Shown here: piece by piece, positions 1 through 64,000 of the stretch
How positions within the stretch are numbered: position 1 is the first letter of the stretch
Layout: the number at the start of each line of letters is the position of its first letter
Program-made: the position numbers and the translations under genes
Source: an uncultured candidate division Zixibacteria bacterium
Lineage (GTDB): Bacteria > Zixibacteria > MSB-5A5 > RBG-16-43-9
DNA: 64,000 bases
Reading direction: 5' to 3'
Assembly (NCBI GenBank): GCA_963713865.1
Contig: OY970208.1
Coordinates: forward strand, 1,696,001-1,760,000
Notes under the pieces: model-generated
Told to the model about the DNA's origin: nothing
The model's input: only the letters and a program-made list of their open reading frames with translations
Databases searched by the model: none

Positions 1-741
1 TCCACCTTTTTTGGTTATCTTATCATACATCTCCACATAGGTGTATTTTCCAGAGAAGCATAGCTTAACTAAACCCGTTACTGGAAGATTGCCAGTCCTC
101 TGGGGTGAGAAAGGTCCACCATCATTAGCATTATTTACATCGATCATCTGCCCTTTTAAATGGGAACTAACGCTGATTCCTGAACCGAGATGCACGATGA
201 TCAGATTAAGCTCCTCATATCTTTTTCCCAGTTCAAATGCAGATTTCCTTGCCACCATTTTGATATTCAAGGCGTGAGAGAGACTTTTTCTTTCCAACTC
301 CGGCATACCAGAAATTCGTGAAATTGGAGGGAATTCATCTACTGAGACCGGATCAACAATGAAAGCAGGTATGTCAGTCTCTCTGATTAATCCATAAGCA
401 ATCAGTGCTCCCAGATTTGAAACATGGTCTGCCTGGACATTGCCAGCTCTTATATCTGAGAGCATCTTCTGGTTAACTCGGTAGGTGCCACTGGATAAAG
501 GTTTAAAAGCACCTCCTCTTCCTACCACTGCAGAAAGGTCCGTGATTTTCAGATTGTTCCTCAGCAAGAATTTCATTACTATATTCTTTCTGTAATCCAA
601 CTGGTCTAAGGTCTTAGGATAGTCTTTAAGCTCATCTGCAGAATGCCTTAAAACCTCCACGATCAGAGGATTTTTATCCTCATACAGAGCTACCTTGGTA
701 GAAGTTGCCCCGGGATTGATGCTTAAAATTTTATAGGTCAT
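1..741 (-). CDS. buk: Butyrate/branched-chain carboxylate kinase (5' part; runs off the window start)
   Basis: Manual reverse translation from ATG at 741: MTYKILSINPGATSTKVALY..., with later VVGRGG and HVSNLGA motifs of the butyrate kinase family. Not in the supplied ORF track. Confidence 0.9.
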   Translation of the reverse strand, partial: MTYKILSINPGATSTKVALYEDKNPLIVEVLRHSADELKDYPKTLDQLDYRKNIVMKFLLRNNLKITDLSAVVGRGGAFKPLSSGTYRVNQKMLSDIRAGNVQADHVSNLGALIAYGLIRETDIPAFIVDPVSVDEFPPISRISGMPELERKSLSHALNIKMVARKSAFELGKRYEELNLIIVHLGSGISVSSHLKGQMIDVNNANDGGPFSPQRTGNLPVTGLVKLCFSGKYTYVEMYDKITKKGG

Positions 742-897
742 ATTTTTATTTTTGCAAGGCTGAAGCCTTGCCTACGATCATAGTCCCGCACAAATGCGGG
801 ACCCTACAGCTCTTTGACCAATCATCAGGGAAAGCACAGGGGTCTGCCCCAACAATTTTTTATCCGTCATCCTTCATACGTCATTCGATATATTTTA

Positions 898-1962
898 TTA
901 CGCATGTCTCTGTCTGAATTTCTTAACTTCGGCGATCCTGGCTTTGGCTAAGATATTAGCAGCTTTGTAGGTTGGTATTTTCGAGTCCTCAGAAATCTCT
1001 AAGATTCTTTTCATAATATCATAAATTCCAGTTGCCTGTTTTATTGCTTTTTCTCTGATATAACCTCCTAATTCATTAGCTACATTGATCATACCGCCTG
1101 CACCGATTACAAAATCTGGTGCATATAGTATTCCTTTTTTATGCAAGATCTCCCCATATTTTTCCTCCGCCAGTTGATTATTAGCTGGACCAGCGATGAT
1201 CTTCACTTTAAATTTCTCCATAGTTTCAGCATTTATCACTCCGCCTAAGGCACAGGGTGAGAAGACATCTGCTTTAACTTCAAAGATCTTTTCTGGCGAA
1301 ACGATCTCTGCATCTAACTCCTGCCTGGCTTTCTCGGTTTTCTCAGTTATAATATCCGCAACGATTAATCTGCATCCTGCCTCTTTCAATTTCTGAGCCA
1401 GATGATACCCAACATGACCCACCCCTTGAATCGCCACCGAGATACCTTCCAGAGATTTTCTATTAAAAACTTTCTCCACACAGGCTAAAAGTCCGTTGTA
1501 TAGACCGATAGCAGTGATGGGGCCCGGATCTCCGCTTCCTCCTAAAGCCCTGGATAGACCTACTACATATTTGGTCTCATAGCGGACTATCTCCATATCC
1601 TCAACTGTGGTTCCAACATCTTCGGCAGTGATATATCTTCCGTTAAGACCTTGCACAAATCTTCCAAATGCTCTTAAGAGTAATTCGTTTTTATTTTTTA
1701 GAGGGTCTCCAATTATCACCCCTTGACCCCCACCAAAGTTAATCCCAGCAGCAGAGGCTTTATAAGTCATAGCTTTAGAAAGAAGCAATACGTCTTTTAA
1801 TGCCTCCTCCTCAGATTTGTAAGGAAACATCCTTACTCCACCAATGGCCGGTCCTAAGGTGGTATCGTGGATAGCGATGATTCCTCGGAGTTGTGCTACT
1901 TTATCCGAGCAGAAGATTATCTGCTCATGTTGGTCTTCAGCTAAAGATTCAAAAATTTCCAT
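898..1962 (-). CDS. Leu/Phe/Val dehydrogenase
   Basis: IAIHDTTLGPAIGGVRM, MTYK, AEDVGT, IQGVGHVG Rossmann motif, GPANNQL. Confidence 0.92.
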   Translation of the reverse strand: MEIFESLAEDQHEQIIFCSDKVAQLRGIIAIHDTTLGPAIGGVRMFPYKSEEEALKDVLLLSKAMTYKASAAGINFGGGQGVIIGDPLKNKNELLLRAFGRFVQGLNGRYITAEDVGTTVEDMEIVRYETKYVVGLSRALGGSGDPGPITAIGLYNGLLACVEKVFNRKSLEGISVAIQGVGHVGYHLAQKLKEAGCRLIVADIITEKTEKARQELDAEIVSPEKIFEVKADVFSPCALGGVINAETMEKFKVKIIAGPANNQLAEEKYGEILHKKGILYAPDFVIGAGGMINVANELGGYIREKAIKQATGIYDIMKRILEISEDSKIPTYKAANILAKARIAEVKKFRQRHA

Positions 1963-1996
1963 AGTTTTGATCTAATCCTTTTATTACTACAGGGCT

Positions 1997-2036
1997 GGAG
2001 TGTAAAGTCTCAAGATCCTGTTGACTTTAGCTTTAC
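1997..2036 (+). repeat. GGAGTGTAAA...CTTTAC palindromic repeat family, short copy
   Basis: ggagtgtaaagtctcaagatcctgttgactttagctttac shares both ends with the longer copies at 33445 and 51035 (minus). Confidence 0.7.
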
Positions 2037-2112
2037 TTCTTTGCCTGGTAAACCTGAAGGTTTACGCTCCATAATTACGTTCACGAAAAACGAATAACGT
2101 TCACGTTTTTTC

Positions 2113-2886
2113 CTAAACCCAGTTCGGTTTTCTTTTCTGTAAAAATGCCTCCATTCCTTCTTTTGCCTCTCCCGCTGCAAAACATTCTCCAAAGGCATCT
2201 ACTTCAAAGGAACTACCTGTGGCAAAATCTGTTTCCACTCCCCGGCCGATCACCCTTTTAGCCTGTCTGACTGCAGTTGGTCCTTTGGAAGCAATCTTTT
2301 TTGCCATCTCCATACAGACATCCATCAGGTTATCATGGGGGACCACTTGATTAACCAGTCCGATATTCAAAGCAGTTTGAGCATCGACCATATCTGCAGT
2401 TAAAATCAACTCTTTAGCTTTAGCAGCACCGACCATTCGAGCCAATCTTTGAGTTCCGGCAAAACCGGGAATTACTCCCAGGTTCACCTCCGGCTGTCCT
2501 AATTTAGCTTTATCTGAGGCTATCCGGATATCACAAGCCATAGCTAATTCACACCCTCCACCCAAAGCAAAACCATTGACCGCTGCAATGACCGGCCTAT
2601 CCTGAGATTCTATCAGGGAGAAAACTTTTTGTCCCATCTCAGAGAAATCTATTGCCTGCTGTCTGGTCATATCCTTCATCTCAGCAATATCCGCTCCAGC
2701 CACGAATGCCTTTCCCTCTCCAGTAATTATGATTACTTTGATCTTTTCATCTCTACTCCACTGATGGGCTATATCGTTAAGCTCATGAATAGTCTCAGTA
2801 TTTAAGGCATTTAACTGCATAGGTCGGTTGATTTTTATTATGCCAATACTGTCTTTAATCTCTGTCAGAAGATTCTTATATTCCAC
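2113..2886 (-). CDS. crt: Enoyl-CoA hydratase (crotonase)
   Basis: AFVAGADI, AVNGFALGGGCELA, GQPEVNLGVIPGFAGTQRL (both catalytic Glu present). Confidence 0.9.
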   Translation of the reverse strand: MEYKNLLTEIKDSIGIIKINRPMQLNALNTETIHELNDIAHQWSRDEKIKVIIITGEGKAFVAGADIAEMKDMTRQQAIDFSEMGQKVFSLIESQDRPVIAAVNGFALGGGCELAMACDIRIASDKAKLGQPEVNLGVIPGFAGTQRLARMVGAAKAKELILTADMVDAQTALNIGLVNQVVPHDNLMDVCMEMAKKIASKGPTAVRQAKRVIGRGVETDFATGSSFEVDAFGECFAAGEAKEGMEAFLQKRKPNWV

Positions 2887-2901
2887 ATCTCCTCCTTTCC
2901 T

Positions 2902-2992
2902 TTTAGCTATTAGCAGGTAGCTTGTAGCTATTAGCTTTAAAACTCTATGCTTTTGAACATATTCTTTAGACTTTAGCCTATAGCCTTTTGAC
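2902..2992. repeat. Degenerate heptamer tandem repeat
   Basis: tagctat/tagcagg/tagcttg/tagctat and tagactt/tagccta/tagcctt units. Confidence 0.6.
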
Positions 2993-2996
2993 TATT

Positions 2997-4130
2997 TTAT
3001 TTCATCAACTCTCTGAAGATAACCAATCTCTGAATCTCTGAAGTTCCCTCACCTATCTCGCAGAGCTTTACGTCACGCAGGTACCTTTCAACCGGGTAAT
3101 CTCTGGAATATCCATATCCTCCAAAGATTTGAATTGCCTGATAAGTGACAAACCTGCCGACTTCTGATGCGTAAAGTTTTGCCATAGCTGATTCTTTAAC
3201 GTATCTCTCTCCTCTGTCTTCTAAAAAAGCAGCATGGTAAATCAGATGTCGGGCAGCTTCAATCTGAGTTGCCATATCCGCTAATTTAAACTGGATGGCT
3301 TGAAATTCGATTAAGGGCTTTTCAAATTGAATCCTTTCCCTGGCGTATCTCAAGGCTTTATCAAAGGCTCCCTGGGCTATGCCTAATGCCATCGCACCTA
3401 TGCTTATCCTTCCGCCATCCAAGGTAATCAAAAACTGCTTGAATCCTTCTCCTTCTTTACCTAAAATATTCTCTTTAGGAATTTTTAAATCCTCAAAATG
3501 CAGGGTAGCGGTATCAGAACCTCGTAAACCCATTTTGGTTTCTTTTTTACCTACGGAGAATCCTTTCAGCCCTTTTTCCAGGATAAAAGAGCTGATCCCT
3601 TTGGTACCTTTGGTTTTGTCGGTTACTGCAGTAGTCACAAAAATTTCCGCAACTGAGGCATTGGTGATAAAACATTTAGAGCCGTTGATTACATAACTAT
3701 CACCATCTAAAGCCGCCGTGGTTTTAGTTCCTCCAGCATCTGAGCCAGCATCAGGTTCGGTTAAACCGAAGGCACCTAACTTTTCTCCCTTGGCTAAAGG
3801 TGGGATATATTTTTTCTTCTGTTCTTCATTACCAAAAAGATATATAGGGCAGATGGCTAAGGAATTGTGTGCAGCAACTGTTATTCCAGTTGAACCACAG
3901 ACGCGGGAGAGTTCCTCTACAGCGATGGCATATCTTAAGGTGTCTATGCCTGTGCCTCCATATTCCGGAGGAGCGACCATCCCTAAAAGACCGAGATTTG
4001 CTACCTTCCTTATATTCTCAAAAGGGAATTCTGCTTTCTCGTCTATTTCCTTAGCTTTAGGTTCAATCTCTTTTTCTGCAAACTCTCTTATCTTGTTTCT
4101 AAAGGCTAAATATTTTTTATCTAAATACAT
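2997..4130 (-). CDS. Acyl-CoA dehydrogenase (short/branched-chain)
   Basis: GAFGLTEPDAGSDA, GSKCFITN, KMGLRGSDT, QIFGGYGY, EIGEGTSEIQR. Confidence 0.93.
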   Translation of the reverse strand: MYLDKKYLAFRNKIREFAEKEIEPKAKEIDEKAEFPFENIRKVANLGLLGMVAPPEYGGTGIDTLRYAIAVEELSRVCGSTGITVAAHNSLAICPIYLFGNEEQKKKYIPPLAKGEKLGAFGLTEPDAGSDAGGTKTTAALDGDSYVINGSKCFITNASVAEIFVTTAVTDKTKGTKGISSFILEKGLKGFSVGKKETKMGLRGSDTATLHFEDLKIPKENILGKEGEGFKQFLITLDGGRISIGAMALGIAQGAFDKALRYARERIQFEKPLIEFQAIQFKLADMATQIEAARHLIYHAAFLEDRGERYVKESAMAKLYASEVGRFVTYQAIQIFGGYGYSRDYPVERYLRDVKLCEIGEGTSEIQRLVIFRELMK

Positions 4131-4156
4131 TCTGCTCCCTTATCCCATGGATTTTT

Positions 4157-5299
4157 TTAGGATTTTAAAAGGTCTCTGGAGATGACCATTCTCTGAGCTT
4201 CAGAGGTTCCCTCATAGATCTCGGTTACCCTGGCATCCCGGAAATATCTTTCCACTGCATATTCTTTCATATATCCATACCCGCCGTGAATCTGAACCGC
4301 CTCGTTTACCACATAGTTGGCTATTTCAGAAGCAAAGAGTTTAGCCATTGAAGCCTCTATACTGCATCTTATTTTATTCTGTTTCAACCAGGCGGCACGA
4401 TAGACTAAAAGGCGAGCAGCTTCTATCTGGGTAGCCATATTAGCTAATTTGAATTGAATCGCCTGAAAGTTGCAGATCGGCTGACCGAATTGAACCCGCT
4501 CTTTCGAATATTTTAAAGCTTCAGCCAGGGCTGATTGGGCAATTCCTACCGATTGAGCCCCTACTCCGATCCTTCCAGAATCGAGTAATTCTAAGGCTAT
4601 ACGAAAACCTTTGTTTTCCTCTCCAATTAAGCTTACTTTAGGCACAAGGCAATCCTCAAAGGAGATCTCTCTGGTATCAGAGCCTCTGATCCCCATTTTC
4701 TTTTCTTTGGTACCGATATTAAATCCTTTTAAACCCTTATCAACTATCAGACAGGAGATGCCTTTGGATTTAGCCTCAGGATTGGTTAAGACAAAAAGAA
4801 CAAAGAGATCTGCAATCCCGCCGTTGGTAACAAAGGTTTTGGTACCATTAACTAAATAGTGGTCTCCTTTTAAAAGTGCAGTAGTCTTTAAACTTCCAGC
4901 ATCGGTTCCAGCCTGTGGTTCAGTTAAAGAATAAGCTCCGATAAATTCTCCTTTAGTTAATTTAGACAGATATTTTTTCTTCTGCTCCTCAGTTCCAAAT
5001 TTGTAAATGGCTTCGCAGACCAAGGAATTATGAACTGATAAGGAGATCATTAAAGCGGCACAGGCTTTGGAGAACTCCTCCATAGTCAGGATGTAGCTAA
5101 TGAAATCCAAGCCCGAGCCACCATACTCTTCGGGCATTAACATTCCCAAATAACCTAAATCGGCTAATTCTTTGTATAGTTCTCTGGGAAGCTCTTCCTT
5201 CTCATCGAACTCCTGAGCTTTAGGTGCTAATTTCTCAGAAGCAAATTCCCTGGCGGCTTCTTTTATCATCTTTTGGTCTTCATTAAATTCAAAGTCCAT
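4157..5299 (-). CDS. Acyl-CoA dehydrogenase (butyryl/branched-chain)
   Basis: GAYSLTEPQAGTDA, KMGIRGSDT, QIHGGYGY, EIYEGTSEAQR. Confidence 0.93.
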   Translation of the reverse strand: MDFEFNEDQKMIKEAAREFASEKLAPKAQEFDEKEELPRELYKELADLGYLGMLMPEEYGGSGLDFISYILTMEEFSKACAALMISLSVHNSLVCEAIYKFGTEEQKKKYLSKLTKGEFIGAYSLTEPQAGTDAGSLKTTALLKGDHYLVNGTKTFVTNGGIADLFVLFVLTNPEAKSKGISCLIVDKGLKGFNIGTKEKKMGIRGSDTREISFEDCLVPKVSLIGEENKGFRIALELLDSGRIGVGAQSVGIAQSALAEALKYSKERVQFGQPICNFQAIQFKLANMATQIEAARLLVYRAAWLKQNKIRCSIEASMAKLFASEIANYVVNEAVQIHGGYGYMKEYAVERYFRDARVTEIYEGTSEAQRMVISRDLLKS

Positions 5300-5422
5300 A
5301 ATTTTCTCCCGGGTTAAGAGATTTTAGCGGGCAAGGTACTCACCCTACGAAAAATAGATAGGTTAACAATCGTAGGCCGAACTCCCCGCTCCGCTAACTC
5401 GAATCTTTCAGAATCATCTTTA

Positions 5423-6670
5423 TTACTCTGCCTTTTTGAAAATCATTGCAACCACGGTTTTGTCGTTCCCACCCATACTGATCATCAAGGCATAAGGTTT
5501 ATACGGGTTAAGTTTTACCTGATACTCTCCAGCTTTACCGGTCAGCTGATGAACACAATCTACTGCCTGCCTGACTCCTGTTCCACCAACGTAATGACCG
5601 AAACCGATCAAACCACCACCTAGGTTTGTGGGAAGTTCACTTTTTAGATTGGTTTTTCCTGCCTGGACGAAAGCTGAACCTTCTCCATATTTAGCAAAAC
5701 CGGCTGCCTCTAATGCCAAAATACCTCCAACTGTGAAACAGTCATGGACTTCTAAAATGCCAATATCTTTGGGACCAAGTCCAGCCATTTTATAGGCTTT
5801 CTCAACTGCTCTTTTGGTAGTGCTCATCACGGTCATATCTTCAGGGGCTTTGGTTAGATCTGCTACTGCCGTACCAAATCCTACTACTTCAATCGCATCC
5901 TTTTTCCCCACGTCAATTTTCTTCAAACCCTCTTCGGAAGCGAAAATCAAGGCAGAAGCCCCATCCGATACCTTGGAACAATCATAGATATTGAGATGGT
6001 CAACAAAAGCTTTTGGATTTGGAGGGGTCATTCCGGCTGCAAATAAGTCTTCTATACTATTATGATATTCCTGAGCTTTTGGGTTTTTCCGGGCGTTCTC
6101 TATGGCTTGTTTATACCACAGAGCCATACCTTTTCTCATATAATCGTATCCGAATTTGTCATAACAAACACCGGCTCTATCTGAGAATAGAGCCGGGAAA
6201 AAGTAGGCATGCCCGTTTTTCCTCTCGGTGAGATAATGCCCTGCACCAGCTAATATATCTGCACCGTAAATAGCTTTAACGGTGTTCTGCACCTCCACTC
6301 CAATGGTCAATACTACATCCGATACTTCTGATGCGATGCTCTTCAGGGAAGTAAGTAAAGCTAATCCACCGGAACCACAGGCACCTTCAACCCGGGTATG
6401 AGGTTTGTATTCCAGGGATGGGTGAATCGTGGGTATGAGTGCAGCTAAATTGCCTTGTTTGTTAAACCGTGCGGCCATGAAGTTGGAGATTATACCTTCA
6501 TCTATATTTTCCGGATTATTTATCTGAGCAATTGCTCCTCTGCCCGCTTCCTGAATATACTGCTCCAATCCCGGTCTGGGCTTTTTAGGATTGAATTCCT
6601 TTCTTCCCGAGCCAAAGGAAATGGTGTTATATCCGGCGGTTAGATATACTTTCTTTCTTAATTTAGGCAT
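5423..6670 (-). CDS. Thiolase, SCP2/lipid-transfer-like type
   Basis: VEGACGSGG (catalytic Cys), [24 protein letters not shown]. Confidence 0.88.
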   Translation of the reverse strand: MPKLRKKVYLTAGYNTISFGSGRKEFNPKKPRPGLEQYIQEAGRGAIAQINNPENIDEGIISNFMAARFNKQGNLAALIPTIHPSLEYKPHTRVEGACGSGGLALLTSLKSIASEVSDVVLTIGVEVQNTVKAIYGADILAGAGHYLTERKNGHAYFFPALFSDRAGVCYDKFGYDYMRKGMALWYKQAIENARKNPKAQEYHNSIEDLFAAGMTPPNPKAFVDHLNIYDCSKVSDGASALIFASEEGLKKIDVGKKDAIEVVGFGTAVADLTKAPEDMTVMSTTKRAVEKAYKMAGLGPKDIGILEVHDCFTVGGILALEAAGFAKYGEGSAFVQAGKTNLKSELPTNLGGGLIGFGHYVGGTGVRQAVDCVHQLTGKAGEYQVKLNPYKPYALMISMGGNDKTVVAMIFKKAE

Positions 6671-6682
6671 CTTTTTCCTCCA

Positions 6683-8023
6683 TTAAATATAATCGTTTAT
6701 TGGTCCATACAAATGATAGAATCCATTTAATAATACGTTATTCACATCCTCAGATGTTTTAGCTACACCTGTTTTCACCAGCTTTTCGCCAATTTCTTTG
6801 GAGTTTTTAAGGTAAGCTAATGCAAGTTTTGCACCGAGGGTATTGGAGGTTTTCAGATTCTTGAAAAATACTGAAAGCTTATCGCCCTTTTTAGGGTCCA
6901 TAAGCAGATTTTTCCAGGGTGAGAAGCCGGAGGGATATTCGCCTAACTTTTTATCTATATCCCCGCTCCAGCCTTTAGGATTGAAAAGCTTATATTCTCC
7001 CTTGTCTATGTCATAGACACCAACCGGTCTGTTCCTGTCATATTTCAGGAAGCCATCTTTCTGAGAACCGTCGCTTCTCTGTCCACCCAGGACTTTTTTA
7101 TCGTACATTTTTTTCAAAAGTTCGTCCTTTAAATCCTCGCTTTCAATATAGTGATCAATTGTCTCGGAGATACTCTGGAAAACATCCACCCCCACATAAT
7201 CGATCAACTGGAAGATTCCCATAGGTCTGATCAACAAATCTTGACTGATTTTATTCATTATATAAAGAGCACCGGGCAGGGTATAGTCTTTTGCTAATTT
7301 CTTGGCTTCCCGTAGAGCATATAAGCCATCTCTTAAGAAATGCCCGTTCCCGATAAACCCGGCAATGTCGTTGGAGGGAACGATCTTCTTGTTCAGCCTT
7401 TTTGCCAGCTCAAGGGAGAAATCTTTTAATTCCTGAATGGTCGTATCGGCGGAGATAAGCTCTGCCAATCTCTGCACTGCTGGCGGATTGTAAAAATGGA
7501 ATCCGATTAGCCTTCCTCCAAGGTTGGATTCTTTATTTAAGATAGTTATGGGGATAGATGAGGTGTTGGTAAGGTAGAGGGTATCTTTGCTACAGAAGTT
7601 GTCAATCTTTTTCAATAGATTTACTTTTAAATCTTTATTTTCCAATACCGCCTCGAAGATCACTTTAGAATCTTTTATTACACTTAAATCTGTTTCTGGA
7701 CGTAATACCGAAAGAGCGTCTTCAATGTACTGGTTAATGCAGTCCTGATTCTCTATTAAATCCTCACGGCCTTTATACATCTGTCTTAACATCACACAGG
7801 CTTTTTCTCCAGCTTTAACTAACTGCGATTTTAAATATTGCAATAAACCTGCCAGATGGTCGGGATGAATATCGATCAGGTACAAGCGATAATCTTTATC
7901 CTTGTTCTCTGGTAAATTTTTCAGCCTTGCCATCTCCTGAGCTAAAAGCAGAGCTATCCCGCTTCCCATCTTCCCAGCCGCCCCGATTACCGCCACATTT
8001 TGCATCCTCTCGTCAAAATTCAT
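6683..8023 (-). CDS. 3-hydroxyacyl-CoA dehydrogenase family protein (extended, 446 aa)
   Basis: VIGAAGKMGSG, FEAVLENKDLK, TNTSSIPI, GFHFYNP, GFIGN, PMGIFQLIDYVGVD. Confidence 0.88.
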   Translation of the reverse strand: MNFDERMQNVAVIGAAGKMGSGIALLLAQEMARLKNLPENKDKDYRLYLIDIHPDHLAGLLQYLKSQLVKAGEKACVMLRQMYKGREDLIENQDCINQYIEDALSVLRPETDLSVIKDSKVIFEAVLENKDLKVNLLKKIDNFCSKDTLYLTNTSSIPITILNKESNLGGRLIGFHFYNPPAVQRLAELISADTTIQELKDFSLELAKRLNKKIVPSNDIAGFIGNGHFLRDGLYALREAKKLAKDYTLPGALYIMNKISQDLLIRPMGIFQLIDYVGVDVFQSISETIDHYIESEDLKDELLKKMYDKKVLGGQRSDGSQKDGFLKYDRNRPVGVYDIDKGEYKLFNPKGWSGDIDKKLGEYPSGFSPWKNLLMDPKKGDKLSVFFKNLKTSNTLGAKLALAYLKNSKEIGEKLVKTGVAKTSEDVNNVLLNGFYHLYGPINDYI

Positions 8024-8159
8024 AAAGTGAACCTCCTGTGATTATTATTTATTTCAAAAGATCAAAATTATCCTTCTATATATAAGGATTTTTGAATTAA
8101 ATTTCAAGGGTTTTTTGTTAAGTTTGAGATTTTTTTCACAAGGGGCTTTATTGTATTTC

Positions 8160-8210
8160 GTAGCGCGTCCCTTTTAGGGACGCAATGTGAGGCTGAAAGT
8201 CTCGCGCTAC
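8160..8210. repeat. GTAG-type REP doublet
   Basis: gtagcgcgtcccttttagggacgc ... gtgaggctgaaagtctcgcgctac; related copies at 10281, 12903 and about 53980. Confidence 0.75.
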
Positions 8211-8260
8211 GTTTTAAACCGATGAACCTTTGAACCATTGAACTCTTGAACAGTCTTATT

Positions 8261-8767
8261 TTATTTATCCTGTTCCAACTCCATAATAGGCTCTTCGGTA
8301 TCGACCAACTGGTTTTCTTTGAAATTCACCTTTTTTACTATTCCATCCAAAGCTGATTTTATCTCATGCTCCATCTTCATTGCTTCTACGATTGCCAGGC
8401 TCTGTTTCTTTTTCACCTTTTCACCTTCGGAAACTAAAATTTTTAGTATCCGTCCGGGCATTGGAGCACAGACTGACTGTTTTCCTTCAGCTAAACCTGA
8501 TTCCTCTTCTTTTCTTTTAGCTCTGGTGGTGTCTTTTTCGTGGAGTATGAATTGTTCGCCCTGGACAAAGATATATCTTTTATTCTCAGCTTCTGCTAAA
8601 TAGACTGTCTGAATTTTACCATCAATTTCCAGGGACAAGCAGTTAGGGGAGATGACCTGACAATCAAACTCTTTTTTATTGTTCCCGAAATCTACAAAGT
8701 ATTTATCACCCTTTTTCTCAAGGTTGACTTTGTAGATTTTATCCTCTAAAACGAATTCAAATTCCAT
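8261..8767 (-). CDS. Biotin carboxyl carrier subunit (split MCC alpha C-terminal part)
   Basis: APMPGRI...VEAMKME biotinylation motif. Start chosen at MEFEF, just after the upstream stop. Confidence 0.9.
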   Translation of the reverse strand: MEFEFVLEDKIYKVNLEKKGDKYFVDFGNNKKEFDCQVISPNCLSLEIDGKIQTVYLAEAENKRYIFVQGEQFILHEKDTTRAKRKEEESGLAEGKQSVCAPMPGRILKILVSEGEKVKKKQSLAIVEAMKMEHEIKSALDGIVKKVNFKENQLVDTEEPIMELEQDK

Positions 8768-8769
8768 AT

Positions 8770-10266
8770 CTAAACACCGATCTCCCATTTGCCCAGGGAA
8801 AGCCAGGGATCATACCCTGTGGCTTTAATCATCTTCCCCTTGGTAGAAGTTTTATCTGTTGATTGAATAACTCCGGCAATTAAAGCGATCTCTTTGAATT
8901 TCTCATTCTCTCTTTTCTCTTTCCATTCACCCATATTCTTGGGAATAAAATCGGTCTGGGTATTACCGGCAGTGAATTCTGGATGGGATAATAAATCTTT
9001 AAGATAGTTTATCTGGGTTTTAATGCCCAAGATGGCATAATCGGAAAGAGCCTGAATGGATCTTTTTCTGGCAGACTCTCTATTCTCGGCCCAGCAGATA
9101 AGTTTAGCCAGAATCGGGTCATAGTGCATAGTTACTTCGATTCCGGAGTATAGTCCTGAGTCATTCCTGATTCCGGGTCCGGAAGGCTCTTTAACATATA
9201 ATATTTTACCAAAGGAGGGGAGGAAATCATTTTCCGGGTCTTCGGCGTAGATCCTGCATTCAATCGCGTGTCCTCTTTGTGAAAGCTCCTCCTGCTTGAA
9301 AGGAAGTTTTTCACCACTTGCAATTTTTATCTGGGTTTTAACTAAATCCACACCAGTTACCAACTCGGTTATGGGATGCTCCACCTGAATGCGGGCATTG
9401 ACTTCCAGGAAATAGTATTTCCCATTCTCATCCAAGAGGAACTCGACTGTGCCTGCGTTGTTATAATTAGCGGTTTGAATAACTTTCACTGCAGTTTTTC
9501 CCATCTCAGCTCGGAGCTCAGGAGTTAAAGCAGTAGAGGGAGCTTCCTCTATGATCTTCTGATGTCTTCTCTGGATGGAACACTCCCTTTCAAAAAGATG
9601 GACTGCATTTCCATAATTGTCGGCTAATACCTGAAACTCAATGTGTCTTGGTCTCTCAATACATTTCTCCAGATAAACCGATTCATCTCCAAAAGCAGAT
9701 TTTGCTTCTCTCATTCCAGCTTCTATTGAGGATTTCAAATCTTCTTTGGAGTGGATGATTCTCATCCCTTTTCCTCCACCACCAGCAGAGGCTTTGAGCA
9801 TCACCGGATAGCCGATTCTTTCTGCCTGCTCTTCAAACTCTTTCAGGTTTCCACCTTTCATCTTCATACCGGGGATTATGGGGATTTTTGCCTGGGTCAT
9901 AGTCTTACGGGATTCAATTTTATCTCCAACCAATCTTAAAGCCTCTGAATTAGGTCCGATGAAAATTATTTTCTCGTCCTCACATCTTTTAGAAAAAAGA
10001 TGATTTTCAGCTAAGAAACCGTAACCCGGATGAATTGCTTCTACTTTAGATTTTTGGGCGATATCAATGATTTTGTCAATATTCAGGTAACTTTCTAACG
10101 GGGGAGCAGGACCTAATAGATGGGCTTCATCTGTCATCTGAACGTGAAGCGCTTTTCTATCCACCTCAGAGTATACCGCTACGGTTTCTATCCCCATCTC
10201 CTTGCAAGCCCGGATAATCCGGACTGCGATCTCACCCCGATTGGCAATTAGAATATTTTTGAACAT
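8770..10266 (-). CDS. Biotin carboxylase subunit (methylcrotonyl-CoA carboxylase alpha-like)
   Basis: ILIANRGEIAVR, HPGYGFLAEN, GGGGKGMR, ERECSIQRRHQK, EVNARIQVEHP. Confidence 0.93.
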   Translation of the reverse strand: MFKNILIANRGEIAVRIIRACKEMGIETVAVYSEVDRKALHVQMTDEAHLLGPAPPLESYLNIDKIIDIAQKSKVEAIHPGYGFLAENHLFSKRCEDEKIIFIGPNSEALRLVGDKIESRKTMTQAKIPIIPGMKMKGGNLKEFEEQAERIGYPVMLKASAGGGGKGMRIIHSKEDLKSSIEAGMREAKSAFGDESVYLEKCIERPRHIEFQVLADNYGNAVHLFERECSIQRRHQKIIEEAPSTALTPELRAEMGKTAVKVIQTANYNNAGTVEFLLDENGKYYFLEVNARIQVEHPITELVTGVDLVKTQIKIASGEKLPFKQEELSQRGHAIECRIYAEDPENDFLPSFGKILYVKEPSGPGIRNDSGLYSGIEVTMHYDPILAKLICWAENRESARKRSIQALSDYAILGIKTQINYLKDLLSHPEFTAGNTQTDFIPKNMGEWKEKRENEKFKEIALIAGVIQSTDKTSTKGKMIKATGYDPWLSLGKWEIGV

Positions 10267-10280
10267 AGTATATGTTTTTC

Positions 10281-10359
10281 GTAGCGCGACCCTTTCAGGG
10301 TCGCTAAGTGAGGCTTAAGCCTCACACTGCATTCGTCCGACACTAAGGTCGGACGTTAC
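10281..10359. repeat. GTAG-type REP cluster
   Basis: gtagcgcgaccctttcagggtcgc, gtgaggcttaagcctcac and cgtccgacactaaggtcggacgttac hairpins. Confidence 0.75.
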
Positions 10360-10382
10360 GTTTTTTTAACCCTTGAACTTTT

Positions 10383-11174
10383 TTATTCTTGACTCCACTT
10401 AGGCTTTCTTTTTTCCAGAAATGCGTTCATCCCTTCCTGTCCTTCTTCGCTTATTCTCATCTTGGCAATGACTTCAGCAGTGTATCTTTTGAATTCTTCT
10501 GGCTTCATCCCAGGAACATTATGCAACAAATCTTTGCACATAGCTGAAGCTTTGGGACCTGAGGAAAGGAGCTGTTTTATCCTTTCGTTTACGGCTTCAT
10601 CTAATTTATCTTCTGGAACCACCTGGTTTGCCATACCGGATTGTAAAGCTTTTTGAGCATCTATTCTTTCGCCGGTTAAAAATAACTCCCTGGCTACTCT
10701 TTCACCAACTCTTCGCAGAACATAGGGAGAGATGCAGGCGGGGACTAAACCTAATTTTACCTCAGATAAGCTGAACTTAGCCTTTTCTGAGGCTATGACT
10801 ATGTCACATACTGCCACCAAACCAGCTCCTCCTCCGATGGCTGCACCATTGACCCGGGCAATAGTTGGCTGAGGGAGGGTATACATCAAATAGAAAAGTT
10901 CAGCTAACTGCAGAGATTCTTTCAGATTTTCTTCATAAGAAAAATTTATTACCCTTTTCATCCAGTTCAAATCCGCACCTGCACAGAAAGATTGACCATT
11001 CCCGGTGAGAACCGCGATTCTAATTTTTTCGTCTGCTGAAATTATTTTAAAAATTTCAGTAAGCTCGAAAATCATAATGTCGTTAAAGGCATTATGCACT
11101 TCCGGACGATTCAGAAAAATACGGGCAATTTGATTTTCGATTTTAAAAGTGATGGTTTGATATTCCGAAGGCAT
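10383..11174 (-). CDS. Methylglutaconyl-CoA hydratase (LiuC/AUH-like)
   Basis: LNRPEVHNAFND, FCAGADLNWMK, GGGAGLVAVCD, SEVKLGLVPACISPYV; lies between MCC subunits. Confidence 0.88.
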   Translation of the reverse strand: MPSEYQTITFKIENQIARIFLNRPEVHNAFNDIMIFELTEIFKIISADEKIRIAVLTGNGQSFCAGADLNWMKRVINFSYEENLKESLQLAELFYLMYTLPQPTIARVNGAAIGGGAGLVAVCDIVIASEKAKFSLSEVKLGLVPACISPYVLRRVGERVARELFLTGERIDAQKALQSGMANQVVPEDKLDEAVNERIKQLLSSGPKASAMCKDLLHNVPGMKPEEFKRYTAEVIAKMRISEEGQEGMNAFLEKRKPKWSQE

Positions 11175-11187
11175 CTTTATTATCCTT

Positions 11188-11255
11188 TGTCATTCTGAGC
11201 CCGTAGGGCGAAGAATCTGTAGATTCTTCGGTCGCCATGCTCCCTCAGAATGACA
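11188..11255. repeat. MITE-like inverted repeat (TGTCATTCTGAG...CTCAGAATGACA)
   Basis: Terminal 12-bp inverted repeat enclosing a cgaagaatct/agattcttcg inner palindrome. Confidence 0.8.
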
Positions 11256-11267
11256 GCTCTAATTATT

Positions 11268-12875
11268 TTACATCCTGAAAATCCCATATTTAGTCTCTGG
11301 GATAGGTTCATTCAGAGCCATAGAGATTCCTAAAGCTAATGCAGTTCTGGTCTCGACTGGGTCGACTATACCATCATCCCATAACCTGGCAGTGCTGTAA
11401 TAAGGGCTGGATTCCTCTTCGTATTTTTTCAAAATCGGCTCTTTGAATTTCTCTTGCTCCTCCTCGGTCATCTTAATCCCTTTAGCTTCCAAGGTTCTCA
11501 TCCTTACGGTTAATAAAACATTTGCCGCCTGATCCCCTCCCATCACGCAGATTTTGGCATTGGGCCACATCCATAAAAGACGCGGGTTATAAGCCCTTCC
11601 GCACATCCCGTAATTTCCAGCACCATAGGAACCGCCAACAATTACCGTGAATTTTGGCACATCTGCATTGGCAACTGCATGCACCATCTTGGCTCCATCT
11701 TTGGCAATTCCGCCGTGCTCATATTGTTTGCCGACAATAAACCCGGTGATATTCTGCAAGAATATCAAAGGGATTTTTCTCATAGTGCAAAGGGTGATAA
11801 AATGTGCAGCTTTAACTGAGCTTTCGGAGAATAGAACACCATTATTAGCTAAAATTCCCACGGGATAACCCATTATCTTAGCAAAGCCTGTGACAATCGT
11901 AGGTCCATAAAGCTCCTTGAACTCCTGGAACTTACTCCCGTCCACTATGCGGGCGATAATCTCCCTCTGGTCATAAGGTTTTCTTATGTCACGAGGTATA
12001 ACCCCGTATATTTCTTTTGGGTCATAATAAGGTTCTTCAGGTTCCTTTGTATCCAGCTCAAATTTTTTGGGGTGATCTAAATTCTCGATTATATTTCTGG
12101 TAATCTCTATGGCATGTTCATCATTTAAAGCATAGTGGTCTGCTACACCTGAAATCCGGCAGTGAACATCAGCCCCGCCTAATTCCTCATCGGTGACTTC
12201 CTCTCCGGTTGCGGCTTTGACCAGAGGAGGACCTCCGATGAAAATAGTTCCCTGTTTTTTTACTATTACCGCCTCATCGCTCATCGCCGGGACATAAGCT
12301 CCTCCTGCAGTGCAGGAACCTAAGACCACTGCTATCTGGGGAATTCCCAAGGCAGAAAGTCTTGCCTGGTTATAAAAGATTTTGCCAAAATGGTTTTTGT
12401 CCGGGAAGGTTCCGGATTGATATGGTAAGAAAATCCCGCCAGAATCGACTAAGTAAACGCAGGGGAGATGGTTCTGCTCTGCTATTTCCTGAGCGCGAAC
12501 ATGTTTTTTTATGGTAGAGGGGAAATAGGTTCCGCCCTTGACTGTGGCATCATTTGCCACAATCAGAACCTCTCTTCCGTGAACCACACCCACTCCGGTT
12601 ATTATTCCTGAGCTTGGAGGTTCTTCCTCATACATTTTATAACCAGCTAAATGGGAGAACTCCAAAAAAGGAGTATTTTTATCGAAGAGAAGATTTAATC
12701 TTTCCCTGGGTAGAAGTTTTCCTCTGGCTTTATGTCTTGCCTTATCTTTGGCAGAGCCACCCTCCTTAATCTTGGCTAAAACCTCCTTATACTCATCCAC
12801 CACCCTCTGCATGGCGTCAAGATTGGCTTTGAATTCTAAGGAACTGGTATCGATTTTTGATTCTATACGGAACAT
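11268..12875 (-). CDS. Methylcrotonyl-CoA carboxylase carboxyltransferase (beta) subunit
   Basis: [62 protein letters not shown]-terminal GIFRM. Confidence 0.95.
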
Positions 12876-12902
12876 TTTTTACCTTTACCTTAGTTATATT
12901 TC

Positions 12903-13021
12903 GTAGTGCGACCCTTTTCCTATTAACGGATCCGAAGCAAGCCCCCGTAGGGTATGATATGGTCGTATTGCCCTACGGGCGCTACTTTTTAAATACGTCC
13001 GACAGAAACGTCAGACGTTAC
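12903..13021. repeat. GTAG-type REP cluster with internal insert
   Basis: gtagtgcgaccc...gcgctac ends, an internal cccgtaggg/ccctacggg stem, then cgtccgacagaaacgtcagacgttac. Confidence 0.65.
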
Positions 13022-13056
13022 GTCTCCAAACTCCAAACGAACAAGCTTCAAACTTT

Positions 13057-13446
13057 TTACACCGGCACGCATTTATACCCGTAACAGATAATCCCGGCTT
13101 CGCCTTCCTGGAAGATTTTCCGGAACTCGATTCTCACCGGCATCCCGATCTCCAATTTGTCAAAATCGCAGTCTGCTACCTGGGATAAAATCTTAACTCC
13201 CTCATTTAGTTCCACTATTCCCATGGCATAAGGAGTCTGATCTGTGAATTGACTGGGCGCTACCCGGATTACGGTATAGGTAAGAAGCTTGCCTTCTTTT
13301 TGTAAATTAATCTTCTCGAATTCTCTGGATTTACAACCATCGCAGATTAATCTTGGCGGAAAGAATATCTTACCGCATTTTTTGCATTTCCCAGCCTCTA
13401 ATCTATATCTCTGAGGGATTTCCCTCCAGTATTTTGGCGATGACAT
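13057..13446 (-). CDS. DUF35 Zn-ribbon/OB-fold protein (thiolase-HMGS scaffold)
   Basis: KCKKCG-x-FFPPR-x-CDGC zinc ribbon plus OB fold; translationally coupled to the thiolase. Confidence 0.92.
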   Translation of the reverse strand: MSSPKYWREIPQRYRLEAGKCKKCGKIFFPPRLICDGCKSREFEKINLQKEGKLLTYTVIRVAPSQFTDQTPYAMGIVELNEGVKILSQVADCDFDKLEIGMPVRIEFRKIFQEGEAGIICYGYKCVPV

Positions 13447-14603
13447 TATACCACCTCCATTATATGAACAATGCTGCTTCCCCCGCTTCCTCCCATATTC
13501 TGGGTCAAGCCGATTTTGGCATTTTTGACCTGTCTTTCACCAGCATCACCCCTGAGCTGTTTTACTATCTCGATTGCCTGGGCAACTCCGGTTGCTCCAA
13601 CTGGATGACCTTTCGATTTTAGTCCGCCAGAAGTATTAACCGGTATCTTTCCACCGAGAGTGGTTAACCCGTGCTCGGTTTCGGGACCGCCTTTTCCTTT
13701 TTCCACAAAACCTAACGCCTCGATCACGCAGATCTCCGCAATAGTGAAACAGTCGTGAACCTCTGCTAAATCTATCTCTTCTGGTCTTTTGCCTGACATA
13801 TCATAAGCGATTTTTGCGGCTCGCTCAGTTGATTTAATCTCAGTTAAATCATTCCGGCTGTGAAGAGCAATAGTATCTGTGGCATGGCCTATACCGATTA
13901 TTTTGACAACTGGTTTTTTAGAAATCTTCTTAGCTAAATCCAGGGGTGCTAAAATTACTGCAGCGGCTCCATCGGTTATAGGAGAGCAGTCTAAAATTCT
14001 TAACGGATCTGCTACCATGACCGAGTCCAGAACCTCCTCTAAAGTTATCTTCTGAGGATATTGAGACAGGGGGTTCATTGAGCCGTGATAATGGTTTTTC
14101 ACCGCGACCTGAGCAAGCTGTTTTCTTGTGGTTCCATATTTCTGCATATGGGCACGCGCCATCAAAGCATAAAGTCCAGGAAAAGTTATTCCCTGATAGA
14201 CCTCATATTCCTGGTCTGCGGCAGTGGAGAGGGCAAAAGTAGCGCCAGCTACTGAAACGTCGGTCATCTTCTCCACACCTCCCACTAAAACTATATCGTT
14301 TAATCCTGAGGCAACCTCGATAAATCCTGTTTTCAAAGCTAATCCTCCGGATGCGCAGGCAGATTCAACCCTGGTAGCTGGAATTTGTCCCATTCCCAAA
14401 TAATCAGATAAAAGAGAGGAGAGGTGCTCCTGATCCACAAAAAGACCCGAGGACATACATCCAACATACATAGAGTCGATATGGTCAACACCCGCATCTT
14501 CAATTGCCAGTAAAGCCGCCTCAGTGAATATGTCCCTTAAAGATTTTTCCCATAACTCCCCCCATTTATTCATTCCCACACCGATTATTGCGACGTCTCT
14601 CAT
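13446..14603 (-). CDS. Archaeal-type acetoacetyl-CoA thiolase
   Basis: [41 protein letters not shown]. Confidence 0.92.
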
Positions 14604-14611
14604 TTTCTCTC

Positions 14612-15658
14612 CTATTCCCCTTTCCTGATTTTTCCGCGGTATTTAGCGTAAGTCCCGTATTCCACATAGCTTTTATTATTGTTCAGCATATCTCTGGTCT
14701 TAATCGCTTTGTCCCTGACCTGGTTTATCCTCTCAGTCACCCTCCAGACAAAAGCATCACTTCCTGCACCTGAGCCATAAGAGACCATAAAAATTAAATC
14801 ATCTGGTTTGGCTTCATCTAAAATCGCAGTTAATCCCATAGGGGAGGAACCTGAATAAGTATTTCCCAGTTTCGGACACAAAAGACCTGTTTCCATCTGT
14901 TCCTTTTCAAACCCTAAGAGCTTACCTACCTTCACAGGAAATTTTCCATTGGGCTGGTGAAAAACCGCATACTGGAAATCCTTAGGCTTCATTTTTAATT
15001 TCTCTAACATCCCTTTTCCCGCGCCTAAGATATGTTTGAAATAAGCCGGGTCACCGGTAAATCTGGAGGCATGTCTGGGATAGAATTGATACTCTCTTCT
15101 CCAGAAATCCGGGGTATCGGTCATATAGGAATAGGTATCAACTGCCTCAGCGATAATATTGTCCTTCCCCATAATGAAAGCTGCAGCTCCGGCCGCAGCG
15201 GTATATTCTAATGCATCCCCGGGTGCTCCCTGAGAAGTATCTGCTCCAACTGCCAAGCCATATTCGATTGAGCCGGATCCGACCAAACCCAGGCAGACGA
15301 ACATCGCTTCAGTCCCAGCTTTGCAGGCAAATTCAAAATCTGCGCAGTGAACGTCCGGAGTGGCTCCGATGGCTTCTCCTACCACTGTTCCGCTTGGTTT
15401 TACTGCATAAGGATGTGATTCTGAGCCTACATAAACCGCCCCAATTTTTTTAGGGTCAATCTGTGCCCGTTTCAAAGCACTAAAAGCGGCTTCGACTGAC
15501 ATAGTGATAGTGTCCTGATCTGGAGCGGGGACAGATTTTTCTTCCACACTAAGCCCCTTTTTATAGGCTTGTGCATCAGCACCCCAGACTTTGGCGATCT
15601 CTTCCACCTTTATCCTGTGTCTGGGGATATATGCCCCGTATCCTGTGATTCCAACCAT
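14612..15658 (-). CDS. Archaeal-type hydroxymethylglutaryl-CoA synthase
   Basis: [19 protein letters not shown] (catalytic Cys), [33 protein letters not shown]. Confidence 0.93.
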
Positions 15659-15698
15659 AGATTACCCTCGCTTTCTTTTTATTTTCAAAAGGAAAAGT

Positions 15699-15728
15699 AT
15701 TATACTAAATAAACATGGAAAAAGTCAA
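15699..15728 (-). promoter_or_regulatory. Sigma70-type promoter for the HMGS operon
   Basis: Minus strand TTGACT-N18-TATAAT, about 40 bp upstream of the HMGS start. Confidence 0.6.
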
Positions 15729-16239
15729 GATTTTTTGACAGAATATTTTTTAAAAATTTCGGGAATCTAGATTTTGAGAAAACCCAGGTGACTTTCAATG
15801 TAAATTCGCAGTGCAACGAGTCACTGCGAATTTCTTCTTAAAAGAAGAGATAATATGACCTTATCCTGTCCCTTTCCTAAGAGGAGAGGAAACTGTAGAT
15901 TGTAGAATCGGGTTTTATACCTGACGTTAATTTCCCCCGTTGGGTCAGGGGACCCGACGGTCACAGTAAAACATCCATGGGGATGCACTCCATAGTCAAC
16001 TCCTGCCTGAATTAAGAGCGGAGGATTTAGAGTTATAGAGACCAGTAGAATCATTAGAGATTACATTCTCTTCACGGAAGTAAATTATATTTATCTACTT
16101 CATGAAATTGAGAAATCAGCAGATATTAAGCTATTTTTTAATTGACAACCATCATTAAGAATATTAACTTTTAAAAAATTTTATCGGGTTTTAGCACCAT
16201 AAATATCCAAATCTGGATACGGAGGAAAGGAGGTAATCT

Positions 16240-16542
16240 ATGTGGGTTTTGAAGATACTTTTAATCCTGGCGATAATTATGATTTTAATTGGCTTCTCTA
16301 TATATAACTCCGGTGAATATGTCTCGGTCAATCTCTTCGGCTATCAATATTCTGGAGTGCCAATGATAATCGTAGCTTACTGGTCTTTAGTAATCGGGAT
16401 GTTCATCTCTTTCCTGTTAGGGGTATCTTATTACCTGCGAATTCAAGCAGAGCTAAGAGAACAAAGAAAAGAAAATGCAAGACTGACCGAGGAAATAACC
16501 ACTCTCAGAAATCTACCATTAGAAGAAGAAAAGATGGAATAA
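16240..16542 (+). CDS. LapA-family small membrane protein
   Basis: Two hydrophobic segments plus a coiled C-terminus; directly upstream of a LapB-like gene. Confidence 0.7.
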   Translation: MWVLKILLILAIIMILIGFSIYNSGEYVSVNLFGYQYSGVPMIIVAYWSLVIGMFISFLLGVSYYLRIQAELREQRKENARLTEEITTLRNLPLEEEKME

Positions 16543-16547
16543 AATTT

Positions 16548-16599
16548 TAATAACGAATAGCTAATAGCGAATGACGAATATCTAACATCGAACAGCTAA
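16548..16599. repeat. Degenerate heptamer tandem repeat
   Basis: taacgaa/tagctaa/tagcgaa/tgacgaa/tatctaa/catcgaa/cagctaa. Confidence 0.65.
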
Positions 16600-16610
16600 G
16601 TGGAGGTAAC

Positions 16611-17762
16611 GTGAGCTCTTCTCATATCATTTCGATTTTTGCAGTTAGTTTGCTTATCTTGATTCTTATTGCTTACTTCCTGTCAAAATCTAAAAGAAAA
16701 GAAGCCAAGCCAGCTCAGAGGTTATATCTTGAAGCTTTAAGAGCTTTAGTCTCGGGGGATGATAAAGTAGCCTTTCAGAGATTTAAACAGGTGGTGACTG
16801 AGGATACAGACAATGTGGATGCTTATTTAAAATTAGGGGATCTTTTCCGCAAAAGAGGGCAGATCGAAAAAGCCCTCCAGGTTCATAATGAGCTTACTTT
16901 AAGGTATGGACTTTCGGATGAAACCCGGATTGAGATCCTCAAGAGCTTAGCGGAAGATTATTTAGAGGCAAAGGATTGGGAGAAGGGCGTTTCGATTTTG
17001 AATGATATTCTTAAATTAGATCATCATAATTTATGGGCGAAGAGAAATCTTTTAACCTGTTATGAAGGACTTTCTTCCTGGGAGGAGGCAACCAGGTTCA
17101 GAGAGGAATTAGCTAAAGATAAATCTGAAAAAGAGAGAAGTTACCCTGTTTTAGCTTTATACCAAGTATTTCAAGGGAATGAGCTTGCCGGAAAAGGGGA
17201 ATATCATAAAGCCAGACTTTGTTATAAAGGGGCATTAAACTACGACGATAAATGTGTACCAGCCTATCTTTATCTGGGGGAAGCCTATATTGCAGACCGG
17301 AGACCAGAGGATGCTATAACCTACTGGAGAAAGCTCTTAGAAATAGTACCGCAGAGTGGATATTTAATATTTGATCGGTTAGAAGAAACTTTATTTGAGA
17401 TTGGAAGTTATAGCGAGATGGCTGAAATCTATAACCGGCTCTTAAAAAACAATCCTAAAGATATAATAGCATTACAGGCTCTGGCAATTATCTACGAGAA
17501 AAAGGGTAGATTTGAAGTAGCACAGCAAAATTATAAAACTATCTTAGAGATAGACCCCAATTACCTGCCAGCACATCTTAATCTTATAAAAATTTACCAG
17601 GAAACCGGTCAACTTGACAAAGCTCAGATTGTAATAGATGAGCTTTCTACAAAATTAGGGAAAAGAGGGGAATTTTTCAGCTGTTCTAAATGCGGGCATA
17701 AGTCTGAAGAGCCTTTATGGAAATGCCCGAATTGTCTGGAATGGAATAGCTTTAATATCTAA
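16611..17762 (+). CDS. LapB-like TPR protein with C-terminal rubredoxin-type Zn finger
   Basis: N-terminal TM, TPRs (AYLKLGDLFRKRG), CSKCG...WKCPNC. Confidence 0.8.
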   Translation: MSSSHIISIFAVSLLILILIAYFLSKSKRKEAKPAQRLYLEALRALVSGDDKVAFQRFKQVVTEDTDNVDAYLKLGDLFRKRGQIEKALQVHNELTLRYGLSDETRIEILKSLAEDYLEAKDWEKGVSILNDILKLDHHNLWAKRNLLTCYEGLSSWEEATRFREELAKDKSEKERSYPVLALYQVFQGNELAGKGEYHKARLCYKGALNYDDKCVPAYLYLGEAYIADRRPEDAITYWRKLLEIVPQSGYLIFDRLEETLFEIGSYSEMAEIYNRLLKNNPKDIIALQALAIIYEKKGRFEVAQQNYKTILEIDPNYLPAHLNLIKIYQETGQLDKAQIVIDELSTKLGKRGEFFSCSKCGHKSEEPLWKCPNCLEWNSFNI

Positions 17763-17771
17763 TCTACTTAA

Positions 17772-18788
17772 ATGGACTTCAGGAATATACTTGCTGTAAT
17801 CAGAATATTATTATCGGGACTGATTTTGTTCTGTTCCTCCGCAGTCGGTCAGGGATTAAATACGGCCATCAGCTACTATAATCAGGGAGATTTCAAATCC
17901 GCTCAGGAAGAGTTGCGGAGTTATTTAGAATCAAATCCTTCTGATTTTGAAGCTTTATATTATGCGGGTAAATTAGAAGTGGATGCGGAAAAATCGGTTG
18001 AATATTTCAAAAAGGTCTGGAAAAACTCCTCCAAAGTTAAGAGAGAGGAGTCAGCTCTGGAACTCTGCTGGTATTATCAAGCCGAGGGATTAAACGATTC
18101 TCTATTTTCGTTTTGCTCTGAGTTTAAAAAAAGTTTTCTCCGGAGCGCTTTTTTACCACAGATATTGTGGTTGGAGAGCAAGACTTATTTATCTATTGGC
18201 AGAACGGACCAAGCTTTGAAAGGGTTTAAAAATATAGTTGATCTTTATCCTCTTTCTTTCTGGTCAGCCCTGGCGCAGCTGGGGTTGGGGGAGGTTTATT
18301 TTTCTCTGGGGGAATTCGATAAAAGCATAAAGGAATATAATAAGGTAATGGATGAATATGCAGAGACGGAAGCTTTTCCTTTGACTCTTGCAGAAATCTA
18401 TCGTTTGTTTGAGAGTTCTGGAGACAAAAATAAAGCAATTCTTTATTTGAACCTTTATAAGGAGAAATTCCCGGAAGGGATAGATACAGAAAGTCAGATT
18501 TTAACTGAAGATATTATTCCAGAAAAAAAATCAGGTGACGCAGAGAAATTAACCGGGACAAAATATACTGTGCAAATAGGTGTGTTCTCCAATAAGGTAA
18601 ACGCAGCTAAGATCATGAAAGAATTGAAATCCAGAGGATACAAGCCAGAGCAGAATTATAAGACAATTCAAACTAAGAAGTATAGTGTGATTCAGGTTGG
18701 CGCTTTTGATTCCCTGTCAGAGGCTCAAAAACTAAGGGAGAAACTGGAGAAGGAAATGGGGGAAGTTTATAATATCGTGATCAAGTAA
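17772..18788 (+). CDS. TPR + SPOR domain periplasmic protein
   Basis: Signal peptide, TPR-like helices, YTVQIGVFSNKVNA...VQVGAF SPOR pattern. Confidence 0.8.
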   Translation: MDFRNILAVIRILLSGLILFCSSAVGQGLNTAISYYNQGDFKSAQEELRSYLESNPSDFEALYYAGKLEVDAEKSVEYFKKVWKNSSKVKREESALELCWYYQAEGLNDSLFSFCSEFKKSFLRSAFLPQILWLESKTYLSIGRTDQALKGFKNIVDLYPLSFWSALAQLGLGEVYFSLGEFDKSIKEYNKVMDEYAETEAFPLTLAEIYRLFESSGDKNKAILYLNLYKEKFPEGIDTESQILTEDIIPEKKSGDAEKLTGTKYTVQIGVFSNKVNAAKIMKELKSRGYKPEQNYKTIQTKKYSVIQVGAFDSLSEAQKLREKLEKEMGEVYNIVIK

Positions 18789-18836
18789 CATTTTTTGAAA
18801 TATAACCTGCCCCAAAATCTTTTCAAGCTATAAAAG

Positions 18837-21440
18837 ATGGAAAATTTCTCGACCCCTTTGATGGAACAATATAATCGGATTAAAAGCCAGCATCCGGATG
18901 AGATCATTTTTTTCCGAATGGGGGATTTCTATGAGATGTTCGGTGAAGATGCCAAAATTGCCTCCAGGATCCTGGGAATAGCCTTAACTTCCAGAGCACA
19001 TGGTAAGATGGAAAGAGTTCCCTTGGCTGGAGTGCCTTATCATTCAGCAGAAAAATATCTGACTAAATTATTAAAAGCCGGGAAAAAGGTGGTGGTATGT
19101 GAACAAACTGAAGACCCAAGAAAAGCCAAGGGATTAGTGAAAAGGGAAATCGTAGAGATAATCACTCCCGGAACTATTACTCTGGATCAAGCTCTGGATA
19201 GTCAGGAGAATAACTACCTGGTTAGTCTTTTCGAGAGTAAGGAAAAATATGGATTGGGTTTAATTGACCTTTCTACGGGCGAGTTTAAAATAGATGAAGT
19301 TTTCCCGGAGAAACTTTCGGAGATGCTGAACACTCTTGCTCCTTCAGAAATATTAGTTCCGGAGGAATGGGAACAGAATAAAAAAGAGAATTTGAAAAAT
19401 GGAATAAATTTTAATTTCACTTTAACTCCCCTGGAAAGCTGGAAATTCTCCTATGATTTTGCTTTTAGACTATTAACCGAACATTTCAGGACCTCCTCCT
19501 TAGAAGGATTCGGTGTCCAGGACTTGAAATTGGGTATCTGCTCAGCCGGGGCAATTTTATCTTATCTGAATCAAACCAAAAAGACCTTTATCTTGCATAT
19601 AAATAATATCTCGAAAATTTTTAACTCTGAGGAGATGTTCTTAGATACAAATACTATTCGCAATCTGGAATTGCTTTCTTCTCTTTCGACCAGGGATAAA
19701 GAAAACACCCTTTTTTCTCTTATAAACAGGACAAAAACACCTATGGGCACCAGGCTTTTGAAAAACTGGGTCATAAAACCTCTTTTGAATTTACAGAAGA
19801 TAAAAGAACGCCAGGAGGGGATTAAAGAGTTTTTTGATAATAAAAACTTATTCGATGAAATAGAAAAGAAATTAGAATCTATTTCTGATTTAGAAAGGCT
19901 AAGTGGCAAGTTAGGTTATGGAAAAGCTAATCCAAAAGACCTCATAGGCATAAAAGAATCATTTAAAGTAATGCCTGAAATCAAAAATGTTCTGGGAAAT
20001 GTAAGCTCTTTCATCCTTAAAGAGATCATTAAGGCTATCCCAGAAATTTCAGATATAGTAAATCTCATTGAGCATTCCATGGTTGAAGATCCTCCTCTGA
20101 TTTTGACTGAAGGCGGGATTATCAAGAAAGGTTATGACCAGGAACTGGATGCTCTTAAGAAAGATGTCTCTGATAATAAAAACTGGATTGCTCATTTAGA
20201 GAAAAATGAAAAGGAGAGAACTGGTATTCCATCTTTGAAGGTTGGGTTTAATCAGATATTTGGATATTATATTGAGGTTACCCGGCATCATCTATCAAAG
20301 GTGCCTTTAGATTATATAAGAAAACAGACGATGGTCAATGCAGAAAGGTTTGTAACGCCTGAGCTAAAGGAGAGAGAAGCAAAGATAGTTGGCGCTGAAG
20401 AGAAAATCTTTCAAATGGAATATGAGCTTTTTCTCAAGGTGAGGGACCAGGTTGCCAGAAGAACAAAGGACATTCAACTTTGCGCAGAGATAATTGCCCG
20501 GCTGGATTTACTCTTATCATTTTCCAAAGTGGCAAAAGAAAATGATTATATTCTTCCTGAGGTAGAGAATGGAGATGAAATTATTATTGAAGAGGGGAGA
20601 CATCCAGTTATCGAGCAGGTTCTGGATTACGGGACATTTATCCCCAATGATACTAAAATAGGTGAGGATGAAAGGATTCATATCATCACCGGGCCAAATA
20701 TGGCTGGGAAATCTACTTATCTACGTCAGGTTGGTCTTTTAGTCCTTTTAGCTCAGATCGGCTCCTTTATTCCAGCGAAAAAAGCTAAAATCGGAATTGT
20801 TGACCGCATTTTTACGCGGGTAGGAGCTATGGATAATATCGCTTTAGGACAGAGCACTTTCTTAGTTGAAATGAACGAGACTGCTAATATCTTAAATAAC
20901 GCCACCTCAAAAAGTCTTATCCTCTTAGATGAGATCGGCAGAGGAACTTCTACTTTTGATGGGCTTTCCATAGCCTGGGCTGTAACCGAATATCTGCATA
21001 ATAGTGAGAAAGTCTGTGCCAAGACATTATTTACCACCCATTATCATGAGTTGACTGAACTGGCAAAGTTTTTGCCCAAGGTTAGAAATTATAATGTAGC
21101 GGTTAAAGAATGGGAAGATGAGATCATCTTTTTGAGGAAGATAATCCCTGGAGGGTGTGACGATAGCTATGGCATTCAGGTAGCGCGTTTAGCCGGGATA
21201 CCAAAAATCGTTTTGGAAAGAGCCAAAGAGATTTTAGCTGAATTAGAATCGGGCGAGCTTTCCTATGAGAAACTTCCCAGACCTGAAACAGGACAGCTAA
21301 TTAAAGATTTTCAGTTGAGCTTTTTCTCGCCTAAAGAGAGCTTGATTTGTGATGAGCTCAAGAAACTTGAGATCGAGAAATTAACTCCCCTGGAAGCGTT
21401 GAATAAGTTAGAAGAGCTGAAGAAAAAATTAAAGAAATAA
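18837..21440 (+). CDS. mutS: DNA mismatch repair protein MutS
   Basis: TPLMEQY, FFRMGDFYEMF, TGPNMAGKSTYLRQ, STFLVEM, DEIGRGTST, THYHEL, SYGIQVA. Confidence 0.98.
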   Translation: MENFSTPLMEQYNRIKSQHPDEIIFFRMGDFYEMFGEDAKIASRILGIALTSRAHGKMERVPLAGVPYHSAEKYLTKLLKAGKKVVVCEQTEDPRKAKGLVKREIVEIITPGTITLDQALDSQENNYLVSLFESKEKYGLGLIDLSTGEFKIDEVFPEKLSEMLNTLAPSEILVPEEWEQNKKENLKNGINFNFTLTPLESWKFSYDFAFRLLTEHFRTSSLEGFGVQDLKLGICSAGAILSYLNQTKKTFILHINNISKIFNSEEMFLDTNTIRNLELLSSLSTRDKENTLFSLINRTKTPMGTRLLKNWVIKPLLNLQKIKERQEGIKEFFDNKNLFDEIEKKLESISDLERLSGKLGYGKANPKDLIGIKESFKVMPEIKNVLGNVSSFILKEIIKAIPEISDIVNLIEHSMVEDPPLILTEGGIIKKGYDQELDALKKDVSDNKNWIAHLEKNEKERTGIPSLKVGFNQIFGYYIEVTRHHLSKVPLDYIRKQTMVNAERFVTPELKEREAKIVGAEEKIFQMEYELFLKVRDQVARRTKDIQLCAEIIARLDLLLSFSKVAKENDYILPEVENGDEIIIEEGRHPVIEQVLDYGTFIPNDTKIGEDERIHIITGPNMAGKSTYLRQVGLLVLLAQIGSFIPAKKAKIGIVDRIFTRVGAMDNIALGQSTFLVEMNETANILNNATSKSLILLDEIGRGTSTFDGLSIAWAVTEYLHNSEKVCAKTLFTTHYHELTELAKFLPKVRNYNVAVKEWEDEIIFLRKIIPGGCDDSYGIQVARLAGIPKIVLERAKEILAELESGELSYEKLPRPETGQLIKDFQLSFFSPKESLICDELKKLEIEKLTPLEALNKLEELKKKLKK

Positions 21441-21728
21441 TAGTAGACAGTAGACAGGGAAAAGGTGATAGGTTATAGGTATTGGGATTTTTTGTTCGTG
21501 CAGGTATTGTCATCAAGGCTTAGTCAAAGACTAAGGAATTCCCGCACGGTTTGGTTCAGGTCACCAGGATTCCTCCTTTGGCGGAAAAATCCAATTCCCA
21601 AACCATCTGAGACGCATGCAATGCGTCTCTACAACTCCAGAAAAAATCGAACTTTTTTTTATCGAACTATTGACAAGATAGAATGCATATATTATAATCA
21701 AAAAGTTTTAGTTAACCTTTAACCTTTT

Positions 21729-22385
21729 TTGAAGGAGATTAAGATGAGAAAGTTTAAAATCGTTATACTGATAGTCTTGGGTTTGTCATTCTCTGTTGCA
21801 TCAGCTCAGGCTCAATTCCTGGGTCAGCTTTCTACTGCACGGACTCTGCCTGTAGGTCAATATGATTTAGGGGGGTATTTCGGTGTATATCAGGATGCTT
21901 TCGCCTTCTTCGGACAGTTTAGAGGCGGAGTAGCAGATTATTTTGATTTAGGTATGAAGTTAGGGTTGATCAGTTTTGATCCGGGTGGAGAAGGAATCAT
22001 CTTAAGCGGAGATTTTAAGTATCAGCTTTTAGACGTCAAGCAGAAGGATCCTTTTGATCTTTCTATTGGGGCCGGATTAGAATTCTCCAGTGTTAGCGAT
22101 TTCAATACCTTCTCTTTTGGGGCAAATTTCTGTGGTTCTTATGATTTTGCTTTAAGTAAGGGAAGGGTGATTTCGCCTTACGCTCGAATGAATTTGAGAA
22201 GTCAAAGGGAGCATGTTGAAGGAGGGCCTCACTGGCTCGATCATGATTTTACGAATACAGATTTCAAGGTAGGGATTAATCCGGGTGTAAGTCTAAAGGT
22301 ATCTACTAATTTTCAAATATTAGGAGAACTGCAGTTTGACGAGAATTTTGGGTTCATTGGAGGAGTAACCTATACTTTTTATTAA
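21729..22385 (+). CDS. Outer-membrane beta-barrel protein (hypothetical)
   Basis: Signal peptide (likely start MRKFK), alternating beta-strand pattern, aromatic C-terminus GVTYTFY. Confidence 0.65.
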   Translation: MKEIKMRKFKIVILIVLGLSFSVASAQAQFLGQLSTARTLPVGQYDLGGYFGVYQDAFAFFGQFRGGVADYFDLGMKLGLISFDPGGEGIILSGDFKYQLLDVKQKDPFDLSIGAGLEFSSVSDFNTFSFGANFCGSYDFALSKGRVISPYARMNLRSQREHVEGGPHWLDHDFTNTDFKVGINPGVSLKVSTNFQILGELQFDENFGFIGGVTYTFY

Positions 22386-22497
22386 TCTAAAATAAATCCA
22401 TTTTTGGCAAAGCTCTGGTTTTTACAAGTTATTCTTGACCACCAGAGCTTTTCGTTTTATTTATCTAAGAGTATTGAAGAAGAAAGGAGAATTTTGA

Positions 22498-23301
22498 ATG
22501 AACTGGATTGAGGTTGCAATATTGGGGATTGTTCAAGGGCTGACCGAATTTTTACCCGTTTCCAGCTCCGGGCATTTAGTCCTGACTGAAAAGATATTTA
22601 ATATTCATACAGAGAATATCTATTTAGAGGTATTTTTACATTTTGGGACTTTTATGGCAGTGGTTATTGTATTCTGGAAAGATATTTTAGGGATTATAAA
22701 AGCGCTCTGGGTGAATATATTTTCAGCTGATAGAAACAGCACTTCAGTTGATTATTTTAAACTATTTTTATGTCTTTTAATCGGTACTGTTCCAGCCGGG
22801 GTTTTGGGATTATTATTTAAAGACTTTGTGGAAAGCTTTTTTAAAAGCTCTTCACTTGTATCTTTTATGTTAGTCTGCACAGGAATTTTTCTTATTCTAA
22901 CCAGATTCTCAAAAATAAAAAAAGAGTCAGTTGGTTTCTTCGATTCTCTGATAATTGGATTAGCTCAAGGTTTAGCTTTACTTCCAGGGATTTCACGGTC
23001 TGGCTGGACTATAAGTGCCGGGTTATTCAGAGAGATAAAGGGAAATAAAGCGGCAGAATTCTCTTTTCTTTTATCTCTACCAGCAATTTTAGGAGCATCA
23101 GTTTTGAAGTTAAAGGAGAGTATAGGTCAAAATTTACCTTCTAAGACAATGGCACTTTATCTTTCAGGGGTTTTGTTTGCTTTTATCTTCGGTTATTTTT
23201 CAATAAAATTTATGTTACGGATTTTGAAGAAAGGTAAATTAGAATATTTTGGATATTATTGTATTATAATAGGTATTCTAAGTTTGATATTTTTGAGATA
23301 G
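22498..23301 (+). CDS. uppP: Undecaprenyl-diphosphate phosphatase
   Basis: GIVQGLTEFLPVSSSGH, LPGISRSG, AEFSFLLSLP. Confidence 0.96.
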   Translation: MNWIEVAILGIVQGLTEFLPVSSSGHLVLTEKIFNIHTENIYLEVFLHFGTFMAVVIVFWKDILGIIKALWVNIFSADRNSTSVDYFKLFLCLLIGTVPAGVLGLLFKDFVESFFKSSSLVSFMLVCTGIFLILTRFSKIKKESVGFFDSLIIGLAQGLALLPGISRSGWTISAGLFREIKGNKAAEFSFLLSLPAILGASVLKLKESIGQNLPSKTMALYLSGVLFAFIFGYFSIKFMLRILKKGKLEYFGYYCIIIGILSLIFLR

Positions 23302-23317
23302 AGAAGAGATCTAAGAC

Positions 23318-24970
23318 ATGCAGCAAAATAAATACAAGATACTGATTATAAGATTAAGCTCCTTGGGAGATATCATCTTAACTGCTCCGGTGTTGGATGC
23401 CTTAAAAGAGAATTTCAAAAACTCTGAAATTTATTTTTTAACAAAGCGAAAATACCAGGGGCTTTTTGAGTCCGACCCGAGGGTTTCTTCATTAATCTAT
23501 TTTGAACCTAAGGGAAAGGATAAAGGGCTTTCCGGATTATTTCGATTGATAAGTAAATTAAATCAGGAAGAATTTAATCTAATTGTTGATTTGCATTCTA
23601 ACCTCAGAAGTTATTTTATTCGCCATTTAGTTAAAACCAAGAAGAAGATTCGGTACCATAAAAGGTTAATCCCTCGTCTTTTTATGGTTTATTTCAAACA
23701 ATGGAAAGTTAAGCCTGTTTCAATTGTTGACTGCTATCTCAAGAGCCTAGAGGAAATCGGTTTGAAAATTTATAATAGAATTCCAAGGCTCTATTTAAAA
23801 GAAGAAGAAAGACTCTGGGCTAATAACTTTTTAAAGGAATCAGGAATTAAAAAAGATGAGGTTTTGATAGGTATTGCTCCTGGAGCTAAATGGGAGACGA
23901 AACGATGGGATAAAGAAAAATTCTCCATAGTGGCTAATAGTTTGAGTCAGGCTTTATCTGTCCAGAATGAATCCATTTGGACAAGAATCTTTCTGGTTGG
24001 AGATAAGAATGATCAAAAGTTGATTGAGAATATAGAAGACAACGTAGGCATAGATAAAGTAATCCAAGCAGTAGGTTTACCTCTGAATAGGTTAATGGCT
24101 CTGGTGGAAAAATGTGAACTTTTCGTCTCTAACGATTCTGGACCTATGCATCTTGCATCTGCACTTGGGATTCCAACCATAGGTATTTTTGGACCAACTC
24201 ATCCCGGTTTAGGTTTTTCACCAAAAGGATTAGGAGATAAAATATTCTGGGCAGGAGTTGAATGTTCCCCCTGCAGCCTGCACGGAGAAAAAAAATGTGT
24301 TAAGGAATCAAAGTTTTGTATGGATAACATAAAGCCGGAAAAAATTATTGAAGAAGCAAAAAAAATGATAACTGCTTCAAAAGTTATCTTCTTGGATCGG
24401 GATGGGACTATTACCGTGGAAAAAGATTTTGGGTCCAAAATTGAAGAGGTAGAATTTATTCCAAGGGTTAAAGAGGCATTGAAGATACTTCAAGGATTAG
24501 GGTATAAATTAGTGATAACTTCTAATCAATCGGGAATCGGCAGGGGGATAATGACTGAAAAACAGGTGGAGGAGATAGATAACTTTATTTCAGGAGAACT
24601 GGAAAAAGAAGGGATAAAAGTTTCTGGAATTTATTACTGTCCTCATCTTAAAGAAGAGAATTGCAATTGCCGTAAACCTAAAACCGGTTTAATTGAAAAA
24701 GCTCTGCAGAATAAATATTTAAAGTTGAAAGGGTCCTGGGTTATTGGTGATAAATTGAGTGATGTCTTATTAGGCAAAAACATAAATGGACAATCAATCC
24801 TGGTTTTGACAGGGTATGGTCAGGGCGAGAAGCAAAAAATCGAATCGAATCTTGAAATATATGATTGGCAGAAACCGGATTATGTTGCCAAAGACCTTTG
24901 GGATGCGGCATTATTTATAAAATCGGAAAATTCAAAGAAATCAACCGAAACCATATTCAGTAAGCCATGA
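23318..24970 (+). CDS. Fused LPS heptosyltransferase (GT9, WaaF-like) / D,D-heptose-1,7-bisphosphate phosphatase (GmhB-like)
   Basis: N-terminal IRLSSLGDII, PGAKWETKRW, SNDSGPMHLA, CSPC; C-terminal FLDRDGT, SNQSGIGRG, YCPH..CNCRKP, IGDKLSD. Confidence 0.88.
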   Translation: MQQNKYKILIIRLSSLGDIILTAPVLDALKENFKNSEIYFLTKRKYQGLFESDPRVSSLIYFEPKGKDKGLSGLFRLISKLNQEEFNLIVDLHSNLRSYFIRHLVKTKKKIRYHKRLIPRLFMVYFKQWKVKPVSIVDCYLKSLEEIGLKIYNRIPRLYLKEEERLWANNFLKESGIKKDEVLIGIAPGAKWETKRWDKEKFSIVANSLSQALSVQNESIWTRIFLVGDKNDQKLIENIEDNVGIDKVIQAVGLPLNRLMALVEKCELFVSNDSGPMHLASALGIPTIGIFGPTHPGLGFSPKGLGDKIFWAGVECSPCSLHGEKKCVKESKFCMDNIKPEKIIEEAKKMITASKVIFLDRDGTITVEKDFGSKIEEVEFIPRVKEALKILQGLGYKLVITSNQSGIGRGIMTEKQVEEIDNFISGELEKEGIKVSGIYYCPHLKEENCNCRKPKTGLIEKALQNKYLKLKGSWVIGDKLSDVLLGKNINGQSILVLTGYGQGEKQKIESNLEIYDWQKPDYVAKDLWDAALFIKSENSKKSTETIFSKP

Positions 24971-25596
24971 AAATGATTTTCAAAACTTTAATCGTTGGAG
25001 AGCTGGAGACTAACTGTTATGTCTTGGGAGACGAGAAAACCAGAGAAGGGGTTGTTATTGATCCAGGCGGAGAACCCAAGGAGATCGAAAAAGCTATTGA
25101 AAAATTGAATCTGGAAATCAAATATATCATCCTTACACACGGCCATGGTGACCATATCGGGGTTCTATCTGAGTTGAAAAAGAAGACCGGAGCTAAAATT
25201 TTAATTCACGAAGATGATGCGGAGATGCTCTCTGATCCGGAGAAAAATCTGTCGATTTTTTCATATACCCCAATCTCAGCTCCGGAAGCAGATAAACTCC
25301 TGAAGGATAAAGATAAAATAAAGATTGGCAAGATCGAGCTTGAGGTATTACATACACCTGGACATACGCAAGGAAGTATCTCCCTCTGGACCGATAAAAT
25401 CATTTTTACCGGAGATCTGATCTTTTATGGCTCAGTTGGCAGAACCGACCTTCCTGGTGGTTCTTATCAGGAGCTCTTAAGATCAATTCAGGATAAGATT
25501 CTGGATAAAGAGGATGATACTGTAATCTACCCCGGGCATGGTCCTTCAACTATCATAGGAGAAGAGAGAAAGAATAATCCTTTTCTAAATCTATAA
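24967..25596 (+). CDS. MBL-fold metallo-hydrolase (glyoxalase II-like)
   Basis: LTHGHGDHIG, HTPGHT, TGD, GRTDLPGG, YPGHG. Confidence 0.9.
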   Translation: MKMIFKTLIVGELETNCYVLGDEKTREGVVIDPGGEPKEIEKAIEKLNLEIKYIILTHGHGDHIGVLSELKKKTGAKILIHEDDAEMLSDPEKNLSIFSYTPISAPEADKLLKDKDKIKIGKIELEVLHTPGHTQGSISLWTDKIIFTGDLIFYGSVGRTDLPGGSYQELLRSIQDKILDKEDDTVIYPGHGPSTIIGEERKNNPFLNL

Positions 25597-25611
25597 ATCT
25601 AAAAAACACAG

Positions 25612-26460
25612 ATGATATTAAACACAGATCAAAAAATTGAACTTTTTGATTGTCACGTTCATCCGGACTACTCTCTGGATGCCTCAGGCACGATGGATGA
25701 ATTTTGCCAGAAAGCCCTGAGGATTGGATTGAAGGGGATCTGTTTTACATCGCATTATGATATCGATCCGGAAAGAAAGGACATCGATGCTTTTATGAAG
25801 GTTAAGGGGAAAGTTATTCCTCTTTCTGAAGAGACAGTCAATATCTACCTTGAAGATATAGAAAAGGCTAAACACAAATATGAGCCATTAGGGCTGAAAG
25901 TCAGATCCGGTCTGGAAATAGATTATGCTCCTCGTATCGAAGAGCAATTGAGAGAAGACCTTTCAAAATTTAAGTTGGATTATATCTTAGGAGCAATTCA
26001 CTGTCTGGAACATATCGCTATTACCTCTTCAGAAGAGGTTTTTCTATATTTGGAAAAGAGGACGGCACAGAATCTATGCGATGACTATTATGATAATCTT
26101 CTTTCCGGGATTAAGTCAGGTTTATTTCACTCCGTCGCTCATTTAGATGGGTTCAAGAAGTATGCCCTTGGTTATTATGGAGAAAAGCTTTTAATGGCAG
26201 AAAGAATTTGGATAGGTCCAGTTTTACAGGAACTGAAAAACAGGAAAATCGGAATTGAACTCAATACTGGCTGGTTCAAGAAGGGGATAAAGAAGTTCTT
26301 CCCGGATGAAGATATTTTAAAATCAGCAGCTGATTCAGGCATAAATATTACGGCAATAGGCTCAGATGCTCACCGCATAGAAGAATTGGGTTTGGGCTTA
26401 CCAGAGGCAGTATCTTATATCGAAAATAACAAACTCAGCTTCGCACCTTTTCTAACATAA
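25612..26460 (+). CDS. PHP-family histidinol-phosphatase (HisJ-like)
   Basis: DCHVH, FTSH, GLEID, GAIH, AHLD, IELN, GSDAH. Confidence 0.85.
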   Translation: MILNTDQKIELFDCHVHPDYSLDASGTMDEFCQKALRIGLKGICFTSHYDIDPERKDIDAFMKVKGKVIPLSEETVNIYLEDIEKAKHKYEPLGLKVRSGLEIDYAPRIEEQLREDLSKFKLDYILGAIHCLEHIAITSSEEVFLYLEKRTAQNLCDDYYDNLLSGIKSGLFHSVAHLDGFKKYALGYYGEKLLMAERIWIGPVLQELKNRKIGIELNTGWFKKGIKKFFPDEDILKSAADSGINITAIGSDAHRIEELGLGLPEAVSYIENNKLSFAPFLT

Positions 26461-26759
26461 CGAGCAATAGATTATCTGCAAATAGTTTTGCTCTAAAATA
26501 ATCTGGAACAACCGTGTAAGTTGAAATCCCGCCTTAAGGGCGTGGCGGGATTAACTATTTTATAAGGAAGAAAACTGGGGAGTCTTCTGTTGGGGATTTC
26601 CCCCGGTTCAGAATGTGCTATCTCGAAACGATAAAATTCGGGACGAACTAAAGGAGGCATTATGATCTACCTCATCTGATATTTATGGGTGAATATTACT
26701 CTTGATTTGCCGATAGAAATAATAAAATCGGAATTTAGATTCATTAGACAGGAGAGTAG

Positions 26760-28022
26760 ATGAGAAAGGGAAGTGTTATTACAAAAAACGACTCAATCAC
26801 GGTATTGCCTATTCTTCCCCGAACCCTCTGGGAACTGGTAAAGCTGTCCCAGCAAAAGGAACCTGATTTAAAAAGATTGAAAGCATTACTTCTTGAGGAT
26901 GTTGGCCTGTGCGCCAAAGCATTGAACGAGATCAATTCAATCGAAAATCTAAAAGAGCCAGTTAAATCTTTTAACCAAGCATTGGAAACCATAGACTTTG
27001 AACATTTTTTGATCAAAGGCTTAAGCTCACCTCTTTATGATCTTAAGAATTCAGAAGAGACAGCCTGGCATACTAAATTTAACCAGCGGTCAGTTATATC
27101 TGCTTTAGCCTGTAAATTTATCGGGGAGGAGATTGCCTATCCGGATCTGGAGGAACTCTATCTCTGTGGTCTATTGCATGATGTTGGGATTCTTTTTTTA
27201 AAAGAAGGATTTCCAGAAGAATACTCACTGGTGCTTGAAAGAAATAATAAAGGGGCGAAGCTTTCCCAGATCGAAAGGGAGATTTTAGCCACAGACCATC
27301 TGGAGGCAGGAGAAGGAGTAATTGCGGAATGGGGTTTTCCCAGGAATTTGATAAAATCGATTACAGGTCACGAAAACAATGCGAAGGGAAATTACGAGTC
27401 GGCAGAGCTTGTGGCCGGAATAGTAAGTGTGGCTGAACAGATAACTGAAATTATTTTTGTCGAGACAGAGCCTCATGCTTTGGAAGATTTAACAAAATAC
27501 TGGGGTAAAATTATAAATTTACCATCTGAGTTTTTTAACCGCGTCTATGCAAAGCTTTCTGAAGAAATAAGCAGAGAAGCTAACCATTATCAAAAACTGC
27601 CCGAGGACCTGTATGAGGTGATTCTGCAAGCTCACCGGCTGATCAACAGATTGGTTCAAAACTGCGAGGAGAGAACCAGGAACAAATTCAGGGAGATTTA
27701 CAGAGAAAATGAGGAGGAGAGAAAGAAGGCTGAGCTGGAATCTCTAAAGATTATTTTAGCCACTTTTTCACATTACATCAATAACGCTACCACCTCGATA
27801 ATGGGGAAATCTCAGCTTATCGATATAGCTATAAGAAGAGGGGATATCAAAGATGAGAATGGTAAGATCACCTCTTCCATGAAGATAATCCAGCAGGGGG
27901 TGGAGAATATCACCGCAGTTTTAAATGGGCTTAAAAGGCTTGATTCCTTTCGTACGGTAAGATACCACGAGCATTCCAACATCATCGATATCCGGGATAA
28001 AATCGAAATCAAAGGCTTATAA
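26760..28022 (+). CDS. HDOD-domain protein with C-terminal DHp (HisKA-like) module and no ATPase domain
   Basis: LPILP, GLLHDVG, DH..G...WGFP..I.GH (HDOD); C-terminal ATFSHYINNATTSIMGKSQL...RY...IIDI. Confidence 0.8.
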   Translation: MRKGSVITKNDSITVLPILPRTLWELVKLSQQKEPDLKRLKALLLEDVGLCAKALNEINSIENLKEPVKSFNQALETIDFEHFLIKGLSSPLYDLKNSEETAWHTKFNQRSVISALACKFIGEEIAYPDLEELYLCGLLHDVGILFLKEGFPEEYSLVLERNNKGAKLSQIEREILATDHLEAGEGVIAEWGFPRNLIKSITGHENNAKGNYESAELVAGIVSVAEQITEIIFVETEPHALEDLTKYWGKIINLPSEFFNRVYAKLSEEISREANHYQKLPEDLYEVILQAHRLINRLVQNCEERTRNKFREIYRENEEERKKAELESLKIILATFSHYINNATTSIMGKSQLIDIAIRRGDIKDENGKITSSMKIIQQGVENITAVLNGLKRLDSFRTVRYHEHSNIIDIRDKIEIKGL

Positions 28023-28034
28023 TCTGAAAAATAT

Positions 28035-28065
28035 AAAAAAGCCCTCCCCCAGGGAGGGCTTTTTT
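28035..28065. terminator. Bidirectional rho-independent terminator
   Basis: aaaaaa gccctccc cca gggagggc tttttt. Confidence 0.85.
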
Positions 28066-28216
28066 ATTTCAGGGGATTTTAAAAATTTGCTTAACCCAAC
28101 TGGAGAGTTTTTTATTTGACATATTAGTTTTGATAAGCTATTCTAACAGGAGTATTTTAGGGGACATTGGAAAATAAAATAATTTTATATGGTTAGATAT
28201 AACTGGAGAGAAATCT

Positions 28217-31200
28217 ATGAAGTTAAAAAATTGGGAAAAGATAACCGGGGGTAGAGCAGGGCTGATAATGATATGTGCTCTTGCGGTCTTGAGCTTAATA
28301 CTTATCTTAGAGCACATTTTGAATCTGGGTCAACTTCTCGGAGGCTCCAATAAGTTTAATATGATATGGGGTGAGCTAATCATCGACTTGGTTTCAATCT
28401 TCTCCATAGGCATTATCTCCCTGTCTTTAGTTCGCGCAGCTGAATCGAAACGAAGTAAAACCGAGCGGACTCTTTCCTATAGCGAAGAGCGTTACAAAGA
28501 GCTGTTTGAAAATTCGCCTCTGGGTATCTACCGTACCACTCCTGACGGACAGATTCTCCTGGCAAACTCTGCTCTGATTCATATGTTAGGGTATTCCTCT
28601 TTTAAGGAACTGGCAAAACGAAACCTGGAAAAGGAAGGGTTTGAGCCAGACTATCCGCGTAGTCAATTCAAGGAGATAATGGAAAAGGAGGGTGAAGTCA
28701 AGGGTTTGGAATCAGCCTGGTTAAGGCGTGATAGAACAGCGACTTTCGTTTGTGAAAATGCTAAGGCAATTAGAGATGAAAAGGGCAAAATCCTGTATTA
28801 TGAGGGGACAGTTGAAGATATCACGGAGAAGAAAAAGGCAGAGGAGAGACTAAAGCAATCTGAAAAGGAGTATCGGGGATTATTTGAAGGTGCTCATGAT
28901 GCTATAATTATTTTTAAACCTGAAAGGGAAATTGTTTTAGATGTAAACCAGAGAGCATGCGAGGTCTATGGATTTAATCACTCAGAGTTTATCGGGATGT
29001 CGTTGGAAAGAATTTCAAGGGATGTCCCTCGATGTAAAAGGGAAATTAAAACCGTTTTGGACAAGGGTGTTTACCATCATTTTGAAACGGTTCAGTATCG
29101 AAAAGATAGAACGGAGATGTTCCTGGAGATTAATGCATCGGTGGTGGATTTTAAAGGTCAACCAGCTATCCTGAGCATTAATCGAGACGTAACCAAGCGC
29201 CAAAAAGCAGAAGTAGCATTACGTGCTTCAGAACAAAGATATAAGCTGTTATTCGAGAAAAATCTTGCCGGTGTTTACCACACAACTTTAGATGGAAAAA
29301 TGCTGAATTGTAATGAATCCTTTGCTCGTCTTCTGGGCTATGACTCTGCAGAAGAGGTAATGACCCACCGGGCTTTGGAGTTTTATTTCAAAGACGCTGA
29401 ACGAAAAGAGTTTTTAGCACTTTTACTGAGAAAAGGGAATCTCAATGATTTTGAAATCTGCATGAGAAGAAGAGATGGGAAACCTGTCTGGATCCTGGAA
29501 AACGTCACCTTGATCAAAGATGAAAAAAGTGAACAAGTTTCCATACAGGGTACTTCCATTGATATTACCGAGCGTAAGAAAGCACAGGAGGCACTGCGTG
29601 AAAACGAAGAGCGCCTAAAATTGGTGTTGGAAGGAGCCGAGCTCGGCACTTGGGACCAAGACATGAAAACGGGAGAGGTCGTCCGCAATCGCCGTTGGGT
29701 CGAAATGCTCGGCTATACTTTGGAAGAAATCGATTCGCGTGCAGATGCATGGAAAGAGCTGATCCATCCCGATGATCTGCCAATAGTTAACAGGATAGTC
29801 GAAGACCACGAAGCCGGCCGGACGCCGTTTTTAAGGTGCGAACACCGCATGAAGACGAAATCAGGTGAGTGGAAGTGGATACTCAATTGTGGAAAAATCA
29901 TCCAGTGGGACAGCGACGGGAAACCGGTTCGGGCGACGGGTACGCACACAGACATCACCGAGCGTAAGCGGGTAGAGGAAGAATTGCGTGTTAGCGAGGA
30001 AAAACACAGATTAGTTCTTGATAATATTCCTGTTTTGATCGCGGCTATTGACCAGACAGGCAAATTTGTTCTATGGAATAGATACGCCAAAAAGATGCTT
30101 GGTTATTCGCCACAAGAGGCGATCTGGAAGATAATTCCTTTGGATATACATGAGACAAAAGCAGATGCAGATGAGGTCATTCGGGTTGCCAGCGAAAGAG
30201 GTATCTATGATAAAGAAATAAGATTCAGGTGTAAAGACAAAACTCTTATTCCAGTTCACTTGGTTGTTGTTCCAAATAAGGACTCTACAGGGAAGATTGT
30301 GGGTTTTTATGGTTTTGCGGAAGACATCACCGAGCGCAAGCGGGCGGAGACAGCATTGCGCGAAAGCGGGGAGCGGTTCCGACAGTTTGCGGAGAACATA
30401 GACCAGGTCTTTTGGCTTACGGATTGGGATGCCAAAAAGCTGCTCTACGTGAACCCTGCCTACGAGAGGTTGTACGGCCGTTCCTGTCAGAGTGCGTATG
30501 AAGACAGGAAGAGCTGGCAAGATGTCATCCACCCTGAGGATCGGACCCGGATCTCGGAATCCTTCGCCCGGAGTGCAGACTTAGGCCAGTACGTAGAGGC
30601 AGAGTACCGGATCTTGCGTGATGACGGCACGCTGCGCTGGGTTTTAGATCGCAACTATCCGATCCGGGACAAATACGGGAGAATCTACCGTTTCGCAAGC
30701 GTAGCCGATGACATCACCGAACGTAAGAAAGCAGAGGATGCGCTGAAAGAGTCCGAGGAAAAGTATAGGGCGATAATCGAAGCGGTAGGGAGGGCAGGTG
30801 AGGGAATCATCATCATTCAAGATAACGAACAAGGAGAAGCAGCGTTTGTTTTTGTGAACGACCAGTTTTGCCAGATGTCGGACTATTCGCAGGAAGAGCT
30901 GATGGGCAGGTCACCCTGGGATTTTGTTCCCCATGAAGTCTCAGTTCGGCTTAAAGACTGGTATAAGCGAAGACATACGGGAGAGTCTCTCCCTGGTCAC
31001 TACGAGGCAGCGGGAATTCGTAAAGATGGTGCAATCGTGCCTTTAGATCTTAGTATAGTTACTATGCCATGGCAAGGGAATATAGCGACGGTGCTTTATT
31101 TAAGGGACATCACCGAACGCAAGAAAGCAGAGGAGGCACTGCGCGAGAGCGAGGAAAAACATCGAACATACGTCGAAAACGCTCCGGACGGCATTTTCAT

Positions 31201-33391
31201 TGTCGATTCCGAAGCCAGGTACGTCGACGTCAACGAGGCGGCATGCCGCATGACCGGTTATTCCAGGGATAAGTTACTGAATATGACCATTATGCAGCTC
31301 GCCCCTTCGGATACACCGCCCGAAGTATTCGAAACCTTCGAGAAACTCAAGAGAAACGGCAAGACAAGCTCTGGAATCGTCATTCAGCGAAAGGATGGCT
31401 CCGTTATTCATGCCTCACTCGACGCAGTTGCCCTATCGGATGGACGGTATATGGCATTCTGTTCCGATGTAACCAGGCGCAAGAAGGCTGAAGAGGCGCT
31501 TAAAACAAGCCAAGCCCAACTATCCAATGCAGTGAAGATCGCTAAACTGGGGTATTGGGAATATGACGTGGTAAAAGACCTGTTTACGTTCGACGATCAT
31601 TTTTACGCCATCTTCCGCACGACAGCAGAAAAAGTAGGTGGCTATAAAATGTCATCTGCTCGTTACGCTGAGCTTTTTGTTCATCCTGACGACCGGCCTT
31701 TAGTCGGCATAGAGATTCGTAAAGCCCTTGAGACTAATGATCCCCACTTCAGCCGTCAACTGGAACACCGCATTATCTATGCAGACGGCGAGATCGGTTA
31801 CATAACCGTCCGTTTTTTCATCATCAAAGATGACAAGGGAAAAACGATAAAAACCTATGGCGCAAATCAGGACATAACCGAACGCAAGAGGGCAGAGGAG
31901 GAGTTGAGAGAATCCGAACAAAAGTATAGAGGGGTAGTGGATAATATCGGGATTGGGGTATCGCTTATCAGCCCGAAGATGGAAATACTATTCTTGAACA
32001 AGCAGATGAAGATATGGTTTTCGAATGTGGATATTTCAAAAGAAGCCGTTTGCTACAGAGCTTTTAATAATCCACCCAGAGAAGAGATATGTTCCTATTG
32101 CCCGACCTGTAAGACGTTAAATGACGGGCAAGTCCATGAATCGGTAACAGATATTCCGACTGGAGAAAGAATTGTCAACTATAGATTAATTTCATCTCCG
32201 ATCAAAGATATGGATGGAAAAGTTATATCAGCCATAGAAATGGTGGAAGACATCACTGAAAGGAAAAAGCTTCAAGAACAGTTGATCCAAACAGAAAAAT
32301 TAGCCGCAGTAGGAACCTTAGCTTACGGGATTGCCCACGAGTTCAACAATATCTTAGCTGGCATGCTGGCAAATGCGGAGTTGGGTCTGGTCACGGACGA
32401 GCCCCGGCAGATCAAGGAGTGTTTTGAGATCATAGCGGATAATTCTCATCGAGCCGCAAGCATTACCAACAATCTTTTAGCCTTTGCCCGGCAGAAAGAG
32501 GCGAGAAAAGAGTTAATCGATATAACCGAGCCTTTGAGAAGCGTTTTAGCAGTAACCCGGCGTGACTTAGAGAAGCTCAACATAGAGATCGAGGAGAAAG
32601 TCAAACCTATCCCTAAGATTTACTGTGATGCCGGACAACTATCCGAGGTTTTCTTGAATATGGTCACCAATGCCCGGGATGCTATGCATCCTAAAGGAGG
32701 AACTCTGACAATTCAGGTTGAACCGGACCAGGATAATATCCGGATCATCTTCAAAGATACTGGTTGTGGGATACCGGAGGAGATAAGGGGAAAAATCTTC
32801 GAGCCTTTTGTAACCACCAAGGGAGTATTAGGTGGAAGTGAGGTTCCTGGAACAGGCTTAGGGCTTTTCCTCACCTACGGGATAATAAACGGTTATCAGG
32901 GAAAGATTGAGGTGGAATCAAAAGTGGGTAAAGGAACACAGTTTATTATATCAATCCCTGTTTCCAAAAACCTGCCTCCCCAACCTGTTCAGGAAATTAA
33001 GAATGAACCTTTCGGGGAGATTGAGAGGAAATTGAAAATCCTGTTAGTGGATAATGAGGAAACGATAGTTTCCGGTTTAAAGAAGTTTTTAGAATCCAGG
33101 GGGCATCAGGTAACCTCCTCTTTACGAGGGAAAAAGGGGTTAAGACTTTTCAAAAAAGATAAGTTCGATTTAGTTTTATCTGACATTACCATGCCGGATA
33201 TGGATGGGATAGAGCTGATTAAAAAGATTAGAGAGCAGGATCAGGAGATCAAGATCATAGTGATAACCGGACATATAATGCAAGTAAAAGAGAATGAAGC
33301 CTGGAAAGCCGGGGCTGATGAATTTTTAATCAAGCCGTTTAAAAATGAAGTGCTGTGTTTGGCTATATCAAAATTGATGACGGAAATTTGA
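28217..33391 (+). CDS. Membrane-anchored hybrid histidine kinase: 2 TM, 10 PAS/PAC, HisKA, HATPase, receiver
   Basis: Ten S/N-E-x-x...D(I/V)T-x-R/K-K units; AHEFNNIL, NMVTNARDAM, DTGCGI, FEPFVTTK, GTGLGL; receiver LSDITMP...KPF. Confidence 0.93.
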   Translation: MKLKNWEKITGGRAGLIMICALAVLSLILILEHILNLGQLLGGSNKFNMIWGELIIDLVSIFSIGIISLSLVRAAESKRSKTERTLSYSEERYKELFENSPLGIYRTTPDGQILLANSALIHMLGYSSFKELAKRNLEKEGFEPDYPRSQFKEIMEKEGEVKGLESAWLRRDRTATFVCENAKAIRDEKGKILYYEGTVEDITEKKKAEERLKQSEKEYRGLFEGAHDAIIIFKPEREIVLDVNQRACEVYGFNHSEFIGMSLERISRDVPRCKREIKTVLDKGVYHHFETVQYRKDRTEMFLEINASVVDFKGQPAILSINRDVTKRQKAEVALRASEQRYKLLFEKNLAGVYHTTLDGKMLNCNESFARLLGYDSAEEVMTHRALEFYFKDAERKEFLALLLRKGNLNDFEICMRRRDGKPVWILENVTLIKDEKSEQVSIQGTSIDITERKKAQEALRENEERLKLVLEGAELGTWDQDMKTGEVVRNRRWVEMLGYTLEEIDSRADAWKELIHPDDLPIVNRIVEDHEAGRTPFLRCEHRMKTKSGEWKWILNCGKIIQWDSDGKPVRATGTHTDITERKRVEEELRVSEEKHRLVLDNIPVLIAAIDQTGKFVLWNRYAKKMLGYSPQEAIWKIIPLDIHETKADADEVIRVASERGIYDKEIRFRCKDKTLIPVHLVVVPNKDSTGKIVGFYGFAEDITERKRAETALRESGERFRQFAENIDQVFWLTDWDAKKLLYVNPAYERLYGRSCQSAYEDRKSWQDVIHPEDRTRISESFARSADLGQYVEAEYRILRDDGTLRWVLDRNYPIRDKYGRIYRFASVADDITERKKAEDALKESEEKYRAIIEAVGRAGEGIIIIQDNEQGEAAFVFVNDQFCQMSDYSQEELMGRSPWDFVPHEVSVRLKDWYKRRHTGESLPGHYEAAGIRKDGAIVPLDLSIVTMPWQGNIATVLYLRDITERKKAEEALRESEEKHRTYVENAPDGIFIVDSEARYVDVNEAACRMTGYSRDKLLNMTIMQLAPSDTPPEVFETFEKLKRNGKTSSGIVIQRKDGSVIHASLDAVALSDGRYMAFCSDVTRRKKAEEALKTSQAQLSNAVKIAKLGYWEYDVVKDLFTFDDHFYAIFRTTAEKVGGYKMSSARYAELFVHPDDRPLVGIEIRKALETNDPHFSRQLEHRIIYADGEIGYITVRFFIIKDDKGKTIKTYGANQDITERKRAEEELRESEQKYRGVVDNIGIGVSLISPKMEILFLNKQMKIWFSNVDISKEAVCYRAFNNPPREEICSYCPTCKTLNDGQVHESVTDIPTGERIVNYRLISSPIKDMDGKVISAIEMVEDITERKKLQEQLIQTEKLAAVGTLAYGIAHEFNNILAGMLANAELGLVTDEPRQIKECFEIIADNSHRAASITNNLLAFARQKEARKELIDITEPLRSVLAVTRRDLEKLNIEIEEKVKPIPKIYCDAGQLSEVFLNMVTNARDAMHPKGGTLTIQVEPDQDNIRIIFKDTGCGIPEEIRGKIFEPFVTTKGVLGGSEVPGTGLGLFLTYGIINGYQGKIEVESKVGKGTQFIISIPVSKNLPPQPVQEIKNEPFGEIERKLKILLVDNEETIVSGLKKFLESRGHQVTSSLRGKKGLRLFKKDKFDLVLSDITMPDMDGIELIKKIREQDQEIKIIVITGHIMQVKENEAWKAGADEFLIKPFKNEVLCLAISKLMTEI

Positions 33392-33411
33392 GGTTTTGAT
33401 AAATAAAATTT

Positions 33412-33501
33412 GTAGAGACGCATTGCTATGCGTCTCTACTTTCTGGAGTGTAAAGCCTCAAGGTCTTGTCCACAGGATCCTGGTGAAGACTTTAGCTTTA
33501 C
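33412..33501. repeat. REP hairpin plus GGAGTGTAAA family element
   Basis: gtagagacgcattgctatgcgtctctac (cf. 21609-21632) followed by a 57-bp element closely matching the reverse complement of 51035-51093. Confidence 0.8.
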
Positions 33502-33619
33502 CCTTTTGTGACCGTCAGGTTTCCTGACCCGATTCGACACAAGCGAACCAGATCGGTCCACCTCAGGCGAATGGCAAGCACAGGGAATAGAATTAATAAA
33601 TAAAATCTAATATATATTA

Positions 33620-33642
33620 ACACTGACTGATTTTGTCAGTGT
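33620..33642. promoter_or_regulatory. Palindromic operator ACACTGAC-N7-GTCAGTGT upstream of the sigma54 activator gene
   Basis: Perfect 8-bp inverted repeat. The core TGACTGATTTTGTCA resembles motifs at 35420, 36553 and 37466. Confidence 0.55.
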
Positions 33643-33891
33643 ATTAAAAATATTTTTAAATATTAGTTGACAAAATAAGGGTAATACCCTATTTACATAA
33701 ATAGAAAATAATGGTTTAATAGATAATATTATTGTAACAACATGGAGTTACTTTCAGACAGGATGTCTAAAATATCTGTAGAAAATACAATCAAATATCA
33801 TCTCTTTTACATAAAAAACCCAAACAGATTATCATCCTCTAGGGTATAGTTATTCTATTTAGAGTGATTTCCATTTGGGAGAGGAAAATAT

Positions 33892-35235
33892 ATGGTTTCT
33901 GTCTTAATTGTTGAAGATGAAGATTCTCTGAGGAAAGCTTTATCTCAGCTACTGCTTAATAAAGGATATGAAGTTACTGAGGTAAGTGACGGGAATGAAG
34001 CTTTTTCCATCCTGGAAAAGAAAAATTTTGACCTGGTAATAACTGATCTCAGGATGAAAATAGTCTCCGGAGAAGAGGTTTTAAAAAAGGTAAAAGAAAT
34101 CTCACCTGCAACTGAGGTAATTATCATAACAGCTTATGGGACAATTCAATCAGCCGTTGCTGCTATGAAAGCAGGGGCTTTTGATTATATCACAAAACCC
34201 TTCAAGGTGGAAGAGATACTGAGCATTCTGGATAAAACCATTGAAAAGAAAAAGATTTTTGAAGGGATTAAGTTTGAAACAAAAGAAGGAGATTATTCTT
34301 TTACAGAAATAATATATGTTTCCAAAATAATGGATGATATAATCCAGCTTATCAAGAAGATAGCTCCCACAGATATAACGATTTTAATCGAGGGTGAATC
34401 CGGAACCGGCAAAGAGCTTTTAGCCCGGGTGATTCATAAAAATAGCTTGCGCAAAAATGAAGCTTTTGTAACAGTAAACAGCAATCTTCCTGAAACCCTT
34501 TTGGAAAGCGAGCTTTTTGGATATGTCAAAGGGGCATTCACCGGTGCTTTTTCCGATAAAAGAGGACTCTTTGAAATAGCTAATTCCGGGTCTGTATTTC
34601 TGGATGAGGTCTCTGATACCAGTCCTGCTCTGCAGACGAGGTTGTTAAGAGCTATTCAGGAAAAAGAGATCAGAAGAGTAGGAGGGGAAGAATTCATCAA
34701 AGTGGATGTCAGGTTAATAACAGCTTCTAATAGAAATCTATCGACTTTAGTTAAAGAAAGAAAATTCAGAGACGACTTATATTATCGAATAAATGTTATG
34801 CCTATCTATCTCCCTCCTTTAAGAGAGCGGACAGAAGATATAGTTCCCTTAGCCAAACATTTTATAAAAAAATATGCTGAGTCTTATCAGAAAGAGGTTG
34901 AGGAAATAGATGAGGAGTTGAAGGATGAGTTTCAGAATTACCACTGGCCTGGAAATATAAGGGAATTAGAACATACTATTGAACGGGGAGTTGCCCTGGC
35001 CACTTCTTCTATTCTGGATAAAACTTCCATACTCTTTCTTCCAGAAGACGAAAAACACTGGTTACCTGAGATTGAAAGCGAGACTCTCAATTCCCTCAAA
35101 AACAATGAAAAAGCTCAGATTATTAAAACTTTAAAAGAGAATAAGTGGAATTATTCCAAATCAGCTGAAGAGTTAGGGATAAGCCGAACAACACTCTGGA
35201 GAAGAATGAAGGAATATGGATTAAAAGAAGAATAA
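33892..35235 (+). CDS. Sigma54-dependent response regulator (REC-AAA+-Fis HTH, NtrC/AtoC family)
   Basis: ITDLRM receiver, GESGTGKE, ESELFGYVKGAFTGA, FLDEV, WPGNIREL, AEELGISRTTLWRRM. Confidence 0.95.
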   Translation: MVSVLIVEDEDSLRKALSQLLLNKGYEVTEVSDGNEAFSILEKKNFDLVITDLRMKIVSGEEVLKKVKEISPATEVIIITAYGTIQSAVAAMKAGAFDYITKPFKVEEILSILDKTIEKKKIFEGIKFETKEGDYSFTEIIYVSKIMDDIIQLIKKIAPTDITILIEGESGTGKELLARVIHKNSLRKNEAFVTVNSNLPETLLESELFGYVKGAFTGAFSDKRGLFEIANSGSVFLDEVSDTSPALQTRLLRAIQEKEIRRVGGEEFIKVDVRLITASNRNLSTLVKERKFRDDLYYRINVMPIYLPPLRERTEDIVPLAKHFIKKYAESYQKEVEEIDEELKDEFQNYHWPGNIRELEHTIERGVALATSSILDKTSILFLPEDEKHWLPEIESETLNSLKNNEKAQIIKTLKENKWNYSKSAEELGISRTTLWRRMKEYGLKEE

Positions 35236-35251
35236 TAATTGAACCAGTTGG

Positions 35252-35387
35252 TTTCAAATTGAAAGTCGGTATTTCAAAGTGAAACATTTAACAGTCCTAC
35301 ATCTAATATAGGCACTCCCGTAAGTTATTGTTAATCAATAAGTTATAATTTATCCTTCAAGATTATCTGGTTGGGCATTCTATTTGC
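35252..35387 (+). promoter_or_regulatory. Sigma54 promoter with tandem enhancer palindromes and IHF site
   Basis: TTTCA-N3-TGAAA at 35252 and 35272 (20-bp spacing); WATCAA-N4-TTR exact match at 35333-35345; GG-N10-GC (GGGCATTCTATTTGCT) at 35374-35387. Confidence 0.75.
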
Positions 35388-35492
35388 TTTAATAATTTCT
35401 AATATATTTTTTCCAATACTGACTGGTTCTGACACAGGGCGTCTTAGATTTGAATTTGAGAGGAGTATTATATATAAGAGAAAGGACATCGG

Positions 35493-36527
35493 ATGTCCAA
35501 ATATGCTCGACTCCTACAGGTTTTAAATCTATTGAAAAGCAGACCTGGGATTTCAGCTAAGGATTTAGCACTGGATTGTCAGGTATCCAGAAGAACAATT
35601 TTCCGGGATATTCTCTCCCTCTGTTCCGCAGAAATACCAGTTTTTTACGACAAGGGTTATCGGCTCCTTCCAGGAACATTTCTACCTACTTTAAACTTCG
35701 ATCTGGATGAATATCTGACCCTGAAAAGTATCTTATCCGCAGATCTGTTCAAGAATAAAAACTTTCTGGGCAATACCATACTGAGTGTCCTCTCGAAGAT
35801 TGAAATAAATTTAAATTCTGATTTAAAAGAGAAATTGAAGGAGATCTGTATTCCTTTACACTTTTCATTCCAGACAAGCAACGGGGATAAGGACCGAGCT
35901 TTTATATTCAAGATTTTGAAAGAAGCCGTCCTGGAGAAAAGAAGCATTATTTTGAATTACGGAATTCGGGACTTATTCAAATCCGATTTCAAAGTTGATC
36001 CGGTCAGTTTGGCTCTCAAGCAACAGCGGTGGTATCTTGTAGGAAACTGCAGAAATTACAATGTTTATTTCCCTTTCAGTCTGGATTACATTAATAGAGT
36101 TACTTTAACCAATAGCAATTTTAGTCTGACAAAGGATTTTTCACTGAACGACTTTTTTGAGAAGAGCCTGGGTGTATGCCAAACAAAGTTAATCGAGGTG
36201 GAGCTGCAACTTCTCAAAGAGAATAAATATTTTTTAGATAATATTTCAAATCTGATTATAGATCTCTCAAAACATAAAGATGGCTCAATTTCGTGCAGAT
36301 TGAAAGTGAAAGGAGTAAATGAGCTTGCCAGATGGCTTTTAGGTTTTTCAGGCGAGGTGAAAGTGATAAGCCCGTCTGAACTGAAAGAAAGATTGCTCAA
36401 GCTTTTAGATAATCAAATGAGAATTTATCAGAAAAGAAACAAAGTGAGAAAATGGGTTCCGGTTTGTTCTTTTTATGAGAAGTACAAGTTGCTATGCAGT
36501 GATCTCTGCCTGGATCCGGTGTTTTAA
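35493..36527 (+). CDS. HTH-WYL-WCX transcriptional regulator (YafY/PafC-like) with a Cys-rich C-terminal tail
   Basis: LALDCQVSRRTIFRDI wHTH, GYRL, VDPVSL...RWYLVG, LARWLLGFSGEVKVISP. Confidence 0.9.
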   Translation: MSKYARLLQVLNLLKSRPGISAKDLALDCQVSRRTIFRDILSLCSAEIPVFYDKGYRLLPGTFLPTLNFDLDEYLTLKSILSADLFKNKNFLGNTILSVLSKIEINLNSDLKEKLKEICIPLHFSFQTSNGDKDRAFIFKILKEAVLEKRSIILNYGIRDLFKSDFKVDPVSLALKQQRWYLVGNCRNYNVYFPFSLDYINRVTLTNSNFSLTKDFSLNDFFEKSLGVCQTKLIEVELQLLKENKYFLDNISNLIIDLSKHKDGSISCRLKVKGVNELARWLLGFSGEVKVISPSELKERLLKLLDNQMRIYQKRNKVRKWVPVCSFYEKYKLLCSDLCLDPVF

Positions 36528-36651
36528 ATAGTTTAAAAATATTTTAAACTTATGACAGGTTCTGACATATTGAATTTCGATAAACTTAACAGGGAAATTA
36601 ATAGGGGGTACTGCATGAAACAAAACCGCGATTTACTTCTACGGGTATTAT
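36506..36651 (+). repeat. 146-bp direct repeat, copy 1 (copy 2 at 37419-37564)
   Basis: Identical over 36506-36627, one mismatch to 36651; offset 913 bp. Confidence 0.95.
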
Positions 36652-37019
36652 CAGGCAAATTATTCTCCAAATCCGGATCCACCGGAGAGGACGAGAAAAG
36701 AGAAATTGCCATCAGGGCCATCCAGAAATTGATGGCCAGCATCTCTTATTATATAGTCGATCCTCTAACTGTGGTTCAAGCAAAAGCTGAGCTTTTAGAA
36801 GAATCTCTAAAAAAGAAAAAATTAAAAGGAGAGGAGATAGAAAGTTTCATATCTTTATGTAAAGAGCAGTTCCGCAAGATAAATCTGATTTTGAACGCCT
36901 TAAGTTCTCTTTCCGAGCTCAGGTATAGAAAATATCCCTTAGGCATAGAGATAATCGATATAGAAGATAAGATCAAAAAAGATCTGAGATCAAAACTGGT
37001 CTTGCGGAAAACAGATTAA
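36615..37019 (+). CDS. Stand-alone DHp/HisKA-like protein lacking the phospho-His (copy A)
   Basis: RBS AGGGGG 7 nt before ATG 36615; ASISYYIVDPLTVVQAKAELL (H-box His replaced by Tyr); tail RYRKYPLGIEIIDI resembles the HDOD protein tail. Confidence 0.75.
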   Translation: MKQNRDLLLRVLSGKLFSKSGSTGEDEKREIAIRAIQKLMASISYYIVDPLTVVQAKAELLEESLKKKKLKGEEIESFISLCKEQFRKINLILNALSSLSELRYRKYPLGIEIIDIEDKIKKDLRSKLVLRKTD

Positions 37020-37035
37020 TGCAGATGGAACTCAA

Positions 37036-37156
37036 CAGGAAGGAAAGAGGGTAAAGGGAGTTTATCCAGAAACCGGTCTTGTCCGGGGGGCTGGGACTGG
37101 TTTCATCCTTCCCCCAAGCTGGGCTCCTAAGGGGGGGAGCCCAGCTTTCCTCTTTT
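37036..37156 (+). ncRNA. Candidate structured RNA plus terminator, copy A
   Basis: P1 ggaagga/tccttcc encloses two hairpins, followed by an aagctgggctcc/ggagcccagctt stem and pyrimidine tail; conserved in copy B. Confidence 0.5.
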
Positions 37157-37160
37157 AACT

Positions 37161-37440
37161 CTTCTGCCTAAAGATTATTCTTTAGATAATTATTTTGAGA
37201 ATAGCTGAGGGGTATGTCAAGCCAAGTTGATTAAGGTAGAGTTGAAACTTCTAAAAGAGAATAGATATATTTTAGATAATCTTTCATCTCTGGTTGAAAA
37301 TACCTCAAAATCTAAAATGGGGTAATCAGCAGAGAATCTATCAGAAAGGAAGTAGAGTGAAAAAATGGGTTCCGGTTTGTCCGCTGTACGAGGAGTTCAG
37401 ATTGTTGTGTAATGATGCCTGCCTGGATCCGGTGTTTTAA
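37161..37440 (+). pseudogene. Remnant of a paralogous WYL gene (3' part only)
   Basis: LLPKDYSLDNYFENS*GVCQAKLIKVELKLLKENRYILDN aligns to the intact WYL gene; in-frame TGA at 37206, an internal deletion with frameshift, then VKKWVPVCPLYEEFRLLCNDACLDPVF*. Confidence 0.85.
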
Positions 37441-37527
37441 ATAGTTTAAAAATATTTTAAACTTATGACAGGTTCTGACATATTGAATTTCGATAAACTT
37501 AACAGGGAAATTAATAGGGGGTACTGC

Positions 37528-37992
37528 ATGAAACAAAACCACGATTTACTTCTACGGGTATTATTAGGAAAATACTTCGAAGAAGAGAAAAAAGAAATCT
37601 CCATAGAAGTCATCGAGAAATTGATGACCACTATCTCTTATTATCTGGGAGACCCTTTAACCGTAATTCTGGGAAAAACCGAGCTGTTAGAAGAATCTCT
37701 AAAAAATAGAGATTTGCACAGGGAGGAAATAGCGGATTTCCTCTCTTTATGCAGAGATCAGCTCACCAGGATAAGCCTGGTCTTGAATACTTTACAATCT
37801 CTTAATGAGCTCAGATATAGAAACTATCCCCTGGGTATTGAGATGATCGATATAGAAGACAAAATCAAACTCGGTCAGGAGAAGAATCAGAACCCATCTG
37901 AAGTTGACCAGGATATTTTAGTTCGCAGTTCCGTTGGAGTTCCACGGAACAGGTTGAGGAAGACGGAACTCTACAGGAAGGAAAGAGGATAA
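37528..37992 (+). CDS. Stand-alone DHp/HisKA-like protein lacking the phospho-His (copy B)
   Basis: Same RBS and start context as copy A; TTISYYLGDPLTVILGKTELL; RYRNYPLGIEMIDI tail. Confidence 0.75.
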   Translation: MKQNHDLLLRVLLGKYFEEEKKEISIEVIEKLMTTISYYLGDPLTVILGKTELLEESLKNRDLHREEIADFLSLCRDQLTRISLVLNTLQSLNELRYRNYPLGIEMIDIEDKIKLGQEKNQNPSEVDQDILVRSSVGVPRNRLRKTELYRKERG

Positions 37993-38090
37993 AAGTAGTT
38001 ATCCCGAAGCCGGTCTTGTCCGGGGGGCTGGGACTGGTTTCATCCTTCCCCCAGGCTGGGCTCTTAGGGGGGAGCTCAGCCTTCCTCTTT
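37974..38090 (+). ncRNA. Candidate structured RNA plus terminator, copy B
   Basis: Same stems as 37036-37156 with pairing-preserving substitutions. Confidence 0.5.
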
Positions 38091-38125
38091 AATTCGCTGA
38101 CCTGATCATAAAGAGGTTAAAAATT

Positions 38126-38317
38126 ATGAACTGCTGGGATTTTATTAAATGTCCTCAAGAGTACCGGGAGTATTGCCTGGCTTACCCGAACTACGGTAAA
38201 ATCTGCTGGAAAGCAACTTTGGTAAGTTGTAAAACCGGTAAAATTCTTGATTCCGGAAAGAAGCTGGAAGAGTGTTTGAGGTGTGAATTTTATAAATTCA
38301 GAAAACCAAACATATAA
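38126..38317 (+). CDS. Small Cys-rich 'two-CW'-type protein (63 aa)
   Basis: RBS AGAGG; MNCWDFIKC...CLAY...ICW...C...CLRCEFY (7 Cys). Confidence 0.75.
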   Translation: MNCWDFIKCPQEYREYCLAYPNYGKICWKATLVSCKTGKILDSGKKLEECLRCEFYKFRKPNI

Positions 38318-38576
38318 ATAAAGCAAAGGGTTGAAGCAGAATAAATGAAGAAGTAAAGCTATAACTATCAGGTAGCAATGGGGTGGCACTATAAAATAAA
38401 AGTTTTTCTCCATAGAGGAAGAGGTTCTTCTTCGGGAGGGGTGGATCCCTTAAAATGAGCTACAGGATAATAAAATATCCTAAAGGTAGTTTAGAAAATA
38501 GAGCTACCTTTAAATTTTATTGCTAATGACTGATAGGCATAAAAAGTTAGGTTCCTACCATCTAAAGAGGGCTATT

Positions 38577-40700
38577 ATGAGATCAAAACATTATTTAGGT
38601 ATAGCTCTGTTGTCACTGTTAGTTTCAGGAGTAAATATTTTGTCAGCTCAAACCTCAGATGAACTTGACGATCTGATGAAGATGAGTTTGGAAGATCTCT
38701 TAAATGTTTCCGCCGTTTCTGGCGTTCGTCATGAACAGAGGATTATAGACTCCCCCAGATCGATCTCCGTTATTACCGCAGAAGAGATTAGAAAGAAAAA
38801 TTTTCGCAGCACCCCGGAAGCTTTGAACGAGCTGGTTGGTATTCTGATCCAGGAAACAAATTACGGAGGAGGATCGCCTATCATCCGGGGATTGATTGGA
38901 AATCAGATTTTAATCTTGATTGATGGGGTCAGATTAAATAATGCCATTTTCCGTCTTGGACCGAATCAATACCTAAATACCATCGATCTTAATCAAATTG
39001 AAAGGATCGAGATAGTGCGAGGACCCGGCTCAGTGCTTTATGGCAGCGATGCCTTAGGAGGTTTAATTAATATCATCACCAAGTCCAGAAAAGGCTATAG
39101 TAAAGATCTGGATATCGGCGCAAGATTTTATACTCGGTATGCCAGTGCGGATAAGGGGAAAATTGGACGTATTGACCTCAGCGGAAATATCAAGAAAATG
39201 GGTATTACGGGAGGATTTAGTTATAAAATATTTGGTGATCTGCGAGCCGGGGATGGAGTAGGGTTTCAACCCTTTACCAGTTATGATGAGTGGAATCTTG
39301 ATCTCAAAATGAATCTTGAATTATCAAAGCGACAGAATGTTTCAATCGGTTTGCAAAAGGTCGATCAATTAAATCTACCTCGAACAGATAAGCTGATATC
39401 GGGTTCAGACTTAAAACATGAATGGGATCCAGAAGGGAGGGATCTGCTCTATGCACAATATGAATTTGAAAAAATCAACTCTTTGGTTAACAAGCTTTAT
39501 GCTGGGTTCTCTTATCAAAATCAATTAGAGGATTTATATATAATTACCAGCTCTAAACCAAAGATCCAGCAAGAGCTTCACAATGAAGTCAAATCAGTTG
39601 GATTTACATTTCAACTAATTTCTGAACTGGGTAAACATCAGCTCTTAACTTATGGTGCTGAGTATTACGCGGATAATATTGAAAGTCATAGAGTAGATGT
39701 CGATATCACTACAGGTACACGCACCAACAAAAAAGGCACATTTGCTGATGGTTCAACTTACCGGTCCACCGCAGGATTTTTGCAGGATGAGATACGGTTG
39801 ATGAAATCTATATCCCTGATTATTGGGGTAAGATACAGTTGGTTTGATGCCCAGGCTACAGTTGATGATCCGCTAACCGGAGCTATCCAGGTCCATTCTA
39901 CTCCTACCGCCTTGACTACAAGTGCCAGAGCTTTGTATAAATTGACAGAGAATCTCGTTGTTACTTTTGGTGTTGGTCAGGGCTTCAGGGCTCCTAATAT
40001 CGACGACTTGTCAATTTTGGGGAGTTTCGGCAGTGGGTTCGAGGTCCCCAATCCAAATCTCGAACCGGAGCAGAACATAAATTATGAGATCGGTCTTAAG
40101 GCGCAGCATAGAAAATTTACCGGTTCCTTATATTATTTCCTCAGTAATTATAAAGACTTAATCGAGCGAGGTACCGGCACTTTTAACAACCTTCCATTTT
40201 TGGATAACAATGGCAACGGTATCCAGGATCCAGGAGAGCAGAGTGTTTTTCAAAGAAAGAACATAGTTAAAGCACGTATCCGGGGGGTTGAGGCAGAGGG
40301 ACAAATCCAGATTTTACCTGCATGGACTGTCCTGGGTAATCTTGCCTGGATTAAGGGCGATAATTTAGCTGATAATACACCACTTAGACGCATCCCGCCG
40401 ATCAAGGGGAAATTCAGCATAGAGTGGAGGTTGAAAAATAATTTATGGACGGAATACTACAATTTGTTTGCTACCAAACAGGATAGACTTGCACCAGGGG
40501 ACCTGCAAGACCCTCGTATCCCTGTGGGTGGCACACCTGGATTTTTAACCTTCAATATCCGAGGAGGGCTGGATCTCAACAGATTTGGCAATGTCACAAT
40601 TGGCTGGGAAAATATAACGGACAAAGCCTACAGACTACATGGTTCCGGTATTGATGGCCCCGGCATTAATCTTGTGGTTGGTTATGAGTTAACCTTTTAA
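38577..40700 (+). CDS. TonB-dependent receptor
   Basis: Signal peptide from ATG 38577, plug ERIEIVRGPGSVLYGSDALGG, GFRAPNI, LEPEQ, C-terminal YELTF. Confidence 0.92.
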   Translation: MRSKHYLGIALLSLLVSGVNILSAQTSDELDDLMKMSLEDLLNVSAVSGVRHEQRIIDSPRSISVITAEEIRKKNFRSTPEALNELVGILIQETNYGGGSPIIRGLIGNQILILIDGVRLNNAIFRLGPNQYLNTIDLNQIERIEIVRGPGSVLYGSDALGGLINIITKSRKGYSKDLDIGARFYTRYASADKGKIGRIDLSGNIKKMGITGGFSYKIFGDLRAGDGVGFQPFTSYDEWNLDLKMNLELSKRQNVSIGLQKVDQLNLPRTDKLISGSDLKHEWDPEGRDLLYAQYEFEKINSLVNKLYAGFSYQNQLEDLYIITSSKPKIQQELHNEVKSVGFTFQLISELGKHQLLTYGAEYYADNIESHRVDVDITTGTRTNKKGTFADGSTYRSTAGFLQDEIRLMKSISLIIGVRYSWFDAQATVDDPLTGAIQVHSTPTALTTSARALYKLTENLVVTFGVGQGFRAPNIDDLSILGSFGSGFEVPNPNLEPEQNINYEIGLKAQHRKFTGSLYYFLSNYKDLIERGTGTFNNLPFLDNNGNGIQDPGEQSVFQRKNIVKARIRGVEAEGQIQILPAWTVLGNLAWIKGDNLADNTPLRRIPPIKGKFSIEWRLKNNLWTEYYNLFATKQDRLAPGDLQDPRIPVGGTPGFLTFNIRGGLDLNRFGNVTIGWENITDKAYRLHGSGIDGPGINLVVGYELTF

Positions 40701-40768
40701 AATAAAATTTTAGGGTAGTGTTTAACTGGAATGGTTAAATAGAGATATAAATTAATATCGCTGAATCC

Positions 40769-41356
40769 ATGAAGAAATTCGGAACTCCAATTTTTAGATT
40801 GGTTTTGACTATCATTTTGACATTCTCAGGGACAGCAAGGTTTCATGCTCAGGAAATGGTGGTTCCGATCAAATTACAGTTAGCCCTTTTTTTAAAAATA
40901 TTGCCTTTTGATTGGAACCTGAAAGATAGAGTTGGTAATGAAATTGTTTTCGCTATTTTCTATCAAAATAATTTTGGGATATCTTATAATGCAAAAGAGG
41001 GATTCTTAAAAGTGGTTAAGGAATCTTCCGTAAAAGAAATCGATGGTATTCCGCTTCGCTTTGTATCGATCGATATTGAAGAGACCGATCTCGCAGAAGC
41101 CATTACAAGAGATAATGTGGATATTCTTTATATAACCCCGCTTCGCGCAATGGAAATTGAAAAGATCACTAACCTGAGTCGAGCCCAAAAAATAACGACC
41201 TTAACTGGTGTACCTGATTATGTTGAGTCAGGGCTTGCCGTTGGAGTCGGTGTTAAAGGCGAAAAACCGCTGATCATCATAAATTTAAAAGCGGCAAAAG
41301 CTGAAGGCGCTGATTTCAGTTCGCAGTTATTGAAGTTAGCAAAAGTCATCGAGTGA
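40769..41356 (+). CDS. YfiR/DUF4154-family periplasmic protein
   Basis: Signal peptide, C-terminal INLKAAKAEGADFSSQLLKLAKVI; sits between the TBDR and a kinase. Confidence 0.8.
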   Translation: MKKFGTPIFRLVLTIILTFSGTARFHAQEMVVPIKLQLALFLKILPFDWNLKDRVGNEIVFAIFYQNNFGISYNAKEGFLKVVKESSVKEIDGIPLRFVSIDIEETDLAEAITRDNVDILYITPLRAMEIEKITNLSRAQKITTLTGVPDYVESGLAVGVGVKGEKPLIIINLKAAKAEGADFSSQLLKLAKVIE

Positions 41357-42861
41357 GAGCGAATATGAGGGTTTTAGATGTTTTATTAGGAAAAAGCTCT
41401 ATCAAAAATAAAATCACTGGTGCCATTGTCTTTGTAGTTTCCCTTATAGCCATTTTCATCATTTTCTATTTTCCTACCAGGTTAAAGAAAGAAGCTTTGC
41501 TTGGGCTGAATGCTAAAGCCCAGAGCTTGGCGATTATGTTGGCATATAATGTCAGCCCGGGGTTGGAGTTTGAGGATCTTCAATCGGTGAAAGAGTCGAT
41601 CGAGGGAGCTAAACAGAATAAAGACCTATCATATGTCTTGATATATGATTTTCGAGAGCAAATCTTCGCCTCTTACAACCTGGAGAAAGGTAACGAGGTA
41701 TCAAAAAAGAGAAAAGTAGAAAAGACAGAATCTTTCATGGCTTCAGGGATGCTCAATGTTTATGCTCCTGTCTTCTCCCGGGGAAAGAAAATTGGCTATT
41801 TAACTATGGGTCTATCCCTTTCTGATTTAAAAAGGGAATTGATTTACAATCAACGCATCACTTTCCTGGTGAGTTTTTTCATAATTATCTTCGGAATTTT
41901 AATTGCCACTTACTTAAGCAAAGTCCTTTCCAACCCTATACTCAAATTAACTCAGGCGGTTCGCAGGCTATCCTCAGGCTATACCGAAGTTAAAGTAGAG
42001 GTAGAAACCAAGGATGAGATAGGGGTCCTGGCTAAGGCTTTTAACCAGATGACGATTGACTTGAAGAAATCACGGGAACAATTAATCCAGCAGGAGAAGA
42101 TGGCATCAGTGGGGCAGCTTGCAGCTGGAGCGGCCCATGAGTTGAATAACCCCCTGGCAGGGATTTTGGGTTATTCACAGTTCGCTTTGGAGAAGATCAC
42201 AAAAAAAACTTTAAAAGATTTGAATGAGGATGATATCTGTGCCTATACCCAATACCTTAAAGATATCGAGCATCAATCTCAAAGGTGCAAGACCATAGTT
42301 CAAAATCTGCTTAAGTTTGCCCGATCCTCTACCAAGGTTCCATTTGAACCTCTGGATTTAAACTCGGTTTTGAAGGACACCTTAGTTTTTCTCAGTCATC
42401 AGATGGATATGAACAAGATAGAGCTAATTGTAAATTTAGCTGATTTACCTCCTGAGGTTATGGGGAATTCCAATCAGATTCAGCAGGTATTTACCAATGT
42501 CATCATGAATTCAATTCAGGCGATGCCTGAGGGTGGAAAGTTGGCCATATCGAGCTCAAAGAGGGAGAAAGAGGATAATTTGCCGGAGAGGGTGGAGATC
42601 GTTTTCACCGATACCGGCCATGGAATACCTGAAGGTAATCTAAACAAGATCTTTGAACCTTTCTTCACCACCAAGAAAGTGGGCGAAGGGACCGGCTTAG
42701 GTTTGCCGGTGAGCTATGGTATAATCAAAGAACATAAAGGTGAAATCTCAGTGGAAAGCCAGGTAGGGAAAGGAACTACGTTCATCCTTTGGATACCAGT
42801 TTTCTACATAGATAAAAGATGCGAAGATAAACAGGAAAAGAAAGTTTTAAAAAAGGTATAA
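41353..42861 (+). CDS. Membrane sensor histidine kinase (periplasmic sensor-HAMP-HisKA-HATPase)
   Basis: Two TM, DEIGVLAKAFNQM, EKMASVGQLAAGAAHELNNPL, FEPFFTTK, GTGLGL. Confidence 0.93.
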   Translation: MRANMRVLDVLLGKSSIKNKITGAIVFVVSLIAIFIIFYFPTRLKKEALLGLNAKAQSLAIMLAYNVSPGLEFEDLQSVKESIEGAKQNKDLSYVLIYDFREQIFASYNLEKGNEVSKKRKVEKTESFMASGMLNVYAPVFSRGKKIGYLTMGLSLSDLKRELIYNQRITFLVSFFIIIFGILIATYLSKVLSNPILKLTQAVRRLSSGYTEVKVEVETKDEIGVLAKAFNQMTIDLKKSREQLIQQEKMASVGQLAAGAAHELNNPLAGILGYSQFALEKITKKTLKDLNEDDICAYTQYLKDIEHQSQRCKTIVQNLLKFARSSTKVPFEPLDLNSVLKDTLVFLSHQMDMNKIELIVNLADLPPEVMGNSNQIQQVFTNVIMNSIQAMPEGGKLAISSSKREKEDNLPERVEIVFTDTGHGIPEGNLNKIFEPFFTTKKVGEGTGLGLPVSYGIIKEHKGEISVESQVGKGTTFILWIPVFYIDKRCEDKQEKKVLKKV

Positions 42862-42881
42862 AAAACTGCTTGAGGTGAAAA

Positions 42882-43274
42882 ATGAACCAGGAAAATGGAA
42901 ATAGAAATATTTTGATCGTTGACGATGAGGAGATTATGAGAAATTTCTTAGGGGAGGTTTTCTCGGAGGAGGGTTATCAATTAGATTTTGCCTGTGATGG
43001 GGATGAGGCTATTGAGAAAATAAGAAAGGTAAATTACAGGGTAATTATAACTGATATCAGGATGCCTAAAGTAGAGGGTACTGAAGTCCTGAGGGTGGCT
43101 AAAGAGATTCTACCGCAGGCTGAGGTGATTGTCATAACCGGTTATGCCTCAGAAGATGTTGCCAGGGAATGTGAAAAACTGGGGGCTTTTGCCTACTTGA
43201 CCAAACCTTTCCAAATGACTCATATAAGAGAGTTGGTGAACAAAATTGTAACTGGGCAGGTTGGGTTAAAATGA
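42882..43274 (+). CDS. Single-domain response regulator
   Basis: ILIVDDEE, ITDIRMP, ITGY, TKPF. Confidence 0.92.
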   Translation: MNQENGNRNILIVDDEEIMRNFLGEVFSEEGYQLDFACDGDEAIEKIRKVNYRVIITDIRMPKVEGTEVLRVAKEILPQAEVIVITGYASEDVARECEKLGAFAYLTKPFQMTHIRELVNKIVTGQVGLK

Positions 43275-43654
43275 GAATCTTAGTGGTGGACGACGAACAG
43301 ATTATCCGAAAGCTTTTATCTGAAGTCTTATTAGAGGATGAGCATCAGGTGAGTTGTGCTTTAAACGGGAAAGAAGCTGTGGAGAAAGTCAGGGAAGAAA
43401 AATACGATCTTATTTTTTCGGATGTTCATATGCCTGAGATGAATGGCTTGGAAGCAGTAAAAATAATTAAAATGATAGATAAAAAGGTTGTCATCGTGAT
43501 GATGGATAGTTTTCCGGATGTTATGAGTGAATTAGCTCAAGAGGAAGGTGCCATAACCTGTATCCATAAACCTTTTGAACTCCAGGAGATCAGAGATATC
43601 ATAAAAAAAATTGAAAACAAGGATATAAGAGGTGAGAAGATTGGAATCAGATGA
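43271..43654 (+). CDS. Single-domain response regulator
   Basis: ILVVDDEQ, FSDVHMP, HKPF; switch position reads MMDS. Confidence 0.9.
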   Translation: MRILVVDDEQIIRKLLSEVLLEDEHQVSCALNGKEAVEKVREEKYDLIFSDVHMPEMNGLEAVKIIKMIDKKVVIVMMDSFPDVMSELAQEEGAITCIHKPFELQEIRDIIKKIENKDIRGEKIGIR

Positions 43655-45314
43655 GATTAATCCAGTCAAAAAGATAAAAATTGCCGTGGTCGACGATGAG
43701 GAGATCATGCGTAGATTGGTCTCAGATGTCCTCAAAACCGAAGGATATGAGGTCGATTCCTTTGCTAATCCCAAAGAAATTTTGGAGAAGATAAAAGAAA
43801 AAAATTTCGACTTTGTACTTACTGATATTAAAATGCCGGACCTGGATGGGATTGAGTTGATCAAACAAATACACCAGATAAATCCGAATGTAGGTACAAT
43901 ATTTATGACCGGATATGCAGATTTAGCTTCATCCAAAGAGGCACTTAAAGAAGGGGCTTATGATTACCTGTTGAAACCATTCGACTTAAATGAGGTGAGA
44001 AAATCTGTGGCAAAGGCTATTGAGAAAAGGAATATATCTGAGGAGAAAGCCAAAGCCAGGGGGATAACACCTCTTCTGGACTTAAACCAGGAAATCTACA
44101 AAAGCGGGGATAAAGATAGCCTTCTAAAGCTAACCTTAAAATTTGCCTTGATGCAGACCGGAATCCAAAAAGGTTCTATCCTTTTATGGGATGAGGATAG
44201 CCAGAAAGTTAAAATATTTCTGACCACAGATTTCAATAAAGATCTCTCAGAAAAAATTGAGCTCGAAGTAGATTCAAAAATAGTTGAAAATTGGTTTGAG
44301 TTAAAAGATATGATAAAAATCTCCGAACTTGAAAAACATCCTATATTTTCTTCACTTTTTTCTTTTTATCCCGAGCTTTCGATCTGGAAAAAAATAATCG
44401 AAAAAGGTGAGACCATCTTTTCCATCGTCGCTGGCCGTGACAAAAAAGTATTTGAGCTTTTAAGCCTTAATTGCACAAAATATCCGGAGGAAATTGCTGA
44501 AAGCTCTTTAAAGCTTTTGTCCCTGATAACCAGTCAAACCGCTTTATCGATTGAGAACCTTCTTTTGCTGAAGGAGTCAAAAAAGTCCTTCAGCGAATTA
44601 GAGAGATTACAAGACCAAATCATTCAGCTCGACAGGATGGCGACCAAAGCCCTGCAATCCGCAGAGATAGGGCATGAACTAAATAACTATTTATCTATAG
44701 TAATGGGGAACCTCCAGAGGTTAACCCTTTCTCTGGATAAGGATGAACCAGAAAAGAGAAGAAAGATTCTGGATACGATAGACGAGTATCTCCAGAGGAT
44801 GGTTAAATTTGTTTCCGGATTAATGGATTTTGGATCTTTGAAGTCGGAAAAGAAGGAAGGTAACCTGAACCAATTGATACAGAAGACCTTAAGCTTCGTC
44901 CAATCTCAAAACAGATTTAAAAATATCTCAATTGAGACCAGATTAAACCAAAAGGTCCCTTTTCTATTTTTAGATGCTGACCAGATCCAGCAGCTCATAT
45001 ATAATTTATTGAACAATGCGGCTGATGCTATGGGAAAAAGAAAGGGGGAGGGAGGGGTCATCGCTATTGAGACATTTCTAGACAGAGATGAAAGCTTTGC
45101 AGAGTTAGCAGTGTCGGATACCGGGAAAGGAATGAGCGAGGAAGAACTGGGAAAAGTTTTTAAGACCCGTTTTACTACCAAGGAAACAGGGCATGGTTTC
45201 GGTCTCATCGCCTGCAAAAAGATAGTGGATAACCACCAGGGGGAAATCACGGTAAAAAGTCAGTATAATCAAGGAACAACATTTAGGATTAAACTACCTC
45301 TAAAAAACAAATAA
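43632..45314 (+). CDS. Receiver-GAF-like-histidine kinase hybrid
   Basis: VVDDEE/LTDIKMP/LKPF; GHELNNYL; NLLNNAADAM; DTGKGM; GHGFGL. Confidence 0.9.
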   Translation: MRRLESDEINPVKKIKIAVVDDEEIMRRLVSDVLKTEGYEVDSFANPKEILEKIKEKNFDFVLTDIKMPDLDGIELIKQIHQINPNVGTIFMTGYADLASSKEALKEGAYDYLLKPFDLNEVRKSVAKAIEKRNISEEKAKARGITPLLDLNQEIYKSGDKDSLLKLTLKFALMQTGIQKGSILLWDEDSQKVKIFLTTDFNKDLSEKIELEVDSKIVENWFELKDMIKISELEKHPIFSSLFSFYPELSIWKKIIEKGETIFSIVAGRDKKVFELLSLNCTKYPEEIAESSLKLLSLITSQTALSIENLLLLKESKKSFSELERLQDQIIQLDRMATKALQSAEIGHELNNYLSIVMGNLQRLTLSLDKDEPEKRRKILDTIDEYLQRMVKFVSGLMDFGSLKSEKKEGNLNQLIQKTLSFVQSQNRFKNISIETRLNQKVPFLFLDADQIQQLIYNLLNNAADAMGKRKGEGGVIAIETFLDRDESFAELAVSDTGKGMSEEELGKVFKTRFTTKETGHGFGLIACKKIVDNHQGEITVKSQYNQGTTFRIKLPLKNK

Positions 45315-45593
45315 CATTGAATCCGGATAGGGGAAGTCCTCTCTCATATTAGCCGAACTATTTAAGCTTAACCAGGAAAGATAAAACAAAAACAATACCG
45401 CGTAAATAGAGCTAACCCTTACCCTTCTCTTTAATAGAAAAGGAAGGGAGGTAGAGAGGCATTGCAATATCTCTCTATGTTTTTCTGTAATATAAGATTC
45501 GATTAATTTACCCCTTAGGCCCTTAGATTCCTGTTGCATAGTTTAAAATATTAATTATATTAAAACTCGAAAAATGATTTTACGGAGGTTTAG

Positions 45594-46151
45594 ATGTTGT
45601 CCACCACTGATTTTCGCAAAGGACTGCGGATAAAATTTGAAGGGGAGCCTTATTATATAATCGATTTCCAGCATGCGCGCACAGCCCAGAGAAGAGCCTT
45701 CGTAAGAACTAAGTTGAAAAACATCAAGACCGGTGCAGTCTTAGAGAGGACCTTTTCAGCCGGAGAGACTTTTGAAGAGCCGGATTTTCAGGAAAAATGG
45801 ATGCAGTATCTTTATTTCTCTGGAGCTGAATTTAATTTTATGGATTCAAAGAGCTACGAGCAGATCGTTTTGAATGAAGAGCAGTTAGGTGATTACAGAT
45901 GGTATTTGAAAGAGAACGAGGTATATCAGATCCTGTTCTTCGAAGGAAAACCGGTGAGCCTGGATATTCCCACCTCAGTTATTTTACAGGTAACCACGAC
46001 TGAGCCAGCCATTAAAGGAGATTCAGTTACTAATATCACCAAAAATGCTACCCTGGAAACCGGGCTGGTAGTTAAAGTTCCAATGTTCATCAAGGAAGGT
46101 GATAAAGTAAAGGTAGATACTCGCACCGGAGAATATATAGAAAGGGCTTAA
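45594..46151 (+). CDS. efp: Translation elongation factor P
   Basis: DFRKGL, AFVRTKLKNIKTG, MQYLY, FMD...YEQ, GDSVT..K.ATLETG, VPMFIKEGD..VDTRTGEY. Confidence 0.96.
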   Translation: MLSTTDFRKGLRIKFEGEPYYIIDFQHARTAQRRAFVRTKLKNIKTGAVLERTFSAGETFEEPDFQEKWMQYLYFSGAEFNFMDSKSYEQIVLNEEQLGDYRWYLKENEVYQILFFEGKPVSLDIPTSVILQVTTTEPAIKGDSVTNITKNATLETGLVVKVPMFIKEGDKVKVDTRTGEYIERA

Positions 46152-46194
46152 ATTCTAATTTAACCAGAAAATAAACTTAAATCGAAACATAGTC

Positions 46195-47049
46195 ATGGAT
46201 AAAAAAATATCTGGTTCTGGTGGAAAGGAATTTCATAAAGGTAATCTACCTCTAACTGATAGAAAAGGGAAGTATCCTCTTAAACCTGCCCCGCGTTCTT
46301 TCTCTCAAAGGGAACTTTTTAAAGAAGGGGACAAGGTTGTTTCAGCAGAACAGAGAATTGGAAAACAACGAGCAGAACCTAAAAAGAGTTCCGGCTGGAT
46401 CGGCACAGACGAGTCGGGTAAAGGCGATTATTTCGGACCTTTGGTGGTTGCGGGAGTTTATTTAGAGGATAACCTTCTACCTAAATTAAAGGAGCTGAAT
46501 GTTCGGGATAGTAAAAAAATATCGGATGGGGTTATAAAAGAGCTGGATTTCAAATTACGCAGTTTCTGCCGCTATTCGGTGGTGGTTATTGGACCGGGGA
46601 ATTATAATCTTTTATATGCCAAGATGAAAAATCTGAATCGTATTCTTGGCTGGGGGCACGCCAGGGTGATAGAGAATATACTGTTGCAGGTTGATGCACC
46701 AAAGGCAATTTCTGATCAGTTCGGGGATGAGCTTTATATAAAAAATGCGCTGATGAAATTGGGGAAAAAAATAAGACTTGAACAAAGGCCCGGGGCAGAA
46801 TCTGATTTGGCCGTAGCAGCAGCTTCGATTTTAGCCCGAGCTGAGTTTTTAAAAAGGCTGGAAGGGCTTTCACGAGACTGCGGAATGGTTTTGCCGAAAG
46901 GGGCATCTCCTCAGACCGAAGAAGCGGCAAAACAACTGGTTGAAAAGCTGGGTAAGGAAAATTTAGAGAAGTATGTGAAAATGCATTTTAAGAATACCAA
47001 CAAAGTGTTGCTCCCAGAAAAAAATCTACCTACGACAAGTCAGAGTTAA
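46195..47049 (+). CDS. rnhC: Ribonuclease HIII
   Basis: IGTDESGKGDYFGPLVV, VRDSKK, SDQF, AVAAASILARAEF, KMHFKN. Confidence 0.85.
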   Translation: MDKKISGSGGKEFHKGNLPLTDRKGKYPLKPAPRSFSQRELFKEGDKVVSAEQRIGKQRAEPKKSSGWIGTDESGKGDYFGPLVVAGVYLEDNLLPKLKELNVRDSKKISDGVIKELDFKLRSFCRYSVVVIGPGNYNLLYAKMKNLNRILGWGHARVIENILLQVDAPKAISDQFGDELYIKNALMKLGKKIRLEQRPGAESDLAVAAASILARAEFLKRLEGLSRDCGMVLPKGASPQTEEAAKQLVEKLGKENLEKYVKMHFKNTNKVLLPEKNLPTTSQS

Positions 47050-47361
47050 AAAAATCAATTACCAAAAAGTAATTTTAAAATCTTTTTTAATTTTCCACAT
47101 TCAGTTTATGTGGTATCTGAAAAACTTAAAATACTTGATATAAATATTGGAAAGTAAAGCTTAAACTTTACTTTTTCATCTTAAGAAGATTGAAAAACAA
47201 AAGAAGTGATCTAAGTAAACCTATTCGAGAAACGGGTCCATAGGAAAGGTTTACACTCCAAAATACCTACAGAAACTACTTTCTGAGAGTTTTTAAAGTC
47301 ATTTTTTACTTTTCAGTTGACTAAAATCTTCAAATTGACTATATATTTTTAATTCCTGTTT

Positions 47362-49074
47362 TTGGATTATGACTTTAAAAGCGATGAATATATGAGAATA
47401 TCAGGTTTTAGAAAGGGATACAAAAACGTAAAAAGATACCGGCAGATTATTGCGGTTCTGTTAAGATACGGGTTTCAGGATATCCTGGCTCGGATGAAGA
47501 TCTCCACTTATCTGAGACTGGGGAAAAAGCTTATTGTCAGAAAGAAAGTTGAGGTGGAAAAGCTTACCTATGCCCAGAGGATAAGGATGGCTCTGGAAGA
47601 ATTAGGTCCAACCTTTGTAAAATTAGGGCAACAATTGTCCATGCGGCCATTTTTATTACCCCTCGAATTAATCGAGGAGCTTACCAGGTTGCAGGATGAG
47701 GTTGCTCCTTTTCCTTTTGAAAAAGTAAAAGTGATTGTGGAAAGAGAGCTCAAAGCTCCTTTGGAAAAGTACTTTTTCTATTTTGATCCGAATCCGATCG
47801 CTTCAGCCTCTTTAGCTCAGGTACATAAGGCGGTTACTCAAAGTGGAGATAAGGTAGTAGTAAAGGTCCAGCGTCCTGAAATAAAAAAGATTGTAGATTC
47901 AGATATGAACATTTTAAAAGATTTAGCTAATCTTTTAGATAGATATGTTCCGGAAAGCAGGCAGTATGACCCTAAGGGGATGGTTGAGGAGCTATCCAAA
48001 ACCTTCCGCCGGGAGATTGATTTCAAGAATGAAGGCAGAAATATCGATATCTTCGCAGAAAATTTCAAAGAGGATAAGACTGTCTTTGTGCCTGAAGTTT
48101 ACTGGGAGCTTTCCACCAATTTAGTTCTGACTATGGAATATATTGAAGGGATAAAAGTTTCCAACCTTAAGGAGATTGAAAGAAGAGGCTTGGACCGGAA
48201 GGTCATAGCCCGAAATGCCGGGAAAGCGGTATTTAAACAGATTTTTGTAGATGGCTTTTTTCATGCAGACCCTCATCCGGGTAATATTTTCGTCCTGGAA
48301 AATAACGTGATTGCTCCGGTCGATTTCGGGATGATGGGTAAGCTTTCTGAGTCTGCTATGGATGAGATGTCTGACCTTTTGATCGCTGTGGTGACCTGGG
48401 ATGCTAAGGCTGTGGTCAAGGTTTATGAAAAAGCAGGGATACTTGAAGGAGGGATTAATCTAAAAGCTTTAGAGGCTGATTTCAATGATTTTCTATACAG
48501 ATATCATAAAATTCCTTTATCACGTTTAGATATGAAATCTATAGTCAACGAGTTATTCTATATAATTCATAGATATAATATTCAGGTTCAATCGGAATTG
48601 ATGCTTTTAGGAAAAGCACTGGTGACTTATGAAGAGGTTGCCCGGATCTTAGACCCGGATTATAATTTCATAAACGAGGCCATACCTTATGTTAAAAAAT
48701 TAGCTAAAAGAAAATATAAACCTAAAGTTATTCTAAGAGATCTTTTAAGAGGTGTTCATGACCTGCGAGATTTCTTAGTTGGATTCCCCTTTGAATTAAG
48801 GAAGATTACCCAGAAGATAGGGAAGGGGGAGCTTTCTTTTACCCTACAACATAAAGGTTTGGAAAAACTTATCTTAGAGATAGATCGGGCTTCCAATCGA
48901 ATATCTTTTGCCTTGGTTGTGGCAGCAATTATTGTTGGTTCATCTCTGATTATGAGAATGGAAGTAGGTCCCTATTTATTTGGATACTCACTTTTAGGTA
49001 TAATGGGTTATGTCATGGCAGGACTTTTAGGTATCTGGCTGGTGATTGCAATCTTAAGGTCAGGGAGAATGTAA
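47362..49074 (+). CDS. ABC1/UbiB-family kinase-like protein
   Basis: LEELGPTFVKLGQ, ASASLAQVH, VKVQRP, FFHADPHPGN, DFGMMG, C-terminal TMs; true start may be downstream (MRISG). Confidence 0.92.
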   Translation: MDYDFKSDEYMRISGFRKGYKNVKRYRQIIAVLLRYGFQDILARMKISTYLRLGKKLIVRKKVEVEKLTYAQRIRMALEELGPTFVKLGQQLSMRPFLLPLELIEELTRLQDEVAPFPFEKVKVIVERELKAPLEKYFFYFDPNPIASASLAQVHKAVTQSGDKVVVKVQRPEIKKIVDSDMNILKDLANLLDRYVPESRQYDPKGMVEELSKTFRREIDFKNEGRNIDIFAENFKEDKTVFVPEVYWELSTNLVLTMEYIEGIKVSNLKEIERRGLDRKVIARNAGKAVFKQIFVDGFFHADPHPGNIFVLENNVIAPVDFGMMGKLSESAMDEMSDLLIAVVTWDAKAVVKVYEKAGILEGGINLKALEADFNDFLYRYHKIPLSRLDMKSIVNELFYIIHRYNIQVQSELMLLGKALVTYEEVARILDPDYNFINEAIPYVKKLAKRKYKPKVILRDLLRGVHDLRDFLVGFPFELRKITQKIGKGELSFTLQHKGLEKLILEIDRASNRISFALVVAAIIVGSSLIMRMEVGPYLFGYSLLGIMGYVMAGLLGIWLVIAILRSGRM

Positions 49075-49296
49075 ATACAAGTTAAATGATTAATGATCGA
49101 TGACGAATGACAGATAAAATATAAACTACAAAACTCTATACATCCCACCCAACGTTATTCCTTAACAAAAATAATTAGTAAGTTATATTTAAAACAAAAA
49201 GGTGTTTTTGGATTCAAAATAATGAGTAGAGATAACATATTTAATAATAACAACATAAGACGATATGCTAAACTATAACTTCAAAAGGAGCAGTAG

Positions 49297-49617
49297 ATGA
49301 AAAAAGTGGTTTTGTGGTTATTTTTGTTCTTTCTTCCGGGGTTTTTATTAATAAGCGAAAATTCTTTTTGCCAAGATGATAATTATCTGGTTAATGTTGA
49401 ACTTAAAGCTAAAGGAGATCTGGATATTATTGGAATTTCTGCCTTTGACACCACCTATTTCAGAAAATACTGTCAGGCAGGTTTAGCGGCTTTAGCCACA
49501 TTGGCAATACCTTATTTTGACCTCAGAGGTGATGTTAATTTAGATATGAAGGTGAGTGTTTCAGATGTAGTTTACCTGATTAATTATCTTTTCAAAGGTG
49601 GTCCAGCACCCTGCTGA
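49297..49617 (+). CDS. Small secreted protein with a single dockerin-like repeat
   Basis: RBS AAGGAG, signal peptide, GDVNLDMKVSVSDVVYLINYLFKGGPAPC. Confidence 0.7.
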   Translation: MKKVVLWLFLFFLPGFLLISENSFCQDDNYLVNVELKAKGDLDIIGISAFDTTYFRKYCQAGLAALATLAIPYFDLRGDVNLDMKVSVSDVVYLINYLFKGGPAPC

Positions 49618-49666
49618 AATTCAGTTTGTCCGCCTGAGGCAGATTGAAGTTTGGAGTTTGAAGAAG

Positions 49667-49696
49667 AAGGACAGCCATTGTGGTTGTCCTTTTTTT
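49667..49696 (+). terminator. Rho-independent terminator
   Basis: aaggacagcca-ttg-tggttgtcctt followed by a T run. Confidence 0.75.
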
Positions 49697-49836
49697 ATCC
49701 AAACAGTGTGAAATTTGCAGTCAACCATGCCAGAAGGGTTGGTTGACAATCATTGTTAATTTGTAAAGCAGTCCGCCTTTGGCGAATATGCTTGTCCTAC
49801 TACAATCAAATCCTGGTAACAGTTGCACCTTTTTTC

Positions 49837-49899
49837 TTGACATTATGTCCGTATAGGATTATTATAAATGTGCTGGCACTTTAATACCGAGAGTGCTAA
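49837..49899 (+). promoter_or_regulatory. Sigma70 promoter and CIRCE operator
   Basis: TTGACA-N17-TATTAT (49837-49865); CTGGCACTT-N9-GAGTGCTAA (49873-49899) upstream of hrcA. Confidence 0.9.
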
Positions 49900-49941
49900 C
49901 GAGTAATTTATTTAATAATAAAGACTTAGCATAGTAAAATC

Positions 49942-50970
49942 ATGACCGGAGATTTAAGTTTAAGGGAAAAGAAAATCCTGAAGGCTTTGATTAATGAATA
50001 TATTTTAACTGCTCAGCCCGTAAGCTCAAAAGCAGTAGCGGAAAGGCATGGTCTGGGAGTTAGTTCTGCAACCGTAAGAAACTCAATGCACGATTTAGAG
50101 GAGAAAGGGCTTTTGAGACAACCTCATCCTTCTGCTGGAAGGATTCCAACCGATAAGGGTTACAGGATTTACGTTGATAACCTGGTCAAACCTGAAAAGC
50201 TGACTTTGCAGGAAAGAGAAAAGATCAGAAAGAACTTAGTGGAGGAACATACTGCAGTGGAGTATGTTTTAGAACAAGCCTCCAGGGTTTTAGGCAGAGT
50301 CTCGAATCTACTCGGAGTTACGATTGCACCTCATTTAGACACGGAGATTTTGACTCATATTGATTTATTATCGGTTGGAGAGAAAAAGCTTTTGATGGTT
50401 ATAGCAGTTAAATCAGGGATTGTGAAAAGTGTCCTTCTGGAGATTGATTCCGAGATAAAATCCAAGGCTTTACAGGAGACCGAAAGATTGCTAAATCAAA
50501 GGCTTTCCGGTTTGAGCCTAGGGGAGATTATGAATTCTGCAGAGAAGAGACTTAAAGATAGCTATACTGCCAATCTTCATTTAATCCAGCTTTTTCTGGA
50601 TTCAACGGATAACCTTTTGACCTTTCAGGAGGAGGAAAAGGTTTATCTGAGCGAATCGAATAATCTTTTAAATCAGCCGGAATTCAGGGGTAGGGAGAAC
50701 CTTTCCCGTTTTATACGGCTGATTGAGGATAAGAAATTCTGGCTGAAGATAATCAGTACTAAAGGAACAAAGGAAGGGATTAGCATCAGCATAGGCAGGG
50801 AGCTGGGTAAGGAAGAGATAGAAACCTGTAGTTTAATCTGTGCCGCTTATGGAAAAGGGAGTTTGAAAGGTAAATTAGGATTAATAGGTCCCACCAGGAT
50901 GAGATATGCAAAGTTAGTTTCCCTGGTGGATTATACTTCCAATATTTTAGGGGAGGTTCTCTCTGAATAA
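49942..50970 (+). CDS. hrcA: Heat-inducible transcription repressor HrcA
   Basis: PVSSK, SSATVRN.M..LE..G, PHPSAGRIPTDKGYR.YVD, IGPTRM.Y; CIRCE upstream. Confidence 0.96.
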   Translation: MTGDLSLREKKILKALINEYILTAQPVSSKAVAERHGLGVSSATVRNSMHDLEEKGLLRQPHPSAGRIPTDKGYRIYVDNLVKPEKLTLQEREKIRKNLVEEHTAVEYVLEQASRVLGRVSNLLGVTIAPHLDTEILTHIDLLSVGEKKLLMVIAVKSGIVKSVLLEIDSEIKSKALQETERLLNQRLSGLSLGEIMNSAEKRLKDSYTANLHLIQLFLDSTDNLLTFQEEEKVYLSESNNLLNQPEFRGRENLSRFIRLIEDKKFWLKIISTKGTKEGISISIGRELGKEEIETCSLICAAYGKGSLKGKLGLIGPTRMRYAKLVSLVDYTSNILGEVLSE

Positions 50971-51034
50971 TTTTTTTAAGATTAAAGAAAAGTTTACTTG
51001 AGAATCTAGAGTGTAAACCTTTAGGTTTACCTTT

Positions 51035-51093
51035 GATAAAACTAAAGTCTTCACCAGGATCCCGGGAACAAGACCTTGACGGTTTTATACTCC
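51035..51093 (-). repeat. GGAGTGTAAA family element
   Basis: Reverse complement closely matches 33445-33501. Confidence 0.8.
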
Positions 51094-51139
51094 AATTTAT
51101 ATTCCAAGATAGTTGGGTTAATCAGAGGAAGGTGATTCT

Positions 51140-51799
51140 TTGACAGAAAAGAGTAAAAAAGAAAATAAGGAAAAGATTTCTTTGAATTCCTCAAGATTAG
51201 AAGGATCAGAAGAAGAGGAGAAAGAATTAGAAGAGAAAAGGGAGATGGAGCTGGAAAAATCCGAATCAGGGATTGAGGAAAAAAAGGAAGTCCAGGTAGA
51301 TGTTCTCAAGGAGCGATTGGAGAAATCTGAAAAGGAGTATAAGGAATTAGAGGACAGGCTTCTGAGACTGGCAGCTGAGTTTGATAATTATAAGAAAAGA
51401 ACTGCGAGGGAATTTCAGGCAATAATCAAAAATGCAAATGAAGAGTTAATTTCCCAATTAGTGGAGACCTTAGATAACTTCCAGAGAGCTTTAGACTCAG
51501 CCTCAAGGTCAAATTCGACTAAGAATTCCTCTGATTTCGATAGTTTTCATAAAGGGGTTGAGTTAATCTATCAGCATTTTATAGAAATTTTAAGGAAAGA
51601 AGGATTAAAGGAGATCAAGGCGGTTGGTGAGCCTTTTGACCCGCATTTCCACGAAGCGGTGATGCAGCAGGAGAGCGATGAGTTTCCTGAAGGGGTGGTT
51701 ATGGATGAAATAAGCAAGGGGTATATTTTAAATGATAAAGTCATCAAACATTCTAAGGTGATTGTGTCGAAAGGGAAATCTGATAAAAACAGTGGTTAG
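51140..51799 (+). CDS. grpE: Nucleotide exchange factor GrpE
   Basis: RLAAEFDNYKKR, LDNFQRAL, FDPHFHEAV, KGY.LND.VI. Confidence 0.95.
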   Translation: MTEKSKKENKEKISLNSSRLEGSEEEEKELEEKREMELEKSESGIEEKKEVQVDVLKERLEKSEKEYKELEDRLLRLAAEFDNYKKRTAREFQAIIKNANEELISQLVETLDNFQRALDSASRSNSTKNSSDFDSFHKGVELIYQHFIEILRKEGLKEIKAVGEPFDPHFHEAVMQQESDEFPEGVVMDEISKGYILNDKVIKHSKVIVSKGKSDKNSG

Positions 51800-51913
51800 T
51801 GGAGAGTGAACAGTGGTCCGTAACTGAGCACTTATCACTCACCATTCTTCACCGAAATTTGAGTACAGAGAAGTATTAGAAAGTGAATATAAAAATTTAG
51901 GAGGTTAGGAAAA

Positions 51914-53845
51914 ATGGCTAAAGTTATCGGAATAGATTTAGGGACAACTAATTCATGCGTGGCGGTGATGGAGGGGGGTGAGCCTAAGGTTATAGCAAAT
52001 GCTGAAGGGATGAGGACTACCCCTTCGGTGGTGGCTTTTACCAAAACCGGTGAAAGGTTAGTGGGGCAGATTGCTAAAAGGCAGGCAATAACTAATCCAG
52101 AGAATACCGTTTTCTCTATAAAAAGATTTATGGGGAGAAGACATTATGAAGTTATGGAAGAGGAGAAGATTGTTCCATATAAAATAGTGGAGGAGCCGAA
52201 TGGTGACGTGCGGGTTTTGATTCAGGGGAAAGAATATTCACCACCTGAAATCTCAGCTTATATTCTGCAGTCGATGAAAAAGACAGCTGAGGATTTTTTA
52301 GGAGAAAGAATTACCCAGGCAGTCATTACTGTGCCGGCCTATTTTAACGATTCTCAAAGACAAGCAACCAAGGATGCTGGAAGGATTGCTGGCTTAGAAG
52401 TCTTAAGGATTATAAACGAGCCTACAGCCGCATCCTTAGCTTATGGTTTGGAAAAGAAAAAGGATGAAAAGATTGCAGTATTTGATCTGGGTGGGGGAAC
52501 TTTTGATATTTCTATTTTAGAAATAGGAGAAGGTGTGTTTGAGGTTAGATCCACCAACGGTGATACCCATTTGGGCGGGGATGATTTTGACCAGAGGGTT
52601 ATGGACTGGATGGCGGATGAGTTTCAAAAAAACTACGGTATAGATTTGAGAAAAGACCGTATGGCTTTGCAGAGGCTTAAAGAAGCTGCAGAGAAGGCAA
52701 AATGCGAGCTTTCTACCACGCTGCAGACTAATATTAATCTCCCATTTATTACCGCAGATGCATCCGGTCCCAGGCACTTAGATTTAAACTTAACCAGGGC
52801 TAAGCTTGAGCAGTTAGTAGATGAGTTGCTTCAAAGGACAGTTGGTCCCTGCAAAAGAGCTTTAGAAGATGCCAAATTATCACCTGAGGATATTGATGAA
52901 GTGATTTTAGTGGGTGGACAGACCCGGATGCCTAAGGTTCAGGAAATAGTCAAAGAGCTTTTCAGAAAAGAGCCTCATAAGGGAGTTAATCCGGATGAGG
53001 TGGTAGCAGTGGGAGCGGCAATTCAAGCTGCGGTTTTAACCGGTGAAGTAAAAGACGTTCTCCTTTTAGACGTTACCCCTTTGTCCTTAGGTATTGAGAC
53101 CTTAGGTGGAGTAATGACCCGTTTAATAGAAAGGAACACCACTATCCCGACCAAAAAGAGTCAGATTTTCTCAACTGCGGCTGATAACCAGACCGCAGTC
53201 TCAATTCACGTTCTCCAGGGGGAAAGGGAGATGGCGATTGATAATCGGACCTTAGGAAGATTTGATTTAATCGGGTTACCTCCTGCACCCAGAGGCATTC
53301 CTCAAATCGAAGTAGCTTTCGATATAGATGCAAATGGAATAGTTCACGTTTCAGCTAAAGATTTGGGAACCGGGAAAGAACAATCTATCAAAATTCAAGT
53401 CTCTTCAGGAATTTCGGAGCAGGAGATCAAGAAGATGGTAAAAGATGCTGAGGCACACTCGGATGAGGACAAAAGAAAAAAAGGGTTAGTTGAATCCCGG
53501 AATAAGGCTGACCAGATAGTTTATACTACTGAAAAAACCTTAAAGGAATATGGAGATAAAATCTCAGCGGAGGAGAAAAAGAAGATCGAACAGGCAATAG
53601 AGAGGGTGAAATCGGTAATCAACAGCGATAATAAAGATGAAATAGATAGGGCAACAGAGGAGCTTCTGACTGCTTCGCATAAAATTGCTGAGGAGATGTA
53701 CAAAAAAACTACCAGCCAGCAGCAAACAGATAGACCTTCAGGTGAATCAGCTGAAGAGAAGAAGTCCGGGAACGGATCAGAGAAAAAAGAGGGAAAAGAT
53801 GGGGCTGTGGATGCGGATTACGAAGTGATGGATGATAAACAATAA
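51914..53845 (+). CDS. dnaK: Chaperone DnaK
   Basis: [47 protein letters not shown]. Confidence 0.99.
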
Positions 53846-53872
53846 AAATAATGAAGGATGATGCATAAAAAA

Positions 53873-54042
53873 GTAGCGTCCGGCTTTATGCCGGACGTTT
53901 TTATTTTCTCTATCATCTACATTTTAAGAGAGGAGAATGTAATGCTGGTAGAGGCGTATTACATGTATCTTGGTCTTTTTAGCGACCCTGAAAGGGATGC
54001 GCTACTAAAAAGAGTAGGGGCAGGTTTTAAACCTGCCCCTAC
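53873..54042. repeat. Cluster of GTAG-type REP hairpins between convergent genes
   Basis: gtagcgtccggctttatgccggacg; agcgaccctgaaagggatgcgctac; gtaggggcaggttttaaacctgcccctac. Confidence 0.75.
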
Positions 54043-54066
54043 AAATTATTTCGACCTCACAAAAAA

Positions 54067-54534
54067 TCAGATAAGCCCGAATTCTTTTTGCAGAGCCTGG
54101 GTTGCCTGATCAAGCTGGTTTTTGGCTATCAAGCAGTGCAGGCAGGTCATTGAGGTGCAAACCGCCTGGATGTTAATCTTATGGGTAGCTAAAACCTCAA
54201 AAGCTCTGCCAGCTATTCCGGGAGTTTGTGAAAGCTGAGGGTGGGTAACAGTAACCAGAGCTACCTCAGGGTCTATGGCTAACTCCTGAGCTTTGATGTC
54301 TTCACTGATCTTTTTCAACTCGAACATAGCTGACTGTAAATCTTTTTTAGCCAGGACGAAAGTGATATTGACTTTACCCATAGTGCCGCAAGAGGCAGAA
54401 GTTATCAACTGCACATTCATTCCATGCGACCACAAACTGCCGAAAATCCTGGCAGCAATGCCCGGCAGGTCTGGAACTGAAACCAGAGTCACTTTGGAAA
54501 TATCCATCTGATTCAAAATTTGAAATTCGGACAT
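54067..54534 (-). CDS. Tandem ACT-domain protein (aspartokinase beta-like)
   Basis: VPDLPGIAARIF and TPGIAGRAFEVL repeats. Confidence 0.8.
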   Translation of the reverse strand: MSEFQILNQMDISKVTLVSVPDLPGIAARIFGSLWSHGMNVQLITSASCGTMGKVNITFVLAKKDLQSAMFELKKISEDIKAQELAIDPEVALVTVTHPQLSQTPGIAGRAFEVLATHKINIQAVCTSMTCLHCLIAKNQLDQATQALQKEFGLI

Positions 54535-54975
54535 AAGATAGTCTCCTGATATTTAAAACCGTAAGATCAATTTGTGTTAAAAAATATTTATTATCCCACC
54601 TTGAAGGCAAGGTGGGACTACCGAATCTTGTATAGTTAAATTTTCAAAGAAAACTTCGATTTGTTTCAAGATAATATAAAACCTTTTAAAGTCAAAGAAT
54701 TTATGTAGTTTTTAACTAAAAAGTTCAGAAAATATAAGTTGAATAAAGTAGTTTTAGTCAGATTTATCATTCGGAGTGCATCAGCTTGTTGAATTTGACA
54801 TTGAGGCCGATATTTCATAAAAAACGCAAGAACAGGCAATTTCACTCCACATTTATTAATCATTTATGCATAATAATTTTAAAAGGTTAAAGGTTGACAG
54901 TTGAAATATTAAGTATATATTAGAGATTTCAGAGACCGATAACGTAATATGATAAGGTTATAATCACAGGAATAT

Positions 54976-56136
54976 ATGGCTAAAAGAGATTATTATGAGA
55001 TCTTGGGTGTAGACAGGTCTGCCTCTGAAGAGGAGATTAAAAAAGCCTACCGGAGATTAGCCCTGCAGCATCATCCGGACAGGAACCCGGGTAATAAAGA
55101 GGCGGAGGAGAAATTCAAGGAGGCAACTGAGGCTTACGAGGTATTGAAGGACCCGGATAAAAGGGGCAAATACGACCAGTTTGGACATGTGGGAGTTGGC
55201 GCAAATACAGGTTATGAAGAGTCATATTATAGACCATTTAATCGAGATCATGCCATGAGAATTTTTGAAGAGTTCATCCGACAGTTCGGTCTTGATGATC
55301 TTGATATCTTCGAAGAAAGAAGAACTAGAAGAACCAAGCACGGCCCTGTTCAAGGAGAGGACATACAGATAAGACTAAAATTGAGTCTTGAAGAGATAGC
55401 TACAGGAGCAGAGAAAAAAATTAAACTAAAAAGGTTTGTCGGATGTTCTTCCTGTGGAGGAACTGGGGCTGAGAAAGGAACCTTTAATAGGACTTGCCCT
55501 AATTGTGATGGCACAGGAGAGGTAAGAAAAGTTTCCCGCTCTTTCTTAGGTCAATCGATTGTGGTTACTACCTGTAATCTGTGCGGGGGCTCAGGTGAAG
55601 TTATAGAAAAAGCCTGTTCCACCTGCGGTGGAGATGGAAGGGTAAAAGGGGAAAGCACTATAAATGTTAAGGTGCCAGCCGGCGTAGTTACCGGGAATTA
55701 CATACCCCTGCGGGGTGCTGGTAATTATGGTAAAAGAGGAGGTCCAGCCGGGGATGTTCTGGTTTTCATTGAGGAACAAGAGCATTCCCAGTTTATCCGG
55801 CACGAGGATGACTTAATTTATGAAGTGGCGATTAGCTTTCCTCAGGCTGCTTTGGGAACTGAAGTTGAGATACCTACTCTGGACGGCAGGGTAAATCTGA
55901 AAATACCATCCGGCACACAGTCAGGTAAGCCTTTCCGTTTAAGAGGTAAAGGGATTCCCCATCTTCATTCGTATGGCAGAGGTGACCAGATAGTCAGGGT
56001 TTTAGTCTGGGTACCAAATTCTCTTTCTTCGGAAGAAAAGAGATTATTAAAAGAACTGGCTGAAAAGTCCGGAATTAAACCTCCAAAAGGGGATAAGGAT
56101 TTCTTTGCGAGGTTAAGAAATACATTAGGATTCTAA
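54976..56136 (+). CDS. dnaJ: Chaperone DnaJ
   Basis: J domain with HPD, four CxxCxGxG repeats, C-terminal domain. Confidence 0.98.
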
Positions 56137-56279
56137 ATAGACGATTGGGTTTGTAGGGCAGTCTTTGACAACCAGACCTATCTTAACCACAAAAAGAGAG
56201 CAGCGGTGTATTAAGCCTGAGGATTAGGTAGAGTTTATAAAGGATAAGAGTAACAAGAATTTTGGATGTAAAAAAAAAG

Positions 56280-58208
56280 ATGAAGCTTAGAGAAATAATT
56301 ATTAAAAATTTTCGGTGTCTGGTAGATGTATTCGTTCCTATTACAGACACTACTATTTTAGTCGGTGAAAATAATTCAGGTAAGACGGCTCTGCTTGAAG
56401 CGTTGAAAGCAGCATTACCTGGGAGTACCGCGGGACGAGTGACACCGTTCGACGAGTATGATTACCATATGGTTAAAGCTATTGATTCTCCACAAACGAG
56501 TGAGGGTATTGTCATCGAATTGTGGTTTCGAGAGGACCAATCCGATGAGTGGCCGGCTTCTTTAGTTCAAGCTCTTAACGATATTATCCAAACAGATCCT
56601 GTAATGGATTTGGATTCTATCGGGTTAAGATTATCAAGCAAATATGATACAACAACCAAGGAAATTGTTTCCAAATGGGAATTTCTTGCCTTGAATGGTC
56701 AGACATTGGGAGGCAAAGGTGCAAACCCTAATAACTTGAGCAAATTCCTTCAGTATATCCGTTTGTTTTATTTATCTGCCCTCCGTAGTTCAGACCATGA
56801 TTTTTCTCCTAGCTCTCAGTTTTGGGGGCAGATACTTAAAAAGCTTAAGATTAGCGAAGAACAGGGGAAAATCCTTAATGAAGAACTGACAAAGCTTAAT
56901 GATGACTTGCTAGGAGCAGACCCAAGGCTTGAACAGGTAAGAGTTTCGTTAGAAAAAGTTCAAAAAATCATGGCGCTGGGAACGGGACAAAGCACTTCAA
57001 TCCGAGCGTTACCGCTTAAACCGTGGGATTTGATGGCGAGGTCGCAGGTGGTAATCAAGGCTTGCGGAACAGAGAACGAATTTCCACTTTCTCGCCATGG
57101 GCAGGGCATGCAGAGTTTAGCTGTTCTTTTTCTTTTCCAGGCTTATCTTGAGGTGCTTCTTAAACCAACGTTTGAGACGGATACGGAGGCTATTTTGGCT
57201 TTAGAGGAACCAGAGGCACATCTTCATCCGCAAGCGACTCGTGCGCTTGCCATTAACTTGGGCGAGGTTAAAAGTCAGAAGATTATATCAAGCCATTCAC
57301 CTTATTTCATCCAGGAAATTCCCTTTGAATACATTCGCTTGTTTCGTCGGAATGGGCCATCGTCCAAAGTTCTTTATGTTAAACGTTCCCTTACTGCTAA
57401 CATCCCAGAGAAAAAGGAGTTAATAGAGTTTTGTGATAAAAATGCTTCAAAGTTTCAGTATCATATTGGTAATGCTATCCTTTCTATCAGTGGTAGGATG
57501 GAAGAAGGGGAATACCGCGATTTGCTTAAGATTTATTCGGACCAGACTGAGGTTCATCCAGAAATCAAACGTCTTAAAAAAGAATCTCAACTGTATCTTA
57601 CTCATAGTGACCTTAAAGACCTTGATACTTACGCAAAGCGCATGCGTGGAGATGTGCTTTTCGCTCGTGGATGGCTCCTATGTGAAGGGCAATGTGATTA
57701 TTTATTGGTACGATATTTTGCAGAGTTATTGGGGAAACCGTTGGACCAGGAAGGAATTACCGTAGTCGATTTTCAGAATAATGGATCCCCGGGTGCTTTT
57801 GTGGCCTTGGCACGAACTTTTGAGATTCCGTGGATTATGGTTTGCGACAATGACGATGCCGGAAAAGAATTTGTTAATCAGGTCAAAAATCGTGGGCTGA
57901 CAGATGAAGAGATCAAAGAGTTTGTTCGACCACTGGAAGAAGGTTTTGATCTGGAACTGTTCCTAGTGAAAAAAGGTTTCATTCAGGAATACAGAAGCAT
58001 TCTTGCTAAGCGAAAGGTCAATTTAGCTAAGAAAGAGGGTGATCAAGGGTTTGAGGAGGAAATTGCCTCAGTGATTAGGAAAGATAAGACAGGATATGTT
58101 AATGCATTGATTGAAGAACTTCGGGCAACTAGTGCTGACAAAACGAGAGTTCCTCAGTTATTTGAAGTAGCTATTGAAGATATAATTAAAAAGGCGAGTA
58201 CGGAATGA
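56280..58208 (+). CDS. OLD-family ABC ATPase-TOPRIM nuclease (GajA-like)
   Basis: NFR, GENNSGKT, HGQGMQS, EEPEAHLHP, SSHSP; TOPRIM LCEG..D and CDND. Confidence 0.9.
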   Translation: MKLREIIIKNFRCLVDVFVPITDTTILVGENNSGKTALLEALKAALPGSTAGRVTPFDEYDYHMVKAIDSPQTSEGIVIELWFREDQSDEWPASLVQALNDIIQTDPVMDLDSIGLRLSSKYDTTTKEIVSKWEFLALNGQTLGGKGANPNNLSKFLQYIRLFYLSALRSSDHDFSPSSQFWGQILKKLKISEEQGKILNEELTKLNDDLLGADPRLEQVRVSLEKVQKIMALGTGQSTSIRALPLKPWDLMARSQVVIKACGTENEFPLSRHGQGMQSLAVLFLFQAYLEVLLKPTFETDTEAILALEEPEAHLHPQATRALAINLGEVKSQKIISSHSPYFIQEIPFEYIRLFRRNGPSSKVLYVKRSLTANIPEKKELIEFCDKNASKFQYHIGNAILSISGRMEEGEYRDLLKIYSDQTEVHPEIKRLKKESQLYLTHSDLKDLDTYAKRMRGDVLFARGWLLCEGQCDYLLVRYFAELLGKPLDQEGITVVDFQNNGSPGAFVALARTFEIPWIMVCDNDDAGKEFVNQVKNRGLTDEEIKEFVRPLEEGFDLELFLVKKGFIQEYRSILAKRKVNLAKKEGDQGFEEEIASVIRKDKTGYVNALIEELRATSADKTRVPQLFEVAIEDIIKKASTE

Positions 58209-60148
58209 GGACTAAAGAGCTAATTTCAGCTTGGGAAGAGTTAAGCCCTATTCAGAAGGAAGCAGCCAAATGGGATAAGTCTCCTCTGTTAGTATTGGCG
58301 GGCCCAGGAGCAGGAAAAACAAGGGTTCTTACTTGTCGTATAGCGAACATTCTTGATTCTAGTTGTGACGAAAATTTCCGCGTCCTTGGCTTAACATTCA
58401 CTAACAAAGCAGCAGATGAGATGAGAAGTCGTGTAGCTAACTTTGTACCTGGCCAAGAAGGACGTCTTTTCTTGGGAACTTTTCATTCATTTTGTGCAGA
58501 TGTTTTACGTCAACACGGAACACATTTAAATATTAATCCTAATTTTCATATTTATTCACAGGATGTTGACTTGCAAGCCGTATTGAATGATGCAGTGGAA
58601 GAAGCTAAAAAGGAGTCCGATGTGGTCACTGATTCTGACAAGAAAACCTTGATAGTTATACAACGTCTAAAGTCTCGTCTTGTTTTGCCTGAGAACTGCC
58701 GTGAGATATTTATAGATAAAGAATTCGGTGAGCGGATGGCTATCGTTTATCCGGCCTACGAAGCGGAATTATCAAAGCGGAATGCTCTAGATTTCAATTC
58801 CTTAATTTTCAAAGCATACTTATTGTTTACAAAATTTCCTGCTTTTGCCAAACGTTATCGAGCGGTCTATCCCTATATTTGTATAGACGAGTTTCAAGAT
58901 ACGAATCATGCTCAATATAATTTCATTCGAGCTTTTACTGGAGACCAACACAAGAATCTATTTATAGTTGCTGACGATGATCAAATTATTTACCAATGGA
59001 ACGGGGCAAGTCACAAACGCATTGAGGAGTTTGTGAAGGATTATTCACCAAGTGTTATCCAGCTGCCTGTGAATTATAGATGTCCACCTGAAATTGTGTC
59101 GTTAGCTAATAATCTTATAAGCTACAACTTTTTGAGAACCATTAATAAAAAACCTCTTGTAGCATTTCGGCCTAGTCCAGGCGGAGACACTGTGCGTTTA
59201 ATTCCGGTTTTTCCCGACTTTGATGCTGAGACGTCTGGAATAGCCAAAGACATAAAAAGGCTTCATTCTGGTCATCTTGGTTCAGTCGTCGTATTAGCAA
59301 GAAGCCGTAAGCTACTTGTCGGTGCTGAACATGCACTTCATAACGAAGGATTGCCTGCTGTAATCTGTCAGCGAAAAGATGAATTTGAAAGCACTCCGTT
59401 CATATGGCTTCATTCCATACTACGTCTTGCTAATGATAGACAAAATCGTAGTTATTTGGAGGCTGTGTGTGGTACCTTTACGCAGCTTACCAATGTAGAG
59501 GTTGACCCCGACGATGTCATTACACAAGCTCGAGCGTCAAACCGAGACTATTTACAGTTTTGGATTAAACTTGTGCATCAAAAAACTTCAGATGCGTTGG
59601 TAGAGGAAATTATCAATCAAACATCAGGATTCTTGGGAGAAGGTAGAGATTTTAGAGGGTTTAGTAAATTAGCATTTGATTGGTTTAACAAACTGATACA
59701 AGCCAAACAACAAGCTAACAGCGACCCGACCATTGAGCTATTTACTCGTTATGAAGATGAGCGTTGTGTGTGGGAAGAGTTAACGAGAGAAATAACAGAA
59801 TCTTTAGGAGACGAAATAACTCTGGAAGCATTTCTGCAAGAACTCCAGATGCATTCGAAAGAACCATCTCCTCTACCAAACTCAGTAATTCTCATGACAA
59901 TTCACGGAGCCAAAGGCAAGGAATTTGATCACGTTTATTTGATTGGACTAGTGGACGATGAGTTACCATCATTTCAGAGTAAACAAAAGGGTGATAATAG
60001 TCCAGAGATGGAAGAAGAACGTCGTAACTGTTTTGTTGCAATTACTAGAACCATTGAAACTCTAACACTTAGTTATGCAGAAAAATATAGGGGTTGGTCT
60101 AAAATACCTTCCAGATTTCTCTTCGAGATGGGATTGCTTAATGATTAG
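58205..60148 (+). CDS. UvrD/Rep SF1A helicase (GajB-like)
   Basis: AGPGAGKT, LTFTNKAA, IDEFQDT, DDDQIIYQWNGA, NYRC, TIHGAKGKEF, EEERR..FVAITR; ATGA overlap with the upstream gene. Confidence 0.92.
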   Translation: MRTKELISAWEELSPIQKEAAKWDKSPLLVLAGPGAGKTRVLTCRIANILDSSCDENFRVLGLTFTNKAADEMRSRVANFVPGQEGRLFLGTFHSFCADVLRQHGTHLNINPNFHIYSQDVDLQAVLNDAVEEAKKESDVVTDSDKKTLIVIQRLKSRLVLPENCREIFIDKEFGERMAIVYPAYEAELSKRNALDFNSLIFKAYLLFTKFPAFAKRYRAVYPYICIDEFQDTNHAQYNFIRAFTGDQHKNLFIVADDDQIIYQWNGASHKRIEEFVKDYSPSVIQLPVNYRCPPEIVSLANNLISYNFLRTINKKPLVAFRPSPGGDTVRLIPVFPDFDAETSGIAKDIKRLHSGHLGSVVVLARSRKLLVGAEHALHNEGLPAVICQRKDEFESTPFIWLHSILRLANDRQNRSYLEAVCGTFTQLTNVEVDPDDVITQARASNRDYLQFWIKLVHQKTSDALVEEIINQTSGFLGEGRDFRGFSKLAFDWFNKLIQAKQQANSDPTIELFTRYEDERCVWEELTREITESLGDEITLEAFLQELQMHSKEPSPLPNSVILMTIHGAKGKEFDHVYLIGLVDDELPSFQSKQKGDNSPEMEEERRNCFVAITRTIETLTLSYAEKYRGWSKIPSRFLFEMGLLND

Positions 60149-60394
60149 AGCTATCAGGAGAATGATAATAACAGAGAATAAAACACTTAAAGAGTTATAC
60201 TTTTCATATAGAAGATATATTAAAGCGAATTTGAGAATATTCTGAAGAAGTAGCTACTATTACAGAAATAGATTATCGAAATTAGAGCAAGGAAGAGCTG
60301 ATAAGGCATGATAGTTGAGCATTAATGCTTGATCTTTGGGAAAAATTAATATCCTAAAACTTTTAGGCGGGGCTCCCAGCCCCGCAAAATATTA

Positions 60395-61696
60395 ATGAAC
60401 AAAAAATTCCACATAATCACCTTCGGCTGCCAGATGAATGTTTATGATTCTGAGGTGCTGAAGGGTATCCTCTCACAGAATGGTTATTCTATCACGGATA
60501 GACCCGAAGAAGCAGAATTGATTATTGTAAATACCTGCTCGGTCAGGGAGCATGCTGAGGTCAGGGCGATTGGCAGATTAAATGAGCTTTCCAGATATAA
60601 ACTGGAAAATCCGGATGTGAAATTGGCAGTGATCGGGTGTATGGCTCAGAGGTTAGGGGAAAGATTTTTAAAGGAAGTCCCGGCATTAGATTTTATCCTG
60701 GGGACTGAGGAACTTTTCAAGCTCCCGGATTATCTGGAGAAGAAAAATGAGAAACCTTTGATAGCTTTGTCCTTTTCTGAATTGAAGGAGATTAACTCCT
60801 CTCCCTTGAGAAAGAACAAATTCTCCGCTTTTGTGGCGATCTCCAGGGGATGTGAGAATTTCTGCTCCTATTGTATCGTGCCCTATGTGCGCGGACCGGA
60901 GAAAAACAGGAAAATCTCCGAGATTTTAAAAGAGGTTCGATGTCTGGCTGAATCAGGATGTAAAGAGGTAAACCTTATCGGGCAAAATGTAAACTCCTAT
61001 AAAGACGATGGCTTTGATTTCGCTGATTTGCTGAGAGAAGTAAATGAAACTGATATTCAGAGGATTAGATTTATGACCTCTCATCCGAAGGATTTATCGC
61101 CAAAATTAATTGAAGCTATGTCAAATTTAGAAAAGGTGTGTGAGCATCTTCATCTGCCTTTGCAGTCCGGCTCAGATAGGATTTTAGAAAAGATGAACCG
61201 AAAATACAGCTTAGAGGATTATCTGTGTCTGGTGGATTCCGTGAAAAATAAAGTAGCAGACCTGAGCCTGACTACTGATTTGATCGTTGGTTTTCCAGGT
61301 GAAAAAGAGGAGGATTTTCAAAAAACCCTGGAGATGGTCGAAAAGATAGAATTCGATTCTGCTTTTATGTTTAAATATTCTTCACGTGAAGGGACTAAAG
61401 CTTTCTTTTTAGAGGATGATGTTCCAAAAGAAGTAAAGTTAGAAAGGCTCCAAACTTTGATAGATATACAGAAGAATATCTCACACAAGAAAAATCAAAA
61501 ATTAATTGACACAACTGAAGAAATTCTGATTGATGGAAAAAGCAAAAGGGATAAGTTAAAATGGAAAGGGAAGGGGAGAAGTAATAAGACGGTGATTATT
61601 CCTGAAAAGGTAAATCAAAATCTTTTAGGGGAGATTGTGAAGGTTAGAATTACAGGTGCGGATAGTTTTACACTTTTCGGGGAGGTAGAGAAATAA
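60395..61696 (+). CDS. miaB: tRNA i6A37 methylthiotransferase
   Basis: TFGCQMNVYDS, NTCSVRE, GCMAQ, CENFCSYC radical-SAM motif, TSHP, C-terminal TRAM. Confidence 0.95.
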   Translation: MNKKFHIITFGCQMNVYDSEVLKGILSQNGYSITDRPEEAELIIVNTCSVREHAEVRAIGRLNELSRYKLENPDVKLAVIGCMAQRLGERFLKEVPALDFILGTEELFKLPDYLEKKNEKPLIALSFSELKEINSSPLRKNKFSAFVAISRGCENFCSYCIVPYVRGPEKNRKISEILKEVRCLAESGCKEVNLIGQNVNSYKDDGFDFADLLREVNETDIQRIRFMTSHPKDLSPKLIEAMSNLEKVCEHLHLPLQSGSDRILEKMNRKYSLEDYLCLVDSVKNKVADLSLTTDLIVGFPGEKEEDFQKTLEMVEKIEFDSAFMFKYSSREGTKAFFLEDDVPKEVKLERLQTLIDIQKNISHKKNQKLIDTTEEILIDGKSKRDKLKWKGKGRSNKTVIIPEKVNQNLLGEIVKVRITGADSFTLFGEVEK

Positions 61697-61734
61697 TTTG
61701 GAGTGCAAAACTTTAGTTTTGCCAGAAGAAGGTC

Positions 61735-61875
61735 GTAACGCCCAACCTTAGTGTCTGCGTTACGAAAAAGTGGAAGGCTGAAGCCTTCCTCTACAAAAAA
61801 GAAAACGTCAGGGATAAACCCTAACGCTACGAAAACTATAAGGACAGAATCCACCTAAGGCGGATTCTGTCCCTA
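61735..61875. repeat. REP cluster between convergent genes
   Basis: gtaacgc...gcgttac; ggaaggctgaagccttcc; ggacagaatccacctaaggcggattctgtccctac. Confidence 0.7.
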
Positions 61876-61886
61876 CAACTCAAAAT

Positions 61887-62471
61887 TTAATATTCCTCGC
61901 ACTTTATCTGATAATAACTTCTGGCGTGGTCACAGGAGGGACACTTTTCCGGTGGCTCTGTCCCGAAGGAGACATATCCGCATTCACGACACACCCAGTA
62001 AACTTTCTCTGACTTTTTGAAAACTGTTCCAGCTTCTATTTTCTTCAAGAGTTTTCTATATCTTTCCTCGTGATGCTCTTCTGCTTTGGAAATCGATCTT
62101 AATCTTCTGGCAATTTCCGGTAAACCTTCTTTCTGGGCAGCCTCGGCGAATTCTGGATACATCACGGTATTTTCGTAATGCTCTCCATCGATGGCGGCTT
62201 TGAGGTTCTCTGCAGTGGTGCTAAAAACGGTAGGGGTAGAAGCTTCAACTTTTATCTCCTCCAGATTTTCACTGCTTTTGCTTTTCAATTCTTGGATCAG
62301 CCTGAAAAGCCATTTGGCGTGCTCTTTCTCGTTATCAGCAGTAGTAAGGAAAATATCAGCAATCTGCTCATATCCTTCCTGCTTGGCGATCTTAGCATAA
62401 AAAGTGTATCTGTTCCTTGCCTGGCTCTCACCAATGAATGCTTTGGCTAAATTTTCAATCGTTTTTATCAA
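61887..62471 (-). CDS. rbr: Rubrerythrin
   Basis: AFIGESQARNRY, NEKEHA, GEHYE...YPEFA, AEEHH, CRECG...CPSCDH. Confidence 0.95.
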   Translation of the reverse strand: MIKTIENLAKAFIGESQARNRYTFYAKIAKQEGYEQIADIFLTTADNEKEHAKWLFRLIQELKSKSSENLEEIKVEASTPTVFSTTAENLKAAIDGEHYENTVMYPEFAEAAQKEGLPEIARRLRSISKAEEHHEERYRKLLKKIEAGTVFKKSEKVYWVCRECGYVSFGTEPPEKCPSCDHARSYYQIKCEEY

Positions 62472-62596
62472 AATTATTACCTCCTGTTTTTAATTTTTAC
62501 AAATCAGACCTTTTTAGGTTTACGATAATGGAATTAGAATAATTTGAGAATGAAACTCATACTGTCCGGTTAAAGAAGCTTATTTCCAATTCAACA

Positions 62597-63517
62597 TTAT
62601 TTATTCAGGAGAACACTCAGGTTGCGGGGAAGAACATCTAAATATTCGTCTATATAAGACTTTTTTATCTTCTGCTGAGTTGCCTCGGGGAGTTGATCCA
62701 GGGGAACACCTTTGAGCAGAAGCATAGTCTCGTCTTCAGAGAATTCTGCCCCCGGTTCGATCCATTGGATTACATCTGCATTTTCCGGGCAGATACTCTG
62801 GCACTGCATACATCCGACCGGGCAATGGTGCCAGGAGGGGTCAATCCAATCAGGGAAAGGTATGTTTACAGGTTTCTCGTTATGGAACGTTATGCAGTGT
62901 TCTGCGTTGAGAAGGAAACGCTCGGATAAAATCGCACCAGTAGGACAGTTATTCAGGCAAGCAGAGCAATCTTCGCAGGTCTCCAGCATCTGTGCCTCCT
63001 GCCAGTTGTCTTCATAACATGGAAGGTCAGAATAAAAAGCCATCAACCGATGAAAACTTCCCATTCCAGTTACATAACAGATGTTGTTTTTCCCGTAAAA
63101 ACCTAACCCGCTACGTGCTGCTAAAAGTTTTAAAGGAAGTGCGGAGCGAGCCACCTGATTGCCTTGTGGAACCAGGATTTTTGATAGAAGAGCTTCAACT
63201 TCTTTATTCGGATAGGTTGAATAAGTTGGAGGGACAATGAGAGATTTGGTTTCTCCTCTCCAGTCGAAAATATGCTGAATCTGAGGTTGAGGTGCTGAGA
63301 CAACAATTATAGATTTAGCTTTCAAAAAATCTGGAGGAGGATTGAAGACAAACGAGGTAAGACGTTCCTGATAGAATTCTTCATTAAATTGACCCTCCCG
63401 GTAGCGGCCTTCAATTTCCTCCTGTAAGTCACGAAGGTGCTGGATTGATACGATTCGACCCTTATAGCCCTTTTCTTCTAACCTCAAGAATAGTTCTTCA
63501 GTTGTTTTATCTGTCAT
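62597..63517 (-). CDS. Epoxyqueuosine reductase (QueG)-like 4Fe-4S protein
   Basis: KLLAARSGLG.YGKN, GS, CEDCSACLNNCPTGA, C...GCMQCQSICP.N. Confidence 0.75.
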   Translation of the reverse strand: MTDKTTEELFLRLEEKGYKGRIVSIQHLRDLQEEIEGRYREGQFNEEFYQERLTSFVFNPPPDFLKAKSIIVVSAPQPQIQHIFDWRGETKSLIVPPTYSTYPNKEVEALLSKILVPQGNQVARSALPLKLLAARSGLGFYGKNNICYVTGMGSFHRLMAFYSDLPCYEDNWQEAQMLETCEDCSACLNNCPTGAILSERFLLNAEHCITFHNEKPVNIPFPDWIDPSWHHCPVGCMQCQSICPENADVIQWIEPGAEFSEDETMLLLKGVPLDQLPEATQQKIKKSYIDEYLDVLPRNLSVLLNK

Positions 63518-63743
63518 CGCACCGTAAAAAGATCATAGAGTTTCCTTCTTATTTTACGGATTGAACTTATTGAAGTTTAAATAATCGTAATCTTTATGCA
63601 CTCAATAGGCAAGCCTTTTATTTTCTTTTCTTAAGTTATAAATGTTTTTAAGTAGTTGATTTGTTTTTTGGATATCAACAAATTCCTTGATTTAAAAATA
63701 TCAATATATATATTCTAACCTTGAAGAAATTTTGAGAAGGAAT

Positions 63744-64000
63744 ATGAGAAAATATAAAGAGAAGAAAAAAGTTGTTATCTTAGGCTCGACCGGTTCAATC
63801 GGGAAAAGTGCCCTGCAGGTTATTAAGGATTGCAGGGATAGATTTGAGGTTTTTGGACTGTCGGCACACAAGAATTTCGAGCTGATTAGATGCCAGATAA
63901 AGGAATATAAGCCTAAAGTAGTGGTATTGACTGAAGAAGATACCTACGAAAAAGTTAAAAAGGAGTTTCCCGATAATAAGATTAAGATATACTTTAGTGC
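63744..64000 (+). CDS. dxr: 1-deoxy-D-xylulose 5-phosphate reductoisomerase (5' part; runs off the window end)
   Basis: Manual translation MRKYKEKKKVVILGSTGSIGKSALQVI...FEVFGLSAHKN...QIKEYKP. Not in the supplied ORF track. Confidence 0.9.
   Translation, partial: MRKYKEKKKVVILGSTGSIGKSALQVIKDCRDRFEVFGLSAHKNFELIRCQIKEYKPKVVVLTEEDTYEKVKKEFPDNKIKIYFS

Follow-up and report, generated by a model that had tools for sequence, protein, structure and literature searches.

The window analyzed here is a stretch of 64,000 nt of DNA, and it carries on its forward strand a module that, as judged from sequence, belongs to one family of Zixibacteria: a sigma-54 response regulator, an HTH-WYL-WCX regulator, a small DHp protein (duplicated here), and a two-CW protein. 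The features of the region are as follows.

26760..28022, + strand: HDOD protein (Pfam HDOD, 107 bits) with a C-terminal CA-less DHp and tail, His kept (TFSHYINNATT)
28217..33391, + strand: multi-PAS hybrid histidine kinase, 1724 aa (HisKA, HATPase, and REC by Pfam)
33892..35235, + strand: sigma-54-dependent response regulator (REC, AAA+ with GAFTGA, Fis-type HTH; Pfam, and NCBIfam AtoC/NtrC-like), first gene of the module
35251..35285, + strand: two tandem palindromes GTTTCA-N4-TGAAA(C), at 35251-35264 and 35271-35285
35373..35388, + strand: predicted sigma-54 -24/-12 promoter, GGGCATTCTATTTGCT
35420..35434, + strand: operator-like site O1, TGACTGGTTCTGACA, 58 nt ahead of the start of the WYL gene, on the downstream side of the sigma-54 promoter
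35493..36527, + strand: HTH-WYL-WCX transcription regulator, 344 aa (Pfam)
36553..36567, + strand: operator-like site O2, TGACAGGTTCTGACA, 11 nt upstream of a conserved GATAAA box
36615..37019, + strand: small DHp copy 1, 134 aa, SYYIVDPLT, a diverged paralogue
37069..37147, + strand: two-hairpin 3' element ending in the intrinsic terminator 37116-37147
37163..37440, + strand: decayed copy of the 3' part of the WYL gene (residues ~212-344; repeat families D2 and D3, tblastn)
37466..37480, + strand: operator-like site O2', TGACAGGTTCTGACA, before small DHp copy 2
37528..37992, + strand: small DHp copy 2, 154 aa, SYYLGDPLT, orthologue of the single gene in G198 and G050
38053..38082, + strand: intrinsic terminator of copy 2
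38126..38317, + strand: Cys-rich two-CW-like ORF, 63 aa (NCBIfam NF045718), last gene of the module

The product of 35493-36527 shows the full HTH-WYL-WCX architecture, with an N-terminal HTH followed by WYL and WCX, and each domain scores above its Pfam cut-off (HTH_11, 34.2 bits; WYL, 44.4; WCX, 40.9), in agreement with the sequence-only reading of an HTH-WYL gene ahead of the small ORFs. The protein also matches PADLOC WYL models (E 2.7e-28) and, weakly, PafC and PafBC in the PDB (E 7e-4). By analogy with DriD, PafBC, BrxR, and CapW, the locus may be tied to DNA damage or phage stress. WYL orthologues of at least 61% identity are found only together with a small DHp gene.

The two small proteins had been described from the letters as HisKA-like hairpins, and both profile comparison and an AlphaFold2 model support this. 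Their own scores against Pfam HisKA (PF00512) are 18.3 and 21.5 bits, below the gathering threshold of 26.9, and their relatives P0050 to P0052 reach 28-32 bits. A profile of 29 family members matches the DHp domain of HK853 in the PDB (4jas_A, E 1.8e-7), laying "isyY" on "ISHE" of HK853 with the Tyr opposite His260. The model of the 154-aa protein (P0002) is the antiparallel two-helix hairpin expected of a DHp domain, with helices at 3-59 and 65-93 and pLDDT of 85-94 over residues 31-90, and HK853 superposes on it with an rmsd of 1.5-2.6 A over 71-87 residues (Z 7.0-7.7). Its best structural neighbors are kinase DHp domains at VIA Z 7-8.1, values that are indecisive for helical hairpins, and Foldseek found nothing in the PDB for the model at E <= 1e-3.

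The residues and domains needed for kinase chemistry are missing from these hairpins. Pfam finds no HATPase domain in either protein; both stop 8-31 residues beyond the tail and are followed by terminators, and the claim that they are ATPase-less is therefore sound. Our set of close homologues comprises 47 metagenomic proteins, 46 with the H-box and one a box-less fragment, and the phospho-His position is occupied by Tyr in 38, by Phe in 8, and by His in none. At His+4, the usual Asn/Thr has given way to Asp in 43 of 45 matched proteins, the other 2 having Asn. With the acceptor His and the His+4 Asn/Thr both lost, phosphotransfer is ruled out and phosphatase chemistry is unlikely, and the earlier statements that His has become Tyr in both proteins and that their H-box is non-phosphorylatable are upheld. 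The pair thus lacks the phosphate-shuttling His of a histidine phosphotransferase as well as the HATPase_c that follows the DHp domain of a transmitter. Tyr phosphorylation was rejected as the function of these proteins, given the Phe-bearing homologues. The best-conserved part is the tail, RYxxYPxGxEMIDIE, which is modeled with low confidence; C82 in helix 2 is invariant in alignment A1.

The longest frames of the two small ORFs run from 36552 to 37019 (155 aa) and from 37465 to 37992 (175 aa). The lengths of 134 and 154 aa given previously correspond to internal ATGs at 36615 and 37528, and we judge these to be the true starts because AGGGGG lies 6 nt upstream of them and because the 21-codon extension from the upstream ATGs (36552 and 37465) is broken by an in-frame TAG in G176 and G092. 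The two copies are 66% identical over 127 aligned codons. As the repeat alignment indicates, the pair arose when a segment including the 3' end of the WYL gene was duplicated in tandem: a unit at ~36125-37155 matches 37163-38090, with 74-93% identity depending on the segment. The WYL remnant is recovered by tblastn in two pieces, 37164-37349 (with stops) and 37321-37437, and is also found in G123. Each small gene closes with a strong hairpin terminator (37116-37147 and 38053-38082), and the two-hairpin element behind copy 1 is 93% identical to its counterpart at 37999-38072. Independent metagenome contigs from two studies span 37087-37448 and show about double depth over the repeated piece 37419-37534.

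A decayed WYL fragment between the copies, together with sub-threshold HisKA scores, raises the question of whether the small genes are simply functionless, decaying remnants of kinase genes. Their dN/dS values range from 0.03 to 0.40 in 28 pairs, and the small DHp genes are therefore real and under purifying selection. Start, stop, SD, and terminator are conserved across several genera, close homologues number 47 in metagenomes, and both copies are retained in G000 and G123. These selection and conservation data contradict decay, which is hardly credible as an explanation of the locus.

A tree of 36 rows, containing the small DHp proteins and their relatives, places the stand-alone small DHp proteins in one clade (support 95/92) that divides into a His-bearing group of 11 rows (90/96) and a His-less group of 13 rows (89/91). 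His-less members lie downstream of a WYL gene in all 8 genomes read directly and, via two contigs, in G123, so that the linkage to WYL first noticed in the window extends to every genome of this clade with a readable locus. The His-bearing sister clade has no WYL gene nearby, and most of its members whose neighbors were read adjoin a hybrid kinase of ~1060-1160 aa or a receiver protein. The objection that homologues usually keep the His is true of the sister clade and of the fused relatives but not of the WYL-linked clade. We propose, from this tree, that the ancestors of the small proteins were stand-alone phosphotransfer proteins of the CA-less DHp type, in which His was later replaced by Tyr or Phe and the Asn at His+4 was lost; the members of the His-bearing sister clade, by analogy, probably work as Spo0B/ChpT-like phosphotransferases. 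Between the two clades, the part of helix 1 below the His position is conserved far more strongly than the rest of the protein, including T at +7, G at +11, K at +12, and E at +14, although T, G, and K at such specificity positions are common in ordinary HisKA domains too.

A His-bearing relative in the window is the HDOD-DHp protein, whose C terminus had been said to resemble the tail of the small proteins. BLASTP substantiates this (30% identity to P0002 over 100 residues, E 4e-13). The genome encodes only four clear CA-less DHp-plus-tail proteins, two of them His-bearing, the second of which is a 270-aa protein (G000:C1:1828681-1829493). In G164, G176, and G123 the HDOD-DHp gene is found a short way upstream of the module, and in G000 and G050 it is ~8 kb upstream; by comparison with G164 and G176, the multi-PAS hybrid kinase at 28217..33391 is an insertion, as judged from synteny with L033 and L037. 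Such paralogy and proximity would suit a dimer poison, in which the small proteins enter mixed four-helix bundles with the HDOD-DHp or the 270-aa protein and disable or re-target a phosphotransferase, much as RetS is reported to disrupt GacS through DHp-DHp contact (PMC8498467). We regard this as unlikely, if still worth keeping in mind, since G175 has the HDOD-DHp gene but not the pair, family f2 has the pair but no HDOD-DHp gene, and 30% identity need not preserve dimer specificity. Orthologues of the HDOD-DHp gene are present in 7 of the 8 other f1 genomes, in none of 20 f3 genomes, and in none of 4 f2 genomes. By this distribution the gene is a conserved neighbor and no obligate part of the module.

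A steadier companion is the sigma-54 regulator, which stands immediately upstream of the WYL gene in 6/6 loci with enough sequence; the order regulator-WYL-DHp is seen in G000, G050, G164, G176, G123, and G068. Its receiver has D9, D52, T80, and K102 invariant in 5 orthologues. Directly after the small DHp gene, G164, G176, and G123 carry the two-CW ORF, which an in-frame TGA interrupts in G050 and G198; the copy in the window scores 33.6 bits against NF045718, under the cut-off of 35 (E 3.8e-8). A literature search under the name "two-CW domain" found nothing. In G175, EF-P comes right after the HDOD-DHp gene, with the entire regulator-WYL-DHp-two-CW block missing, and the four genes are present or absent as one insertion/deletion unit. 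The sequence-only reading had looked for a partner in the surrounding phosphorelay. The consistent companion is instead the sigma-54 response regulator, within a block present or absent as a unit, and the choice of partner changes with it; of the interpretation, a CA-less and His-less DHp paralogous to the HDOD tail and linked to WYL is retained.

The Cys-rich neighbor and the invariant Cys of helix 2 also allow a reading outside two-component signaling, with the hairpin reused as a generic four-helix-bundle dimer, for example a WYL-controlled thiol or metal sensor acting with the two-CW protein. CsoR, CstR, and FrmR bundles do appear in the structural list at Z 6.1-6.3, but chance often produces hairpin matches at Z 6. 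Such reuse is improbable: what the sequences resemble is specifically HisKA, their closest relatives carry the His and are mostly encoded next to hybrid kinases, and G092 and the f2 loci yielded no two-CW ORF.

How are the WYL gene and the small genes controlled? The element at 35373..35388 has one mismatch to TGGCAY-N5-TTGCW, in its -24 part, and 6 of 7 other loci have an exact match at the corresponding position. Genome-wide, the exact pattern occurs 15 times versus 0 for a reversed control, and the genome has rpoN. Within the window alone 4 matches were found versus 3.4 expected, which is chance level, and for this reason the promoter claim rests on cross-genome conservation. Tandem palindromes lie ~110-130 nt upstream of the promoter; both are kept in the four f1 loci of a 5-genome alignment, and the f2 locus G068 has one clear copy. 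The sigma-54 activator may use them as enhancer sites, and an 18-mer of this palindrome occurs 14 times in the genome versus 12 in the control, a count that does not discriminate. The elements expected of a sigma-54 promoter are thus all found near this predicted one: the -24/-12 element, upstream palindromes, an adjacent bEBP with GAFTGA, and rpoN.

Three sites of the form TGAC-N7-GACA occur in the 2.72-Mb genome, one before the WYL gene and one before each small gene. In its wider form the motif reads TGAC-N7-GACA/GTCA; O2 is kept in 8/8 loci, and the distance between the operator-like site and a GATAxx box is fixed at 11-12 nt in 8/8 loci. According to two reports, the DriD dimer recognizes a palindrome that has a spacer of 7 nt and overlaps the -35 element at a fixed distance from the -10 element, and one of its targets, DidA, is a small effector that blocks a cellular machine (PMC10853764, PMC13004042). 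The operator-like site of the window has the same 4+7+4 layout as the DriD site. A consensus scan yielded no sigma-70 -35/-10 promoter for the small genes; the only good + strand sigma-70 match near copy 2 is at 37242-37271, inside the WYL remnant. Rfam gives no credible family over 35200-38600 (the sole row is GHRLOS, E 0.48), and no cluster of DnaA boxes is seen where the skew switches near 16 kb.

The reading that we favor, tentatively and at somewhat less than an even chance, is that the small DHp protein is a WYL-gated pseudo-phosphotransferase that docks on the module's receiver, or on a DHp partner, without phosphotransfer. The small proteins would act as DHp dimers that dock on a receiver, the likeliest being the one in the sigma-54 regulator of the same module, and would withhold the regulator from its phosphodonor or compete with that donor. 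The regulator would activate the sigma-54 promoter of the WYL operon, and the WYL protein would bind the TGAC-N7-GACA sites before its own gene and each small gene, setting transcription of the small genes in response to a ligand. Such WYL control would create a ligand-gated feedback loop on the sigma-54 regulator. Gene identities, fold class, His loss, purifying selection, linkage, and promoter and operator motifs are observations; what binds what, whether regulation is positive or negative, and the nature of the ligand are parts that we infer. The partner is not fixed by sequence, and the HDOD-DHp tail or the 270-aa CA-less DHp protein could be a heterodimer partner.

Docking need not be inhibitory. 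A small protein could read a phosphorylated receiver, in the manner of DivL, and stabilize that state or relay it to the WYL or two-CW protein, a positive or reverse adaptor that fits with the joint travel of the four module genes and with a strongly conserved tail and helix 2 Cys (C82), suggestive of a second interface. DivL is reported to sense DivK~P (PMC4211667). Phe for Tyr in 8 of 46 homologues means that the Tyr is not essential, and the small proteins have no sensor or output domain with which to pass on a signal; we hold such an adaptor to be distinctly unlikely. If the favored reading, that of a docking pseudo-phosphotransferase, is extended, the module might be a two-component connector, in which WYL switches on a dominant-negative His-less DHp that plugs the receiver of the sigma-54 activator or poisons its phosphodonor, thereby feeding an intracellular nucleic-acid or metabolite signal into a phosphorelay. 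Behind it would stand an unrecognized minimal family of DHp-plus-tail proteins without even a pseudo-ATPase. This extension is possible but doubtful.

Several known systems share single traits with the module. DivL of Caulobacter, a histidine pseudokinase, has a Tyr at the phospho-His position. It is reported to have a HisKA-type DHp and to work by binding a receiver protein without phosphotransfer, and its structure 4q20 is among the weak profile and fold matches of the small DHp proteins. Unlike them, DivL is large and membrane anchored and has PAS and CA domains; it is not linked to WYL and lacks both the tail motif and Phe variants. Replication stress induces Sda, a small helical hairpin. 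Sda and KipI of Bacillus, like the RetS-GacS pair, exemplify two-component inhibition by binding at the DHp region, as proposed here, but Sda and KipI have no homology to the small DHp proteins, are not DHp derived, and have no WYL regulator, while RetS is a full hybrid kinase. Spo0B and ChpT are four-helix-bundle DHp proteins without kinase activity that stand between phosphorelay receivers (PMC3433190); they keep the His and a CA-like domain, neither of which the small proteins have, a distinction drawn from descriptions rather than sequences. RedE of Myxococcus is a kinase homologue without autophosphorylation that modulates a receiver, but it retains both His-24 and a HATPase domain, takes phosphate from RedD, and has phosphatase activity (PMC2755868); the HATPase domain rules it out as a CA-less precedent. 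DriD-DidA and PafBC share with the window an HTH-WYL-WCX regulator and a site before its own gene. The WYL protein of the window is only distantly related to DriD and PafBC (PafC, E 7e-4), and it differs in having a predicted sigma-54 promoter and, as its proposed target, a kinase-derived hairpin.

Titles and the beginnings of abstracts contained no description of a WYL regulator paired with a DHp-only protein. As far as sequence comparison reaches, what is new is a one-family insertion/deletion module with a conserved sigma-54 promoter, a three-site, DriD-like putative operator, and a His-keeping, WYL-less sister clade. Pseudokinases and anti-kinases indicate that two-component systems are wired by binding as well as by phosphotransfer, but few natural minimal examples are known. 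The locus offers a DHp of ~100 residues that has no catalytic residues and yet is under purifying selection, and, paired with its His-keeping sister clade, it allows a natural comparison of DHp roles with and without chemistry. If the docking model is true, WYL regulators reach beyond DNA-damage and defense genes to phosphorelay control. The host organisms are uncultured and the family is narrow, with 27 representative clusters among 1.84 billion proteins, which limits how far the case extends; the control region, a sigma-54 promoter and a predicted three-site WYL regulon, is defined and could be rebuilt in a laboratory host. A database search with a homologue of P0002 returned its own Zixibacteria cluster and small proteins named HisKA, which serve as leads only.

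The small DHp proteins encoded beside the WYL gene are catalytically empty, conserved and duplicated. They belong to a module whose other members are a sigma-54 response regulator, the WYL regulator and a Cys-rich ORF, and the genome that holds the window (G000:C1:1696001-1760000) is a single contig of 2.72 Mb. Close protein matches and related contigs bear names of candidate division Zixibacteria. The features are as follows.

26760-28022: HDOD protein with a C-terminal, CA-less DHp domain and tail, His kept (HDOD-DHp)
33892-35235: sigma-54 response regulator
35373-35388: sigma-54 -24/-12 element, starting GGGCAT in the window version
35420-35434: operator-like motif TGAC[AT]GGTTCTGACA, after the sigma-54 promoter
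35493-36527: HTH-WYL-WCX regulator, 344 aa, with HTH_11, WYL and WCX each above the Pfam cut-off; PafC and PafBC are its sole PDB relatives by sequence (E of about 7e-4)
36553-36567: operator-like motif before small DHp copy 1
36615-37019: small DHp copy 1 (P0001), 134 aa; longest frame opens at 36552
37050-37160, +: 3' element behind copy 1
37466-37480: operator-like motif before small DHp copy 2
37528-37992: small DHp copy 2 (P0002), 154 aa; longest frame opens at 37465
37990-38090, +: 3' element behind copy 2
38126-38317, +: two-CW-like ORF, 63 aa, Cys-rich, after the small DHp genes
L008 2099-2287 and L007 2099-2272: two-CW ORFs at two loci in relatives

The longest frames of the small genes carry a 21-codon N-terminal extension; in two related genomes this extension is broken by an in-frame TAG. 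The internal ATGs are preceded by AGGGGG. The genes therefore start at 36615 and 37528, the upstream starts are rejected, and the lengths of 134 and 154 aa proposed from the sequence alone are borne out. Each small gene is closed by a strong hairpin terminator, the second of two hairpins in a 3' element that is 93% identical between the copies, versus 75% for the coding regions (fold z-score, -1.97); an Rfam search with this element returned no matching family.

Pfam HisKA scores P0001 and P0002 at 18.3 and 21.5 bits, under its threshold of 26.9, and a family profile of 29 sequences matches the DHp domain of Thermotoga HK853 with an E value of 1.8e-7. In this profile alignment the phospho-acceptor His of ISHELRTPLT falls on the first Tyr of SYY, and the tail matches the linker between DHp and CA and, beyond it, the opening strand of CA. 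An AlphaFold2 model, built from the family alignment with P0002 as first sequence, consists of a helix (residues 3-59), a short loop and a second helix (65-93), with pLDDT of 85 to 94 across residues 31-90 and low confidence in residues 94-108 (tail) and 122-154 (C-terminal extension); the tail, poorly modelled, is the most conserved segment of the small proteins. Foldseek with this model gave no match at E ≤ 1e-3, its top ranks being HK853, PhoR and other DHp domains. VIA-align gives Z of 7.0 to 8.1 against the DHp domains of LvrB, HK853, EnvZ, DesK and PhoR (rmsd of 1.5 to 2.6 Å and 24 to 28% identity for HK853), but unrelated helical hairpins reach similar scores, so structure by itself is not decisive. 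We consider it improbable that the hairpin has been turned to a role apart from two-component signalling, perhaps as a bundle working with the two-CW protein and an invariant Cys; the HK853 profile match argues against this. No HATPase domain was found by Pfam in either protein, and in a whole-genome census with the family HMM the chain ends 8 and 31 residues past the tail in P0001 and P0002, against at least 142 further residues in ordinary kinases. The sequence-only reading of both proteins as DHp hairpins lacking an ATPase, for which it had suggested an AlphaFold check, is upheld by the profile match, the modelled hairpin and the Pfam result; at the level of sequence all of its observations are correct.

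A word-indexed search yielded 47 homologues of 73 to 235 aa, each at least 59% identical, of which 23 were aligned and all were scanned by script. The phospho-His position is occupied by Tyr in 38 and Phe in 8 of the 46 proteins that carry the box and by His in none (the 47th is a fragment). Working HisKA domains have Asn or Thr at His+4; four positions past the box residue, the proteins matched by script have Asp (43/45) or Asn (2/45). An exhaustive search of 1.84 billion representatives returned just 27 proteins at E ≤ 1e-3. The 24 inspected include more His-less small proteins (P0048, P0049, P0053 and P0054), small proteins retaining His in ISHYLSNPLT (P0050-P0052), one full kinase (P0063), and longer relatives with the DHp-plus-tail module at the chain end behind REC, HDOD, GAF-PAS or REC-GAF, nearly all with His and without a HATPase domain.

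The family profile was also run against 201 genomes of the phylum. Strong small-ORF matches occur in 6 of 7 other genomes of the window's own family (f1) and in 2 of 4 and 7 of 10 genomes of two further Zixibacteria families (f2 and f3), and weaker matches elsewhere in the phylum are to proteins of 250 to 500 aa. Scanning 185,579 species with a pattern seed found 14 loci, all on contigs that sequence overlap or title assigns to Zixibacteria. Wherever upstream DNA is readable, the His-less gene follows a WYL gene (G000, which is the window genome, G050, G198, G176, G164, G092, G062 and G068), and G123 has the same order joined across two contigs; the proposed WYL-Tyr-DHp neighbourhood is thus conserved. 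WYL orthologues of at least 61% identity are confined to f1 and always stand beside a small gene, and the remaining WYL matches in the order are paralogues of 26 to 40% identity. No WYL gene lies near a His-bearing small DHp gene in the neighbourhoods read; most of these genes adjoin a hybrid kinase (~1060 to 1160 aa), a receiver or a REC-DHp protein, and His-keeping relatives lie mostly beside hybrid kinases, where a phosphotransfer protein is needed. Those of f3 (L011-L017, L038, L039 and L045-L052) are 145 to 205 aa long with the box ISHYLNSPLT, and most with neighbours read are next to a large HAMP-PAS-GAF-HisKA-HATPase-REC kinase, a receiver or a REC-DHp protein.

In a tree of 36 chosen rows and 114 columns, stand-alone small DHp proteins form one clade (support, 95/92) that divides into 11 His-bearing rows (90/96) and 13 His-less rows (89/91). 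This topology, with moderate support, fits a single loss of the His that coincided with WYL association. That homologues usually keep the His, named earlier as an outcome against the decoy idea, holds for the sister clade and the fused relatives and fails for the WYL-linked clade (0/46).

The family tail reads approximately [RK]Y..Y..G..MIDIE, and CA-less DHp proteins bearing it (P0055-P0072; 1828681-1829493; 26760-28022) mostly keep the His. The window genome has two such His-bearing members, G000:C1:1828681-1829493 and HDOD-DHp. The terminal 100 residues of HDOD-DHp (box, TFSHYINNATT) are 30% identical to P0002 (E of 4e-13), and the tail likeness read by eye is real. Members of this wider family, which lack so much as a pseudo-ATPase domain, may represent minimal phosphotransfer proteins. 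Given this likeness, the small proteins might poison HDOD-DHp or the 270-aa CA-less DHp protein at 1828681-1829493 by heterodimerization, which we think unlikely. HDOD-DHp is only a frequent neighbour of the module, since it is kept without the module in G175 (f1) and its orthologue was found in 0 of 4 f2 genomes searched.

Gene order defines the unit. In G164 and G176 it runs heptosyltransferase, MBL, PHP, HDOD-DHp, sigma-54 regulator, WYL, small DHp, two-CW ORF and EF-P, and G000 and G050 have extra kinase genes ahead of the regulator and a TonB-receptor block ahead of EF-P. In G175, EF-P directly follows HDOD-DHp and all four module genes are absent; in G068 (f2) the order is regulator, WYL, DHp and EF-P. 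The joint absence in G175 and the presence without HDOD-DHp in G068 indicate that regulator, WYL and DHp genes, with or without the two-CW ORF, form the unit. The two-CW-like ORF is intact in G164, G176 and G123, and has TGA at the Cys17 codon in G050 and at the Trp28 codon in G198, which could mean pseudogenes or recoding; a literature search for 'two-CW domain' found no paper.

The small genes are under selection and their duplication is real. Over 28 orthologue and paralogue pairs dN/dS (Nei-Gojobori) is 0.03 to 0.40, and 0.27 between P0001 and P0002, contradicting the very improbable view that they are dead remnants. The lone gene in G198 (88% identity) and G050 (84%) is orthologous to copy 2, and copy 1 is a diverged paralogue on a long branch, 62 to 72% identical to every other; its orthologues vary (A, V, G or L) at His+11, which we take to be a specificity position. 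At the DNA level, 36125-37155 recurs as 37163-38090, with 74 to 75% identity in WYL-derived and coding parts and 89 to 93% in the 5' control region and 3' hairpins. The second unit opens with a decayed WYL fragment equivalent to the final third of the gene (tblastn, 37164-37349 and 37321-37437, with stops in the first). Unitigs from runs of two studies, one of which may be the window's own source, span 37087-37448, a junction that an unduplicated locus would not have, and depth on the shared piece 37419-37534 is ~2-fold that of the flanks (21.9 versus about 11; 38 versus about 17 to 23). G123, of another genus, also has two copies and a WYL remnant, with a break at the repeat that leaves the arrangement on two contigs. 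In the window, the stretch that comprises control region and first codons is near-identical (36521-36640 versus 37434-37553) ahead of genes that are 75% identical, a pattern pointing to gene conversion or to operator and leader being strongly constrained.

Predicted control elements tie the small DHp genes to the WYL regulator and, via a sigma-54 promoter, to the co-travelling response regulator. An exact TGGCAT-N5-TTGC[AT] lies upstream of the WYL gene in 6 of 7 other loci; the genome has 15 such sites, versus 0 for the reversed control, and encodes rpoN. Two palindromes, GTTTCA-N4-TGAAA(C), lie 20 nt apart about 110 to 130 nt upstream of the sigma-54 element; the pair is kept in four f1 loci of a five-genome alignment, and the f2 locus in G068 has one clear copy. 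In the regulator the receiver is intact (D9, D52, T80 and K102) and GAFTGA is present; most simply, this protein would activate the WYL operon. The operator-like motif, allowing at most one mismatch, has just three matches genome-wide, all at the WYL locus. It precedes the small gene in 8/8 loci, forms a fully symmetrical palindrome in G062 (TGACAG-GTT-CTGTCA), and stands constantly 11 to 12 nt from a GATAAA, GATAAG, GATACT or GATATT box. DriD is the best-studied WYL activator. It is reported to bind ATACGAC-N7-GTCGTAT as a dimer, at sites overlapping a missing -35 element with fixed spacing from the -10, to have a small effector protein among its targets, and to bind the promoter of its own gene as well (PMC10853764, PMC13004042). 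This similar layout supports, and does not prove, the motif as a candidate operator of the WYL protein, with each small gene under its own WYL-dependent promoter.

Conservation between the His-bearing and His-less branches is highest in helix 1 below the His position. Among receivers, the one that most consistently accompanies the small gene in the genome belongs to the sigma-54 regulator of the module. We tentatively favour a pseudo-phosphotransferase that docks on this receiver in a WYL-gated feedback. The ancestor may have been a minimal DHp phosphotransferase, and the WYL-linked branch would have become a pseudo-phosphotransferase still docking on a receiver. By docking and not transferring phosphate, the small protein would compete with the true phosphodonor of the sigma-54 regulator. 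As this regulator is the probable activator of the WYL operon, the competition would feed back onto it, subject to the signal that the WYL domain detects. A positive or reverse-signalling adaptor resembling DivL, itself a DHp-derived pseudokinase, appears rather doubtful. The stress link proposed from the sequence may hold by analogy, drawn solely from other WYL proteins.

WYL regulators, sigma-54 activators, DHp phosphotransferases (Spo0B and ChpT) and anti-kinases (Sda, KipI and RetS) are, like DivL, known kinds. A stand-alone, CA-less and His-less DHp as dedicated WYL target inside a sigma-54 regulator module is apparently undescribed, as is the wider DHp-plus-tail family without any ATPase-like domain; our search of literature other than subscription journals found no description of either.

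Several further observations concern the surroundings. GC skew and gene orientation change sign near 16 kb of the window, where DnaA-box-like words do not cluster. Compared with G164 and G176, the window has a 1724-aa multi-PAS hybrid kinase (28217-33391) between HDOD-DHp and the regulator. A block absent from both genomes (38520-45314; TonB receptor, YfiR-like gene, 502-aa ORF, two small ORFs and 560-aa ORF, the first two genes checked with Pfam) is flanked by the two-CW ORF on one side and by a 185-aa ORF (45594-46151) on the other; synteny with G050 makes the latter a probable EF-P gene. Beyond the window, a second WYL paralogue (G000:C1:1553922-1554897) is seemingly split over two adjacent frames, corresponding to residues 1-157 and 162-322, with stops in the second. 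In G068 (L035 3199-6465), two genes lie ahead of the module, namely another WYL gene (317 aa) and a member of the AIPR family, which is often tied to abortive infection.
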